From the NCBI GenBank assembly GCA_002269645.1, contig NIVC01001267.1:62001-126000 (forward strand): DNA of 64,000 nt. Reading direction: 5' to 3'. Shown here piece after piece: positions 1-64,000 of this stretch. How positions within the stretch are numbered: the stretch's first letter is position 1; each line of letters starts with the position of its first letter. The translations under genes were made by a program, and so were the position numbers. Under the pieces are notes generated by a model. It searched no databases. It saw nothing but the letters and a program-made list of their open reading frames with translations, and was not told the DNA's origin. The stretch comes from Macrostomum lignano. Lineage: Eukaryota.

Positions 1-1378
1 AATACACCTGGATAATTGACAGCCTCGATAAATACACCTTTGGATGATTCGCATCTCCGATAAACACACCTGAATGATTGACAGCCCTGATAAACACACC
101 TGGATGATTGACCACCCCTATAAACACACCTGGATAATAGACAGCCCCGATAAACACCTGAATGATTGACCACCCCGATAAACACACCTGATAATTGACC
201 ACCCCGATAAACACACCTGATAATTGACCACCCCGATAAACACACCTGATGGTTGACAGCCCCGATAAACACACCTGATGACTGACCACCCCGATAAACA
301 CACCTGATGGTTGACAGCCCCGATAACACACCTGATGATTGACCACCCCGATAAACACACCTGATGGTTGACAGCCCCGATAAACACACCTGATGATTGA
401 CCACCCCGATAAACACACCTGATGGTTGACAGCCCCGATAAACACACCTGATAATTGACCACCCCGATAAACACACCTGATAATTGACCACCCCGATAAA
501 CACACCTGATGGTTGACAGCCCCGATAAACACACCTGATGACTGACCACCCCGATAAACACACCTGATGGTTGACAGCCCCGATAAACACACCTGATGAC
601 TGACCACCCCGATAAACACACCTGATGGTTGACAGCCCCGATAAACACACCTGATGATTGACCACCCCGATAAACACACTTGAATGAATGACTACCCCGA
701 TAAACACACCTGATGATTGACAGCCCCGATAAACACACCTGATGACTGACCACCCCGATAAACACACCTGATGGTTGACAGCCCCGATAAACACACCTGA
801 TGATTGACCACCCCGATAAACACACCTGATGATTGACAGCCCCGATAAACACACCTGATGGTTGACAGCCCCGATAAACACACCTGATGATTGACCACCC
901 CGATAAACACACCTGATGATTGACCACCCCGATAAACACACCTGATGGTTGACAGCCCCGATAAACACACCTGATGGTTGACAGCCCCGATAAACACACC
1001 TGATGATTGACCACCCCGATAAACACACTTAAATGAATGACTACCCCAATTAACACACCTGAATGATTGACCACCCCGAAAAACACGTGCCTGGATGATT
1101 GACCACCCCGATAAACACACCTTGATGATTGATTGACCACCCCGATAAACCCACTTGGATGGTTGACAGTTCCGATAAACACACCTAGATAATTGACAGT
1201 CCCGATAAACACACCTGGAGGATTTGACAGTCCCGATAAACACACCTGGATAATCGACAGTCCCGATAAACACCTGGATGATTTGACGGCCCCGATAAAC
1301 ACACTTAGATAATTGAAGGCTCATACAGCTTTAGGTGATTGACATCTCCAATGAACACGCACCTGTGATTGACAGCCC
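1..1378 (+). repeat. 29-bp minisatellite (CCCCGATAAACACACCTGATGATTGACCA), intronic
   Basis: Dozens of near-identical units, period 29 (e.g. starts at 202, 231). Ends just before the acceptor CCGCAG at 1395-1400. Confidence 0.95.
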
Positions 1379-1400
1379 CCGGAAACTGCCCACCCCGCAG

Positions 1401-2499
1401 AAGACGACACATCTTTAGACAACGGTTTCTACCTGGGCGAAGAGGCAGTCGCGGCGGCGTCAGCCGCAGCAGCAACAGCCGCAGCTTCGGGCACGTCTTC
1501 AGCCTCGGCTGGGGTAGCGTACGTCTGCCCGCATTGCGGACTCGCCGCCGGCAGCCTCTCCCTGCTGGAGTCGCACATCCTGACGCATGGCGGCGCCGCT
1601 GCCGCTGCTGCTGCTTCAGCAGAAGAAGACAGCCGCCTCTCAATCGACTGCAGCAGCAGCGTCGGTGGCGGCGGGGGCGGCGTTGGCGGCAGCGGCAGCA
1701 GCCAGCCGTCGTCCAGCCGAAAATACCGGTGCTCGCAGTGCAGCGCCACCTTCAACTGGCACGGCGATCTCAGCCAGCACCTGCAGGCAAGCCACGGCAT
1801 CGATCGAGGCAGCAAGAAGCCGGACAGCCACGGCCTGTACCGCTGCAGTCACTGCTCCTATCAGGCCAAGTACCAGTCCGAGCTGAGCAGGCACAACCGC
1901 CTACACCTGGGCGTGAAGCCGTTCGCCTGCCATTTCTGCGCCTACAACTCCGCTTGGAAAGGCGACTTAAAGCGACACCTGGAGGCGCATCATCGGCGCG
2001 AGATTGCGGACGATAAAACTCTGAGCGAAATCATGGCTAATTATAAGAATAACGCCGGCACTAGGGCGGCCAGGTCCACGGCCAGTCAGGAGGAGCTGGC
2101 CTCGCGGTCGCTGAACGACATCGACGAGTCTTCTTCGTCGCTTCTGGCTGGTCAGAACTCGCCCGCGGTGCCGCAGCCGCTTCAACAGCAGCAGCCGGAG
2201 ACTCCAATATTTCCCTGCAGTGTCTGCAGCTTCGTCTGCCAGTCAGTTGCGGATCTGCGCTCTCACCTGGCTACTCATAACGGCTCCAGGCCGTACAGGT
2301 GCAGCGCCTGCGGCAAGCGGTTTCACCTATCCTGGGAGTCTGAGAAGCACATCAGGCGGGAGCACTGCGACTCAGTTAGGGCTTATACGGCTGTTGCCGA
2401 GACTGGCGCCAGGGCTCAGGTGGCGCCCGAGTCCGCGCTGCTGCCCGCGCTCTGCGGTCTCTGTGGGTGGCGCGGCGGCGGCGACTGGGAGATGGCGAG
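1401..2499 (+). CDS. C2H2 zinc-finger protein, internal exon A (6 full fingers plus first half of a 7th)
   Basis: Open frame from acceptor AG (1399-1400), continuous with ORF 1913-2503. Fingers YVCPHC, YRCSQC, YRCSHC, HLGVKPFACHFC, FPCSVC, YRCSAC, LCGLC. Donor GAG|GTGAGG at 2500. Confidence 0.9.
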
Positions 2500-2520
2500 G
2501 TGAGGAGGCATCTGAATTTA

Positions 2521-2900
2521 TGATACTAAATCCCCATTTTGATCCCCGAAATCCTCATTCTGATCCCTAAATCCCATTCTGATCCCTAAATCCCATTCTG
2601 ATCCCTAAATCCCATTCTGATCCTTGAAATTCACATTCTGATCCCTAAATGCCATTCTGACTCCTTAATGCCATTCTGATTCCTTAATGCCATTCTGATT
2701 CCTTAATGCCATTCTGATTCCTTAATGCCATTCTGATTCCTTAAGCCCCACCCTGATTCCTTAAGCCCCATTGTGATCCCCTAAAACCCATTCTGATCCC
2801 TAAATCCCGATTCTAATTCCGGACTCCTCATTCTTTCTGATCCTCCATTGTGTCCTCGAATTCTTCGTTATGATCCCAAGTACCTCATTCTGACCTCAAA
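2521..2900 (+). repeat. 19-bp minisatellite (GATCCCTAAATCCCATTCT), intronic
   Basis: Units start at 2562, 2581, 2600 and degenerate outward. Confidence 0.9.
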
Positions 2901-2992
2901 TCCCAGTTCTGTATGCAATTCTGCAGAGCCCCCTATTAGAGTTCTCTCCATAAGAACAAATCCCTATTGTTAACCTGAACCTGCACTCGCAG

Positions 2993-3341
2993 ACACCTGT
3001 CAGGCGCTCATCCCGCCGAGGCGGCCGCAGCCTCAATTTTGCACCTGGACGAGGCCGAAGCTCGCAACTCCCTCGGCTGGTACCAGCAGGGTGCCGTGCG
3101 CCTGATGCTACTGCACCAGCACCAGCGGCAGCAACTGCAGCAGCAGCAGCAGCAACCTCAGGTGTCGTCCGAGCAGAAGCAGCAGCCCACAAATTCCTCA
3201 TCCCAGCCAAGCTCCGGCAGTTTGCCGGCCGTTAAAGCCACCAGCTGCAGCGGCAAAGGTGTGCAGGGCAGCCGGCCGTTTCGTTGCTCCGTCTGCGGCC
3301 ATCGATCCAATTGGAAATGGGACATTAATAAGCATATTAAG
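2993..3341 (+). CDS. C2H2 zinc-finger protein, exon B
   Basis: Acceptor CTCGCAG at 2992. Splicing completes the finger CGLCGWRGGGDWEMAR|HLSGAH. Contains poly-Q and RPFRCSVCGHRSNWKWDINKHIK. Donor AAG|GTGAGT at 3342. Confidence 0.9.
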
Positions 3342-3364
3342 GTGAGTCAGCGATGATTGTATCA

Positions 3365-3780
3365 GCCTACCTGATAATCACCTTACCTGATAATCAGTAA
3401 TCACCTTACCTGATACTCACCCTACCCGATAATAATCCTACCTGATAATCATCCTACCTGATAATCATCCTATCTGATAATCATCGTACCTGATAATCAT
3501 CCTACCCGATAATCACCCTACCTGATAATCACCCTACCTGATAATCACCCTACCTGATAATCACGCTACCCAATAATCATCCTACCTGATAATCAACCTA
3601 CCTGATAATCAACCTACCTGATAATCGCCCTACCTGATTATCATCCTACCCGATAATCATCCTACCCGATAATCATCCTACCCGATAATCATCCTACTTA
3701 ACAATCATCCCACCTGATAATCATCCCACCTGACAATCATCCTACCTGTTAATAAACCTACCTGATAATCACCTTACCTG
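3365..3780 (+). repeat. 16-bp minisatellite (CCTACCTGATAATCAT), intronic
   Basis: About 25 tandem units seen directly. Confidence 0.9.
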
Positions 3781-3822
3781 CAGTAACCACCTGTTAAACT
3801 GATAAACCTCAATCCCACCAAG

Positions 3823-4223
3823 GTGGCGCACCCGGAACGCGGCGATGCGTGCACGGAGACGATGAGCAGCGCCGAGGCGGAGGCCACCATTGAGTCGTAC
3901 ATGCGCGACGTCAAAGGCAAAGTGAAAGACGAACTGGCCGAAGCTGGCGACGGCTACAACCGGCCGTTCCGCTGCTCGGCCTGCGGTCACCGGTCCAATT
4001 GGAAGTGGGACGTGCGCAAGCATATTCGACAGGCCCATAGCAACCAGCCAGACGCATTTGTTGAGACCCTTAGCAACGAGGACGCTAAGCGGACTTTAGA
4101 CGAGTACATGACTTCGAGGAAGTGCAACGCCTCTGTTGCCAACTCTGGGGCTGTCTGTGGTGTCGCGGCCTCCGCTGCTACCGCTACCGACGCCACGGAT
4201 GCGGATATGGACGATGCTAGCAG
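3823..4223 (+). CDS. C2H2 zinc-finger protein, exon C
   Basis: Acceptor AG at 3821-3822 gives KHIK|VAH, completing the finger. Contains RPFRCSACGHRSNWKWDVRKHIRQAH. Donor CAG|GTGTGT at 4224. Confidence 0.88.
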
Positions 4224-4929
4224 GTGTGTGGTGATGCTCAGGGGCCTTCTAGGAGTCTAAAGCCGAAATTGAGAGCTGGAGAGTTGAGAGTTTTTTTACG
4301 GGGTCTGGGATTTTCCCATTGACAACGTTACCGTGACAATAATCGCTAAAGAGCCATTGCAAACAAGTCACTAGCACTTGACTCTAGCGATTCTGGGGCG
4401 ACTCTTGTGACTTTTTAATGACTCAAACGGCTCAAACTCAAATTACTCAAACGGGGAGACGATTGTAAGTGACCTACGTAAGCTACAGTGACAGCGACTC
4501 TATCACGCCTCAGATACGACTGTACGGCCCCAGAGTCACTTGCGTAGTTTCAGAGTCGCAGACGCCTCAAAACGCCTCAAATTGACCCTTAGGCGACTCT
4601 TTAGACCGACTTTTTGGCGATTTTGTACCGTGACGTATTGTCGGTTTAGCGTCGTTTGGAGTCGATTCTTTTCTATTTTACCTGCATTACCTGTAACAAC
4701 TCTGGGTCGACGGAAGTGCTTCTGGGACGCTTCTTGGCTTTTGATCCGTATTGATCTGTGAATTTAGGGATTCAAGGTTGGGATTTTTAGGGATCTAAAT
4801 TGGGTCGAGAAATCTGGATTCCTATTCTTTACTTTGAGGTCGGCATTTGGGAACTGGGATCATCGTCCGAGATCTTTGATTGCTACTGCAAATCGTTGCT
4901 TTTTCTGCACCGCCTCCGCAGGTCCGCAG

Positions 4930-6301
4930 TGAGCAGCGAGATGACTCAAACGCCACCCCTCCTGGCAACCGCAGCCTCCTCGTCATCAGCAGCCGCTGCC
5001 GCCTCGGGCTTCTTTGGCAGTCCCGAGTTGACCAGCTCAGGCTGAAGCGGTTCATGTGCTCGGGCTGCGGCTACCGCTCCAATTACAGGTCCGACATTGT
5101 CCGCCACAACAAGCGGAAGCACGATCGTGGCGCCGCGGTTCGAATCCTGAGCATTGATGAGGCGCGCGACAGCTTAGAGAAATACGGACACAGCTTCCCG
5201 GCTAAGCCCATGGCTTCTAACGGCACGGAGCTTCTGGACCCGCCGGAGACCATCGAGACATTTGAGAACAACTCGGGCGAGACCCCGATGGAGCAGGAGG
5301 CTGAGGCGGAGGGTGAAGACCCCGAGGATCTCACCACCACTCAGCAGCAGCAAAAGCAGCAGCAGGATGCAGCGCCAAAGAGTTTCTTTCCGCCGCTGCC
5401 GCCGTCAGCCGCTTTCCATTATCAGTCGGAGCTTTTTCGGCGTCAGCTGCAGCAGCAGCAGCAGCGGCATCAGCAGTCTCTTCTGCAGTCTGAGGAGCCC
5501 GCAGCTTCCAACTCGCTGATGGAGCACCTCGCCAGAGCCGCCGCCTACCTGCCTCAGCAGCCGCCACCGCCGCTGCCGCCGCCGCCTCCGTTTTTAGCCG
5601 CCCCGGGCTATTTTGTCGGCCGCCTCGGCCTGCCAGGACATCCGCTTCATCATCATCCTACCTCTGTGCTGCATCCCCAGCATCCGCAACCGCCGCCGCC
5701 TCCGCCGCCCCCGCCGCCAAATCTGCTGTTTATGCAAGACTTTGCCGCTCACGCCGCCGCGGCCGCCGCCGCCTCGGCCACCGCCGCCGCCGCCGCTGCT
5801 GCTGCTAACGACTCCGCTTCGACCATGTCGGCTACGTCAACAACGACAACAGCAGCAACTAAGAGCATCGTTGGAGCTTCTTCAAAGCGAGCCGCTTCGG
5901 AATCTTTGAAAACGGAGTTGATGAAGGAGAAGCAGCTGCCAGCTAGCGAGGAGTTCCACTCGTGCCAGCGCTGCCCCTGGCTGGGCCTGAGCCACCGGGA
6001 GCTGATCGTGCACAAGCAGGGCCACCGGACCCGGGCAGCCACTGTCGGCAAATCGGCTAGCGAGACTGCTCAGCAGCGCTGCCCCCGCTGCGGCTTCGTT
6101 GCCTCCGGCCAGGCCGCCTCGCGAGCTCACGCGGCCGTTCACAAGCGACGCTATCGGGACCGACGAATTCAACGCCTACTGACGCGTCAGTCGGTTGCTA
6201 AGGACGCCGATCGGTTGCTAGGCAGCGTTAGGCAGCTTGTGCAGCTGCTGGAGAAATACCCGGCCGCCGAGTTTGGTGCCGTCACGGATTTGCACGGGTG
6301 A
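4930..6301 (+). CDS. C2H2 zinc-finger protein, terminal exon D
   Basis: Acceptor CCGCAG ending 4929 preserves the phase-2 junction into ORF 4880-6301. Fingers FMCSGC, HSCQRC, QRCPRC; poly-P/A/Q tracts; stop TGA ending 6301. Confidence 0.85.
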
Positions 6302-9300
6302 GGGGACTTTATTAGAGGCTTCGTCACATACATGCGCAACAGTCGGCCGAGTCGGCCGATCCGGCCGACCGATTTGGCGGCCAACCAAGGAAGTCGCAAA
6401 AATGCCAACCCGAAAAAAACACAGAGTAGTAGTACTAAGTAGCTGACGAGGCATTTTGGCTTTATAAGACAGTCATAGTTACTCCTGCCGTTTACCCAAA
6501 GTTGCGTTACTTTTGCTTTCGGGTTTTTTACATGTAAGTCGCATTTTTGGCCAAAAACTACGTCGCATTTTTGTTAAAACTAAGTCGCATGGCCGACCAA
6601 AATTTGGAGGTTGCGCATGTATGCTTCGTCATGGGATATGATAGAGTTCGGGGACACTAGACGCAAAACCTGGCTCTTAAATAACAGGTGTTAAAAGTAC
6701 ATTTGGGGCTTGTGCACAAAATGTGCTCAGCAGCTGCCAGCGGAATGAACATAAGCACATGTAATTGAGTATACTCGCTGGCAGCGGGTCGACTGTCGCC
6801 TTGAACTGCAACACAGTGCTCAATGTGCACAGAGCTGTGCACAACTCCTGCCCAAACATTCTCACCCCTGCCCCAAACATACCCCACTCCCTGCCCCAAA
6901 CACCCACCCCACTCCCAGCTCTAATCCCCCTGCCCCAAACCTCATAATATATTTGATTATGAAAATATGAATATTATAATTAGAGAATCTATTTTTAAAG
7001 CCGATTTGATTTGTTTTCATAACTTTATCCCGCAGAATGCGCCTGCCCCAGGATTTGGTCCGGCTCGTGTGCCGCAATCAATCGATGCGATCGGACCTGA
7101 TGAAGCTGGCGCAGCTGGTGCTGCCGGTCTGAGATGCAATGAGAACAATGGCCAGTTTTGTTAGTCAAGAGACCCTCTTAGATGTAGATGCAGATTCTGA
7201 CCAACCTTTTTATACGATCTGGTTACCAGTAGTCTGTTAGTCAGGTGTGGTGACTAGTCAAATACAGTGAGGCGCTAAGTAAATAAAAAGTATATTAATC
7301 ACTTTCAACGTTTTACTTTTTCTTTTGAGTTCCTTAACGACCTTAATTAACTCTGTTGTCATAAATTTTTCTTTGAATATATATTCATTTTTCCTATGTA
7401 ATTCAACGTAATATTGTTGTTTATTAATTATGAAAAAAGACTCTTCTGAGTAGAAATAAACAAACAAAACCAATTTGTGCCTCGACTGTACAAAACCTTA
7501 ATCACCTGATTACTGAGCCAGATTACTAAACTAATCCGAATCTGTAAAGCATCACCAAGCAGTCTAAGCAGTTTTCCTACTTCTTTTGTCTAATACTATG
7601 AGTAGATAGTTTGCTAGTTACTGCCATTTTAGTACTCTGTTATTAACAAAAACTTGTTATCTTTAAATAATATCTTTAAGAACCATTTTCTGTAATCCAG
7701 CTTATTTATAGTTTTTGTATTTTCTTTACTATGTGCTCAGAGAACCGCAGGTTAATAAAATTTCATCCTTTCACCTTGAAGTGTACTATTTACTCAATTA
7801 TGTATGCCGATTTTCCAATCAATGTTTTAATTGCCTGCTAAATCACGCTCTGTTCTAATCATAATTATGTATTGCAACTCAAACTATTGTTTGCCATCTG
7901 CCTCAACACCTCACTCCCTGCATGCCCCAAACCCCACCTCACTCCCTGCCCCAAACACCCACACAACTCCCTGTCCCTAACACCCACCCAACTCCCTGCC
8001 CTTAACACCCACCTGACATCTGTCTCAACCAACTCACTCACTGCTTCGAACTGCCACCTTGCTCCCTTAAAATAAAATACTGATCTACTCTGATGCATCA
8101 TGCATCCTTTCGTAGTTCTTATTTAGAGGTTCGTTAATAACAAGTTTATAAAAATTTGCTTACTCTTTTCCTAGTTTTTGCCTTAATGATCACGCGAGTC
8201 TGTTAATTTTGTTATTATCTATATCCGCATGTACTAAATGTTTCATATTTGCTTCTAACGATACCGTTCTTTAAAAATACAGCAATTCTTTTGATTCTAG
8301 AAAAAATCGAGCAGTTTCTTAAAAAATTGCATTGCAAATATCAGTTATACCCTCTTGCTTTTTTCTTTATTTATTCTGATTTAGCGATATAGATTCGAGA
8401 GTTTGACCTTTAGATGTCGCCGAAAGCTTTCCCCATGATGCTCGTAAATTTTGGGTCATTAATCACCAGAGTCAAGGTATTTGGCGACCACCTGGCATTG
8501 TGGGTCTACAGGTGCCAGATCGATGGTCTGAGCTGAGATAATCACGATGTTTTCACAGTTGTGACTTAAATTTGTTTAAATCCTATAATATTCCTGCTAT
8601 TTTTCCCACTGCCTCTCCTCTTCAATCCCGAACTTCGACGTGAGTTTTAACTAATCGGCCCAGCCAATCAGAAACTTCACCCTGAGTTTTAACAAATCGG
8701 CTCGGCCAATCAGAATCGACGTATTTCACTGTAACAAATCACGTGAAAGTTGATTCCTATTTAAAGTCTCCCCGTCGAGGGACATCAAGTTCGATGACAA
8801 CTACTGGAACTTCATCGAGAGTCGGCTCAGGATACCTTATTAGCCATCGGCAGTCCGAACATCTGATTGGTTGGGTGAGAGGCTACAATTAAACTCGCTT
8901 AGCTGGGAGTGTTCCTTTAATTATCTGGCCCTGTTTTCAGTTTGATTGAGTATTGCAATTTCTGGCTTTCTTTTCATGTGCTGAACTTGTCTAGACAAAA
9001 TTCCGGACTTTAATACTAATAGTAGCATGTTCGCTCTAAAGGAGTTTGAAAATATCTGGTCGGATCGGATAATTTATTTTGTTTTCTTTCTTCGATTCGC
9101 AATGCCAGCTCAACTGAGCTGCTAAGCTGAAAGGCAATGCTTGCAGTGGACAAATCAATCATTTTGAACCAACCATGTACTTACTATACTAGTAAGAGTG
9201 CTGACTCAGGCACCAAAGCAGCTTATCTCATGTAAGAATTCACCAGCTGGGTCTCAGAGAGCCATAGGATTGCTCTGCATCAGCGCTATCTGAGAGTTTT

Positions 9301-9409
9301 TAGCCACATTTTCGGCCAGAAGCTTGCATATGGGAATTTGTTAATGTAATTACTGCATGGGGCTATAACCATGCCAGCCGAACAGAGTTCACTGCAAAAC
9401 AACTTGTCC

Positions 9410-10030
9410 GGCTGGCAACTTGTCCGGCTGGCGACTTGTCCGGCTGGAAACTTGTCCGGCTGGCAACTTGTCCGGCTGGCGACTTGTCCGGCTGGCAACT
9501 TGTCCGGCTGGCAACTTGTCCGGCTGGCAACTAGTCCGGCCAATATGGCAACTTTCTGGCTGGCAACTTGTCCGGCCGACAACTTGTCCGGCTAGCAACT
9601 TGTTCGGCTGGCAACTTGTCCGGCTGGCAACTTGTCCGGCTGGCAACTTGTCCGGCTGGCAACTTGTCCGGCTGGCGACTTGTCCGGCTGGCAACTTGTT
9701 CGGCTGGCGACTTGTCCGGCTGGCGACTTGTCCGGCTGGCAACTTGTCCGGCTGGCAACTTGTCCGGCTGACAACTTGTCCGGTTGGCAACTTGTTCGGC
9801 TGGCGACTTGTCCGGCTGGCAACTTGTCCGGCCAATATGGCAACTTTCTGGCTGGCAACTTGTCCGGCCGACAACTTGCCCGGCTAGCAACTTGTTCGGC
9901 TGGCAACTTGTCCGGCTGGCAACTTGTCCGGCTGGCAACTTGTTCGGCTGGCGACTTGTCCGGCCAATATGGCAACTTTCTGGCTGGCAACTTGTCCGGC
10001 CGACAACTTGTCCGGCTAGCAACTTTAAGG
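9410..10030. repeat. Tandem array of GGCAACTTGTCCGGCT (16 bp) with 9-bp sub-units
   Basis: Direct inspection. The long ORFs called here in several frames are repeat artefacts. Confidence 0.92.
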
Positions 10031-10768
10031 CTGGCAAAGTTCCTGCTCCCGGAGGGACAAGCTGAAAATATTCAGACCTGAAGAACCCCAAATTTTTAAT
10101 TGCAAACTTTTTTCAACTGGCTGGAATAACTTCTTATTGCAGCTAATTAGCAACTGTAGCGCCAGATTGAGGAGCGCTTGCAACTGTGGCGCCAGATCAA
10201 GTGCCGCTAGCATTAACTGTTGTGTCGTTTTAAGCGATCTTGAAAAAATTGTAATGCAGAAAATCTCGGCCATATTCCTTCCAGTCCCCGGAATTTCGCT
10301 AGTTCCGGGATTGGAGAGTTTGGTTTCCATTATGCATACTAAGGGATTGCAAAATCCCGGTTTTTTGCGATCCCGGGATCAGAAAAATATTGATTCTTAA
10401 GCTTCTGGATTGACATTTTAAGGCTTAATATGCGCTAACGTTTTTTGCTTTTATTTTTTATTGTTATAGAGTTGATGATCTATTTGTAGATGAAAAAGAG
10501 CATTATATTGTGATATTGTGACGTATTAAAGTAGTATAGAAGTACTACTACATTAGTAGTAAAGAAGCAAAAAATATCAAAATTTACATTGCAATAAATT
10601 TTACATTTATATCTGTGATGCCACAAATTACAAATGCGATATTTATCGTGTACTGTTATGTTGATCTGTCGAATGTAGATAGTATAGAGTAGAAAGTGTA
10701 AAAAGAAAAGTAATAATAAAGTTTCTGAAGCTCTAAATTGACTCGATCTATAAATAAGACTATCTACT

Positions 10769-11829
10769 GGGTCTATGAAATTTGCTTGCGAGAAGTTTGC
10801 TTGCCGAAGTTTGCTTGCGGGACTTTTGCTTGCGGAAATTTGCTTGCCGAAGTCTGCTTGCCGAATTTTGCTTGCAGAATTTTGCTTGCCGAAGTCTGCT
10901 TGCCGAATTTTGCTTGCGGAATTTTGCTTGCCGAAGTCTGCTTGCCGAATTTTGCTTGCGGAATTTTGCTTGCCGAAGTCTGCTTGCCGAACTTTGCTTG
11001 CGGAATTTTGCCTGCCGAAGTTTGCTTGCCGAGCTTTGCTTGCCGAACTTTGCTTGCCGAACTTTGCTTGCCGAATTTTGCTTGCAGGAAATTTGCTTGC
11101 TGCACATAAGCTTGCCTAAGTTTGCTTGCAGGAAATTTTCTTGCGAGGTTTGCCAGCCAAAGTTTTGCGGGACCTTAAAGAAACCTATTTTTGAGCTCTT
11201 GTATTTCTAATTTTCATTTTCTAAGATTCGTGGAAGTCGGCGAAGTCGCCTATAGTGTTATGATTTTGTATGAGGATATGGCGGATTATTAATTACATTT
11301 TATATACTAAAATATTATTAGTATATGCATTATTATACATTAGCATCACTGCAATTATCATACCTGCTCAATCGTGCTGAAATCAGGAACTACAAAGATT
11401 TATACTGTTACCGATCCCTATCTATCTATACTAAATCTCTAAGCATTCTATATACTACATTCTCGGAATGAAACTCTATAAGCCTAGTTTGAAAGCTTAG
11501 TGTCAAGTCAGTTTACGTCGACCCTGATAAGAATCCACTTGCAAAGCATCTGTAGTAAGTAATAATTGACTGACCAACTTCACAAGCAATCAAAACAAGC
11601 AAGCAACAAGAAAATAATTCTGCAAGTTAAAACCTTGCGATTGTGTGATTGCAAATTTCTAGAAAGCAGACATCAAAATTTCGCTAGCAAAGTTCGGCAA
11701 GCAAAGTTCGGCAGGCAAAGTTCCTGCAAGCAAATTTCCTGCAAGCAAAGTTCGGCAAGCAAAGTTCGGCAAGCAAAATTCCGCAAGCAAACTTCGGCAA
11801 GCAAACTTCGGCAAGCAAAAATTTGTCCC
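10769..11829. repeat. Inverted pair of TTTGCTTGCCGAA arrays (foldback-element-like)
   Basis: Array on + at ~10780-11140; reverse-complement array at ~11690-11820. The left end GGGTCTATGAA recurs in reverse complement at ~51707-51719. No TSD found. Confidence 0.65.
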
Positions 11830-12258
11830 GGGATTTCGGGATCAGCTGACACAGCTGAATCAGGCATCAGCTATGTATCTACACTGTACAGCGCATTCAT
11901 GCTGTTAGCAAACCAAAAATAGCATAGCAATACGTTTATATACCAATTGAGTGTTTTGAGGACTACTGAACTAGAGATATACGAGTAAATGAAAGCTGAA
12001 TATTGCTGTGACTTGTAACAGTACTCGTACTTCCGTTCCAACCCATTGATAATTCCACCCAAGGAACTATTTCCAAGGAAATAGTTTACATGGTAGGTAG
12101 AATATGCTGAAAACAATGCAAATAACCTTTAACTACTCGAATGATGAAATTACTCGTATCTGTTTCAAATGTGAAATTTCAAATGTGACGCGAGATCAAG
12201 TGCCGGTGCCACTGCGGCGCTAAAAGCGTAGACACTACACTAGTCAGTGCTATATATA

Positions 12259-12873
12259 CTCAGCAACAGCTAAACCCCCCCGCCCCCAACTCACGCTGTC
12301 ACACGGGCACAACAGTTAAGCAATGTCTTTAATTCTAGTCTCAGTATCGTGTGTAGGAACCACGAGCATGCAAAAGTGCCGTGACTCGTCGTGGCATCCT
12401 GATCACCAGCCGGTTGATGAACTCTTGGGGCAGCTGCTGCCAGGCATTCAGCACCGCCAGTCGCAACTGTTCAGCATTCTGTGGGGCATCCTGCTGAACT
12501 CTTCGCTTTTCAAAGTCCCAGACATGCTCGATGGGGCTCATGTCTGGAGACTTTGACGGCCAGTTCAATGTGCGAATGCCGAGCTGCTCCTTCAGCAGCT
12601 GCACGTGTGCTGCTCGATGTGGCGCAGCGTTGTCGTCTTGAAGCATGCAGTTCTGCGGGCCGCCAAAGGTTGTCGTAGCAAATGGCAGAAACTTTGCAGC
12701 AATGCAGCCACCAGTGGGTTGAGTTGCGCCACCCCCTCCCCAAATCCCCCATGCCGCACTTTGCGCTCACGTCTGGCGGCGGCAACCTTCACACATTTCT
12801 GAGTCACCGATGGCATACAAAACTTTTAGGCCGTGTGACAGCGTGAGTGGGGGGGGGTTTAGCTGTTGCTGAG
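12259..12873 (-). mobile_element. Internally deleted Tc1-family transposon (615 bp)
   Basis: TIR CTCAGCAACAGCTAAACCCCCC..CTCACGCTGTCACACGG at both ends, flanked by TA. Carries only the transposase C-terminus. Confidence 0.92.
12341..12646 (-). pseudogene. Tc1 DD34E transposase C-terminal fragment
   Basis: QDDNAAPH...WPSKSPDMSPIEHVW, with 34 residues between the second D and E. Confidence 0.92.
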
Positions 12874-14232
12874 TATATAAGCGTACTGTGCAAGTGCAAG
12901 ACAGTACAATGCTGCGTAATGCACTTTACACACCAGATTTTCTACAATCCCGGCAGGCATCCGGCATTCCCTTTCCCTGTATGTATGACAGTTGATTTTG
13001 AGAATTGAGCTTGTTAGAGCGAGCGAACAAACCCTTTTCCAATTCTGGGCCTGAATTTTTCATTCCATTGTAAAGAACTTTTACCCAGACACAATGACAA
13101 GTCAAATCGGCCATGCCCATTATTACACCATTGAGGAGAGCTGATTCAACTCTGGCGCTGTGTGCAAAGGGATACGAGCGTAGCGGACCCGTGCGTAGGC
13201 CTTCTGTGTTTTACATTAACCCACAAGGCAGAACCGATCGATATCGTATGCCTGTCCAGGCAGCAGCCCTCCTCGCTCCCTCAACCCCACCAGTTAAGGG
13301 TTTTCCACTCCCTCTACTCCTTATCGTCCAATTAGCTGGGCACTGACAGCCTTCCCCACCCCCGCCGCCAGCACGAAGGGGAAAGAACGTATATTCCGCC
13401 GATTCAGTCAGCGAAGGGAGAGCCTCCCCGCCCCTCCGGACGCTATTGCCTTGGGTCCTAGCGCTGTGCCTTTCGTTCAGTTGTTTTTTGGAGCTCCCAA
13501 AGTTTTAGTTTCAGTCAGTCAGTCTTTTATTAAAACCGCGGTCTTCTGGCCCTGGCCCGTAGGGCCGTAAGTTACAATTTTTTTGCATGATATATGTTAT
13601 CTAAATAAGCTACATGTAATATGTAAGGATAATAGAGCCCTGTCTTCGTGCTTCGTAAGACAGATTACAGTCACAAAAACTTCAGAGTTCAGTAGTATCT
13701 ATCTGTCTGTATCTGTGGATTTTATAACTTTAAGTACATTCTGAGTTTCTTATACTATACATAGCCATCTCTTCGGGAGATGTGGTTCATATATACTAGT
13801 GTTTTGCCACAAGGAGTGTCCATATTGATATACAATAGCCATAGCCATAAGGCATAAGCAAAACTATAGGTTATTCCAATTCTCTGTATTCCATAGCCGT
13901 AGGGACCCCAATATTATTACCATATTCCCATAGTTCCCGTAGCAGTAGCCATAGTTTTAACAAAAAGTCTAGAAAACAAAATATCTTAATCAAGAAGATA
14001 ACCTGGTGCTTAAACAACTGCAAATTAAGTTAGGAAATAAAAGAAACAATTGATTGCCTTTGTAAGATAATATTTTGTCTTTTTATAGAGCAACTTAGCA
14101 CATGACCAAGATAGCCACATACTAAGATGGCCATAGCTCTGAGTGGCTGCTTGTATAGGCCTAAGAATAGGTCTATATATTTCTTTATTTCCTATTTATT
14201 GGCTATGATTGGGATGGGGTATAGCTAGCTTC

Positions 14233-16478
14233 CAGTGATGGGCACCACTAAATATTTTTGTAGCGCCACTATATAGCATTTCCGCTATCAAATTTTAAAA
14301 AAAGTTAGCACTGCTATGGGTATCCACGCTTTTCGGTGTCTGTGCTTTTCGATGCTAGGCATTTTAGTGCCCCAGTTTGCTTTTTGGTGCCTCATTTTGC
14401 CTTTTGGTCCCAGCTTAACAAATATATGGAATGAAGCTAAAAGTCAATCATGTTATTCTAGATTCAATCAAAGGCAATTACGAATATGATATATTTAGCA
14501 ATGCTAAATATGAAATTCGCTAAAATTCAAAATTTCCTAAAAACATGAAGATTCATTTTTACTGTTTCTTTTCTTTAGTTTAAGCAGTGTGAATATTAGA
14601 AAGATTTTACTTTATATTTATTAAAATAAAATGCAAATTAGTTAAAAATTCGTCACATTGAACGCTACCAGAACGCTACCTGAAAGCTACTCATAAGCTA
14701 CCAGAATGCTACCTGAAAGCTACTCATAAGCTACCAGAACGCTACCCAAAAATATTCGAATGAAATTCTAAGAAACAGTTAGGGAGTGAAAACAGAAGTG
14801 CAATCAGGATAACTATAGTTGACATACAGCAATAAAACCCTGTTACAAATTTGGTGGCTAATTGGTGGGATAGTTTCAGTAAGCACAATTAGACCTGTCA
14901 CAGCTGGTGGCATTAGTGGAATACCTAAAGATGGAAGTTAGCCCTGCGACATTAGGTACTAGGTTTTGGCATCATATTCACATTTGGCACCGAAAAGCAA
15001 ACTGCCTAGGGCACCGAAAAGCAAACTAGGGCACTGAAATGCCTGACACCGAAAAGCATGGGCATCAAAATGCATGGAAACCCTGCTATGTAGCGGCCAC
15101 TATTTTAGTTTCAAAATTAGCGAATTTAGCAATGCTAAATATGAAATTTGCTAAAATTCAAAGTTTCCTAAAAACATGAAGATTCATTTTTACTGTTTCT
15201 TTTCTTTAGTTTAAGCAGTGTGAATATTAGAAAGATTTTACTTTATATTTATTAAAATAAAATGCAAATTAGTTAAAAATTCGTCACATTGAAAAAAGTA
15301 AATTGTTGTATTTATATGGCGCAAAGCCAAAGGATAAGGTAAGGTAACCAGTATAGTAACACTAACACTAACAGACAGTAGTACTGTAGTAAGTTTAGTA
15401 ACTTCACTTAATAAATTGCCACTGCCAGTCACCTAGTTGGTTACCATTGCTGGTTAGCAGTCAATGATAGTAATTGACATGACTATTTAAGTTCTATTAT
15501 TGGAATTAATTGAATTACTGATTTATAGAATTGTATTGTACTCAGTGGCGGATCCAGTGTTTCATTTTGGGGGGAGGGTGGTCCAAGTTTGGGGTGCCAA
15601 CACGAGTGTAAAGGGTGCCAATTTTAAAGCTAGGGGGCGCAAAAAATGCACATAGGGGGTGAAAAATCAAGCTTAAGGGTGCTAAAAAAACATTTGAAGG
15701 CAAAAAATCAAGCTTAGGGGCACTCTAAAGGCATTTGGGGGGGGGAAATCACATTTAAAGGTGCAAACTTAAGTTTTTTGGGGGGTGCAATATGTTCATT
15801 TAAGCTATTTTGAGGGGGGGGGGGCAGCTGCCCCCTAAATCTGCCCTTGATTGTACTTACGGCACTTGCAATTGAATCAATTGAATAAATTAAAAATTAA
15901 AATGAACATTTATAGATTTATTTAGGAGATAAAATTATTATTTAGACAAAAAACAAATAGCAAGAACAACAGCAGCAAAAAATGAGACAAGTAACAAAAA
16001 CAAAAAAGAAAAGTTAGACTCATCACTCATCAGTCATCAGTCATCACTATCGTCTATTAGGCATCAGTATCAGTCTATATGTATAATCTATCTATGAGTC
16101 CTATGACTATGAGTATGACTGACTATCAGTTTATTTTATTTCTTTCCTTATTAGTATCAGTATGACAGTATCAATACAGTAATACATGACTTGATTGTAA
16201 ATTCTAAATACTGTTACATTACATATGCTAAAAAAGATTTTAAAAGTTAAAATCAGTATAACAAAATTGTTTTGAAGACTGAGAACCCTAAAAAACAATG
16301 TAAAAGAAAATTAGTTGCCTAAAATTTAGCAAATTTCAATTTTTAGCAAATTTGAGTGAAACAGCACTTTTGTAGTGTATGCTAAGTCAAAATTCAATTT
16401 AGAGATATTAGTGAATTTCAAAAATCGTAGCGACGCTATAGCGAATTTCAAATTTAGCGCCCGCTATGCCTATCACTG
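14233..16478. mobile_element. Non-autonomous hAT element (2.2 kb)
   Basis: Termini CAGTGATGGGCA / TGCCTATCACTG. Perfect 8-bp TSD CTAGCTTC (14225-14232, 16479-16486). Internal ~165-bp direct duplication (~14500-14665 vs ~15125-15290). Confidence 0.9.
15543..15849. mobile_element. hAT-type MITE nested in the 14233-16478 element
   Basis: Imperfect TIR CAGTGGCGGATCCAG / CTAAATCTGCCCTTG. Perfect 8-bp TSD ATTGTACT. Confidence 0.85.
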
Positions 16479-16780
16479 CTAGCTTCAAGTCTTGGAGAAG
16501 ACATGTTGTTAGTGAAATTAGATTAGTAAAACAAAAAAACATACAGGTAGAGTAAAATGTAAAGTAGGTAGTAATAAACTTCTATTTACAGCAGGTATTA
16601 CTACCTACTAAAGCTAGTAGCACTAATAGCTCAAGACATTTGATTTTTGTATCATGGATAATAGTTTCAAACCTATCTCAATATACTAAAACTGACATGT
16701 TGTGCTTGCATATGTTTAAAGTTAAAGGTAGAGGTTAAATTAAGTTATTAGTTATGATAGAAGTAAGCAAAAATTGGAGT

Positions 16781-16953
16781 GCCCTCTCATCTCTTATCTT
16801 TTCTCTCTCTCATCTCTGCCCTCTCGTCTCTCATCTTTTCTCTCTCTCATCTCTGCCCTCATCTCTCATCTCTGCCCTCTCGTCTCTCATCTGTCTCTCT
16901 CACCTCTCGTCTCTCATCTTTTCTCTCTTATCTCTGCCTTCTCGTCTCTCATC
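16781..16953 (+). repeat. CT-rich satellite (TCTCTCATCTCTGCCC), left half; continues at 35535-36060
   Basis: The same motif lies on both sides of the large hAT insertion. Confidence 0.85.
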
Positions 16954-18219
16954 TAGAGCTCGAACGGGATCCCAATCCCGATCTCGAATTCTCGGGATCC
17001 CGAAGATTTTTCGGGAATTCGGGATCGGGGTCCCGAAGGCTTAGAGATCTTGGGATTCGGGAGCACAATAGATTGATAATGAAGATGATGCTTTCAACAA
17101 TCAAGAGCAGTAATCAATACTAAGCTAATTTTTGTAACAGCAACTATAAATATGTTGAAAGTCTGACCTTGAATTCACCAAATAAAGCAGCAGATTTTTA
17201 CTTAGTAACAGATTTGTAAAGAGTTGTACTGGTAAATAACAAACTAACGAGTATGAGGCTTTTCACGAAGCGATTCGAGTTTGAGGCTTTTCACGAAGCG
17301 ATTCCAGAACCAGAATTTTACAAGAAAAAGGCAGTATAACTAACGCAATTCAATATTACATTAACGTAGAACAGTCGCCTTTCGTGCGATTTTTAGCCAC
17401 CTTGTAACTCTTACTTTCAGAAAAAGTCTACAAACTCTAGACTAAACTCTTGATTCCTTTTTATTTAGGCGCTCGAAAGTCAGCTATACTTTTCAAAAAG
17501 GGTCTGGAACAAGAATTGACAATATGAAAAGCCCCTCATGGGTTTTTTGCTTTACGCGCCTTTAATTGTCACCCAATTGAAGCTAATTTTAGATATTTGG
17601 CTGAAGGCACATTATAACAACTAAGCATTTTTTTACGTTTGTAGTTGTGGACTTGTTTCTTTCATTTTATCAATAAGCATATCACATTAATAATTTCAGA
17701 CTAATTGTCCTAAGTTGACTGCACTGTGAGTTGACTCTACTAACTTGGCGACATTGCATTAGTATCTATCATGCAATGCTTTCAACATTCTGGATTGCAC
17801 ATTTATGGCTAGTAAGTATGTCAGTGGCATGATTTTTAATTTTGTAGCAGCAGCATTGTCAATTTGTTTTTTATAGACTAAACTGATCCCCATTTGTTGA
17901 ATACTTGAATATAAACGTATTATACTATAAAAAGAAATGAAGCCGTAGCATTAACATTCAATGCCTATTGCTTATAGCCGAGAAAACGAATATAATTATT
18001 GCTGTTAAGTTGATTCTTCCAGTCTTATTTATTTCTTCGCTAAAAACGAAAAGCACAGTATAAAACTAAAAACTGGGATTATTATTTCTCAATGGCAAAA
18101 CAAAGGATTCTTTTCGGAGTGGCGCTATACAATACTAGGAGTCGGAGATTAGAGCACCAGCATTATGATTTCGTTGAATATTGCATTACATTGATTACAA
18201 TCATTGGATAGACAAAACA

Positions 18220-18484
18220 TACATGTACCTTTGTGCGTCCAAAAAGTTCTTAGGTACCCTCGATGCTCTTCAAAAATCGTATTGCTAATTTTGTAGGTTT
18301 CGTACGTAGGTAAATGATCAATTGCTTTAGTTCTGTCAACGCAATTCAGCTGAAACTTTAGCACTGAATTCATTACATAATGGCCCATGTCTGTTTAGTT
18401 TTTCATCAAAATCGGTCGAGTCCGAACAGATGCAGAGATATGAGGGGTGTCTAAAAACTTTTTGGACGCACTAAGGTACATGTA
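18220..18484. mobile_element. Tc1/mariner-type MITE
   Basis: TIR TACATGTACCTT(T/A)GTGCGTCCAAAAAGTT at both ends, TA at each end. Confidence 0.82.
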
Positions 18485-18589
18485 GACAGTAATACGAACT
18501 TAGGAAGTAAGATAAAATATGCAATTGCTGTCAGTCAAGTTTCAATTTTAATGCCACCACTTTCACCAAAACCCAAGTTCATCTTGAAG

Positions 18590-20640
18590 TTAAAGAAGCT
18601 TAATTAGGTCCCGGTTTAGCTTGCAGACCAACAGTTTCTCCAGCGTCTCTGGAGCCAGTGAACCTCGTCTGTCAGTAAGAACATTGCCAGCAAAACTGAA
18701 AAGCCGCTCGCTGGCAGTGCTAGAAGCTGGGATGCAGAAAAGCTTCCGCACAATTCGAATTGCTGATTTCCGCAACTGCTGACCATGATAGCATTGCCAA
18801 AACTGCAGTGGATCAGCAAAGGCTGACTGCAAAGATTCACTGAAGAAATCATGCAGCTCCCTCTGCAGCCTGGCCTTTGCAGCAGTAATAACGTTATCAG
18901 TAGCATCCTGGTTTTCCGGATCAACATTGCCTGTGAAGCGGGAATGCAGAGTCTCGAGAAAAGATCGCTTTCTAGGAGTCTCGTAATCAATCTCATCAGC
19001 ACGTGCAGCAATAGTAGAAATGGAATCATTGCTGTAAGATACACTAGCACTCTCAGAAGTTCCTGCCTCGATTGTTGTACTTGAAGTTGTAGCCAGTTGA
19101 AGTGTTGGCTGAGTGGAGGCCTCAATAGAAGCCAACAGCTTGTCTTTCACAAGTGTAGCAATGGTATCTCGATCGGCAGCAGGAAAGAATGCTAGCTTAA
19201 ATCGTGGGTCAAGTGCTGTGCTTAGTTTGCACTCATGTTCTTCCACAACGGCTCCAAAGCGTGCTTCAACACCATTGCAAAGCGCCTCATGCAGAGAAGT
19301 CACACCTTGACTAGCAGAAGCATCTAGATGTTCCAGTAGCATGGCCTTCATTGGAACAATGATGGATATGCTAGATGCTTCACTGCTCACAAGGCGTGTC
19401 ATCTCTTCAAAGATGGACAGCAACTTCACGATTTTGTTGATGAGCTGGAACTCCCATGACAGTAAGGATTCTACATCAGATCGATTTGATGTATATGCTG
19501 CAATTGTTTCCTCTTGTTCACTAATACGCTGTAACATTAGGAATGTAGAATTCCAGCGAGTTGGTACATCACCAAGAAGTTTATGCTCTGGTTTGCCCAG
19601 AGCAACTTGCAGGCATTGGAATCTTGCCTGTAGAACCGATCCGTGGAGGTGTGCAACAAGCCGACGGCATTTGGCAACAACAGTAACCACAGATGATTGC
19701 ACTTTGAGTGCATCTTGCACCACAAGATTCAGTTTGTGGGCGATGCACCCACCACTTAGAAGTTCACATGATCGTCTTTGAGTAGCTGTTTGGCTTTCAC
19801 CATATTGCTGGCATTGTCAGTGATCACAGCAATCACTTTGTCAGAAATGTTCCACTCTTGAAATAGCTCCTGCAGAGTAGACGCAATCAATACAGCCGTA
19901 ATGGTTGTCTGTTAGTTGAGGCAGGGCCAAGACAGTTGAAAACCGAGTGAGATCAGGTCGGATGGCATGTAGTGTAAGACTCATTAGCGAGATGCTTTGT
20001 TCTGTCCATATGTCAGTAGTCACTGAAGCAAGTCACTGAAGCATGTTGAATCGTGGACAGGATTCCAAGCAGCTCCTGTTTCACTTTGTCAAGCACGTCA
20101 TCAACTTGCTTGCGATGGTAGTGATCAGATTTGACTACATATCGTGGAACTGCAACCTTCAGGACTCCACAAAATCCTTCATCCGATACCACTGAGAAAG
20201 GCTGGCTGTCTAAGATCATCATTCGTGTAATAGCGAAATCCAAGGCCTTAGACTTTGGAAAGCTATAGTCCCACGGCTTTGTGGCTTCCAAAGTTTCAAG
20301 TATGGTCTTTTGGACCAATTTTTGACAACTTTGATTCAGTATCCATACCAGTGGAATAGTCAGAGTCAGCAAGTTTAGCAGGCTCATCTCCATCTCTAAT
20401 GTCATTTGCACTTGAGGTGCTCGTGCTTGGTTGATTCCTTTTTAGATTATTCGCTTTAGAATGATTGGATTCGAGAGACTTCAATTCGATAAAAAAGTCT
20501 GGATGGCAAGACTCAACATGTCGACGGGGGCCACTTGTGGAGGCAGTTTTACAGACAATTATACGCTTGCAATCAGGCTTCAGACAAATGGCATGTAAAA
20601 TTCCATTTCGCACTTCCTTCTTGAAAAAAACGCCAGACAA
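18590..20640 (-). pseudogene. hAT transposase (BED finger, DDE/RNase H core, C-terminal dimerization domain), frameshifted
   Basis: BED-like VWRFF..C..C..H; TTDIWT; ITDNASNM; CIAHKLNLVVQD; DVPTRWNSTFLML; IPASSTASERLFS. Spread over ORFs 20296-20640, 20013-20411, 19841-20023 and 18590-19723. Confidence 0.92.
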
Positions 20641-22411
20641 AGCTCAATACAATTGCTGTTGCTCAATAGAAGAGGATGGAAGTTACTCAAAATATCTTTA
20701 CTTCTTCAATGATCAATTAATCAATTTATTGATTACTAAACAGTGATGCTATTGCTGACCAGACCTGATATTTATAGTTTATACTGATGGCCAATAGGTA
20801 GGCTAGGATAGCTGAAATGTGAAAAGGAACAATTTTTATTATCTCAACTTGTTACCTTAACATGAACATCTACTATCAGTAATCAGTATAGTACAATGGC
20901 AGTATAATACTTTAAATACTGTATTTAAGCATCTGAGATTTGATTTGAATGAGTATAACAAATTAACAATCATAACATCTTCCAATCTAATGATTTCCAT
21001 ATGATCATATAAACAGCCAATGTCATTATGTCAATAACCTTTTAGATAAGCACATATATGGTCTTACTCAAACTTCAAACAATGATACTAAAATGGTATA
21101 ATAGTATTTAATTACAAATTACAAGATTCAGATTAACTTAACTATAATTCTGAAATCTAATATATTATTGATTCTTTAATTATAAGTGTAATGTAAAATG
21201 AATGAAGTTGAAATTGATTTGTTTATTATAACCTAATACCTAACTTAATATTTATTTTTAATTAAAAGACAGTTTACCTTATTGTCCTTATGACCCTATT
21301 CCATGATTATAATATAAAATATTAGGGCATATTAGCAACTATTAAACTTAATTCTTAGTAGCTTAGCTATAGCTATCTATCCTATCTACCCTCATATCAT
21401 ACCTAATTCCTATTCCTCATACTGTAACTGTACTGCTGTCATACATAACATAACACTTTGAAATAGCACTAATGGATGTGAATTATGAATTGATTATAGA
21501 TAGCATGCTCCTGTCTTATTAATAAACTAACATTGAACAAAGAAGGCAAAAATATTTAAAACAAGACTTTCAATTTTAGTTGAACTTGAAATTAAGTTAG
21601 TACTTTACTTATAATACAAATAACAATTACAATACACAATATCAAATATCAACAACTATATTTATTATTTTGTTTTCTACTTTTATATTAGTATTATGCA
21701 TATTCTAAAGTCTAAATTCACAGATTTACAACAATTGGATCAGGAAAGGAAGGACTTAAAATGCTATATTAGGCTGTTAATGCAATATATAACTGTTTTA
21801 TTAAAAATAAAACATTTAAAAAAAATAAAGTTGAAATTTGACAAACATTTTAATGATACATAACCATATATTCATGCATTGCATTGTTGCAATTTATACA
21901 ATAGTCAACTTCAACTTGACTATTACTGTTATTCTGCTTGACTTAATGTCTTTTGGTTTATATTGTATTCGAACATTTTCCTATTATTCCTAAATGTAAA
22001 AGTATTCACTTATTCATATTTCACAATCATAATCATAATATTGTAAATATTGTAATAGGTACTGATACTGATTGTACTCCAAATTTTGCTATTACTGCAG
22101 TAATCATTTGCTAAATTATTTTCAATTTAAATTTGTGCGGAAAGGGACATTGCTAAGTCGTCAGTCGTGACAATCTCAAAGAGAACCTTAAACCCCTAAC
22201 CCTAGAAACTTGAAAGACAAAGCCTTAATTCTTTAAGATGCTTTAATTGCTTGCTTATAAATCTTTTTTAAGTCTTCATAGTTGTTTAACTTAGTTCAAT
22301 TTGAAATTATGAATCATATCCACAATGGTCCCTTTTGGTGCAAATTTAAAATGAAAATAATTTCGTAAATGAAACTGCACTATCCCAATTTTATTGTATA
22401 TATATATATTA

Positions 22412-22630
22412 CACTGTGTCCCAATAAAACACTCCACAGTGAAAAGGTCTGTTAAACTTAATGATATGCTATGAGCATAGTGTAATCAAGTTAAGTTACA
22501 TAATTTCATTAATTAAGTTTATTGATTAAGTCAAGTTAAGTTAATAGTTAATTAAGTTAATTATAAGTGAAGTTAAATTATCATTAAGTTTAACAGACCT
22601 TTTTTCTGTGGTGTTTTTTGGGACATGGTG
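22412..22630. mobile_element. Tc1/mariner-type MITE
   Basis: Long imperfect TIR CACTGTGTCCCA..AAAAGGTCTGTTAAACTTAATGATA and its reverse complement, flanked by TA. Confidence 0.8.
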
Positions 22631-22739
22631 TATATCAGAAAAGGATTCTGCCAATATAGTCTTCAATCAGTCTTTCTCTCTATCAATTAGCATTAAGCAT
22701 AGACTATTTCTTATTCTCAATTTCCCACCCGTATAAAAC

Positions 22740-23340
22740 GAAACGGTCACAAAAAGAGGCTGTGACCGTTCCACTTGTTACCGTGGTCTGTAATGCTTGT
22801 GACCGTTTATTGTGACCGTTCATGTTCGTGATAATAAGGTAACATGATACCGTTCATAGTTACCATATATGTGACCGTTTGTTCAGGGTCACATGTTACC
22901 GATCAATGTGACCGTATTTTGTGACCGTTTGTTTAGGGTCACATGTTACCGTTCAATGTGACCGTATTTTGTGACCGTTTGTTTAGGGTCACATGTTACC
23001 GTTCAATGTGACCGTATTTTGTGACCGTTTGTTTAGGGTCACATGTTACCGTTCAATGTGACCGTATTTTGTGACCGTTTGTTCAGGGTCACATGTTACC
23101 GTTCAATGTGACCGTATTTTGTGACCGTTTGTTCAGGGTCACATGTTACCGTTCAATGTGACCGTATTTTGTGACCGTTTGTTCAGGGTCACGTGTTACC
23201 GTTCAATGTGACCGTATTTTGTGACCGTTTTGCTTAGGGTAACTATGTTACTGTTTACTTTTGCCATATTTTGTGACCGTTTTGCTTACGGTAACTATGT
23301 TACTGTTTACTGTTACCATATTTTGTGACCGTTTTGTGAT
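22740..23340 (+). repeat. EnSpm left subterminal array (50-bp unit rich in GTGACCGT)
   Basis: Units start at 22921, 22971, 23021; reverse complement of the 34095-34740 array. Confidence 0.9.
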
Positions 23341-23520
23341 CTTGTGTGTTTTTTCTGACTATGGACCAACAGTATTATAATGTGCAAATAAGTAACAGGA
23401 ATACAAATCAGCAGTAATATATTAGATGTGAAGTAACCAGTAATTGCGGCAATTGAGCTTTATATACGCAAAGCGCGCTATTATTAAAATGCATTATTAT
23501 ATGGTACATAGCGATCGCAG

Positions 23521-23660
23521 AAGTGCGCCAAAAAGAAGTAGTTGAATTAGTGGGACATCGCAGAAGTGCGCCAAAAAGAACTAGTTGAATTAGTGGGACA
23601 TCGCAGAAGTGCGCCAAAAAGAACTAGTTGAATTATTGGGACATCGCAGAAGTGCGCGAC
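23521..23660 (+). repeat. 43-bp tandem repeat, about 3 copies
   Basis: AAGTGCGC at 23521, 23564, 23607, 23650. Confidence 0.85.
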
Positions 23661-23869
23661 CAAAAGTTAAGCAGTTTTAGAAACCCATTGTACTGCGACG
23701 TTTAGGTTTAGTTTAGCTTTGTTTAGTTTAGCACAATGATATGTTGCATACACAAATTTCTCCCTCCCACTCTCTCCATTTTTTTAATTTATTCCTGATA
23801 AGAACAGAAAAAGCCCAGTAAATAATAAAATGCCCGAAATGGCTGCATTTCAGTCTGGTACACTTCGAC

Positions 23870-25602
23870 TCATGGATTTGCAGATGGATGAGAGGCTGCA
23901 GCTTCGTCGTCATTGTGATCTCCGTTGTCGCCAACGTTGGCGTCCTCATCATCGGCATCGATGTCGATCGTCGCCACCTCATTTCCGCTGGGTGCCAATT
24001 TGAGCGATTTTTGTAGTTTTCGCGCAGTACAGAATCCAGTGCGCTTAAACACGCCGGCATACCTTCTCTCCGAAATTTGGTTGGGCAACTGCAGGCCTTC
24101 AATAAACGCCTTAATGGCGAATTTTTTCTCTTTGACACTTCCGCCTTTGGTGGCGGACCAGTTTTTGTCGACCTACGTCCCGTGTAAGAGCAGGTCGTCA
24201 GCTCGTCGTCCGTGAAAATTGCTAGGTACAAGGTCCGAAGCAATTTATCTGCGTCGGTACTCCTGTAACCTCCCTTGACATAGGCGGACACGGCATACTT
24301 TATCTTTGCGTAGTCGGTGGCCGACACGACGACGTCGGGACAGCGCGCTGTCAAGGACCTCGTCTCGGGCTCCCGTTTCCGCTGATTCAATGACGACATT
24401 CGGATCTGAGCGCGCAGGTCCATGTCGTCCAGCAACGGAGCTGCAGACGAGGCGGCCGCAGAAGCGCCACCACCAGCAGTCGTACTGCTGCTGCTAATCG
24501 TGTCAGCAACGCAATCTACTGCGATATCCTGCGAAAGCGCACCTTGCAGAACGCCGATGGCGGAAAACACGGCGTCCTGCAACACCGTAGCATATTTGGC
24601 GAGAACACCGGCCGATGGTTCAGCAGAACTTGAAGGATTAGCACCGATCTGTGCGTACTCGAGTTGGCACTCCAACTCGCGTGTTCTATTGGCTGCACTT
24701 TCATACTTCTCTTTGTACTCATTGCGCTCAAATTCAGCGTCTTCGAGTCTTTTGGCCAGGTCTTCAATCTGCCGTTGCAGGCTTTCCCTGTAGCCGTCGG
24801 CAGTCTGCTGCGCCAATTCGGCGGATGTCCGGAGGTTTAAAATTTCACGCCTGAGCGCCTGGCAGGTGGCGCAACCGTTAGGCATGTTAATGCCACCCGG
24901 CCTGTGTACCGCTTGACAGGCACTGGCACCGGCTTCTGCAGCCGCCTTTGTGCGGTATGGCCCTTTGCATATTCGCACGCGGTACGCTTTACTATTGGAG
25001 GTCTTTCCCGGTCTAATGGTGACCTCATCGTCAACTGACAGTTTGCTCGGATCTACTGAGTCGTCAGTAAGTACACACTTGTCGGCATAGACTCCAAGCC
25101 GACCGCCGTCTTCCGGCGCATATTCAAATACCCAGTAGCGGTATGCTGCTGGGCCACCGGAAGCTGGCTTTTTACTGGCGCCAGTCGCAGAGGTGCTAGA
25201 AGCGCCAGCGGCGGTAAAAGCACCAGCTGGAGTAGAAGCGCCATCAGCATTAGCGCATGCGCCAGCTGCAGCGGCGGCAGTAGCGCCAGCGGCGGTAGAA
25301 GCAGCACCAGCGGGAGTAGAAGCGCCATCAGCATTAGCGCATGCGCCAGCTGCAGCGGCGGCAGTAGCGCCAGCGGCGGTAGAAGCAGCAGCGGGGATAG
25401 AAGCGCCATCAGCATTAGTGGATGCGCCAGTGGCGGAAGTAGCGCTAGCAGCGGCGGAGGCTAAGTTGGACTTGCTGTTGCGCTTTTTTACCGCTTTTTC
25501 ATTGTTTGGCTCCGCCTCGATGGGCCTCTTTCGCGACCCTTTGGCGCCCGTTTTGCTGCCTTTCTCTTTTGGCTTTGTAGTAGCGTCACTTGGTTTGGGC
25601 AT
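23870..25602 (-). CDS. BEN-domain protein (basic N-terminus, Ala repeats, small beta-barrel, CxxC + coiled coil, C-terminal BEN); one -1 frameshift near 24122
   Basis: LRTLYLAIFTDDELTTCSYTGRR..K matches the BEN pattern. The remainder (KFAIKAFI..ISERRYAGVF..) and an acidic tail lie in the -1 frame, ending at 23870. ATG at 25602. Confidence 0.68.
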
Positions 25603-25922
25603 TTTGGTTTCTACTTGGCAGTGCTGCAAATGAGGATGTAGTTTAATCTGAGTGTTACAAAGTACAGATATAGTAGAAAAAACGTGCAGCTGCTAGTTTA
25701 GTGTTAGTCCGTGTTTAGCGTGCAGGTGCAAGTTTAGTGTTAGTCCGTGTTTAGCGTGCAGGTACTAGCTAGTTTAGTTTAGTTTAACTATAGTTTAGTG
25801 TTAGTCCGTGTTTTACACAAGGTACTAAGATTAAAGGTGATCAATGGTACATTTGAAATGAATGGAACAACGGCTTGACAGGCGTATGTCGGACGGTTTA
25901 AAATACCGTTAGTAATAATTTC

Positions 25923-26188
25923 GTGATGTAGCGCAGTCGTGAGCGAGAAAAAGTTTTATACAAAACACAGCAGACGTGCGGTTTTAAAGTACGGTTAGAA
26001 ATTTAGTGATGTAGCGCAGTCGTGAGCGAGAAAAAGTTTTGTACAAAACACAGCAGACGTGCGGTTTTAAAGTACGGTTAGAAATTTAGTGATGTAGCGC
26101 AGTCGTGAGCGAGAAAAAGTTTTATACAAAACACATAGCAGACGTGCGGTTTTAAAGTACGGTTAGAAATTTAGTGATGTAGCGCAGT
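25923..26188 (+). repeat. 83-bp tandem repeat, 3 copies plus a partial, between the BEN and CtIP-like ORFs
   Basis: GTGATGTAGCGCAGTC at 25923, 26006, 26089, 26174. Confidence 0.9.
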
Positions 26189-26207
26189 CCTTCATCACTT
26201 TATTTGT

Positions 26208-27140
26208 CTAATTATTGCGAGGTTCCGGACCTCTTAGTTGTAGAGGTTTGCGACGACGCTTACCAACTTTCATCGCATCGATTGGTGCCTCTGGGGGTGT
26301 GTCCGGCATTTCTATGCGGAAAAAATTGGGGTCGTAGTTTGGCCTCGGTTGGTTGGACCGATGACAGCCAGCCGCCTGCAGGCGTTTCCTCTTCGTCTCC
26401 GGCGATAGGTTGGCAAACCAACCCTCGCATTGAACGCAGCAGTGCACTTCGAGCTGCATGCGCTCATCCCGCTTTCGAGCCTTAAAAACGCAGTTTTGCG
26501 GAATCCTCGCCTCAGGCAGTCGGTTATAGTCTGCTATGAAACTGTCCGACAACACCATTTGAGCCGGTCCGGTTTGAATGGCTTCAGTGGACATTGCCAA
26601 AGGCCCGTCACGCGACTGCTGCTCATCCTCACTGTCCAGCTGCGCGGCCGGCTGATTCAGCTGACGCCGACTCGCCTGGTTGTCGGCGTACCAGTTCTGC
26701 AGACTCTCGGGGCCCATAGTCTCCGATTCGCAGACTTGCGCACAGTCACGCGACTGCTGCTCATCCTCACTGTCCAGCTGCGCGGCCGGCTGATTCAGCT
26801 GACGCCGACTCGCCTGGTTGTCGGCGTACCAGTTCTGCAGACTCTCGGGGCCCATAGTCTCCGATTCGCAGACTTGCGCACAGTCACGCGCCTGGTTGGC
26901 GGCAATATCGCTGTAGCGAGTGTCCTTGAACGGCCATGCGGACTTTGTCACTTGAGTGCTGGGCACTACATCTGAACGCACGATAGCCCGATGGAAGCGC
27001 ACGTTGCGGCTGGTATCGAACACCGGCGAACCCGGTCGTCCGCTACGCAGGCGCTCCACCTCCGCTCTCAAGGCCCAGTTATCGTGAACCAGCGCTTTGC
27101 AGATTTCGCATGTTGCGGCGTGAGACCAGTGATCCGACAT
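26208..27140 (-). CDS. CtIP/Sae2/Ctp1 (RBBP8)-like protein, 310 aa, intact ORF
   Basis: RKRDERMQLEVHCCVQCEGWFANLSPETKRKRL..CHR..PNYDPNFFRIEMPDT aligns by eye with human CtIP [51 protein letters not shown]. N-terminal CxxC plus short coiled coil; 138-bp internal duplication. Confidence 0.85.
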   Translation of the reverse strand: MSDHWSHAATCEICKALVHDNWALRAEVERLRSGRPGSPVFDTSRNVRFHRAIVRSDVVPSTQVTKSAWPFKDTRYSDIAANQARDCAQVCESETMGPESLQNWYADNQASRRQLNQPAAQLDSEDEQQSRDCAQVCESETMGPESLQNWYADNQASRRQLNQPAAQLDSEDEQQSRDGPLAMSTEAIQTGPAQMVLSDSFIADYNRLPEARIPQNCVFKARKRDERMQLEVHCCVQCEGWFANLSPETKRKRLQAAGCHRSNQPRPNYDPNFFRIEMPDTPPEAPIDAMKVGKRRRKPLQLRGPEPRNN

Positions 27141-28304
27141 CGACGATGGGAAAGAAACTCGGACAGGTACGGAGCTGCAAGGCGTTAAGATGCAAAAAGT
27201 GTAAAATTTTGAAGCTTCAGATCAGAATGAAAGCAACAGCTGCGTCCGCAAACGGGCTATATTTTCCGTCTGCATATTTCCCGTACGCTTATATAAAAGA
27301 AGACAACACACACACACTGCAGCTGTGACCAGAGTAATAGTAAAAAGTAAGAACTGACCAAAATAGGCTCCGCATAACTTGCCGCAACCTTGCGGCCACC
27401 GGGCTATATGTATTATTATTATTATTATTATTAGTAGTAGTAGAATTATGAATATTAATTGCTACACACAGTACATACACGGTAGTACTAGTATTACTTA
27501 GGTTAATAATTGGAAGAACATAGGGTGAAAGAACAATAAAAGCTGTGGAAGAAAAATATTTGCGCATTAATGCGTCATTGCCATATATGGCCATATATAT
27601 GTAACATACGCTGACGACTTAACAGGCGTAGACAGTACTGTCAAGCGGCAGCGGTAGAAAAATAGCCAAATAGCCAAAATAAATGGCGCTGGCAAAATAA
27701 ATGCAGCTGGGTTGGCTGGCCGTTAGACTAACGAGACGTAGCCAAAAGTGTAACGTGAATGTGTTATTGAACAGTTGGAACTATTTAAATAGTATTTACT
27801 ATTTACTATTATTATTTTATTTATTTATTTAATTTTAGTTATTATTACTGTTTACGATGTACTATTTAATTAAAAAGCCTACGGCTGCTTCATGAAGTGT
27901 ATTATAGAGATGATGCTACTATTCTAGGCAATTATTTTGAAGGCTGCAGTAGACGGAATTTGAATTTTTGTTTTGAAAGTTTAATATTCGAGAAGTTAAA
28001 TTCTACATTCTCGTTAACTTTTGGCCACACCTCGGATGCTCTTTGAAATTTCACCTATATAGGTCTAACTGGACATGTCCCAATACTGCAGTAAAATCGC
28101 CAAAGTGGCGTCCGCTATGCCGAAGGCGCAGACCGGTCGGCTATGCAGTAGTGCAGCCATGGCGGTGAACAATCGCCGCAGGCGGGTAGAGCGACCACCA
28201 CGCGGCCTATCACGGCGAGCGGACAGCGGCTCGGGCTCCGGCACGACGCGGGCGGTGTAGGCGGCCTTCCAAAAGCTGGCCTCCGCCCGAGACATCTCGC
28301 GAAA

Positions 28305-29180
28305 TCACGCCGCTTTGCCGTACACTACGGCGACCGGCGGCCCGTTGGCGGACCGTTGCACCGCCTCGCCGGACTCCAGTACAGTTTGGCCATATCGATC
28401 GCACACCATGCGCAGGCAGTTGGCCATTGCCCTTTGCGCCTCAGCGGGCGTGTCACCATGGCTGGCGCCTTTTGATCTTTGTTGCGCCAGGTACGCAATC
28501 ATTGTCGTGATGACAATGCGGCAGCGGCGTATCTTGCTGGGCTCCTCGGCCCGTGCCGGTAGCTGCTTGGCCACTCGCTGCAGCATGTCGACCACCACAG
28601 CTTTTTCTGCAGCTTTGTCTGACGCCATGTCGATCCAGGCTGCTGGCCAGTTAAAGCCATTGGCGCACAGTGGTGCACACGATGGACAAACCGATGCCGC
28701 ACTATTTGCTGCGCCAGATGGCGGCTTCGCAGGTGCACAGTCCACTGCACGTTCTGCGCCGGATGGCGGCTTCGCAGGTGCACAGTCCACTGCACGTTCT
28801 GCGCCGGATGGCGGCTGCGCAGGTGGCAGTTGCGCAATGGAAATTTTAATGGCCCGTTGAATATCATCGGGTGATCGGGCTGCCGAACTTGCTTCTGCGC
28901 CGGCTGGACCAGCTGATGGCACCGGGTGGTCCAATCGCAGCAATCGCTTGCTTATGTCACTAGCCTGCATAGCAACCAGGGCCAGTTCGCCATGCAGGCC
29001 ATTGAAGCAATCTCGAAGGTCGCAGAGAGTCGCTTCGCGATCTGATTGTTGCAGCGGCAGCTCCTGTAGCGTACAGATGAGTGCACAGCTGCTATCAATA
29101 TTTTTCGCAATATGTGTGATATTGTCTTTTAAAATGCTTGCAGACCGCATTATTTTATCAAGCGAGTCTGCATCCGCCAT
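28305..29180 (-). CDS. Hypothetical 291-aa protein (N-terminal coiled coil, 15-aa repeat, helical C-terminus)
   Basis: ATG-initiated GC-rich ORF in AT-rich flanks, co-oriented with the other EnSpm ORFs. No motif recognised. Confidence 0.65.
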   Translation of the reverse strand: MADADSLDKIMRSASILKDNITHIAKNIDSSCALICTLQELPLQQSDREATLCDLRDCFNGLHGELALVAMQASDISKRLLRLDHPVPSAGPAGAEASSAARSPDDIQRAIKISIAQLPPAQPPSGAERAVDCAPAKPPSGAERAVDCAPAKPPSGAANSAASVCPSCAPLCANGFNWPAAWIDMASDKAAEKAVVVDMLQRVAKQLPARAEEPSKIRRCRIVITTMIAYLAQQRSKGASHGDTPAEAQRAMANCLRMVCDRYGQTVLESGEAVQRSANGPPVAVVYGKAA

Positions 29181-30491
29181 AGTAGAATTAGAGTTAATCT
29201 GGAATGGTTAATTGTAGGATAGCATAATTACAAGAACGGACACAATTCCATGAAGTATAAAACTGCCACTTTTTAGTACTTAAGAAATTAAGAAATTTGT
29301 CAGCCATTTTTTACCAAAAGTTTTTTATGTGCAATATCTACAGTTGAAGAATAAATGAATGATAAAATGTTGTCTGATTAGTACGTCGTCGTTATCAGGT
29401 GGCAGAAAGTCATTTTTGTAAAACTTTGGACATTTTTCTGAGCAAAAGACATAATTAAGTTTCTGTACCTTTTAAAAACAAATAGAAAGCTTTGGAGGGT
29501 TGAAAAAAACTATAGATAAAAGCATAGTACTTGCATCATCAGATAAAAATATTGGTGACCAAATAATCTGTTATCTTTTTCATATATTGGTACCTCAAAG
29601 TTACGAAATTAATGAAAAAATGTGTTATGACCATAAGGCTGCCTTTTTTGTATCTTTGTTGCCTTTTTGAGTTTAACTATATATTGCAAAAGGAGTATGA
29701 TTTCTGAAGATGTTCTTAGTCCAATCTAAAAAAAATGTATTGCAAAATATCAAACAGATATTATATGTTTGAAAAATGTTATAAGACTTTAGCTGTTTAG
29801 TTTCTATATGCCAAAAATTACAACCATATTACATATTACATATTACATATTACAACCATAAGTGCCACTCAACGCTTAATAGCATCTATATTAATGATGA
29901 CATCTATATGAAAGTTTATAAACATATTCTTGACAAAATTATATTTCATTTAAAATATTGCTCCAGTGTATTCTATTATTATATTTCATTTTATAAGTAA
30001 AAAAAGCAGTTATGCCTGTGCTTATATGGAATGAGCCTAAAGATGTTGTATTCACATAGCCACAGACATGAGACAATTTAATCGACAGTTCACTGAAAAC
30101 GTAACAGTCGAAAACGAAAAAAGATTTGAATCGGTGACTTGTCCGCCATATTGATTTTTAGTCCTGTTAACGACGTCGTGTTTTTTATTCACTACGTTTC
30201 TCACTTGTCGCACAATACTAACCTTCAAATTCCGTAGTTGCAATTGTCATATTTTAAGAGGTATAAGATGGTACCTACTTAAGAGAATCCTATCTTACTA
30301 TCACTATAGCAGTATGGTTCAGTAGATCGTATTTCTAGAAATAAATTTAACGCAGTGAATTCATTTTCCAGTGAAGCAGGTATAAACTTCATGTATTTCA
30401 TGCAAATTTACAGACTGTAACCCGCTGCCCATATTGATCAGAATATGAGATGTAGCCTTGAACAGAGCAATGTGAGTTAAACTATGGCGTA

Positions 30492-30673
30492 CAGGGGCGA
30501 CGGAGTCTAATATTTTTGGGGGGCACCAGGCACAAGGCAAGGGGGGCACAGGTACCTTCATAATTACTTCTAATTAGGGCCTAAAATCAGAGGAAGCACT
30601 AAAAATTACCGCCTGGACTTATTTTCTGGGGGGAGGCACGTGCCCCCGGTGCTGCAAGCTCCCGCCGCCCATG
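30492..30673. mobile_element. hAT-type MITE nested in the EnSpm
   Basis: Imperfect TIR CAGGGGCGACGGAG / CTCCCGCCGCCCATG; TSD ATGGCGTA / ATGACGTA (7 of 8). Confidence 0.7.
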
Positions 30674-30865
30674 ATGACGTATGTTTCAGACAGTTGGCAT
30701 CATTAAAGCACAGTTATGCGTGATAATAGATTCATGCATTATAAATGTAGCCAATTGGCTAAATGTACTACTGCTAACAAATATATACTACTACGTCGAA
30801 AGAAACTAAGCGACTATCCGACATCCGACATAAGTCAATGTCCCTATGCTGCGAAGGAAAATTGT

Positions 30866-33721
30866 TCATGTGGCAGAAACGCCACGTGAGAGTCCGACAC
30901 GGCACAAGATTTGACGACGGTGGCAACCGGGTCCAAATTCGAAGTAGAACTTGGACACCTCGTCGAAAGGGCTTCGTCGCAATCGACGCACGTGCGCAAG
31001 CGCACTACCGCCAAGTAGGCGACGCCCAGAGAAGCAGTAAAGTGGATTATCGCGTGGCTCGAAGTACTTCTCGGTCAATAAACGACGAACAACCAATTTT
31101 GCAGTGCCATCTGCAACGCGAATCGACTCCACTCGACCAAACTCAAATAATGTCGCGCCGCAATTAAATGCGATGAAGCAGGACGCAGATCTGCAGAATT
31201 GCAACTCAGGTCGAAAAACCTCCAGCTGGCATCCACTGTGAAGTACAGCCCTCGTGAAGCCACGTCCCTGTCGGCGCTCGTACAGCCGCACTCCACCGGC
31301 GGTTGTCAATGCCGGTCTATCTGTCGCCTTTGGGTTGGAGCTATTGAAAGTGTCTCTGACACCCAATAGTGAGCTGAGATAACGAGTCGCCGCACGTCGA
31401 GTTAGCTGCTTTACCAACTGTTTGTCTGAGTGTCGCGTACCGTGAACTCGCGAGCGCAAACGACCATGCATAGACTCGAAAAGTCCGGCTGATACGCGAT
31501 GCAGCGGTCCTAGCAGTAGAGCATACGCACTAAAATGCTCACATACCTGGTGAGCATTATACGTCTGTGCGGCTGCTCCGTAAAGGTTGCGCAGCTCTTT
31601 GTAAAAGTGCTTCAGGTTAGCGTCCGCTCGCAATATCTGCGTGTGCGGTGCGCCATCGAGACAAAGCCAGAAAATAGCAGACGACAGAAGCATAAAGTGC
31701 TGGTAGTAACTGGCATCAAGCAGGCCATCCCCTAGCACCATTGGTCCGTAACAAAGTAGCCACGCTTCGAGCTCGTGCCCACGGAAGTGCCCTAGCTCGT
31801 GCATCGTGCGCGGGGCCCGCTGATGCGACGCCGGCACGTGGATAGTCGCCAGCCTAGTGTTAATATCTGAAAGTCGTCTGGACAAATCCGGTGCGTGACA
31901 CACTCTCATGGGCTTCTTGCCAATTGGCACAAATAACTGCTCCATAGTGCGTCGGACAAGACCAGTCAGCAATTGATGCAGGAAACATGGTGGACAACCT
32001 TGAATGTAGTCAAAGCCCTCAAGCCGATAAAGTGGCGATACCGCTATGACTCCCAGGTTGTGCTCCGCTGCTACCGGTTTAGTGTTTGCCAGCATCACGG
32101 TGTCAGCCAGATTGCGAACTGTTGGCTGCGTGACATTGGCAGCCAGAGCTGCATGCATCGCATCATCCGACATTGCGCATGGATATATTCTCGCACTGCC
32201 CCCACGTTCTGCGTCGTGCAGGGAGATAGTGTAGCAATTGTCGCACCCGTACTCGGCATTAAACTGACGCATGTATTTGGTTTCTGCCCGTTGCGGAGCG
32301 TCTAGAATAAACAGTGGGTGCAGTCTAATTCTTCCACCCTGTTTGCCATCGACACCGGCACCTTTCATGAATTCAATACCAACTGACCGCAGTGCATTCA
32401 GTTGCTCTACTAGCCAAGGGAGATACGCAGTGGAGCGTAGTTTCCTTTTAGCGGACCAGAAGCCGGCTACAACGACATATCTACTCTTCATGTTGTCGGT
32501 TACTTCGTTAATGCTGACATAAACTGGACACATTTCCATAACAGACCTTTTAAAAATTGGAAAGCCATCGATGCACACTGAATACGTGAGGTCACTTCGT
32601 GAGCCCAGTGCAATTGACCGCTTGAATGCCGCATACGCAGTTCCGCTACCCATGTAAAGACGTCCCACGTTCGCCGGCTGATCGACGGGATATATTACGT
32701 GGTCTAGAAGATGGCATTCTTCGATCATCTGTCGTACTTGGCTGCCTATATCCATTCGCCAGAAGTGCCCAACAGACTCTGGCGATTCCAATCTCGCATT
32801 ACAATGCGGACAGTGATCTGGGCGCGGTTGTTGCATCTCGCGATCGCAGCTCAGACAATACACTGAAGGTCTGCATATCGTGTAGGAGTACGGTGTCAGG
32901 TTTAGCAAATTGTCCAGCATATGACGGGTCTGTGGAAACGCAGCATTTACAGGAAGCACGGCCTTTGTGTAGGCAAGCAATTTGTCGACACCATGTACAG
33001 AAAGATTTTGCGCAAAGGCCAGACACTGAGCTAGGGTTCCAATTGCAGCGTATGACACAGTAGCGCCAGGATAGGCGGCCAACTGGCAAAAGTTACGCAG
33101 TTTAGCGTCGTCTGAATCATAATCATCGCCGTCACCGTCATCGCTGTATTCGGCATCGTCGCTAGGCGCTTGGCTGGCAGAGCTTTCGATAGCTTCGCTG
33201 GCATCGCCGGCTTCACTGGCAGTTTCGCTGGCAGAGCTTTCGGCAGCTTCGCTGGCATCGCCGGCTTAACTGGCAGTTTCGCTGGCAGAGCTTTCGGCAG
33301 CTTCGCTGGCGTCGCCGGCTTCACTGGCAGTTTCGCTGGTGGAGGCTTCGGCAGCTTCGCTGGCATCGCCGGCTTCACTGGCAGTTTCGCTGGTGGAGGC
33401 TTCGCCGGTAGATGGCGGTTGTGAAGTAGCTTCGCCGGTAGATGGCGGTTGTGAAGTAGCTTCGCCGGTAGATGGCGGTTGTGAAGTAGCTTCGCCGGTA
33501 GATGGCGGTTGTGGAGTACCTTCGCTACCGATGTCGTCGTCTGGATGACGGCGCTTATTACCACGATTCGTCTGTGGATTTCCAATGGCGGCGCCCATTG
33601 CAGTCGTTCCAGATTGCAACCATCGTTGTCGCCTTTGAAATAGAAGCTGCACTGTCTTGCGTTCTCGAAATCGTTTCACTCTTAAACGATTCATAATGGC
33701 GCGGCGTTGCTGGTCTTCCAT
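30866..33721 (-). CDS. EnSpm/CACTA transposase (Tnp2-like); one in-frame TAA at 33266-33268
   Basis: Motifs YCLSC..CPHC, CIDGFPIF, LDAPQRA..QFNAEYGCDNC, FLHQLLTG, TYNAH, FESMHGRL. ORFs 33266-33721 and 30866-33082 share a frame; the stop is a GAA>TAA change in an ASEAGD repeat. Confidence 0.88.
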
Positions 33722-34094
33722 GATGGAGATTTTTGTTCTTAATGATTCTTATCCTCTGCAAAAGTGGCAAACGTTCATGAGAAATTAGTCAGTTGCTTCG
33801 TGGGTTACCGTCACTTCTCCTTATATACTGATTTGAAAGAGAACGTATCCCTGGGCATAGGTAATAAATTTGCTTCCCTATTCATAACTATCACTTGTCC
33901 ATACCTAACTATATATAACTGGGTATCCATGTGACCTATTTCAGGAGAGGCTACTCTGTAAAATTGTAAAGTATAAATTCAGGCAACAATAACACGTGCG
34001 TCACGCCGCACTCAAATTAAGCAACATAGTAGCAGCCTATTATGCAATGATGACGACAACAGTTGGTAGAAAGCGACAAGTAGTAAACTCCACA

Positions 34095-34740
34095 ACAGAA
34101 CAAAACGGTCACAAAATACGGTCACATTGAACGGTCACATGGTTACCCTAAACAAAACGGTCACAAAATACGGTAACTATGAACGGTCACATGGTTACCC
34201 TAAACAAAACGGTCACAAAGTACGGTAACATTGAACAGTCACATTGTTACCCTAAACAAAACGGTCACAAAATACGGTCACATTGAACGGTCACATGGTT
34301 ACCCTGAACAAAACGGTCACAAAATACGGTAACAGTGAACGGTAACATTTGACCCTGAACAAAACGGTCACAAAATACGGTAACAGTGAACGGTAACATA
34401 GTTACCCTTAACAAAACGGTCACAAAGTACGGTAACATTGATCGGTAACATAGTTACCCTTAACAAAACGGTCACAAAATACGGTAACATTGATCGGTAA
34501 CATGTGACCCTGAACAAAACGGTCACAAAATACGGTAACATTGATCGGTAACATGTGACCCTTAACAAAACGGTCACAAAATACGGTAACTATGAAGAGT
34601 CACATGGTTACCCTAAACAAAACAGTCACACAATACGGTAAAATTGAACAGTAACCTTGTTACCCCGAACTAAACAGTCACAAATACGGTAAAAAATGGT
34701 AACTGGTGACCGTAACGGTAAAAACACGGTAACAGCCCTC
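34095..34740 (-). repeat. EnSpm right subterminal array (~51-bp unit rich in ACGGTCAC)
   Basis: Reverse complement of the left array. Confidence 0.9.
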
Positions 34741-35534
34741 TTTTTGTGACTGTTTCGTTTTATACGGGCCACTCATGTATTCATAATGATATATTATATT
34801 ATTATAGCTTAATTTAGTAATAAGTTTGTATTTTGTAGTATTAATTAGTTTAATACTGCAAAGGATTAAATTTACTTTAGTTTAATGCAGTATTAAATTA
34901 TATATGGAATATAATTGGTAAATTGGTCTTCGAAAAAATTGTTGGCACTGGAATCTTTTTGAGCTATAGCTATATTATAATTGAATAATTTGGTGATTTT
35001 TTTTGTAAATTTGTAATCAAATCAAATGATTGTCATTTTGTCAAATAAAGTTAGTAAAGTAATTTTATAATTTATATGCTCATATGATTTATGAACTATA
35101 TAGAAATTTATACATATTTAATAAGGTTATTATCTATTAATCTATATGACAATGTCACTATGCTACTGAATATAATATCTACAAATATTATACAAAACAA
35201 GTAATATTGTATATTTGTATACAAATACTTGAAATACAAATGTTAACTAACTAATATATTTATAGTTTCTTGTGAATTTTTTTTATTTGTGTTTATTTCT
35301 TATATAGCTATTAGTATTGACTATTAGGGCATTAGGCTAGAGCTATTAGATCAACCATCAAGGCTGAATAGCATAGATAGTCAGATAAAACTATCCTTGA
35401 ATCCTTGATTCATTAGTAAGTAATATATTCCCAGATCCCGGATTCCCGAATACTAATCCCGAATCCCGATCCCGAAATTATTTTCAATCCCGATCCCGCC
35501 CGATCCCGAAAATTCTGCTCCCGTTCGAGCTCTA

Positions 35535-36060
35535 CTCTCATCTTTTCTCTCTCTCATCTCTGCCTTCTCCTCTCTCATCTTTTCTCTCTCTCATCTTTTC
35601 TCTCTCTCATCTCTGCCCTCTCCTGTATCATCTTTTTCTCTCTCATCTCTGCCCTCTTCTTTCATCTCTGTCTTCTCCTCTCTCATCTCTGCCCTCTCCT
35701 CTCTCATCTGTTCTCTCTCTCATCTTTGCCCTCTCTTCTCTTATCTGTTCTCTTTCTCATATCTGCCCTCTCTTCTCTCATCTGTTCTCTCTCAATCTGC
35801 CTTCTCCTCTCATCTTTTCTCTCATCTCTGCCCTCTCCTGTATCATCTTTCTCTCTCTCATCTTTTCACTCTCGTCTCTTATCTCTGCCCTCTCCTTTCT
35901 CATCTGTTCTCTCTCTCATCTCTGCCCTCTCGTCTCTCATCTGTTCTCTCTCATCTCTGCCCTCTCGTCTTTCATTGTTTCTTTCTCTCATCTCTGCCCT
36001 CTTCTCTCTCATCTGTGCCCTCTTCTCTCTCATCTTTTCTCTCTCATTTCTGCCCTCTCC
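35535..36060 (+). repeat. CT-rich satellite, right half
   Basis: Continuation of 16781-16953. Confidence 0.85.
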
Positions 36061-36102
36061 TCCGTGGTGTCGGAACCAAAGTAAAAAGGCTAAATACTAA
36101 AA

Positions 36103-36683
36103 TAGGAATCGGCAAACTCCTAGGTTGGCCACATGTGGCCCACAAGGCCCTTAAGTCCTTTGAATCTTCACAATAGCAATCCAGCCCACACTATATTTGT
36201 GTCTCTTAGCTCTCTTCTCTCACTTCTTTCTTCTTATATTCTCTCTTGTCCTCTCCTCTCCTCTCCTCACCACTCTCCTCTCCTCTCTCCTCACCTCTAT
36301 CCTCTCCTCTCTCCTCACCTCTTTCCTCTTTCCTCTTCTCTCATCTCTCTTTCATCTCCTCAACTCTTTCCTCTCATCTCCCTTTTCCTCTTCATTCTCA
36401 TCTCCATTCCCCCTTTCTCTTCTCCATTAATCTCCTTTCTCCTCTCTCTCCTCTCCTTTTTAATCTCTTCTTTCATCTACTCTCATCTCCTTTATTCCTT
36501 TGCCTCTCCTTTATCCTATGCTCGTATTTTTCTTATCTATTCCTTACCCTCTCTCCCTTTGGCCCGCTGTCATCAGGACTCCTAGGCCCGCTTCGCTTAG
36601 GGACCCAGCAAAGTGGACCCAGAAAGGCAGCATGAGCTGGGTTCTTAATCTGGCCCTTGAGGTAAAAAGTTTGCCGACCCCTG
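36103..36683. mobile_element. hAT-type MITE with CT-rich interior
   Basis: TAGGAATCGGCAAAC / GTTTGCCGACCCCTG; TSD TACTAAAA / CACTAAAA (7 of 8). Confidence 0.7.
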
Positions 36684-37249
36684 CACTAAAAGTACTACGC
36701 TTAGTCACATTAGATAAAAACTATAATGGAATGGGGTTGAGAACAACGTGAACTATTGTATGTCCACATACCCAATTAAGGTTGACAGCACCTATACAAC
36801 CAAGCAGTGACAGGGGCAAATAAAGAAGAAAGGAATAAGGCTCTTGAAGAAGGGAGCACAAGCAATGTGCAAACCCCTACTGCCTACTGGCCACTGTACC
36901 TTCTTTATTCATACGTGTATATTCAGACTATATTCCAAGGCTAGCCAGGCAGTCCACTAAACAAAAAATATGTGGCTAGTCAGGTGGCTCCACCGTGGCT
37001 CCATCTAATGGCCGTGGGCTAGCCAGACAATCCACTAAACAAAAAAGACGTGGCTAGATAGTGAGTCCACATGTGGACCCACAAAGGCTAGTCCTTGAGA
37101 GTCTATATAGTGCACACAATGGTAGTACGCTAGATATGCCAAAGAACGCTACTATTGGTCCGTGTGGGCTGGGATGGGCTGGTTGAGTGCACCCGCAGAT
37201 GGGAATGAGAAGTCTGAGAATTCTCTGAGTGCCAAAAATAGACACTGCT

Positions 37250-37320
37250 AAAAATTGGTCAAGTGACCAGTGGGCCTGACTCGAAATTGGAAGGTTTAAG
37301 GTTCGAATCCTGCCAGAGAA
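37250..37320 (+). pseudogene. Degenerate tRNA-like sequence (possibly Ser-CGA-derived SINE head)
   Basis: A-box-like TGGTCAAGTG, GACTCGAAAT loop, B box GGTTCGAATCC at 37300-37310. Cloverleaf not convincingly complete. Confidence 0.35.
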
Positions 37321-39601
37321 AATATTATCTTAATGTAAATATTGTGGGTGTAAAAAAAGAACATGCGGAAAAGCAGAAATTAGAATTTGAGTAAACAAAC
37401 TTTAAATTATGGTAATGAGGATTATTATTAAGATTAGAGGATTGTTAGCTTTAAGCGATAAAAATACACATTAGAAAAGTAGTATCGAAAGAGTAAAAAT
37501 TATTATATATTTAAACATAAATAATAAACAGTGGAAATTGTTTTTTTATTTTAGTATTAGCATCCATACTTCTTTGTCTGTAATCATTGTACTTTAAATC
37601 AGTAGCTCATTTTGGGATTATAGAATTTAAGTGATTAAGCTGGTGATAATGTATTGGAAAGCCACTTATAAGCAAAATTGATATTAGGTTAGCCAATAGC
37701 CTAATATAATACTAAGATGCACAGGGAAGGCCCCTTGCATGCACGCGCTTGCAGCTCACACTGCTGCTAATATCAGCAGCAGTCTGAAGGGTAAGCTCAA
37801 CCGCCTGCAAGTTAGTGATGTGGCAGTCTATTAGTGTGGCAGTTGCAGGCCTAAAGTAACTCTCATGGAGTCATGGACTCATGTTCTCTATTTTATTGGC
37901 TTGTTTATCTTTTAGCACAGTTTGAGTCTAGCAGTGCTAATATTAAACATATAGTAATCTTTTGTAACACTTGGGGTGAAGCACATTTAGTTCCTGTCAT
38001 ATTTATTGTCATTGAAGTCAAAGATCAGTTATATACCGGTATTGTATCAACGTATCGTATTCTTATTTTTAAAAAATTGGATTCTATATTTGAAACTTTA
38101 ACTGTTGTGCTACCTTAGATACATTTTTTTCTAGTACAAAAGTCCTAAATTTTTAATGTATTGTGATAAAACTTAAAAACTCTCCTGCTTCTATCATGAA
38201 CAAGTTATAAAATCTAAAGGTAAGTTTAGTTTTGTTAATGTTTTTCATAGCTGTTGACAACATGAACTAATAACCTTTTTTATTTAATGTATCATAAATT
38301 TATGATTTCTAAAGTTCATATGAGAATGCAGCGATACTATTGTTATTGTAAACTGTCATGCATTTAACACAGTTTTAAACTAAAGTAAAATTATTTAGAC
38401 ACTTTCTCAAGACCTCTAGCAGCACATTGGCTGTGCAATTTTATAATTTTTGGAGGCTAATATCATTAAAACATTACACTGCGGAAACAGGAAAAAAGTC
38501 ATTTTTGCATCACAAAATCAAACGATAGCATTTGATCTTGGTTAATGAAGATTACCATTCTTTAAATTTAGGATGCAAAAGATGTCAGTCTGTTGTATTT
38601 TATACATGTAAGTTGGGTTTAAAAAGTTTTTTCCTAATATATATTAGGAATATATATCTATATTTACTTATTTTTTAGATTTTTACAAGCCAAAAGTTAT
38701 AATTACTCACTTGTAACATTATTTAGCTAAAATATTTTGTTTTGCTTCATCTTGAAGCAATTATATATATAATGCTGAAAATAAAGTGAAAAAGTGACAC
38801 AAAAATAAAATAAATTCAGAGTATAAAAAATGAAAACTAGGAAGATGAAACTTATTAACATGCAACTATTAGTATATAAAATACAGCAGAGTAACATGTT
38901 GTGCACGCTAAATTAAAATAATGGTAGTCCTCATCCTCCAGAATGAAATGCTTTGGATAGTATATTTTGTGCTTAAAACATATTCTCCTCTATGCAGTGT
39001 ATTTTTACAGAAATCAGCCTCCAAAACAATTACAGGATCTCTGAATCTGACTGTATCGTGGGTTGCTTTCACAAGCTCGAAAGTTCACAACATCGAAACC
39101 AGTTATTTTCATAAGCTCGAAATTTCAGAACCTCGAAAATTTCAGCAGCCGACTTCATAAGCTCGAAATTTCTTTCACAAGCTCGAAATTTCACAACCTC
39201 GAAAACCATTTTAGCAGCCACTTTTACAAACCCAAAACTTCATAAGCTCGAAATTTCATATCCTCGAAAATTTTAGCCAGTGACTTCATAAGCTCGAAAT
39301 TTCACAACCTCGAAAACCATTTAAGCAGCCGACTTCACAAGCTCAAAATTTAATATCCTCGAAAATTTTAGCAGCCGACTTCATAAGCTCGAAAGCTAGT
39401 GTGAAAAATACAAATACAGTACATTTTCGAGGTTGTGAAATTTTGAGCTTGTGAAATCGCTTGCTAAATTTTTTCGAGGATATGAAATTTCGAGCTTATG
39501 AAGTTTCGGGTTTGTGAAAGTGGGCTGCTAGTGGTAGGTGAACTGATCAGGCGGATCAGCCACGTCGCCGATTTTCAGGCGGAAGAGGCGGGAAGTCTCG
39601 G

Positions 39602-41751
39602 CTAGCAAGTGGCCGAACTCGCTGCCTGTTCGGCAGCTGATGTCTGGCCTTGCTTCCGTTTCTTTTTCCTCTTCGCCTTCTGCGCCCCATCTTCAGTCGC
39701 ACCAGACTGCTCCGCCTCCGAAGTTGTCGCAGAGGACGGTGCCGCACGTTTCGCAGCGCCAGCACCAGTCGGGGCGGGATTGCCCGTCTGGCGGGTGACA
39801 GTTGTCTCTGGCTCGCTGTCGGAGTCCGAGGTGGACGCAGAAGCTTCTGGCAAGGGCGGCAGGGCTCGTGTCCGGCCAACAGAATTCGCCAACGCCGTCT
39901 CCGAAAGCCGCGCGTATCTCTGACTCACGCTCTCGAACCGAGAATCGAGCTCTTTGAGTAGAGCTAGTTGCGAGCTCTCTGGGGCAGGCGCTGACAAATC
40001 TGGTGCAGCAGCACCCGCCTTGCGGGCCTTGGCCCGCTGGCGTGCCGCTCTGGCCTTCTCCAGCCTCTCCTCCTCCAGTTTCGCGGCTCTGCGCAGAGCC
40101 TCGTTCTCCTGAGCGATGCTACGATTTAGCTCGGTCAGCTTGTTGCTCAGCTTGACCTTCATCGGCCCGATGTCCGTCTTGTGCAGGCCATAGCCTTTTG
40201 CGGACAGATCCAGGTCGCGCTGCGTCTGGACCAATTCCTCCCTCATCGAATTAAGGTTCTCGAGGTAGGAGCGGATATCTGCCTCCTTTCTGCTCCGGTC
40301 CGCGGTAGCGCAATTGCCGACCCAGGGAACCGGCAGTGGTATCCCTGGGCGCTGTCCGTTTAAAGGCTGCTGCTTAGTCGGAGGCCCAGCCGGCAGGTCT
40401 ACATAACTCGGAAGAACTGCTTCCGGCTCGTAGTCGGTATAATCCACCACTCGATAATCCGAGTCTCTCGCTCTAGCTACTAGGGGCCGATTGGCAACGA
40501 AGCCCCCCCCCCCGAGAGTCCCGGAAACGACGCTTAGCTCGGCGTCCAAGGGTTCGCTCAGAAGCGTCGCCTTCGTCTCCGGGATCACAGGGCGGGGCCC
40601 AATCCGGGTCGTTCAAATCGACCTCGAAGCCATAAGCTTCGAAGAACTGTTCCGACTCAAGCGAATGTCATTTGCCGTCGAGCTCGAAGGCCGTGTAGTC
40701 GTTATCCAGATTGTAGAAATCGACCTTACAGCCACGGCGAGCCAGCTTGCCAAGGGCGTTCATGAGCCAGTCGTCAGTGTCCTCGTTCCGCACAGCGAGG
40801 TGGTGGTTCAACGCGACTCGAAGGAAGTCCGCGCTCATCCCATAGTTGAGACCTTCCTTGGTCATCAGATGCACTCCGTAGACGACTCCAGTCGGAGCGC
40901 CGTAGACTCCCCCTGAACAGCCAGGAAGAGTCGAGCCGTCAGACTTGTAGCGGCATCTGATCCGCTTTCCTAAGAGTGCCAGAGCTCGTAATCGGGCCAT
41001 TCTTGCCAACCAGGGACCACATGCTGGTAAAAGCAGCGCTCCTCAACGGAGTGACACGAGCGACCGAAACTCCGAGCCGAGACATCAGGTCAGGCGTAAC
41101 AGGAATCGCCACTACATCGGCGTCCAGATAGATGGAGTTCTCAGTGTGCAAGTTAACCGAGGTGCCAGTCGGGCCAGTTGCAGTTATGTAGGCCGCTTTG
41201 GAAACCACGGCTTCCACGACATGCAAGGGCGCGATGATAAAGGGCTGGCCACAGGCGTCAAAACGAAAACCGTTGCCAGCCGCCCCGTTAGGCCTAGAGA
41301 GGGCAACTAGGCACTTCGGCATGCAAGCAGTGGACCTGAGATCACTCCCAGGAACCAGAGCTTCCAAGCGGTACTTGCCAAGAGCGGGAAACGGCTTAAC
41401 TCCGGCCAAGGTTTTCACCTGGACCATAGGGCCCTCGTCTAACGGGTGGACAGTCCGGGCCTCCCTTTCGGCGGCAATTCTAGCCCTCCTAGCGACGTAC
41501 CAGGCCCACAGGGCGCAAAGGCCTTCCAAGGCCAGAGCGAATAGCACGTACAGGAACGCGAAAGCTAAAATAAATAATAAGATGACTCGACCGTGTCCTA
41601 GTAGTTCCTGCGCCTGGGACAGGTCTTGATTCAAAACCGCTCGAACAACTCCGATGGAACAGAGAATAGAAACGGTTAAGATCGCCACAAAAGTGGACTT
41701 GACTGCAGATTGCAGAGTAGCAAAGATAGTTGTAAGGCCTAAGCCCGCCAT
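39602..41751 (-). pseudogene. Sobemo-like P2a polyprotein (TM, chymotrypsin-like Ser protease, VPg-like, basic C-terminus); two frameshifts and one stop
   Basis: Triad APLHVV / DADVVAI / STLPGCSGG..VYGVHL. Reading through the TGA at 40668-40670 gives DWAPPCDPGDEGDASE. The frame changes in the G11 run near 40503-40513. Confidence 0.78.
40320..40364 (-). promoter_or_regulatory. -1 ribosomal frameshift signal (U UUA AAC plus stem-loop)
   Basis: Heptamer at 40358-40364 is in frame with P2a (P-L-N). CCCAGGGA/TCCCTGGG 8-bp stem lies 7-8 nt downstream. Confidence 0.75.
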
Positions 41752-41778
41752 CGCAACTTTTGCAGGAGGTGCTGCTGC

Positions 41779-41934
41779 TCACGCTGCAGGCACCCTACCG
41801 GCGAGGTCAAGCGCGAACTCGGCGTTATGTCGACTGTCTGCTGGCTGACGCCGGCGCCCCGGACACTGCCGGTGGCGCGGCCTTTGTTCGCGCCCAAGCC
41901 ATGAATCGCGCCCTGTGACGCTGACTTTTGTCAT
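41779..41934 (-). pseudogene. Small 51-aa ORF upstream of P2a (possible viral ORF1)
   Basis: ATG 18 nt after the putative 5' end. Positional evidence only. Confidence 0.3.
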
Positions 41935-42994
41935 CCTGACAGCGTATTTTGTTGTTGTTGTTGTTGCTGCTAGAATGGTTTTCGAGGTTGTGAAATTTCG
42001 AGCTTGTGAAATTTCGAGCTTATGAAGTCGGCTGCTAAAATTTTCGAGGTTGTAAAATTTCGAGCTTATGAAGTTTCGGGTTTGTGAAAGAAAGTGCTTT
42101 TCGAGGTTGTGAAATTTCGAGCTTGTGAAGCGACCCCTGTATCGTATGTATGTATAGCGTCCTGATATAATTCTGCTCTGGGGCGTAGCCAAATAATGGG
42201 GACACTTAGGGGGGGGGATTTTTTCATTGCCTTTGTTTTTTGCTTCCTTCGCTAACATTGCAGTTAAATTTGTCTCTGTCCTGTCCCCCCTGACGACTGA
42301 CGTAAATCTGCCGGTCATCGAAATTTCTCTGAAAGATGGTTTCCTCAAAGTTCCTTGCATATGGTACATTGCATTGCATTCTGCATCAAAGGTTTATAAA
42401 TTCTGTATGTAAAAAGTAGATATTCTTTAATTATTTTCATTGTTTATCATTTTTACAGCGCTGTTTTGCCTTAACTACCTACAGAAAGATGAATTTTACG
42501 GTTGCTATAACAACAAAAAATAAACAATAAAAGCAAAAACTAAAGTGCCAATAAATTATTCTTCTTAGACAGAGCAGCACTTGGTAAAAGTTTTTGCCTG
42601 CTAAAACATTTACCCAGCGCTTATGTGCATGTAGATAAGTAGCTGCTGCAAAAGCCGTCTGTCTGTCTGTTGATCTGTCTGTATGACAAAGCTGTTAAAA
42701 GTCCTTTTGCAGCTTTACTGTCTCGGCTTTTTGCAGTCTCAGCTGGGGCTTAGGGTTAGGGCCCTAATTAGGCGTTCAGACGTTTACATGAACTTTTATG
42801 GTCTTTCTAGACTAGACGCAAGAGTCTAGTCTGTTGAGTCATACTTTAGCACCGTCGTATACTGTCGTACTGTATATATTTATGTATTATGTATTATGTA
42901 TTATGTATATATATATATATTAATGTTAGAGTTAGAAGTTTATATCGTCTAGTCTAGTCTAGACAGACATATATACCCTATATATATATATATA

Positions 42995-44520
42995 CTCAAT
43001 ATGTATGTATAATTCTGGGAACTGTCCGTATGTGAATTACGAATTTGTATGTAATTCGAATTCTGTTCGGGTATTCAAAAAGTTTTGGCAACAGGCTACT
43101 AAAATCTAGTGCAAGCTCATTATTCTAAAAGTAAGGGTTTACAGTCCTTCTATGTAGTCTCCGCCGCGCTCTATGCACTTCTGATGCCTCCGTAGCCACG
43201 AATCAAAGGCGCCGCGGTACTCCGATTCAGTGAATGCCCTCAACTCTGAATTGATAGCGCGCGCCAGGTCTTGCGGCCTCTGAAATTGGCGCCCAGCCAG
43301 CCTCTCGGTCAGTTTCGGGAAGGCCCAGAAGTCGCACGGAGCCAAGTCCGGGCTGTAGGGCGGGTGGCGAACGGTTTTCAGCCGGTTCTCCTCCAGAAAT
43401 GCTGAAGTCATCGCCGCAGTATGGCTTGACGCATTGTCATGGTGAAGGTGGATGCGACCTGGCTCCAAGCGCGTGCGTTGATTTTGCCGCACGAAATCAA
43501 CGACAGCTGGCAGGGCAGTGCTGGTGTAGAAGCTGGCGTTCACATTCTGGCCTTTGGGCACCATGACAACAGCTACTGGGCCACAGATGCTGAAGAACAC
43601 AACGAACATCTGCTTGCGTGAGCGAAATCCTGATCGCAGAACTGTTGGACGCTCTTCATCTGCGCCAATCCAAACCTTGTTCTGGCTCTTGTTGGGCACC
43701 TGGAAGTAGTAAAACCACTTCTCGTCACCGGTGACAATGTCAGAGAGGCGCTTGGTGCCGCCAGAACCGAAGCAGCGCAAGAACTCCTTACTGCAGCGAA
43801 CCCGCTCCTGGCGCTGCTCCTCAGTGAGCTGATGTGGCACCCAACGAGCTGTGATCTTCCTGAGCCCCAGCTGCTCATGCAGGATGGTGAAAACGCTGCC
43901 CTCAGATATGTCAAGTGTCTGGCTCAGCATGGCAACAGAAATGTTTGGGTCCTCAGCCACCAGCGATTGCACAGCGTCAATGTTGCTCTTGGTCACGGCT
44001 GTGCTCGGCCTCCCCGATCGAGGGTCGTCACAGAGGCTGCTCCTGCCGGCGCCAAAAGCCTCAATCCATCGCGCAACGGTGCGATAAGATGGAGCTTGAT
44101 CCCCTATCACCTGTGCTAAGTCGGCATGGATTTTGGTGGCGTTTTCTCCAAGTTGTGCGCGCATGAAGATGTAGAAGCGCGTGTTTTCTGAGCTGATATT
44201 TTCCATAATTTGTCAGAAGCTGAAACGTAGGTATGGTTAGGTGTGAATTGTGCAATAACGGGTGAAGCCATTGAGCTGAAAATTTATATGGTGGTCTCAG
44301 GCATGTTACTAAAAATATCCCTAAAATTTAGTGTGTTTTGCTTGAGCCAAAGTATATCTGCATATGCAGTTGCCAAAACTTTTTGCTCTGCTCTAATATA
44401 TATACTTGCGCTCGGCAGGAAGGAAAAAGATTTCGTATATAGCCGCGAACAGAATTCGAATTACATACAAATTCGTAATTCACATACGGACAGTTCCCAG
44501 AATTATACATACATATTGAG
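42995..44520 (-). mobile_element. Full-length mariner transposon (1526 bp)
   Basis: 75-bp TIRs (42995-43069, 44446-44520); TA on the left, TT on the right; intact transposase. Confidence 0.95.
43139..44206 (-). CDS. Mariner DD34D transposase, 355 aa, intact
   Basis: HTH N-terminus, WVPHQL, VTGDEKW, HHDNASSH, YSPDLAPCDFW; 34-residue D-D spacing. Confidence 0.96.
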   Translation of the reverse strand: MENISSENTRFYIFMRAQLGENATKIHADLAQVIGDQAPSYRTVARWIEAFGAGRSSLCDDPRSGRPSTAVTKSNIDAVQSLVAEDPNISVAMLSQTLDISEGSVFTILHEQLGLRKITARWVPHQLTEEQRQERVRCSKEFLRCFGSGGTKRLSDIVTGDEKWFYYFQVPNKSQNKVWIGADEERPTVLRSGFRSRKQMFVVFFSICGPVAVVMVPKGQNVNASFYTSTALPAVVDFVRQNQRTRLEPGRIHLHHDNASSHTAAMTSAFLEENRLKTVRHPPYSPDLAPCDFWAFPKLTERLAGRQFQRPQDLARAINSELRAFTESEYRGAFDSWLRRHQKCIERGGDYIEGL

Positions 44521-45120
44521 TTGTAGACTATGCTTTCTCCAATCTGAATCTGCACGTTCTGTCGCATACATGCAGATAGTATAAAGTTACTACAGCAAAT
44601 TAGGCAAGTAAGTGACTACAGCTAAACGTTTTTTAATGTTTTCAGTATGCCATTTGTTGTATTCCCGAATACAACAAAATCAGTTTACAGAATTGGAGAG
44701 CTTTATTGAATTTTTATTTGATTAAATTTCTTAATTGGCAAGCCATGCAAGAACCATCCAACCAAGAAGCAGGATAACCGAAAAGCAAAATCATAAGTTT
44801 GAGCTAGAGTGGAATTGTCTTGAAAGCAATTTTTTATCAAAAGCTAGAAATGTTCATCGGAGGCAAAAGAGGTAGAAGAATAGAAGAAGAAAAAGCATAC
44901 TTTATTTAAAGTAGGGTTACAGGAGAAATGAGAACCGCTAAACCGCTAAGCAGAGATAATTAAACTAATATTAATTTTTTTCGCATTTTTTGGAAGCCAA
45001 CAAATAATTTTTGTGCTGAACTCTGTAGCAGACGCTCAGTTAGATGAGTAGGTGCAACAGCATGTGACAAGTTAACTTGACTTGACTTCATTTAGTTTCA
45101 TGTATAATCTTGAGTTAGTT

Positions 45121-45537
45121 TGTTGCAGTTTGTTCGCGTAATTATTTTTACTTTTGAATACACGCCAACGTGTCACGGAGGGTTTAAATTCGTGCTAACT
45201 TGTCATGCCACGTCATCCTAAAAGGCCATAGACACTTTAGGGCAAGTTTTAGTGAGGGAGGAAGGCAGCAATCTTTTACACTGCTCAAGATTTCCCAAAC
45301 CTAGAATTGCTTAAGATTTAAAATATTTCGCAAGTCATGGCAGGACGTCCAGCTGCACCATCATTTATAATCCCACCTGCTGAGGTTGTACCTGCTGCCA
45401 ATCTACTTTTGAGGATTCAGTGACAAAGGAGCGATGTTATAGTCCTGTTAATTTTCACTTATTTGATTGTTCATAACTTCGTGACACGTTAGCGTGTATT
45501 CAGAAGTAAAAATAATTACGCGAAACAAACTGCAACA
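45121..45537. mobile_element. MITE-like element, family unclear
   Basis: About 58-bp imperfect TIR TGTTGCAGTTTGTT(T)CGCGTAATTATTTTTACTT..CGTGTCACG(G/A)A. No clear TSD. Confidence 0.65.
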
Positions 45538-46859
45538 TTGCCGTTAGAAGATATCAGTTTAAATCTTTACGGATTGTATTTATATGAATTAATAAATAAA
45601 GTACTCTTGCCAAACAAGCTGTTCAAGGTTAACTTGAGGGAGGAGAGACTCCGTCTTATTGTCTGTCTGTCTGTGTGTATCTGGCTGTCTATGATAATCT
45701 CTCTTTCCCCTATGATCCCTCTCCCCCAAAAAATAAGTCAAACCATGAAGGCAAGCCAAACTCTCAAAAATGTAACATCGTAAGCGACTTGTCTACAAAC
45801 TTTTCCGAAAAATTCGGCAAAAATCGTGTGACTGCACCTGTGTGTGTATTCTAATATCAAAACATAACTAAAAGTAAGCGCTCGGGACAGAGAACCGCAA
45901 AAAACAAGTCAAAATGAAAGCAAAGAACCCAGAAATCGAAGAAGACACTGTCTTCTTTACTTACCAGAATTAATTTATGGTAGCTGTAGCGAAAGATTTT
46001 AAGCGTCATTTTTAGTCAGTTAATTCTGTTTTCACTGAACTTAAGTTACTAAACCAGTAATTAAACTGGTTTTAAATAAACCTTCATCTGTTTCTCATTT
46101 TCTAATCGTGTTGCTATGGTGACAAGTATCCAGGTATCCAGGCGATATCCAGGTGCAGGTTTGTGGTGCCCCTATGGCATCGCAGCGGCCATGCAGGCCA
46201 TAGGCGTTGAACATCCTGGGCCCCAAGTCCGGCTAGACACAGAAAGCCGACAGCCCAGAGCTTCGGCAATGGCAGAGCGCGCTGGAAGCCCTCGTAGCGA
46301 TCGGGCAGAATCTGAATGAGAGTGCAAAATGTGTTTTTGGCTGGTTAGTCTTGTTATCTTCGTTACATATCGCTGTAGATTCTAGGGGTGGATTCTGGAG
46401 GGTAAAGACCCAGGGGTGGATTTGAACGTTATTTGCTTAAGACGAACGAGTCAATTGTGGATAGAATGTACTTATCTGTTGTAGTAGGATGCAATAACTC
46501 GTAGGATGGTAGGATGCAGTGCCACCAAGTATCAGAACGTAGCCGAGTGGCCAAACCACGGCTAGCCAGCCAGGCTGCTGGGGTGCTGGAATTGAACTTA
46601 ATTGGTTGCATTGAACAGCAGTCCTAAGTAATATTTTTTTAATATAAATCGGAACAGTGTGCAATGCTTTTTTTACTGATTACAACCTGCCAAGCTTATA
46701 CTATGGTATGATCAATAAATAAGGAAGAAATTAAAGGCCAAGATTTTCAATTCAAAAAATGGGCTGAGCAGTACAATTTTTACTTTTTACTTTTACTTTA
46801 CTTAGCACAAAATTTCGCCATTTCGCCAGTTTATATCTGATTGTAGGGAAAGTTCTCGG

Positions 46860-47026
46860 AATTGTCTGTCTGTCTGTCCTTCTGTATGTCTGTCTGTCTC
46901 TCGGTCTGTCTGTCTGCCTGTCAGTCCGTCTATCCTTCTGTATGTCTATCTGTATCGGTCTGTCTGCCTGATTGTCCTTCTGTATGTCTGTCTGTATCGG
47001 TCTGTCTGCCTGTCTGTCCTTCTGTA

Positions 47027-47066
<40 letters not shown>

Positions 47067-47140
47067 CTTCTGTATGTCTGTCTGTCTCTCGTCCTGTCTG
47101 TCTGTCTGTCCATCCGTCTGCCTGTTAGCCTGTCTGTCTG
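46860..47140 (+). repeat. (TGTC)n microsatellite, degenerate
   Basis: Direct inspection. Confidence 0.9.
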
Positions 47141-47285
47141 AAATAGTGAAATTTTATTTTTTTGTGAATTGGTATTATTCTTACCTTGGGGACATCTGTT
47201 TAAAAATGTTAAAAAAACTCCGAAAACTTTCCCCACAATCAGATAGCCCAGCCCGCCCAGCGCAATTTTAAAGTTTTTAAACTTG

Positions 47286-47408
47286 TCACAGCCGCAGGCC
47301 GCTGCTACGAAGGCGCCGAATGCGGCGCCGAGGCAGCGGCGGCGGTGGTGGCGGTGGCGGCGGTGGCGGTGGCGGCGGTGGCGGCGGTGGCGGGGGCGCT
47401 AGATCCAT
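47286..47408 (-). CDS. Candidate terminal exon (poly-Pro, or Ala/Thr-rich in an alternative frame) of a minus-strand gene
   Basis: Acceptor TTTCTTTTCCAG before 47408; GC-rich island; MDLAPPPP..LRL* in phase 0. Confidence 0.35.
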   Translation of the reverse strand: MDLAPPPPPPPPPPPPPPPPPPPPLPRRRIRRLRSSGLRL

Positions 47409-48589
47409 CTGGAAAAGAAACCAGAGTTGAGTGAAAAGGACCATTTTTCGCGCCATCTTGAAACCATAATGATGAATTGCGTCACTTAAAACATAATGCT
47501 AGTGTATGTCTAGAAACCATAGTGCACATGTCCTCCTCATACTACTTTTAGTAGCCTACTCTTCCTAGTTGTCTCGCAGGTCACTCAGATACTCAGGGTG
47601 AACCTCCTGGATTTAAAGGTCTGTGTTCAGTATATTGCTTGTGTATAGGAAAAATTTGTGTGCTTTGGGAGCACTAGAAACGGTGGGAAAGAGAAAAGTG
47701 GATGGCTATGCAATCCTACTAAATTAGTTACGCCATGAAGATTTTAACATCAAGATTCGCATAAGGTAATTTTTTAAATCTAAATGGCCTAAAAATGCAT
47801 ATTTCCTTGGTTGTTACACTGCGGCAGACTGTGATGGAGCTGGAGATACACAAATTCCTCTTAGGGCTGCTGATTGATTAGTTTCAATATTTAAGTTTTA
47901 ATTTCAAGTTGAAATAGGAAGTTTCAACTCTGTAACTCAACCGAAAAAGAAACTGTAAGCATGTGAAGTTTGTCTGCTTTTTCTGTTGTTTTTTCCACTC
48001 ACTCACTCATTCCCCCAGCCCAGACGAAGGGTCAGGCGATAGGGCTGAATGTACATAGCAAATGTACAGTGTTTTGGAATAACTTTTTAATAGCCTTCTG
48101 TGTACCCCCGCGCGTGGAAAGGCTACGTTTAGCCATGACAGTTTAGTGAGAAATTCTAACCACTGTCCTCTGTATTGGCAAACTCTGCAGCAGTTTAACA
48201 GTGGATGGCAAATCGAGGGAATCCAGCATGGTTTGTAAAAGCGAAAGATTTATGAAAAGGCGATGCAATGCAATACAACCCTACTAAATTAGTCACACCA
48301 TGGAAATTTTAGGTTTCTCTTAAAAGTACTTTAAATTTTAAATTTCCTCCTAAGAAATGCGTATTTCCTTTGTTGTTAGACTGATGCAGACTGCAGTGGA
48401 GCTAAAAATACACAAATTCCTTTCAGGACTGCAAATTGGCAAGAAAGATGACATGATAAAAGCATGAGAACAGCCATGAGAGTACTACGTCCCACAAACT
48501 GGCTTTCTAAGCAGGAATGGGCAGACTTTTACTTCAAAAGCCAGATAAAGAATCCAGTATCCAGCTCATGTGCGGGCCAGATGAGAGTG

Positions 48590-49386
48590 GAAAGGAGAAG
48601 GAATAGACTATTAGAAGAGAGGAGAGGCGAGAGGGGGATATGAGAAAACATGGAATATAAGAGGAGAGACAAGTGGTGAGGAGAGAGCAGAGAAGAAGGG
48701 AGGAAGAAGCGAGAGGAGGGGAGAAAGGAGGGAGAGAAAAGAGTAAAGGTGAGAAGAGGGGAGAGATGAGACAGAGGATCGATGAGAGGAGAGTAGAGAA
48801 GAGTGAGAAGAGAGTAGAGATGAGAGAGCAGAAAGAAGATGACAGAGGGTCAAGAGGAGAGGAGAGATTAGAGAGGAGAGAGTAGAAAGGATAGAAAAGA
48901 GAGGAGATAAGAGGGGGAGAGAAAGGGTGAGAAGAGAAGAGATAGAGATAAGAGAGGGGTGTAAGAAGATGGGAGAAAGGAGAGATGAGAGAGTAAAGGG
49001 AAGAGGAGGAGAGAGGAAAAAGATGAGATTGTAGAGATGAGACAGATGAAAGAGGAGATGAGAGATGAAAAAAAGTGAGAGGAGAGTGCAGAGAGACGAG
49101 AGAAGATAATAGAGGAGAAAGAGTATAGAAGAGGGAAGAGAAAAGAAGGGAGGAGTCAGAAGAGGTGAAAGAGAAGAGTACAGAGGGGATAAGTGAGAGA
49201 ACGTATAAGAGAGTAAAGATGACAGATGAGAGAGCAGATGAACAGACGAGAGATGGGAGAGTACAGAGAACAGAGGAGAGATAAGAGAGAAGAGATTACA
49301 GAGACTAGAAGAGAGAGGAGAGACAGGGAGAGAGAAGAGGAAATAGGAGAATGAAGAGGGGAGAGAGTAGAGAGAAGAAGAGAGAT

Positions 49387-49450
<64 letters not shown>

Positions 49451-49975
49451 AAGCGCAGAGCAGATAGAAACGAGAAGAGATAAGAGAGAAAAGATAAAAG
49501 AAGAGAAATGAGAGATGAAGAGAGAGAAGAGAGGTGAGGGAAGAGACGAGCGACGAGGGGAGAGAGAAGATATAAAACAAGAAAAGAGATGAGAGGAAAG
49601 AGAGAGAGGAAAGAGGTGAGGGAAGAGACGGGAGAGAGGAGAGAGAGAGGAAAGAGTAGAGAGGAGAGATGAGAGATGAGAGGAGAGAGTTAAGAGAAGA
49701 GAGAAAAGAATAGAGAGGAGAAGGAAGAGACGAGAGAAGAGGAGGAGAGAGGAGAGAGGAGAGGAGGGAGAAAACGAAAGAGTAGAGAGGAGAGAGGAGA
49801 GCAGAGAGAAAACGAAAAGTAGAAAGGAGAGAGGAGAGGAGAGAGAAAAGAATAGGGAAGAGAGATGAAACAGAAAAGAGATGAGGGAAGATACAAGAGA
49901 AGAGAGGAGAGAAGAGAGAGAAGAGAGGAGAGACGAGGGATGAGAGAGAAGAAAGGAAAGAGACGATAGAAATTT
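48590..49975 (+). repeat. GA-rich low-complexity satellite
   Basis: Almost pure purine strand; the Ser/Leu ORFs on the minus strand are artefacts. Confidence 0.92.
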
Positions 49976-52854
49976 TAAAGGATCCAAGGGACATAGGTAG
50001 AGTCAGGGAGAGGCCAGAGTTTGCCAATATATGTTGAGTCAGACAGACATTGCCTGGCATTCTGTGGAGTACCCCAGCAAACAATAACAACATTTGCCTC
50101 AAACCCTAATTTTACACGAATGTGCTCCATTTTATGTCTACCTCTATCCTACTATTAATTTGTTTGTGTATGGCCTTAGATTTCAGAATACATGCAAAGT
50201 AGTTCCGGGGATTAGAATTCCCCGGGTTCAAAATCCGCGGGTTTCAACAGCTTGTATATATATAGAAGAGAGGAGAGGCGAGAGGTGTAAGAGAAAAGAT
50301 AAAAGATAGTAGGAGAGACTAGAGGGTGAGGAGAGAGCAGAGAATAGGGAATAGATCCACCTATAATAAATGTCTAAGTCTGTTGTAACTAAATGCGCAT
50401 AGCTTAAAACTCACTATATATGGCTTATAACTAAGCAAATATTGGTTATTATGAAGCGTATTATCAAAGTAAGACTCTAGGAAGTCGAACAATTTTAAAG
50501 TTCAAAATGCCATCCACAATTTGTGCAAGCGAAAATCACAATCAAAGTATTTCAGGGCCAAGTGCCAAAGCCCCATTGGGTGGGTGCCAAAAAAGGGGCA
50601 TCAGGGCATTTTGGGGTCTCCAAAGGAGAGGGCACTATACCTTTGCTTAGAGTTGCTTAAAGGTGGTAAAACGTGGCGCCAAGTCTTATGACGCTCGTTG
50701 AAATAATAATCTAATATATTCCATTGAAAAAACTTGATATCGTGCGCTTGCAGCGAAACTGAATTTTACTAAGAATTATTCAAACAGTGGCATTTTCGCT
50801 TTAAAATTATTCGATTCCTTGAACTTACCTGTATTTAAAGACAAATTAAAAATAACCAAGTATAGCCGTTAAGCTTGCGCTCAAATATTTATACTCTATG
50901 CAGGCCTATGCTTTAAATGAGAGACAAGGATAGCCTTTTCTTTCCAGCTCTTTATATAAGCTCCTTGATACTGGTGAATAAAGCCACAAATTAACCTATA
51001 CCGTGGGTGGTGGCCGTCGGTGAATCAAAAAGCGAGAGGCTTATTAATCAAAGGGAGGGGTTGGCTTGCCTAACTCACCGTGGGAGAATTCTCATTGGCC
51101 CGCGTGCTCAGTTTTGGGGTGGGTGTAGAACGGTGGCCCTCTCTCAATGTACGATAACTCCTAGTAGGCTGCTTGCAAGTCAGCGTTCAAACTTTTATGG
51201 GAAAACTATTGACTATAAATAATATACTAGAATTTAGAATTATAATTTATAATGTATATTAGTATATATAGAATATATACGAGCGTATGGTCAGACACAC
51301 AAGACAGACAAATCTGCTGGCTCATCAGTTCAAGTGCTTGGAAAGTCAGTTTGTCATTGTGGGGAACAGAATACTCTCAAGTCGCAATCAGATAGCTCGT
51401 AGTAGGACAGTAGTTGAATTCCTTACTGAACTGTCAAGGCTTAACGTTACCAAACGTTAGGCTTGACAGTGAAGGCTTGACAGTGAAAATTGGATTGTGT
51501 CCAATTTGAAGAGGATTGGTAAAAGTGGAGCGACGCTATAGAGGATTTAGTGAAATTCTTGCGAAACTTGACAAGCAAATTGTCTCTACCGAATTACAAC
51601 TTCCTGAGTTCGGGTAGCCAAATTGCTGCTTGCCGGTTTTGTTTGGATTCTCGCTAGCAGATTTCGGCTAGCTAAATCCTCGCTAGCAAAATTCCTGCTA
51701 GCAAAGTTCATAGACCCGCTTAGCACAAGCTACTGAAAACCGCGTATATTGAAACCGTGGAATTCCAATCCCCGAAACTACTTTTGCATGTTTTCCAAAA
51801 TCTGAAGTCATATTCCAACAAAAACTTGTCAATAGTTAAAATGGCTGGCGTGCTGCGCAGAATGTCAGGAAATGTCTGTCTGACTCAAGAACATGTATTG
51901 GCAAACTCTGGCCTCTGCCTCTCTCACGTCCCTCGGATTCTTCTCTCGTTGATTTTCCCTCACATTTATCACCTGTCTGTCTGCCCGTTTATCTGTCCTT
52001 CTCCGTGTTTTTCTGTCTCTCTGTGTGTCTGTACAGGTGTCTGGACTGTACATGTATGTGTCCAAAAAATTAAAATTTGTGTTGAAAAACAAATGGTGTC
52101 CTATGGCAACTTACCAATGATGGACTTACCAATGATGGGCCTCGCCCTCGCCCCACGCCTCGCCCTCGCCCTCGCCCTTGCCCTCGCCCTCCGCCTCGCC
52201 CTTCGAAGCCAGTATTTCTGTAAAGTTCAAAAGTCGCAATCTAAGTTTTTTTGAGAGGCGCGAAATTTGTTCTATCAAGATATTTCGGGTGGGGCGGGGA
52301 TGGGACGTGAATAAGGTCTCTGATAGCGAGAACATTAGAACCAGAGAACAAGTGTAAGTTTTACTCTGAGAACTGTTGATTATTTCATTTATAGTAAATT
52401 GCTTATTAACTCTAAACTGCTCAGCTTTTGATGCACAGAGACGTTATACATTAACTATAGTTACGTATAAGGCTATTCTGAGATTAACATGAGGGAATCA
52501 GATAGGAAGATATGACATTCAGGGATAAGGATGTGAGAATAAGGAAATCTGAAGATTCGGGAATGCCTTCTCTGACCAGCTACTTCAAGTAGAAATGTAA
52601 ATCGTAAATGGAGGAAATGAGAATGAATATTTAGGAATATACAATTTAGCATTCAATATCTTACCCAGCCAGCTGGCCCAGCAGCTGGGCCTGCGCCAGC
52701 TGTAGTTGGGCGACAGTGTGGATCTGGAAATAAATTAATATTTACACAAAAATAAGGTTGCTGAATTTAATTCTGACTAATGTCCCAGTGCCTGTCTATC
52801 AATCTGAAAGCTCAGTACACAGAGTGACTTATTCTAGCTTGAGATTCTGTCTGT

Positions 52855-54035
52855 GTCTGAGATCTGCGATCGGGAATCTGAGATCTGGGATCTGGAACCT
52901 GAAATCTGGAATCCGAGATCTGGGATCTGGAACCTGAAATCTGGATCTGGGATCTGGAATCTGAGATCTGGGATCTAGAACCTGAAATCTGGAATCTGAG
53001 ATCTGAGATCTGGAATCTGAGATCTGAGATCTGGGATCTGAGATCTGGGATGGATCTGAGATCTGGGATCTGGAAGCTGAAATCTGGAACCTGAAATCTG
53101 GAATCTGAGATCTGGAATCTGAGATCTGGGATCTGAGATCTGGGATGGATCTGAGATCTGGGATCTGGAACCTGAAATCTGGAATCTGAGATCTGAGATC
53201 TGGAATCTGGGATCTGAGATCTGAGATCTGGAATCTGGGATCTAAGATCTGGGATCTGAGATCTGGGATCTGGGATCTGAGATCTGGGATCTGAGATCTG
53301 AGATCTGGGATGGATCTGAGATCTGGGATCTGGAGCCTGAAATCTGGAATCTGAGATCTGGAATCTGAGATCTGGGATCTGGAACCTGAAATCTGGAATC
53401 TGAGATCTGAGATCTGGGATCTGAGATCTGGGATCTGAGATCTGGGATCTGAGATCTGGGATCTGAGATCTGGGATCTGAGATCTGGGATCTGAGATCTG
53501 GGATCTGAGATCTGGGATCTGAGATCTGAGATCTGGGATGGATCTGAGATCTGGGATCTGGAACCTGAAATCTGGAATCTGAGATCTGGGATCTGGAACC
53601 TGAAATCTGGAATCTGAGATCTGAGATCTGGAATCTGGGATCTGGGATCTGAGATCTGGGATCTGAGATCTGGGATCTGAGATCTGAGATCTGGGATGGA
53701 TCTGAGATCTGGGATCTGGAACCTGAAATCTGGAATCTGAGATCTGGAATCTGAGATCTGGGATCTGAGATCTGAGATCTGGGATCTGAGATCTGGGATC
53801 TGAGATCTGGGATCTGAGATCTGAGATCTGGGATGGATGGATCTGAGATCTGAGATCTGGAACCTGAAATCTGGAATCTGAGATCTGAGATCTTGAATCT
53901 GAGGTCTGGGATCTGAGATCTGAGATCTGGGATGGATCTGAGATCTGAGATCTGGAACCTGAAATCTGGAATCTGAGATCTGAGATCTTGAATCTGAGGT
54001 CTGGGATCTAAGATCTGAGATCTGAGATCTAGATA
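52855..54035 (+). repeat. GATCTG(A/G) heptamer satellite with GAACCTGAAATCTGGAATCT variants; second block at ~54595-54795
   Basis: Direct inspection. Confidence 0.93.
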
Positions 54036-54079
54036 GCAAAGATATATATAGAAATGATTTAGACAGCAAATCCACGTAC

Positions 54080-54365
54080 TAATTTTTCTCTCTTGCGGAC
54101 GCGGGCCCAGCGGCGGCCCGCCCGCTTCCGGACTGCCGCCTCCGCCGCTGCCTCCGAGGTTGCCTGTGCCTCCGCCGCTGCCTCCGGAGCTGCCTGCGCC
54201 TCCGCCGCTGCCTCCGGAGCTGCCTGTGCATCCGCCGCTGCCTCCGGAGCTGCCTGTGCCTCCGCCGCTGCCTCCACCTCCGCGGCCCAGTCAGCAGGGC
54301 CTGGATGGGCCGCCTCTGGGGCCTTTTTTTGTTTATTTTTCGCTTTCGGTAGTTTCTTGCCATTG
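54080..54365 (-). CDS. Candidate internal exon (K-rich, then EAAAEAQAAP repeats)
   Basis: Acceptor ATTTGCAG before 54365; open frame NGKKLPKAKNKQKKAPEAAHPGPADWAAEVEAAA..; donor TTA|GTACGT at 54079. Confidence 0.45.
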
Positions 54366-55102
54366 CTGCAAATGATTACAGAAATTCTATTAACTTTCGA
54401 AATTTGTATTTCTAAATATACTAAATCTGAGAAGTGAAAGATAGCGTGAATAAAGAAAAATGGGAGAGAAAGAAGTGAGAGCTGGGGTGCATTCGGAAAT
54501 GGGAGAAAACATTAAGAATATGTGCATAATATAGGTAATGACTGCTATATTTTGTATACTTAAAAGTTTAGGATCCCGCGGGATTCAGGCATAATCGAAT
54601 CGAGATCTGGGATCTGAAATCTTGGATCTAAGATCTGGGAGATCTGAAATCTGGGATCTGAGATCTGGGAGATCTGGGATCTGGAATCTGAGATCTGATA
54701 TCTGAACTCTGGAATCTGGGAGATCTGGGAGATCTGGGATCCGAGATCTGAAATCTGGGATCTGAGATCTTAAATCTGGGAGATCTGGGATCTAACTAGT
54801 TATATACTAACTGTGATTGTTGGCCAACCGTGTTTTTGTAAACAGGGTTGTTGTCTCTCCTGCACCACGTAGAGGTCATCACAACGCAGGAGTGGGGATC
54901 TGGATGTATGCAAAGTGACAATAATTACCCCAGCAAAGTATACAGAATTGAATTGCAAAGTGGGCAAGGTTACAGCAGTGAACCAGATCTTCTGCCACAG
55001 CATTTTCTGCAAAGCGGCCAGTCTTGCAAAGAGACTGAGGATTGCTTTACTGAGTATAAAATCAGTAAGTTTTTTTGGCTCCTAATTTGAATAAATACAT
55101 GG

Positions 55103-56150
55103 TTAACTATAGCGAAAAGCAGCCGAGCGGCCGAATAAACTGATAGTGGTCGGATTGGCTCTCGTCTCTAAAGCTGAATGAGACATGCCTGTTTTATTAC
55201 TGTTAACACATGCGACGCTGGTGTTAGTCAGTACAGTAGCAGCTCCCTGCGGCTGCGCTTGCACTGTTGCACTGCTTTGGTCCTTGTGAAAAAATTCTTG
55301 ATAAGCGCTGGTTCCAGGTCCAAGCTCGTAGTTATCAAACTCATCAGGTTTGTCTGCCGGGATGTTCATTTTAGCACTCGTGGCTATTGTTGCAGCGGCC
55401 GTGGCAGGTGTTGCAGTTGCAGCGGCCGTGGCAGGTGTTGCAGTTGCAGCGGCCGTGGCAGGTGTTTCAGTTGCAGCGGCCGTGGCAGGTGTAGCGGCGC
55501 TCGAACCGAATGCCCTGCATCTCCAACGAGGTCAGAATGTTGGTAATTGACAAATACCAAATCCGTATTTTCCAACTTTTCAACCAACTGAACACATTCC
55601 GCCCTGTTTAAATGATGGGGTGACTTGAAATCAAGAGAAAATCTTCCGCGTGCAAATCTGGTTTTGTTTTGCTTGTCACTCTCCATTTGCTTCCATGGAA
55701 TCGGGCCTCTGTTTCCAGCTCTCTTGAAAGCAGTCGTTGCTCTCTCCTGGATTGACCGTCTCAGCTTCTTCACATCACGAAAAGCGTTGGAAAGTCCGGT
55801 AGGTTCAGCTGGAACTGCTGCTTCTGTCGTAGCTTCCATTCGGGCTTGAGAGGCGATTTTTTCTTCTCGATAATATTCCTCTCCTTTCTTGATGATATTA
55901 GAAAGCTGTTTCACCGCTGCAGTTAATTCCTTTTGAACTCGGGAAGATACTCCATCAGAAACGTAACATTCGGGCTTATCAGTTGGTATGGCTGGAGGAA
56001 TAACGACGCAGAAAGAGTTTTGAGCTCGTTTCAAGTCGACCAGAATGCTGCTTTTAAAATCTCTCGGACGGTCTTTAGCCCTCTGCCTAAGAGCGTTTTT
56101 CTCGTCCTGCATAAGAGCCTGGTACTCAGCCTTAAGAGCAGGTGTCCATT
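55103..56150 (-). CDS. Candidate exon(s) of an unknown helical protein
   Basis: Acceptor TTACTTTTAG before 56150; ~200 codons of complex sequence (EWTPALKAEY..LENTDL), then TPATAAAT repeats in frame with ORF 55103-55369. Internal splicing unresolved. Confidence 0.5.
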
Positions 56151-56209
56151 CTAAAAGTAATTGTGGGATGTAAGGGATATACAGACATCGGAGATTAAGA
56201 TTCAGACGG

Positions 56210-56568
<359 letters not shown>

Positions 56569-57649
56569 CTCTTACGACTGTCTGTGTGTTTAGCGGGACC
56601 TGAGTTATGTTAATGCGTTACGTGGACCACGCAATTCCGGTTAAAAAATAGAGTCTGTTTTGACAACGCAAAAGGCTAGCTAGGGTTATCTTTTTGTTAA
56701 CTTGACGGAATAGCCAGTTCGGGGAAACTGTGGTGGTTCACTAACTACGTTTTGGGGACCGGGTTAGGTGGACCGCAAAAAAACAGTTGGTTTAGTTAGA
56801 CCTCTTTCGTTGTAGAAAATTTATTGCTTTAAACTGTTCTTTTGAACTAATTAAAACAGAAATTCTCAAAAAGAACAGATAAAAGGGTTACGACGTCATT
56901 TAATGAAAATATCCCAAGTTCAAACCAATTTATTTAGCATTATTAATCGGGTTAATCGGGTTAAACAAATGTACGATCGCATTAGTTAGTTGCGTCGCGT
57001 GAATACAAGAAGGTGAATGAAAATAAAGCATTTTGAAAATAAATACAGAATCATATCAAATGACTGTAAAGTCATTAAAACTAATTTAGGTCAAAATGTA
57101 TGCTTCAAATACATGTTAACAAACGTAAGATTCCATTAGTTAAAAAAGGTCATCCGAGTACGAGCCTACAAGAAGTTGAAGGGCATTTTTAATAACGACA
57201 AAAGTTACTAAAACTGAAATTAAATTGATTTGACTACATCAGTCCTATTATACTGAATGAGTTGGTGAGCAATCATATGATAAGCCAATCATTTTACCGA
57301 CTTTCATCTTTTCGTTCACGCAGATGATGGCTTAATCTTCTTATTTTTCTACGAAATATTCTCCTGGACCTTCCCTGCCTCCGTGGTCCCGGACCGCTTC
57401 TGTTATTGATCTGTCATTGCCTCTCTCACGAATTTCAGCTTACTTAGCCATCGAATCCGCTTTCGTCAGCTCAGCTCTATGATGAACCTTTCTATATTTC
57501 TCGTCAATTAGTGGTTTGAATCTTCTTTTACAGTTCGTTTTAACCTTCATCTCGGTGAAACGCAGTCAGTCTCGTCGAGCTCAGGCGAACAAAATCAACC
57601 ACAGGCTCCTACAAAGGTAGAAAATAAAATTAACTGACAATCAAACAGA

Positions 57650-60600
57650 CACAGAAATCTGTTCCAGTTGTGTCTGTAGGTTATGTGGACCACCTGAGAG
57701 CCAGAGCCTCAAACAGACAGAGAAATCTGTTCGAGTTGTGTCTGTAGGTTAGGTGGACCACCTTCTGAGAGCCAAAGCCTCAAACAGACTGAGAGAGCTG
57801 CTTCAGTTGTGTCTGTAGGTTATGTGGACCACCTAAGAGCAAGAGCCTCAAACAGACAGAGAAATCTGTTCGAGTTGTGTCTGTAGGTTAGGTGGACCAG
57901 CTACTCCAAAGCACTTCTAGGCGATAATCTAAGCCATGAATCTCCGAGAGCCTCTCGTTACACATCCAGATGTTCTGCCTTGATGCTGGACTAGCTCACT
58001 TTCTAGGAATATGTTCTGATTGCATTCTAACAAACTGAAGCATTCTCGGCACTAAACTTTCTCGGCGGCTCTGAGAGCCAGAGCCTCAAACAGACAGAGA
58101 AATCTGTTCGAGTTGTGTCTGTAGGTTAGGTGGACCAGCTACTCCAAAGCACTTCTAGGCGATAATCTAAGCCATGAATCTCCGAGAGCCTCTCGTTACA
58201 CATCCAGATGTTCTGCCTTGATGCTGGACTAGCTCACTTTCTAGGAATCTGTTCTGATTGCATTCTAACAAACTGAAGCATTCTCGGCACTAAACTTTCT
58301 CGGCGGCTCTGAGAGCCAGAGCCTCAAACAGACAGAAATCTGTTCGAGTTGTGTCTGTAGGTTAGGTGGACCAGCTACTCCAAAGCACTTCTAGGCGATA
58401 ATCTGAGCCAGGAATCTCCGAGAGCCTCTCGTTACACATACAGATGTTCTGCCTTGATGCTGGACTAGCTCACTTTCTAGGAATCTGTTCTGATTGCATT
58501 CTAACAAACTGAAGCATTCTCGGCACTAAACTTTCTCGGCGGCTCTGAGAGCCAGAGCCTCAAACAGACAGAGAAATCTGTTCGAGTTGTGTCTGTAGGT
58601 TAGGTGGACCAGCTACTCCAAAGCACTTCTAGGCGATAATCTGAGCCAGGAATCTCCGAGAGCCTCTCGTTACACATCCAGATGTTCTGCCTTGATGCTG
58701 GACTAGCTCACTTTCTAGGAATCTGTTCTGATTGCATTCTAACAAACTGAAGCATTCTCGGCACTAAACTTTCTCGGCGGCTCTGAGAGCTAGAGCCTCA
58801 AACAGACAGAGAAATCTGTTCGAGTTGTGTCTGTAGGTTAGGTGGACCAGCTACTCCAAAGCACTTCTAGGCGATAATCTAAGCCATGAATCTCCGAGAG
58901 CCTCTCGTTACACATCCAGATGTTCTGCCTTGATGCTGGACTAGCTCACTTTCTAGGAATATGTTCTGATTGCATTCTAACAAACTGAAGCATTCTCGGC
59001 ACTAAACTTTTTCGGCGGCTCTGAGAGCCAGAGCCTCAAACAGACAGAGAAATCTGTTCGAGTTGTGTCTGTAGGTTAGGTGGACCAGCTACTCCAAAGC
59101 ACTTCTAGGCGATAATCTAAGCCATGAATCTCCGAGAGCCTCTCGTTACACATCCAGATGTTCTGCCTTGATGCTGGACTAGCTCACTTTCTAGGAATCT
59201 GTTCTGATTGCATTCTAACAAACTGAAGCATTCTCGGCACTAAACTTTCTCGGCGGCTCTGAGAGCCAGAGCCTCAAACAGACAGAAATCTGTTCGAGTT
59301 GTGTCTGTAGGTTAGGTGGACCAGCTACTCCAAAGCACTTCTAGGCGATAATCTAAGCCATGAATCTCCGAGAGCCTCTCGTTACACATCCAGATGTTCT
59401 GCCTTGATGCTGGACTAGCTCACTTTCTAGGAATCTGTTCTGATTGCATTCTAACAAACTGAAGCATTCTCGGCACTAAACTTTCTCGGCGGCTCTGAGA
59501 GCCAGAGCCTCAAACAGACAGAAATCTGTTCGAGTTGTGTCTGTAGGTTAGGTGGACCAGCTACTCCAAAGCACTTCTAGGCGATAATCTGAGCCAGGAA
59601 TCTCCGAGAGCCTCTCGTTACACATCCAGATGTTCTGCCTTGATGCTGGACTAGCTCACTTTCTAGGAATATGTTCTGATTGCATTCTAACAAACTGAAG
59701 CATTCTCGGCACTAAACTTTCTCGGCGGCTCTGAGAGCCAGAGCCTCAAACAGACAGAAATCTGTTCGAGTTGTGTCTGTAGGTTAGGTGGACCAGCTAC
59801 TCCAAAGCACTTCTAGGCGATAATCTGAGCCAGGAATCTCCGAGAGCCTCTCGTTACACATCCAGATGTTCTGCCTTGATGCTGGACTAGCTCACTTTCT
59901 AGGAATATGTTCTGATTGCATTCTAACAAACTGAAGCATTCTCGGCACTAAACTTTCTCGGCGGCTCTGAGAGCCAGAGCCTCAAACAGACAGAGAAATC
60001 TGTTCGAGTTGTGTCTGTAGGTTAGGTGGACCAGCTACTCCAAAGCACTTCTAGGCGATAATCTGAGCCAGGAATCTCCGAGAGCCTCTCGTTACACATC
60101 CATGTTCTACCTTGATGCTGGACTAGCTCACTTTCTAGGAATCTGTTCTGATTGCATTCTAACAAACTGAAGCATTCTCGGCACTAAACTTTCTCGGCGG
60201 CTCTGAGAGCCAGAGCCTCAAACAGACAGAGAAATCTGTTCGAGTTGTGTCTGTAGGTTAGGTGGACCAGCTACTCCAAAGCACTTCTAGGCGATAATCT
60301 GAGCCAGGAATCTCCGAGAGCCTCTCGTTACACATCCATGTTCTACCTTGATGCTGGACTAGCTCACTTTCTAGGAATCTGTTCTGATTGCATTCTAACA
60401 AACTGAAGCATTCTCGGCACTAAACTTTCTCGGCGGCTCTGAGAGCCAGAGCCTCAAACAGACAGAGAAATCTGTTCGAGTTGTGTCTGTAGGTTAGGTG
60501 GACCAGCTACTCCAAAGCACTTCTAGGCGATAATCTAAGCCATGAATCTCCGAGAGCCTCTCGTTACACATCCAGATGTTCTGCCTTGATGCTGGACTAG

Positions 60601-63420
60601 CTCACTTTCTAGGAATCTGTTCTGATTGCATTCTAACAAACTGAAGCATTCTCGGCACTAAACTTTCTCGGCGGCTCTGAGAGCCAGAGCCTCAAACAGA
60701 CAGAAATCTGTTCGAGTTGTGTCTGTAGGTTAGGTGGACCAGCTACTCCAAAGCACTTCTAGGCGATAATCTGAGCCAGGAATCTCCGAGAGCCTCTCGT
60801 TACACATCCAGATGTTCTGCCTTGATGCTGGACTAGCTCACTTTCTAGGAATATGTTCTGATTGCATTCTAACAAACTGAAGCATTCTCGGCACTAAACT
60901 TTCTCGGCGGCTCTGAGAGCCAGAGCCTCAAACAGACAGAGAAATCTGTTCGAGTTGTGTCTGTAGGTTAGGTGGACCAGCTACTCCAAAGCACTTCTAG
61001 GCGATAATCTGAGCCAGGAATCTCCGAGAGCCTCTCGTTACACATCCAGATGTTCTGCCTTGATGCTGGACTAGCTCACTTTCTAGGAATCTGTTCTGAT
61101 TGCATTCTAACAAACTGAAGCATTCTCGGCACTAAACTTTCTCGGCGGCTCTGAGAGCTAGAGCCTCAAACAGACAGAGAAATCTGTTCGAGTTGTGTCT
61201 GTAGGTTAGGTGGACCAGCTACTCCAAAGCACTTCTAGGCGATAATCTAAGCCATGAATCTCCGAGAGCCTCTCGTTACACATCCAGATGTTCTGCCTTG
61301 ATGCTGGACTAGCTCACTTTCTAGGAATATGTTCTGATTGCATTCTAACAAACTGAAGCATTCTCGGCACTAAACTTTTTCGGCGGCTCTGAGAGCCAGA
61401 GCCTCAAACAGACAGAGAAATCTGTTCGAGTTGTGTCTGTAGGTTAGGTGGACCAGCTACTCCAAAGCACTTCTAGGCGATAATCTAAGCCATGAATCTC
61501 CGAGAGCCTCTCGTTACACATCCAGATGTTCTGCCTTGATGCTGGACTAGCTCACTTTCTAGGAATCTGTTCTGATTGCATTCTAACAAACTGAAGCATT
61601 CTCGGCACTAAACTTTCTCGGCGGCTCTGAGAGCCAGAGCCTCAAACAGACAGAAATCTGTTCGAGTTGTGTCTGTAGGTTAGGTGGACCAGCTACTCCA
61701 AAGCACTTCTAGGCGATAATCTAAGCCATGAATCTCCGAGAGCCTCTCGTTACACATCCAGATGTTCTGCCTTGATGCTGGACTAGCTCACTTTCTAGGA
61801 ATCTGTTCTGATTGCATTCTAACAAACTGAAGCATTCTCGGCACTAAACTTTCTCGGCGGCTCTGAGAGCCAGAGCCTCAAACAGACAGAAATCTGTTCG
61901 AGTTGTGTCTGTAGGTTAGGTGGACCAGCTACTCCAAAGCACTTCTAGGCGATAATCTGAGCCAGGAATCTCCGAGAGCCTCTCGTTACACATCCAGATG
62001 TTCTGCCTTGATGCTGGACTAGCTCACTTTCTAGGAATATGTTCTGATTGCATTCTAACAAACTGAAGCATTCTCGGCACTAAACTTTCTCGGCGGCTCT
62101 GAGAGCCAGAGCCTCAAACAGACAGAGAAATCTGTTCGAGTTGTGTCTGTAGGTTAGGTGGACCAGCTACTCCAAAGCACTTCTAGGCGATAATCTGAGC
62201 CAGGAATCTCCGAGAGCCTCTCGTTACACATCCATGTTCTACCTTGATGCTGGACTAGCTCACTTTCTAGGAATCTGTTCTGATTGCATTCTAACAAACT
62301 GAAGCATTCTCGGCACTAAACTTTCTCGGCGGCTCTGAGAGCCAGAGCCTCAAACAGACAGAGAAATCTGTTCGAGTTGTGTCTGTAGGTTAGGTGGACC
62401 AGCTACTCCAAAGCACTTCTAGGCGATAATCTGAGCCAGGAATCTCCGAGAGCCTCTCGTTACACATCCATGTTCTACCTTGATGCTGGACTAGCTCACT
62501 TTCTAGGAATCTGTTCTGATTGCATTCTAACAAACTGAAGCATTCTCGGCACTAAACTTTCTCGGCGGCTCTGAGAGCCAGAGCCTCAAACAGACAGAGA
62601 AATCTGTTCGAGTTGTGTCTGTAGGTTAGGTGGACCAGCTACTCCAAAGCACTTCTAGGCGATAATCTAAGCCATGAATCTCCGAGAGCCTCTCGTTACA
62701 CATCCAGATGTTCTGCCTTGATGCTGGACTAGCTCACTTTCTAGGAATCTGTTCTGATTGCATTCTAACAAACTGAAGCATTCTCGGCACTAAACTTTCT
62801 CGGCGGCTCTGAGAGCCAGAGCCTCAAACAGACAGAAATCTGTTCGAGTTGTGTCTGTAGGTTAGGTGGACCAGCTACTCCAAAGCACTTCTAGGCGATA
62901 ATCTGAGCCAGGAATCTCCGAGAGCCTCTCGTTACACATCCAGATGTTCTGCCTTGATGCTGGACTAGCTCACTTTCTAGGAATATGTTCTGATTGCATT
63001 CTAACAAACTGAAGCATTCTCGGCACTAAACTTTCTCGGCGGCTCTGAGAGCCAGAGCCTCAAACAGACAGAGAAATCTGTTCGAGTTGTGTCTGTAGGT
63101 TAGGTGGACCAGCTACTCCAAAGCACTTCTAGGCGATAATCTGAGCCAGGAATCTCCGAGAGCCTCTCGTTACACATCCAGATGTTCTGCCTTGATGCTG
63201 GACTAGCTCACTTTCTAGGAATCTGTTCTGATTGCATTCTAACAAACTAAAGCATTCTCGGCACTAAACTTTCTCGGCGGCTCTGAGAGCCAGAGCCTTA
63301 AACAGACAGAGAAATCTGTTCGAGTTGTGTCTGTAGGTTAGGTGGACCACCTTCTGAGAGCCAAAGCCTCAAACAGACTGAGAGAGCTGATTCAGTTGTG
63401 TCTGTAGTTTAGGTGGACCA
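57650..63420 (+). repeat. 236/238-bp tandem satellite, about 23 copies, flanked by 68-71-bp monomers
   Basis: Unit starts at 58071, 58309, 58545, 58783 and onward; copies differ at only a few diagnostic sites. Confidence 0.96.
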
Positions 63421-64000
63421 GCTTCTCTACAGCAATTGAGTTGCAGGCCTTGCAGCTAGCTACTTTGAGATCATCAAACGAAACTCACTTTTCTGGACTC
63501 AGTGTCGACGGATTTGCGAGCAGACTGATGATTTTCACCAGGCGATGCGGCTTCTTCGATTTCGCAGTGGCTTTTTGCGACGGTGTTTTTTTAGTTTTTA
63601 TTTTAGGCTTGGCGTCCTTTTTTGCGGGTCATCATATTTTGGTTGTAGATTACAGTTTTTGGCACAATAAATTTATATATGGATGAAACTTGGAGTAAGG
63701 ATTAACATTAGACCTATTAAGTATAAAAAACCGTTCTAATCTATACAATTGCAATCCTTTAGAGTTGTATAGTATGGATTATAAGTACTTTCTTTTAAAC
63801 TGTCTGTGTCTGGTCTCACTACGCCATGGTTTACGTGGACCACCCGCTTAGACATTATATATCCCTCTCTCCACTGTCTTACCTTCAGAACGCTTGCGGG
63901 TTTCCTATTGGCTGCGGTCGGTCCCATTGTTGGGGTGGATCTATCCTCCTAAGTGTTAACCAGCCAATTATAGAAAGGGAGGTCTGTCTGTCTGTCTGTT

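Follow-up and report, generated by a model that had tools for sequence, protein, structure and literature searches.

What is a G+C-rich segment of 2434 nt doing in the middle of an animal short tandem repeat, and where did it come from? It occupies positions 39532..41965 of the window (the whole 64-kb stretch of DNA that was analysed), and the window's minus strand is its sense strand, on which all features described below lie, the unstranded host repeat arrays excepted. We interpret it as a non-retroviral endogenous viral element (EVE), namely a 5'-terminal 2.4-kb DNA copy of the RNA1-type genome of a sobemo-like virus (Sobelivirales) that was inserted into the animal repeat and has since decayed, and we put the probability of this at roughly 0.85. 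An earlier note on this DNA had likewise proposed an endogenous sobemo-like fragment. This proposal is upheld by homology to the ORF1 proteins of RNA viruses and by profile matches to sobemovirus proteases; moreover, no LTRs or TIRs were seen within the insert, and those window ORFs that were compared with Pfam showed neither reverse transcriptase (RT) nor integrase.

The viral identity is carried mainly by a chymotrypsin-like serine protease domain (40755..41379), which is split by a frameshift and was recognised through profile matches and BLASTP. A profile of the ORF1 proteins of seven ~3-kb RNA-virus contigs with protease and RNA-dependent RNA polymerase (RdRp), including Hubei sobemo-like virus 33, matched two adjacent open stretches with E-values of 5e-14 (profile positions 114-246) and 6e-7 (positions 250-310), far beyond chance. 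The motifs PLHVV, DADV, GCSGG and VYGVH, previously read as an H/D/S triad, all fall on the columns for His, Asp, Ser and GxH that are invariant in this profile. In BLASTP the domain is 33% identical to the relative P0003 (E 1e-13), and the closest relatives share 28-33% identity with the protease, over its N-terminal part only. Its sole real relatives among 1.84 billion representative proteins are ORF1 products of small RNA-virus contigs, in which an RdRp ORF in the -1 frame overlaps ORF1; the best-matching contig encodes an RdRp with 58% identity to that of Hubei sobemo-like virus 33 and 55% to that of Myrmica rubra virus 7. The same ORF1 profile matches the PDB entries 6fez, 6ff0, 7yzv, 1zyo and 6m78 (E 1.5e-9 to 4e-8), among which are the proteases of the sobemoviruses Ryegrass mottle virus and Sesbania mosaic virus (identified through PMC10048871). 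The link to sobemoviruses thus runs via the profile of the relatives: the window's own open stretches gave no direct match to sobemovirus proteases, the window pieces did not match Pfam Peptidase_S39, and the weak fold matches of the protease were to HtrA and 3CL proteases only.

Given that the window is packed with transposons and that chymotrypsin-fold proteases are common in animals, the domain could in principle be a host or transposon-borne protease gene, or a pseudogene of one, and the earlier note had allowed for best matches of this kind. However, no host, cellular or retrotransposon protease was matched among the 1.84 billion representative proteins, and the only significant relatives were ORF1 products of RdRp-bearing RNA-virus contigs. 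The profile finds viral PDB proteases and not cellular trypsins, no introns, LTRs, TIRs, RT or integrase were found, and the succession of membrane anchor, protease and frameshift signal is a viral layout. We consider a non-viral origin hardly credible. Separately, ORF1a of the Astroviridae, which has the same domain order, was considered and rejected: the heptamer is UUUAAAC and not A_AAA_AAC, the significant viral-polyprotein protease chains are sobemovirus-type with none labelled astrovirus at E up to 1, and the RdRps of the relatives, where tested, group with sobemo-like viruses.

The protease is part of a broken gene for an ORF1-like (P2a-like) polyprotein (39602..41751), which consists of three open stretches in three frames. 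It is preceded by a candidate leader (41752..41950) containing an upstream ORF of 51 codons, which shares the frame of the ORF1-like ATG and is set apart from it by one stop. The first two open stretches are contiguous in the profile of the relatives' ORF1; the third is 328 codons long, for which we estimate a chance of ~5e-6 at the G+C of the insert. The damage comprises two frameshifts and one or more in-frame stops. Such damage speaks against a live virus; sequencing error may account for some of the breaks. Along the gene follow a membrane anchor, the chymotrypsin-like serine protease, an acidic VPg-like region, a helical region and a basic tail. All features listed in the earlier note are present on the minus strand at the place given; they do not share one reading frame but are spread over three.

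The membrane anchor is predicted, by Kyte-Doolittle analysis and a structure model, from two hydrophobic, putatively transmembrane helices (41491..41715). The hydrophobic N-terminus noted before corresponds to two Kyte-Doolittle segments of the first open stretch (residues 13-42 and 49-87), which are modelled as two long helices. Downstream of the protease lies the acidic VPg-like region (40566..40734) with a W-A motif of the class described in PMC4488728. Here W-A-P is followed by an acidic stretch in the expected place; the motif is inexact, and DPDWAPPCDPGDEGD, although present as had been claimed, does not align significantly to the relatives. A VD..D motif is duplicated within this region, the duplication measuring 102 nt (34 codons). 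In the 0-frame stretch, AlphaFold predicts three long, coiled-coil-like helices (39875..40312; residues 93-132, 137-190 and 204-238, pLDDT mostly >90), and the disordered tail carries the basic cluster QKAKRKKKRKQ (39650..39682); with a net charge of +7 over the last 28 residues, the tail is as basic as had been suggested. For about 60% of the ORF1-like gene, beyond the protease, no homologue was detectable. The insert contains no P1 gene, and no coat protein was found in Pfam scans of selected window ORFs.

How does this viral gene sit in the host DNA? The limits of the insert are drawn from a step in G+C and a duplicated 8-mer. The G+C content is 58.5% in the insert vs. 38.5% in the flanks (2 kb on each side), the step is sharp, and directly outside it the 8-mer CTAGCAGC is found both upstream (41966..41973) and downstream (39524..39531), a probable target-site duplication. 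By these two marks the insert starts at 39532 and not at 39531 as first proposed; its place and strand were otherwise right. On either side lies a host repeat array with a 16-nt period, its downstream part (39067..39523) being palindromic with the array part beyond the insert, while the upstream part spans 41974..42130. The repeat unit runs on across both copies of CTAGCAGC and the flanks are in register. Since the 8-mer belongs to the host repeat unit, its presence at both ends could also be due to the period of the array and not to a target-site duplication. In the assembly, host DNA of the same array is contiguous with the insert at both ends. The 5' end of the sense strand is formed by (AAC)5, equivalent to (GTT)5 at the 3' end of the antisense strand (41951..41965); this is the sole perfect run of that repeat in the window and could be either a viral leader or an integration tail. 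No second copy of the insert occurs in the 64-kb window, which elsewhere holds a full-length Mos1-type mariner transposase, a hAT domain, a BEN domain and a C2H2 ORF. This context is eukaryotic and animal-like, and rich in repeats and transposons.

The junctions are those of the assembly, the flanks are repeats, where assemblers err, and the G+C of the insert shows no drift towards that of the host. All of this speaks for a different reading, in which no integration took place and an exogenous virus contig, or contaminating cDNA, was mis-joined into the assembly. Yet both flanks belong to one host repeat array in register, with CTAGCAGC duplicated exactly at both ends, the gene carries frameshifts and stops, no polymerase is detectable, and the collections searched, exact look-ups included, hold no sequence identical or close to the insert. 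A mis-join is for us very improbable.

Another question regards how the gene was expressed before it decayed. A slippery heptamer, U_UUA_AAC (40358..40364), lies 64.5% of the way through the ORF1-like gene. Relative to the local frame its phase is X_XXY_YYZ, and the insert has no other in-phase canonical heptamer. It is in frame, as the earlier note had it, relative to the open stretch that contains it; relative to the other motifs it is not, given the three frames. A predicted stem-loop of 8+3 bp (40321..40349) starts 8 nt after the heptamer, in agreement with the hairpin expected 7-8 nt downstream, and for the 45 nt that follow the heptamer the folding energy is -22.6 kcal/mol, which ranks among the most stable 2.2% of 45-nt windows across the insert; the z-score of the hairpin against shuffles is -1.7 to -1.8. 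In sobemoviruses the signal consists of UUUAAAC and a simple stem-loop 7-8 nt downstream, located at 'two thirds of P2a' (PMC4488728); the phase of the heptamer, the spacer, the hairpin and the 64.5% position fit this description, and we regard the element as a putative frameshift signal. Overlapping the third open stretch is a relic ORF in the -1 frame (39532..40373) with three in-frame stops, which opens three codons before the heptamer and continues to the last base of the insert, at its 3' junction. Downstream of the heptamer the -1 frame has 3 stops vs. 12.5 expected from codon shuffling (P ~1.5e-4). The depletion is seen in both halves of the downstream region, and by the same shuffling there is none in the +1 frame or in the upstream stretches. 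Being confined to the -1 frame downstream of the heptamer, it indicates that a -1 ORF once overlapped this region.

It could nonetheless be that the insert is a sobemo-like EVE in which UUUAAAC and the hairpin are coincidental, the 0-frame tail being a variable ORF1 C-terminus and the true slip site and polymerase ORF lying at or beyond the copied 3' end. The relatives slip at ~87-89% of ORF1, on G_GGU_UUU or U_UUU_UUA, and in them, too, the protease is followed by a coiled coil and by a tail that is basic and rich in Ser. Additionally, one in-phase canonical heptamer per ~715 codons is about what chance would give (~1.4 by our own estimate, for even base composition), the z-score of the hairpin is modest, and the -1 frame shows no RdRp similarity. 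Against coincidence, the stop depletion is strong and sets in at the heptamer, with none upstream or in the +1 frame, and the -1 frame opens three codons before this site; the hairpin ranks in the top 2.2% with a canonical 8-nt spacer, and heptamer, spacer and position all agree with PMC4488728. We therefore find coincidence unlikely and favour a former frameshift signal that led into an overlapping -1 ORF.

The insert can be compared with two groups of known viruses. The invertebrate sobemo-like viruses with an RNA1 of ~3 kb, i.e., Hubei sobemo-like virus 33 (KX882827.1, L004), Myrmica rubra virus 7 (MW314643.1, L006) and the Logan contigs L001-L003, L005 and L007, share with it an N-terminal hydrophobic region and a serine protease whose His, Asp, Ser and GxH columns agree, followed by an acidic region, a helical region and a basic tail, and then a -1 overlapping ORF. 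Their slip sites, in contrast, read GG(G/U)UUUU or UUUUUUA and lie 71-91 codons before the ORF1 stop, whereas UUUAAAC in the insert lies 253 codons before it, and their hairpins are located further downstream of the heptamer. In their -1 frame a conserved GFSQAP and the RdRp come immediately, whereas that of the insert shows no RdRp similarity; a C2H2-like finger present in five of the seven is absent from the insert; and they are intact RNA genomes, whereas the insert is broken DNA in a host repeat. With the P2a/P2ab of plant sobemoviruses (Solemoviridae, such as Sesbania mosaic virus and Ryegrass mottle virus; PMC4488728; PDB 1zyo, 6fez) the insert shares the order of TM, Pro, VPg (in the insert a VPg-like region) and C-terminal domains, the slippery UUUAAAC and the simple stem-loop that begins 7-8 nt behind it, a shift site placed some two-thirds of the way through P2a and the long overlap of the P2a tail with the -1 ORF; a W-A type motif ahead of an acidic stretch is present in inexact form. 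It differs from them in showing no recognisable P1, RdRp or coat protein gene and in sitting in an animal genome.

A tentative suggestion, which we hold to be possible rather than probable, is that the insert derives from an unsampled animal-associated sobemo-like lineage with the expression architecture of plant sobemoviruses and not that of its nearest invertebrate-virus relatives or, alternatively, that the -1 frame encoded a long, previously unknown overlapping protein and not the start of the polymerase. If such an architecture did exist in an animal-associated lineage, the canonical sobemovirus recoding unit would be older and more widespread than the plant genus. This architecture would combine UUUAAAC and a stem-loop beginning 8 nt behind it with a shift two-thirds of the way through the polyprotein and a dual-coding overlap of ~250 codons.

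As to the polymerase, the RdRp that the earlier note called missing is indeed so: no RdRp motif was detectable in the -1 frame or anywhere in the 64-kb window, and the -1 relic ORF has no Pfam similarity. The relic is presumed to be the N-terminal part of the polymerase ORF. In the ancestral virus, a slip of the ribosome at the heptamer would have given access to a -1 ORF that ran alongside the final 253 codons of the polyprotein gene and continued into the RdRp. What was copied into DNA would stop before the first conserved RdRp motif, and most likely ends inside the polymerase ORF. More speculatively, a host non-LTR retrotransposon may have produced the copy by target-primed reverse transcription of the viral minus strand, a mechanism with which the complete 5' end, the cut-off other end, (GTT)5 at the antisense 3' end and the 8-bp duplication would fit. 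The locus is a pseudogenised endogenous sobemo-like element, which would now have no protein function and serve at most as a template for small RNAs. The piRNA source that the earlier note considered possible would go further than the evidence, to which the sequence contributes a context rich in repeats and transposons.

Most described invertebrate EVEs come from negative-strand, flavi-like, toti-like or partiti-like viruses, and they are usually recognised via RdRp, nucleoprotein or capsid. To our knowledge, small plus-strand RNA viruses from the sobemo/luteo group have rarely been described as fossils, and the fossils reported were usually recognised via the polymerase. Infection of animals by sobemo-like viruses is mostly inferred from transcriptomes; the insert ties the host lineage to a past infection of this kind and points to a viral lineage without a close sampled relative. 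Standard screens would miss it, because Pfam and direct searches with its own pieces gave nothing, and in virus discovery by RNA-seq such a locus can pass for an exogenous virus. As a viral fossil it is of an ordinary kind and a new member: the Luteo-Sobemo clade is among the sources of arthropod EVEs (Table 4, PMC6955108), and other invertebrate non-retroviral EVEs also consist of a partial RNA-virus gene copy with frameshifts and stops in repeat- and transposon-rich surroundings. It differs from those in being a protease-side fragment that keeps a putative recoding signal together with the statistical footprint of an overlapping ORF.

The insert at 39532-41965, whose sense strand is the minus strand, stands out from the surrounding DNA by its composition: its 2434 nt have a G+C content of 58.5% versus 38.5% in the flanks, and the change is abrupt at both ends. 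It interrupts a host repeat array (39067-39523 and 41966-42130; palindromic overall) with a period of 16 nt and higher-order units of 46-62 nt, and the repeat unit runs on from one flank to the other across the insert. The 8-mer CTAGCAGC lies directly outside both ends. We regard this pair as a probable rather than certain target-site duplication, because the 8-mer belongs to the host repeat unit. No second copy of the insert was found within the 64-kb window. The idea of a captured gene borne by a transposon was rejected, given that the insert has neither terminal direct nor terminal inverted repeats. Read in the sense direction, the insert opens with (AAC)5, spans a 5' leader and a complete polyprotein gene, and ends about 70 nt past the polyprotein stop codon; a poly(A) is absent.

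On the sense strand this gene, which resembles the ORF1 (P2a) of sobemo-like viruses, is broken into three long open stretches, each in a different frame (39602-41751, minus strand). The first begins with an ATG, carries hydrophobic segments at residues 13-42 and 49-87, and continues into the protease motifs PLHVV and DADV; GSTLPGCSGG and VYGVH follow on the second. After the second stretch comes a W-A plus acidic motif, and then the third stretch, which comprises 328 open codons, with a disordered, acidic N-terminal third, after which AlphaFold predicts three long helices (pLDDT mostly >90) and a disordered tail ending in QKAKRKKKRKQ. Across the region of the W-A motif, a 31-nt direct repeat (40602-40632 and 40704-40734, minus strand; 74% identity, 102 nt apart) duplicates an acidic VD..D motif in frame, a sign that the VPg-like region had undergone an internal duplication in the ancestral virus. 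Two frameshifts and one or more in-frame stops break the gene; a stop is unavoidable because no path leads from the frame of the second stretch to that of the third without crossing one. Part of the frame breaks may be sequencing errors. As it stands, the polyprotein cannot be made from this locus. The leader also holds an Arg-rich ORF of 51 codons (41799-41935, minus strand) that shares its frame with the polyprotein ATG, one stop lying between the two; it could be a small upstream ORF, a part of the leader or another break in a longer gene.

Recognizing the relatives of this gene required an exhaustive search. No match came from Pfam for any of the three open stretches, from a word-indexed homology search for the first, or from phmmer for the first and second against PDB sequences. 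Proteins of the window that were looked up by exact sequence had no recorded entry. Searching 1.84 billion representative proteins exhaustively with phmmer gave four matches, two of which (P0001 and P0002) were set aside as spurious, being repeat proteins. P0003 and P0004 are genuine matches, at about 30% identity (33% over 142 residues for P0003 by BLASTP, E 1e-13), and a scan of IMG/VR and JGI metagenome contigs for close relatives of the first and third stretches found none; on these sequence comparisons, the viral lineage of the insert appears to be unsampled. P0003 and P0004 are the ORF1 products of short RNA-type contigs of 3094 and 2463 nt. Across the set of relatives' contigs, an RdRp is encoded by a second ORF in the -1 frame, whose overlap with ORF1 measures 214-273 nt. 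The RdRp from the first contig shares 58% identity with 'hypothetical protein 2' of Hubei sobemo-like virus 33, 55% with the RdRp of Myrmica rubra virus 7 and 50% with Hubei sobemo-like virus 29; further matches carry sobemo-like or sobeli-like names. Published accounts of invertebrate sobemo-like viruses agree with this layout: an RNA1 of about 3 kb, in which a hypothetical or peptidase ORF overlaps the RdRp ORF, and a capsid encoded on a second segment (PMC10287012, PMC12994069).

We built an ORF1 profile from seven contigs that encode both protease and RdRp (L001-L007, among them Hubei sobemo-like virus 33 as L004 and Myrmica rubra virus 7 as L006). Profile positions 114-246 match the first stretch (E 5e-14) and positions 250-310 the second (E 6e-7). 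The two matches adjoin in the profile while differing in frame, and the His, Asp, Ser and GxH of the window fall on invariant columns; beyond the protease, the profile finds nothing in the insert. The same profile matches the solved sobemovirus proteases 6fez, 6ff0, 7yzv, 1zyo and 6m78 (E 1.5e-9 to 4e-8), of which 6fez and 1zyo are treated in a study of the Ryegrass mottle virus protease (PMC10048871). The relation of the insert to sobemoviruses is drawn via the profile of its relatives, the window pieces themselves having no direct match to sobemovirus proteases. AlphaFold modelled the first stretch only in part and poorly (pLDDT 60), with a beta-rich region whose fold matches are chymotrypsin-fold proteases only (HtrA, DegS, 3CL; weak, E 0.02-0.1); these are consistent with the protease reading without being evidence alone. 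The earlier note had proposed a germline fossil of a sobemo-like RNA virus, to be abandoned if the protease proved to be that of the host or of a retrotransposon. No such protease surfaced at any stage of the searches, and we reject this origin in favor of the viral one. An astrovirus-like origin was likewise rejected. Scanning the window for Rfam families and tRNAs returned nothing.

The expression signal that the earlier note had described, an in-frame UUUAAAC with a hairpin 7-8 nt downstream, is borne out. TTTAAAC occurs at 40358-40364, inside the acidic third of the third stretch and in X_XXY_YYZ phase with it, and is the sole in-phase canonical heptamer in the insert. A hairpin of 8+3 bp (40321-40349) lies eight nt downstream. 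The 45 nt past the heptamer fold at -22.6 kcal/mol, within the top 2.2% of such windows in the insert, and the hairpin z-score against shuffles is modest (-1.7 to -1.8). [quoted passage not shown] Its nearest relatives differ: they slip at sites of the G_GGU_UUU, GGUUUUU or U_UUU_UUA type that precede the ORF1 stop by 71-91 codons, have hairpins at a greater distance downstream, and carry a conserved GFSQAP at the start of the -1 frame.

What lies beyond the heptamer points to an ORF that once ran in the -1 frame. Expected stop numbers were computed by shuffling the 0-frame codon order. Over the 253 codons from the heptamer to the ORF1 stop, the -1 frame has 3 stops where 12.5 are expected (P about 1.5e-4), a depletion present in both halves of the region, whereas the +1 frame has 8 against 7.5. 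Elsewhere, the -1 frame holds 11 stops in the first stretch (11.8 expected), 4 in the second (4.9) and 2 in the third upstream of the heptamer (4.5). Apart from its three stops, the -1 frame is open from three codons before the heptamer to the very end of the insert, beyond the ORF1 stop. The depletion is the trace left by a genuine overlapping ORF, with the heptamer as its entry point and its far part lost where the DNA copy ends. By analogy with the family plan, we infer that this ORF would have encoded the N-terminal region of the polymerase, which is poorly conserved. A Pfam search of the -1 frame pieces gave nothing, as did the RdRp profile of the relatives against the whole window (best E 6.6). 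Overall, most hallmarks of a sobemo-like P2a/P2ab expression unit are present in the element; its VPg motif matches only approximately, and polymerase similarity was not found. Luteo-Sobemo EVEs have already been listed for arthropods (PMC6955108, Table 4), and our literature search found no published description of a protease-side sobemo-like EVE or of a fossil frameshift signal.

The relatives themselves offer some further observations. In L001 and L003-L006, GFSQAP at the start of the polymerase frame sits right at a GG(G/U)UUUU slip site (L001 1641, L003 1696, and the ORF2 start of L004-L006); the GGUUUUU of L004-L006 is non-canonical with respect to X_XXY_YYZ. L001 and L003 share a hairpin 16-23 nt downstream of the slip site, with paired changes. 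The ORF1/ORF2 overlap of L007 has no canonical slippery heptamer, and a run of ten C at its start (1151-1160) may have arisen in assembly or may mark another kind of recoding site. ORF1 of L001 and L003-L006 encodes, between coiled coil and slip site, a conserved C2H2-like zinc finger (PYPCGF..C..H..H; residues about 460-490 in P0003) that matches cellular zinc-finger PDB chains (E about 1e-3) and is absent from the window element, L002 and L007.

Food for thought is how a viral sequence came to lie in this array. Seen from the antisense strand, the copy would be '3'-complete, 5'-truncated' and terminate in (GTT)5, a shape that might reflect target-primed reverse transcription on the viral minus strand, a route we propose with low confidence. 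Alternatively, viral cDNA could have been captured during repair, or (AAC)5 could belong to the viral leader; the relatives vary too much at their 5' ends to tell whether (AAC)5 is viral. Neutral change since integration seems to amount to only a few percent, as a rough estimate from the stops in both frames, with a wide error, suggests, and the G+C content of the insert has still not relaxed toward that of the host.

Repeats and transposons crowd the surroundings, and small-RNA source loci occur in settings of this kind. At 1.2 kb from the insert, an uninterrupted ORF of 355 aa (43139-44206, minus strand) with HTH_48 and DDE_3 domains matches the Mos1 mariner transposase over its full length (PDB 3hos, E 3e-37), and may be part of a recently active copy. 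A unit of about 11 kb (23178-34518) with 160-nt inverted ends (23178-23337 versus 34204-34518) looks like a large DNA transposon; its four long minus-strand ORFs include one of 738 aa, Cys/His-rich and without a Pfam match (30866-33082), and one of 633 aa with a weak BEN domain (23728-25629). Further ORFs encode a hAT-family C-terminal dimerisation domain (18590-19723, minus strand; E 6e-13) and several C2H2 zinc fingers, including a ZNF451-like double finger (1913-2503, plus strand; E 1e-8). The window also contains a 29-nt tandem array at its start (17-1157), a satellite array of 236/238-bp units with higher-order periodicity (57700-63500) and a purine-rich tract of extreme strand skew (48600-50000; GC skew 0.63, AT skew 0.54).

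What the first reader, a model, noticed from the sequence alone, without database searches (positions are those of the whole stretch)
41934..41975. Junctions suggest LINE-type reverse transcription of the viral antigenome
Seen: the insert is flanked by a 7-bp direct repeat GCTGCTA, which occurs once in the uninterrupted MITE repeat unit. On + it ends ..TTTTGT followed by (TGT)n, reading ACAAAA on the viral sense strand just upstream of the first ORF. The far end stops before any recognisable RdRp. Known: sobemo- and polerovirus genomes begin ACAAAA; TPRT gives a TSD, short-repeat 3' tails and 5' truncation. Inference: the minus-strand replication intermediate was primed at its 3' end and truncated, which explains why the genomic 5' end is kept and RdRp/capsid are lost.
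Basis: inference. Interest (0 to 1): 0.75.

Follow-up and report, generated by a model that had tools for sequence, protein, structure and literature searches.

The report
Sobemo-like viral fossil with retroposon-style junctions
A 2.4-kb broken piece of a sobemo-like RNA virus sits inside a host foldback transposon, and its ends (a duplicated 7-8 bp target site and a TTG-repeat tail) look like the work of a host LINE-type reverse transcriptase copying the virus's minus strand, a signature rarely seen outside mammals.

Summary
A GC-rich insert (39531-41965, 2435 bp) interrupts the right arm of a 635-bp foldback MITE. GCTGCTA flanks it on both sides (8 bp if the next G is counted). The MITE's own opposite arm has that site once and has no TTG/CAA run. 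So the duplication and the (TTG)6 tract arrived with the insert.

On the minus strand the insert carries a 197-nt leader and one broken polyprotein gene. Its only detectable relatives are protease ORFs on two ~2.5-3.1 kb RNA contigs, each followed by an RdRp. A profile of these hits solved sobemovirus serine proteases. No RdRp is present anywhere in the window.

The insert has no LTRs and no terminal inverted repeats. The tail's orientation makes the antisense (antigenomic) strand the copied template. Papers report (TTG)n tails and short TSDs for RTE-clade LINEs.

Three points remain unproven:
- No LINE and no second TTG tract occur in the window, and the host genome could not be searched.
- The claim that the true viral 5' end is kept rests on a low-complexity hexamer that partly overlaps the repeat.
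- The two relatives' contig ends do not resemble the insert's end.

Verdict: the target-primed reverse transcription (TPRT) reading is partly supported. This is a new variant of a known kind.

The parts
39060..42136 (.). Foldback-type MITE (635 bp without the insert). It has long inverted arms built of 16-bp sub-repeats. The insert lies in the right arm.
   Evidence: arms 39063-39400 and 39423-42147; the 16-bp unit occurs 19 times here and nowhere else in the window.
39051..39059 (.). Left copy of the 9-bp direct repeat CTGTATCGT flanking the MITE (the MITE's own target-site duplication).
   Evidence: Read; the same 9 bp occur at 42137-42145.
42137..42145 (.). Right copy of the MITE's 9-bp direct repeat.
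39524..39530 (.). Left copy of the insert's target-site duplication GCTGCTA (the G at 39531 is ambiguous).
41966..41972 (.). Right copy of the target-site duplication GCTGCTA (the G at 41973 is ambiguous; G41966 is shared with the TTG run).
39531..41965 (-). Virus-derived insert (endogenous viral element), 2435 bp. GC is 58.5% against 27-36% in the flanks. Viral sense is the window's minus strand.
41949..41966 (+). (TTG)6 tail at the 3' end of the plus-strand (antigenomic-sense) copy.
   Evidence: absent from the matching site of the opposite MITE arm.
41752..41948 (-). 197-nt leader upstream of the polyprotein ATG. It holds a 52-codon upstream ORF (ATG at 41934), a small terminal hairpin, and two copies of the A-rich hexamer (41947-41952, 41926-41931).
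   Evidence: Hairpin z = -2.2; 6 of 200 shuffles fold as well.
39602..41751 (-). Polyprotein gene (N-terminal hydrophobic segment, chymotrypsin-like serine protease, long C-terminal part). It is broken: three pieces in three frames, so at least two frameshifts and probably one in-frame stop.
39531..40118 (-). Reading frame -1 relative to the last polyprotein piece. It is open to the very end of the insert apart from one stop, and may be the non-catalytic start of the RdRp ORF.
   Evidence: weak match, E 0.002 in a two-contig search, to the start of the RdRp ORF of L002; no Pfam hit.

Best explanation
The insert is an endogenous viral element from an unknown sobemo-like (+)ssRNA virus of an invertebrate-type animal host. 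It was most likely written into the genome by the target-primed reverse transcription (TPRT) machinery of a host non-LTR retrotransposon whose RNAs end in a trinucleotide repeat (RTE-like).

Proposed sequence of events:
1. The endonuclease nicked the minus strand at the left (lower-coordinate) edge of the GCTGCTA site.
2. The freed 3' end annealed to a UUG-type 3' tail.
3. cDNA was copied from the viral antigenomic (minus) RNA, starting at or near the end that is complementary to the genome's 5' end.
4. Synthesis stopped, or the template ended, about 70 nt past the polyprotein stop.
5. A second nick 7 bp away, followed by fill-in, gave the duplication.

Shown: the duplication, the new tail, the orientation, the viral protease homology and the missing RdRp. 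Inferred: the enzyme family, the strand actually used, and the exact start point. Whether the enzyme began directly on the viral RNA or jumped onto it after copying its own tail is left open.
For: - One-copy empty site and no TTG run in the symmetrical arm of the same MITE.
- Identical 7-8 bp repeats directly abut the compositional boundary.
- The pure (TTG)6 is unique in the 64 kb.
- One base of overlap at each junction (G41966, G39531), as expected from annealing or microhomology joining.
- No terminal inverted repeats or LTR-like ends in the insert.
- Viral origin: tblastn of P0003 and P0004 hits only the insert (E 6e-11 and 4e-10). Both proteins sit on 2.5-3.1 kb RNA contigs followed by RdRP_1/RdRP_4 ORFs. 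Their joint profile hits solved sobemovirus proteases 6ff0, 6fez and 1zyo (E 5e-11 to 2e-4).
- Literature: RTE-clade LINEs and their SINEs end in (TTG)n with TSDs of 8-20 bp (PMC3747384, PMC5850137). Insect RTEs end in other trinucleotide repeats, with LINE TSDs of 10-15 bp and SINE TSDs of 5-18 bp (PMC3272025).
- The leader (197 nt) is at least as long as those of the two relatives (78 and 134 nt), so the insert is not visibly short at that end.
Against: - No reverse-transcriptase ORF and no other TTG-tailed element was found in the window.
- No independent empty copy of the MITE could be fetched.
- The documented (TTG)n-tailed RTEs are from plants. The insect RTEs read here carry (TGA)n.
- Seven bp is at the short end of the reported TSD ranges.
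- LINEs with repeat tails usually need their own 3' UTR on the template, which a viral RNA lacks.
- A short TTG seed could have expanded by slippage after insertion.
Confidence: 0.55

Rival explanations
1. Template-switch chimera. A host LINE or SINE RNA with a (UUG)n tail was the primed template. After copying the tail, and perhaps its last 20-40 nt, the reverse transcriptase jumped to a viral minus-strand RNA. The viral end at the junction is then arbitrary, not the true terminus.
For: - The last ~35 nt before the tail are less GC-rich than the rest of the insert and form a small hairpin. LINEs with repeat tails typically carry such a hairpin just before the tail (own knowledge).
- A second copy of the A-rich hexamer lies 21 nt further in (41926-41931) and could mark the real viral end.
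- LINEs with repeat tails normally require their own 3' end (PMC3747384).
Against: - The 21 nt before the tail match nothing else in the window.
- A terminal hairpin is equally expected at a viral RNA end.
- No host LINE 3' end was available for comparison.
Confidence: 0.2
2. Capture of viral cDNA by end joining. Viral DNA made by any cellular reverse transcriptase (for example that of an LTR retrotransposon) was ligated into a staggered double-strand break in the MITE. Fill-in of the overhangs gave the 7-8 bp repeat. The TTG run is filler, or a microsatellite that grew later.
For: - Viral integrations in arthropods are usually ascribed to LTR-retrotransposon reverse transcriptases and recombination (own knowledge).
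- Katzourakis and Gifford saw no TSD or tail at insect viral insertions (PMC2987831).
- The window is rich in cut-and-paste transposons (hAT, mariner) whose transposases make staggered cuts.
- An 8-bp repeat fits the hAT size.
Against: - No retrotransposon sequence is attached to the insert, and there are no TIRs.
- End joining rarely gives a clean duplication together with a pure 18-nt repeat exactly at one junction.
- The run is in the orientation and position expected for a retroposon tail.
Confidence: 0.13
3. The repeat, read as (CAA)6 on the viral sense strand, is part of the virus's own 5' leader. The plus strand, or a DNA copy of it, was inserted, and the tail is not a retroposon tail.
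For: CAA-repeat leaders are known in some plant RNA viruses as translation enhancers (own knowledge). The repeat merges smoothly into the A-rich start of the leader.
Against: - The leaders of the two relatives have no such repeat.
- A plus-strand template would put the priming end at 39531, where there is no tail of any kind.
- The run is unique in the 64 kb and sits exactly at the junction.
Confidence: 0.05
4. The insert is not viral. It is a host or transposon gene with a chymotrypsin-like protease.
For: There is no Pfam hit and no close homologue. Library-wide E-values of the two relatives are only 5e-4 and 6e-4.
Against: - The only collinear relatives lie on short RNA contigs with an RdRp next door.
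- Their profile hits sobemovirus proteases specifically.
- Composition is foreign to the locus.
- The layout (leader, hydrophobic N-terminus, protease, overlapping -1 frame) is that of sobemo-like RNA1.
Confidence: 0.03

Closest known systems
LINE-1-mediated insertions of bornavirus and filovirus mRNAs in mammals (endogenous bornavirus-like (EBLN) and filovirus-like elements)
   Same: A non-retroviral RNA virus sequence is flanked by a target-site duplication and a retroposon-type 3' tail, and the far end is truncated (PMC2987831, PMC3205384).
   Different: In those cases the tail is poly(A), the template is a polyadenylated viral mRNA of a minus-strand virus, and the host is a mammal. Here the tail is (TTG)6, the template would be the non-coding antigenome of a plus-strand virus, and the host is an unidentified invertebrate-type animal. 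PMC2987831 states that no such features were seen at insect viral insertions.
RTE-clade LINEs and their SINEs with (TTG)n or other trinucleotide tails
   Same: A labile trinucleotide 3' tail, short TSDs and frequent 5' truncation (PMC3747384, PMC5850137, PMC3272025).
   Different: No RTE sequence (endonuclease, RT or 3' UTR) is attached to the insert or present in the window. Published (TTG)n examples are from flowering plants. The 7-8 bp TSD is at the low end of reported ranges.
Invertebrate sobemo-like viruses (Solemoviridae-related), RNA1 segment
   Same: A short leader, then an ORF1 with a hydrophobic N-terminus and a serine protease, with an RdRp ORF overlapping or following it in another frame. 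The segment is about 2.5-3.1 kb (PMC12994069 describes the same layout).
   Different: The closest proteins are only 29-33% identical. The polyprotein is longer (about 716 codons if read end to end, against 435 and 596). The RdRp is missing and the gene is broken.
Viral insertions associated with LTR retrotransposons in mosquito piRNA clusters
   Same: A viral fragment embedded among transposon debris in a repeat-rich region.
   Different: Those insertions are joined to LTR-element sequence and lack TSDs and tails (own knowledge). Here the insert is clean, has a TSD and a tail, and lies inside a DNA-transposon MITE.

Membership tests
Sobemo-like virus-derived element | Chymotrypsin-like serine protease of the sobemovirus type (His, Asp, Gly-x-Ser-Gly) | tested here: met
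   His and Asp columns are invariant in the alignment with P0003 and P0004. The Gly-x-Ser-Gly motif in the next piece aligns to that of P0003. The profile hits 6ff0, 6fez, 7yzv and 1zyo. The window pieces alone give no Pfam or PDB hit, so the link is transitive.
Sobemo-like virus-derived element | Relatives are RNA replicons with an RdRp downstream of the protease ORF | tested here: met
   L001 and L002 are 3094- and 2463-nt contigs from RNA-derived assemblies. Their second ORFs match RdRP_1 and RdRP_4.
Sobemo-like virus-derived element | RdRp reached by a -1 frameshift from the polyprotein | tested here: inconclusive
   The -1 frame is open to the insert's end apart from one stop. It weakly matches the start of L002's RdRp ORF. 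There are no RdRp motifs, and the slip site was not examined.
Sobemo-like virus-derived element | Conserved 5'-terminal motif of the genome | tested here: inconclusive
   PMC4488728 documents such a motif for most plant sobemoviruses. An identical hexamer occurs twice in the first 40 nt of the insert and nowhere else in sense. One copy overlaps the repeat, and the two relatives' contigs lack it.
Retrocopy made by LINE target-primed reverse transcription | Target-site duplication absent from the empty site | tested here: met
   The opposite arm of the same MITE shows one copy. No independent empty copy could be obtained.
Retrocopy made by LINE target-primed reverse transcription | 3' tail (poly(A) or simple repeat) next to the downstream TSD copy | tested here: met
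   (TTG)6 at 41949-41966 directly abuts the right TSD copy.
Retrocopy made by LINE target-primed reverse transcription | 5' truncation of the copied RNA | tested here: met
   The copy ends about 70 nt past the polyprotein stop, and the RdRp catalytic region is absent.
Retrocopy made by LINE target-primed reverse transcription | A partner LINE with the same tail in the host genome | not testable with these tools
   No RT ORF was found in the window. The host genome is not in the searchable collections.
RTE-clade-mediated retroposition | Template shares the LINE's 3' UTR end | not testable with these tools
   No host RTE sequence was available. The 21 nt before the tail are unique in the window.
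Foldback/MULE-like MITE (the host of the insert) | Long inverted arms made of tandem sub-repeats, terminal inverted repeats, 9-bp TSD, no coding capacity | tested here: met
   The 9-bp repeat CTGTATCGT lies at both ends. Superfamily assignment from TSD length alone is inference.

The most novel reading that the evidence does not exclude
The 3' end of this virus's antigenome, being the complement of an A/C-rich genomic 5' terminus, itself reads like the first units of a (UUG)n LINE tail. A host RTE-like reverse transcriptase therefore accepted it directly as a template. It primed on the exact terminus and lengthened the tail by slippage. This would explain both why the minus strand was copied and why the genomic 5' end is preserved to the last base. 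It would also predict a strand- and end-biased fossil record for viruses with such termini.
Probability: 0.2. Interest if true: 0.75.

Novelty: new variant of a known kind. Interest (0 to 1): 0.55.

Why it matters
How non-retroviral RNA viruses enter invertebrate germ lines is mostly argued from association with LTR retrotransposons. Clean junctions are rare. A classic survey found no TSD or tail at any insect viral insertion (PMC2987831).

This locus has base-exact junctions because the target is a symmetrical MITE that carries its own 'empty site' in the other arm. If the TPRT reading holds, three things follow:
- Non-poly(A) LINEs can also endogenise viral RNA.
- A replication intermediate (the antigenome) of a cytoplasmic plus-strand virus can serve as template.
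- Such fossils may preserve the true genome terminus of an extinct or unsampled virus.

The locus also adds a very divergent sobemo-like lineage, with no relative above about 33% protein identity among 15 billion proteins.

Tried and rejected
- Pfam, PDB sequence and word-indexed protein searches with the window's own ORF pieces found nothing. Only the exhaustive HMMER scan found relatives. Two of its four hits (P0001, P0002) are multi-stretch low-complexity matches and were discarded.
- The profile search A1 in the indexed database returned only P0004.
- IMG/VR scans with the A1 and A2 alignments gave no confirmed relative.
- Two metagenome scans, one for the empty site and one for a generic MITE unit, gave 0 hits.
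- Exact-product look-ups of the polyprotein N-terminal piece and of the neighbouring mariner transposase found no record.
- Host identification with a zinc-finger ORF gave only distant hits; the best named one is a flatworm protein at 54% over 31% of the query.
- The search for reverse-transcriptase ORFs covered 30 of the larger ORFs and found only hAT, mariner/DDE_3, BEN and C2H2 domains. ORFs shorter than about 90 codons and low-complexity ORFs were not scanned.
- Rfam on 38900-42300 gave only sub-threshold microRNA-precursor-like hits on the MITE hairpin.
- Terminal inverted repeats or LTR-like ends in the insert: none.
- A first hexamer count used coordinates one base off. It was redone and one search is disregarded.
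- The hexamer that the finding quotes under known viruses' names was not used as a search pattern. Counts were made from the window's own letters by coordinate.

Full report
**1. What is at the coordinates**

The window is a repeat-rich stretch of an animal genome. It holds:
- a hAT transposase fragment, an intact-looking mariner transposase, a BEN-domain ORF (below Pfam's cutoff) and several large ORFs with no family match;
- a C2H2 zinc-finger gene and a second DDE_3 fragment.

Between 39060 and 42136 lies a foldback-type MITE. Its two long inverted arms are built from a 16-bp sub-repeat. That sub-repeat occurs 19 times here and nowhere else in the window. The MITE is bounded by a 9-bp direct repeat, CTGTATCGT.

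Its right arm is interrupted by a 2435-bp block (39531-41965). The block is 58.5% GC against 27-36% in the flanks.

**2. The junctions**

GCTGCTA occurs immediately left of the block (39524-39530) and immediately right of it (41966-41972). The next base is G on both sides, so the direct repeat is 7-8 bp.

The last 18 nt of the block on the plus strand are a pure (TTG)6 (41949-41966). Its final G doubles as the first base of the right repeat copy. This is the only run of three or more TTG or CAA units in the 64 kb.

No second copy of the MITE exists in the window, and two metagenome scans found none elsewhere. I therefore used the MITE's own symmetry as the empty-site control:
- I joined the two flanks with a single GCTGCTA and aligned them to the reverse complement of the left arm.
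- The alignment runs collinearly through the junction over about 300 nt.
- The left arm has the heptamer once, in the same distinctive context, and has no CAA/TTG run.

The heptamer recurs in other sub-units of the MITE (42031, 39212, 39369). But both flanks match one and the same unit of the opposite arm. This argues against a deletion-plus-insertion between two units. So the duplication is a true target-site duplication, and the TTG tract came in with the insert or grew from it.

**3. What the insert is**

Read on the minus strand, the insert has three parts:
- a 197-nt leader;
- a polyprotein gene from the ATG at 41751 to the stop at 39602;
- about 70 further nucleotides.

The gene is broken. 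It is in three pieces in three different frames, so there are at least two frameshifts and probably one in-frame stop.

The pieces have no Pfam or PDB match of their own, and there is no close homologue in the indexed protein collection. An exhaustive HMMER scan of 1.84 billion representatives gave two collinear relatives, P0003 and P0004. They are 29-33% identical over about 130-140 residues (E 5e-4 and 6e-4 library-wide). In tblastn against the window they hit only the insert (E 6e-11 and 4e-10).

Evidence that these relatives are viral and of the sobemo type:
- Each lies on a short RNA-type contig (3094 and 2463 nt) and is followed by an ORF matching RdRP_1 and RdRP_4. This is the RNA1 layout described for invertebrate sobemo-like viruses (PMC12994069).
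- A profile of the three proteins hits the solved sobemovirus serine protease and protease-VPg chains 6ff0, 6fez, 7yzv and 1zyo (E 5e-11 to 2e-4).
- The catalytic His and Asp are invariant in the alignment.
- The Gly-x-Ser-Gly motif lies in the next piece, in another frame, and aligns to that of P0003.

I therefore accept 'sobemo-like', through transitive and distant homology.

No RdRp-like sequence exists in the insert or anywhere else in the window. The -1 frame at the far end is open to the last base apart from one stop. It gives a weak match to the start of L002's RdRp ORF. The copy therefore probably ends inside the non-catalytic start of the polymerase gene.

**4. How it most likely got there**

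The insert has no terminal inverted repeats and no LTR-like ends. This speaks against a DNA transposon or an integrase. Four features together are the signature of target-primed reverse transcription (TPRT):
- a short duplication;
- a simple-repeat tail abutting one copy of it;
- one base of overlap at each junction;
- truncation at the other end.

The tail is at the 3' end of the plus strand, which is antisense to the viral genes. The copied RNA would therefore have been the antigenome.

The literature supports the type of tail:
- RTE-clade LINEs and their SINEs end in (TTG)n and have TSDs of 8-20 bp (PMC3747384; PMC5850137, which argues that the plant RTEs came from arthropods).
- Insect RTEs end in other trinucleotide repeats; the LINEs have TSDs of 10-15 bp and their partner SINEs 5-18 bp (PMC3272025).

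It remains inference. I found no reverse-transcriptase ORF in the window among 30 ORFs scanned, and I could not reach the host genome.

**5. Is the true viral 5' end kept?**

This is the weakest link.

A review documents a conserved 5'-terminal motif for most, but not all, plant sobemoviruses (PMC4488728, section 3). An identical hexamer lies at the border between the repeat and unique sequence (41947-41952). A second copy lies 21 nt further in (41926-41931). There are no other sense-strand copies in the A-poor 2.4 kb. From the insert's base composition I estimate 0.28 copies expected over the whole insert, and about 0.005 in any 40-nt stretch. That clustering is suggestive.

Several points weigh against it:
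- Four of the six letters of the junction copy are supplied by the repeat itself. Given a CAA run, only two further A's are needed.
- The two available relatives lack the hexamer entirely, and their contig starts are unrelated. Those starts may be incomplete.
- The last ~35 nt fold into a small hairpin (z = -2.2). A hairpin there fits a viral promoter end, but it equally fits the 3' end of a repeat-tailed LINE picked up before a template switch.

One point is compatible with a complete end: the 197-nt leader is at least as long as the relatives' leaders (78 and 134 nt).

My estimates:
- TPRT in the broad sense: about 0.55.
- A template-switch chimera: about 0.2.
- Direct priming on the exact terminus: about 0.2. 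This is a sub-case of the broad TPRT reading, so it is not added to the other figures.

**6. Rivals**

- End-joining capture of viral cDNA at a staggered break would need the duplication, the pure tail and its orientation to coincide (about 0.13).
- A viral CAA-repeat leader with plus-strand insertion leaves the supposed priming end without any tail (about 0.05).
- A non-viral origin is contradicted by the relatives' genomic context (about 0.03).

**7. Comparison and novelty**

LINE-mediated endogenisation of RNA viruses is established for mammals, with poly(A) tails and viral mRNAs as templates (PMC2987831, PMC3205384). The same survey noted that no such features were apparent at insect insertions. 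Insertions of the Luteo-Sobemo clade are tabulated for arthropods in PMC6955108, although the extracted table was hard to read.

What is unusual here:
- a non-poly(A) trinucleotide tail;
- an antigenomic template from a plus-strand virus;
- base-exact junctions that can be verified against the MITE's own symmetry.

I rate this a new variant of a known kind. Interest is moderate to good, limited by the missing host-genome evidence.

Noticed in passing
window 39051-42145: The 'MITE' is a foldback-type element: arms of about 270-340 bp made of 16-bp tandem sub-repeats, terminal inverted repeats, and a 9-bp target-site duplication (CTGTATCGT). This resembles Foldback/MULE-type elements. Its hairpin gives sub-threshold Rfam hits to MITE-derived microRNA precursors (MIR1435, 54.6 bits against a gathering score of 94).
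   Followed up: partly
window 43139-44206 (-): An uninterrupted 355-codon mariner/Mos1-type transposase ORF (HTH_48, DDE_3, Transposase_1 domains) lies 1 kb from the insert. It may be a recently active DNA transposon. A second DDE_3 fragment is at 12344-12766 (-).
   Followed up: partly
window 18590-19723 (-): hAT-family transposase C-terminal part (dimerisation domain, E 6e-13).
   Followed up: no
window 30866-33265 (-): A large open frame of 738-799 codons with normal amino-acid complexity has no Pfam match at all. The ORFs at 26208-27140 (-) and 28305-29180 (-) also have none and contain internal duplications. Their nature is unknown; they could be unclassified transposon or viral genes.
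   Followed up: partly
window 1373-6301 (+): C2H2 zinc-finger gene with Gln-, Pro- and Ala-rich tracts. Its best named relative is a flatworm (Cichlidogyrus) protein at 54% identity over a third of the query, then fish and tick proteins. The host is therefore an animal poorly represented in the databases, not obviously an insect.
   Followed up: partly
window 48000-50100: A block with extreme strand asymmetry (GC skew 0.63, AT skew 0.54). It is low-complexity and gives Ser/Leu-rich pseudo-ORFs on the minus strand.
   Followed up: no
window 1-1330 and 52800-54300: Two long tandem-repeat arrays read as repetitive ORFs on the minus strand: a repeat of about 15 codons at 1-1330, and a short peptide-like repeat at 52.8-54.3 kb. 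The second draws many spurious coiled-coil Pfam hits.
   Followed up: no
L001 (SRR13494436) and L002 (SRR12685017): The two nearest relatives are themselves unnamed, very divergent sobemo-like RNA1 contigs, each seen in a single sequencing run. Neither has relatives in IMG/VR.
   Followed up: partly
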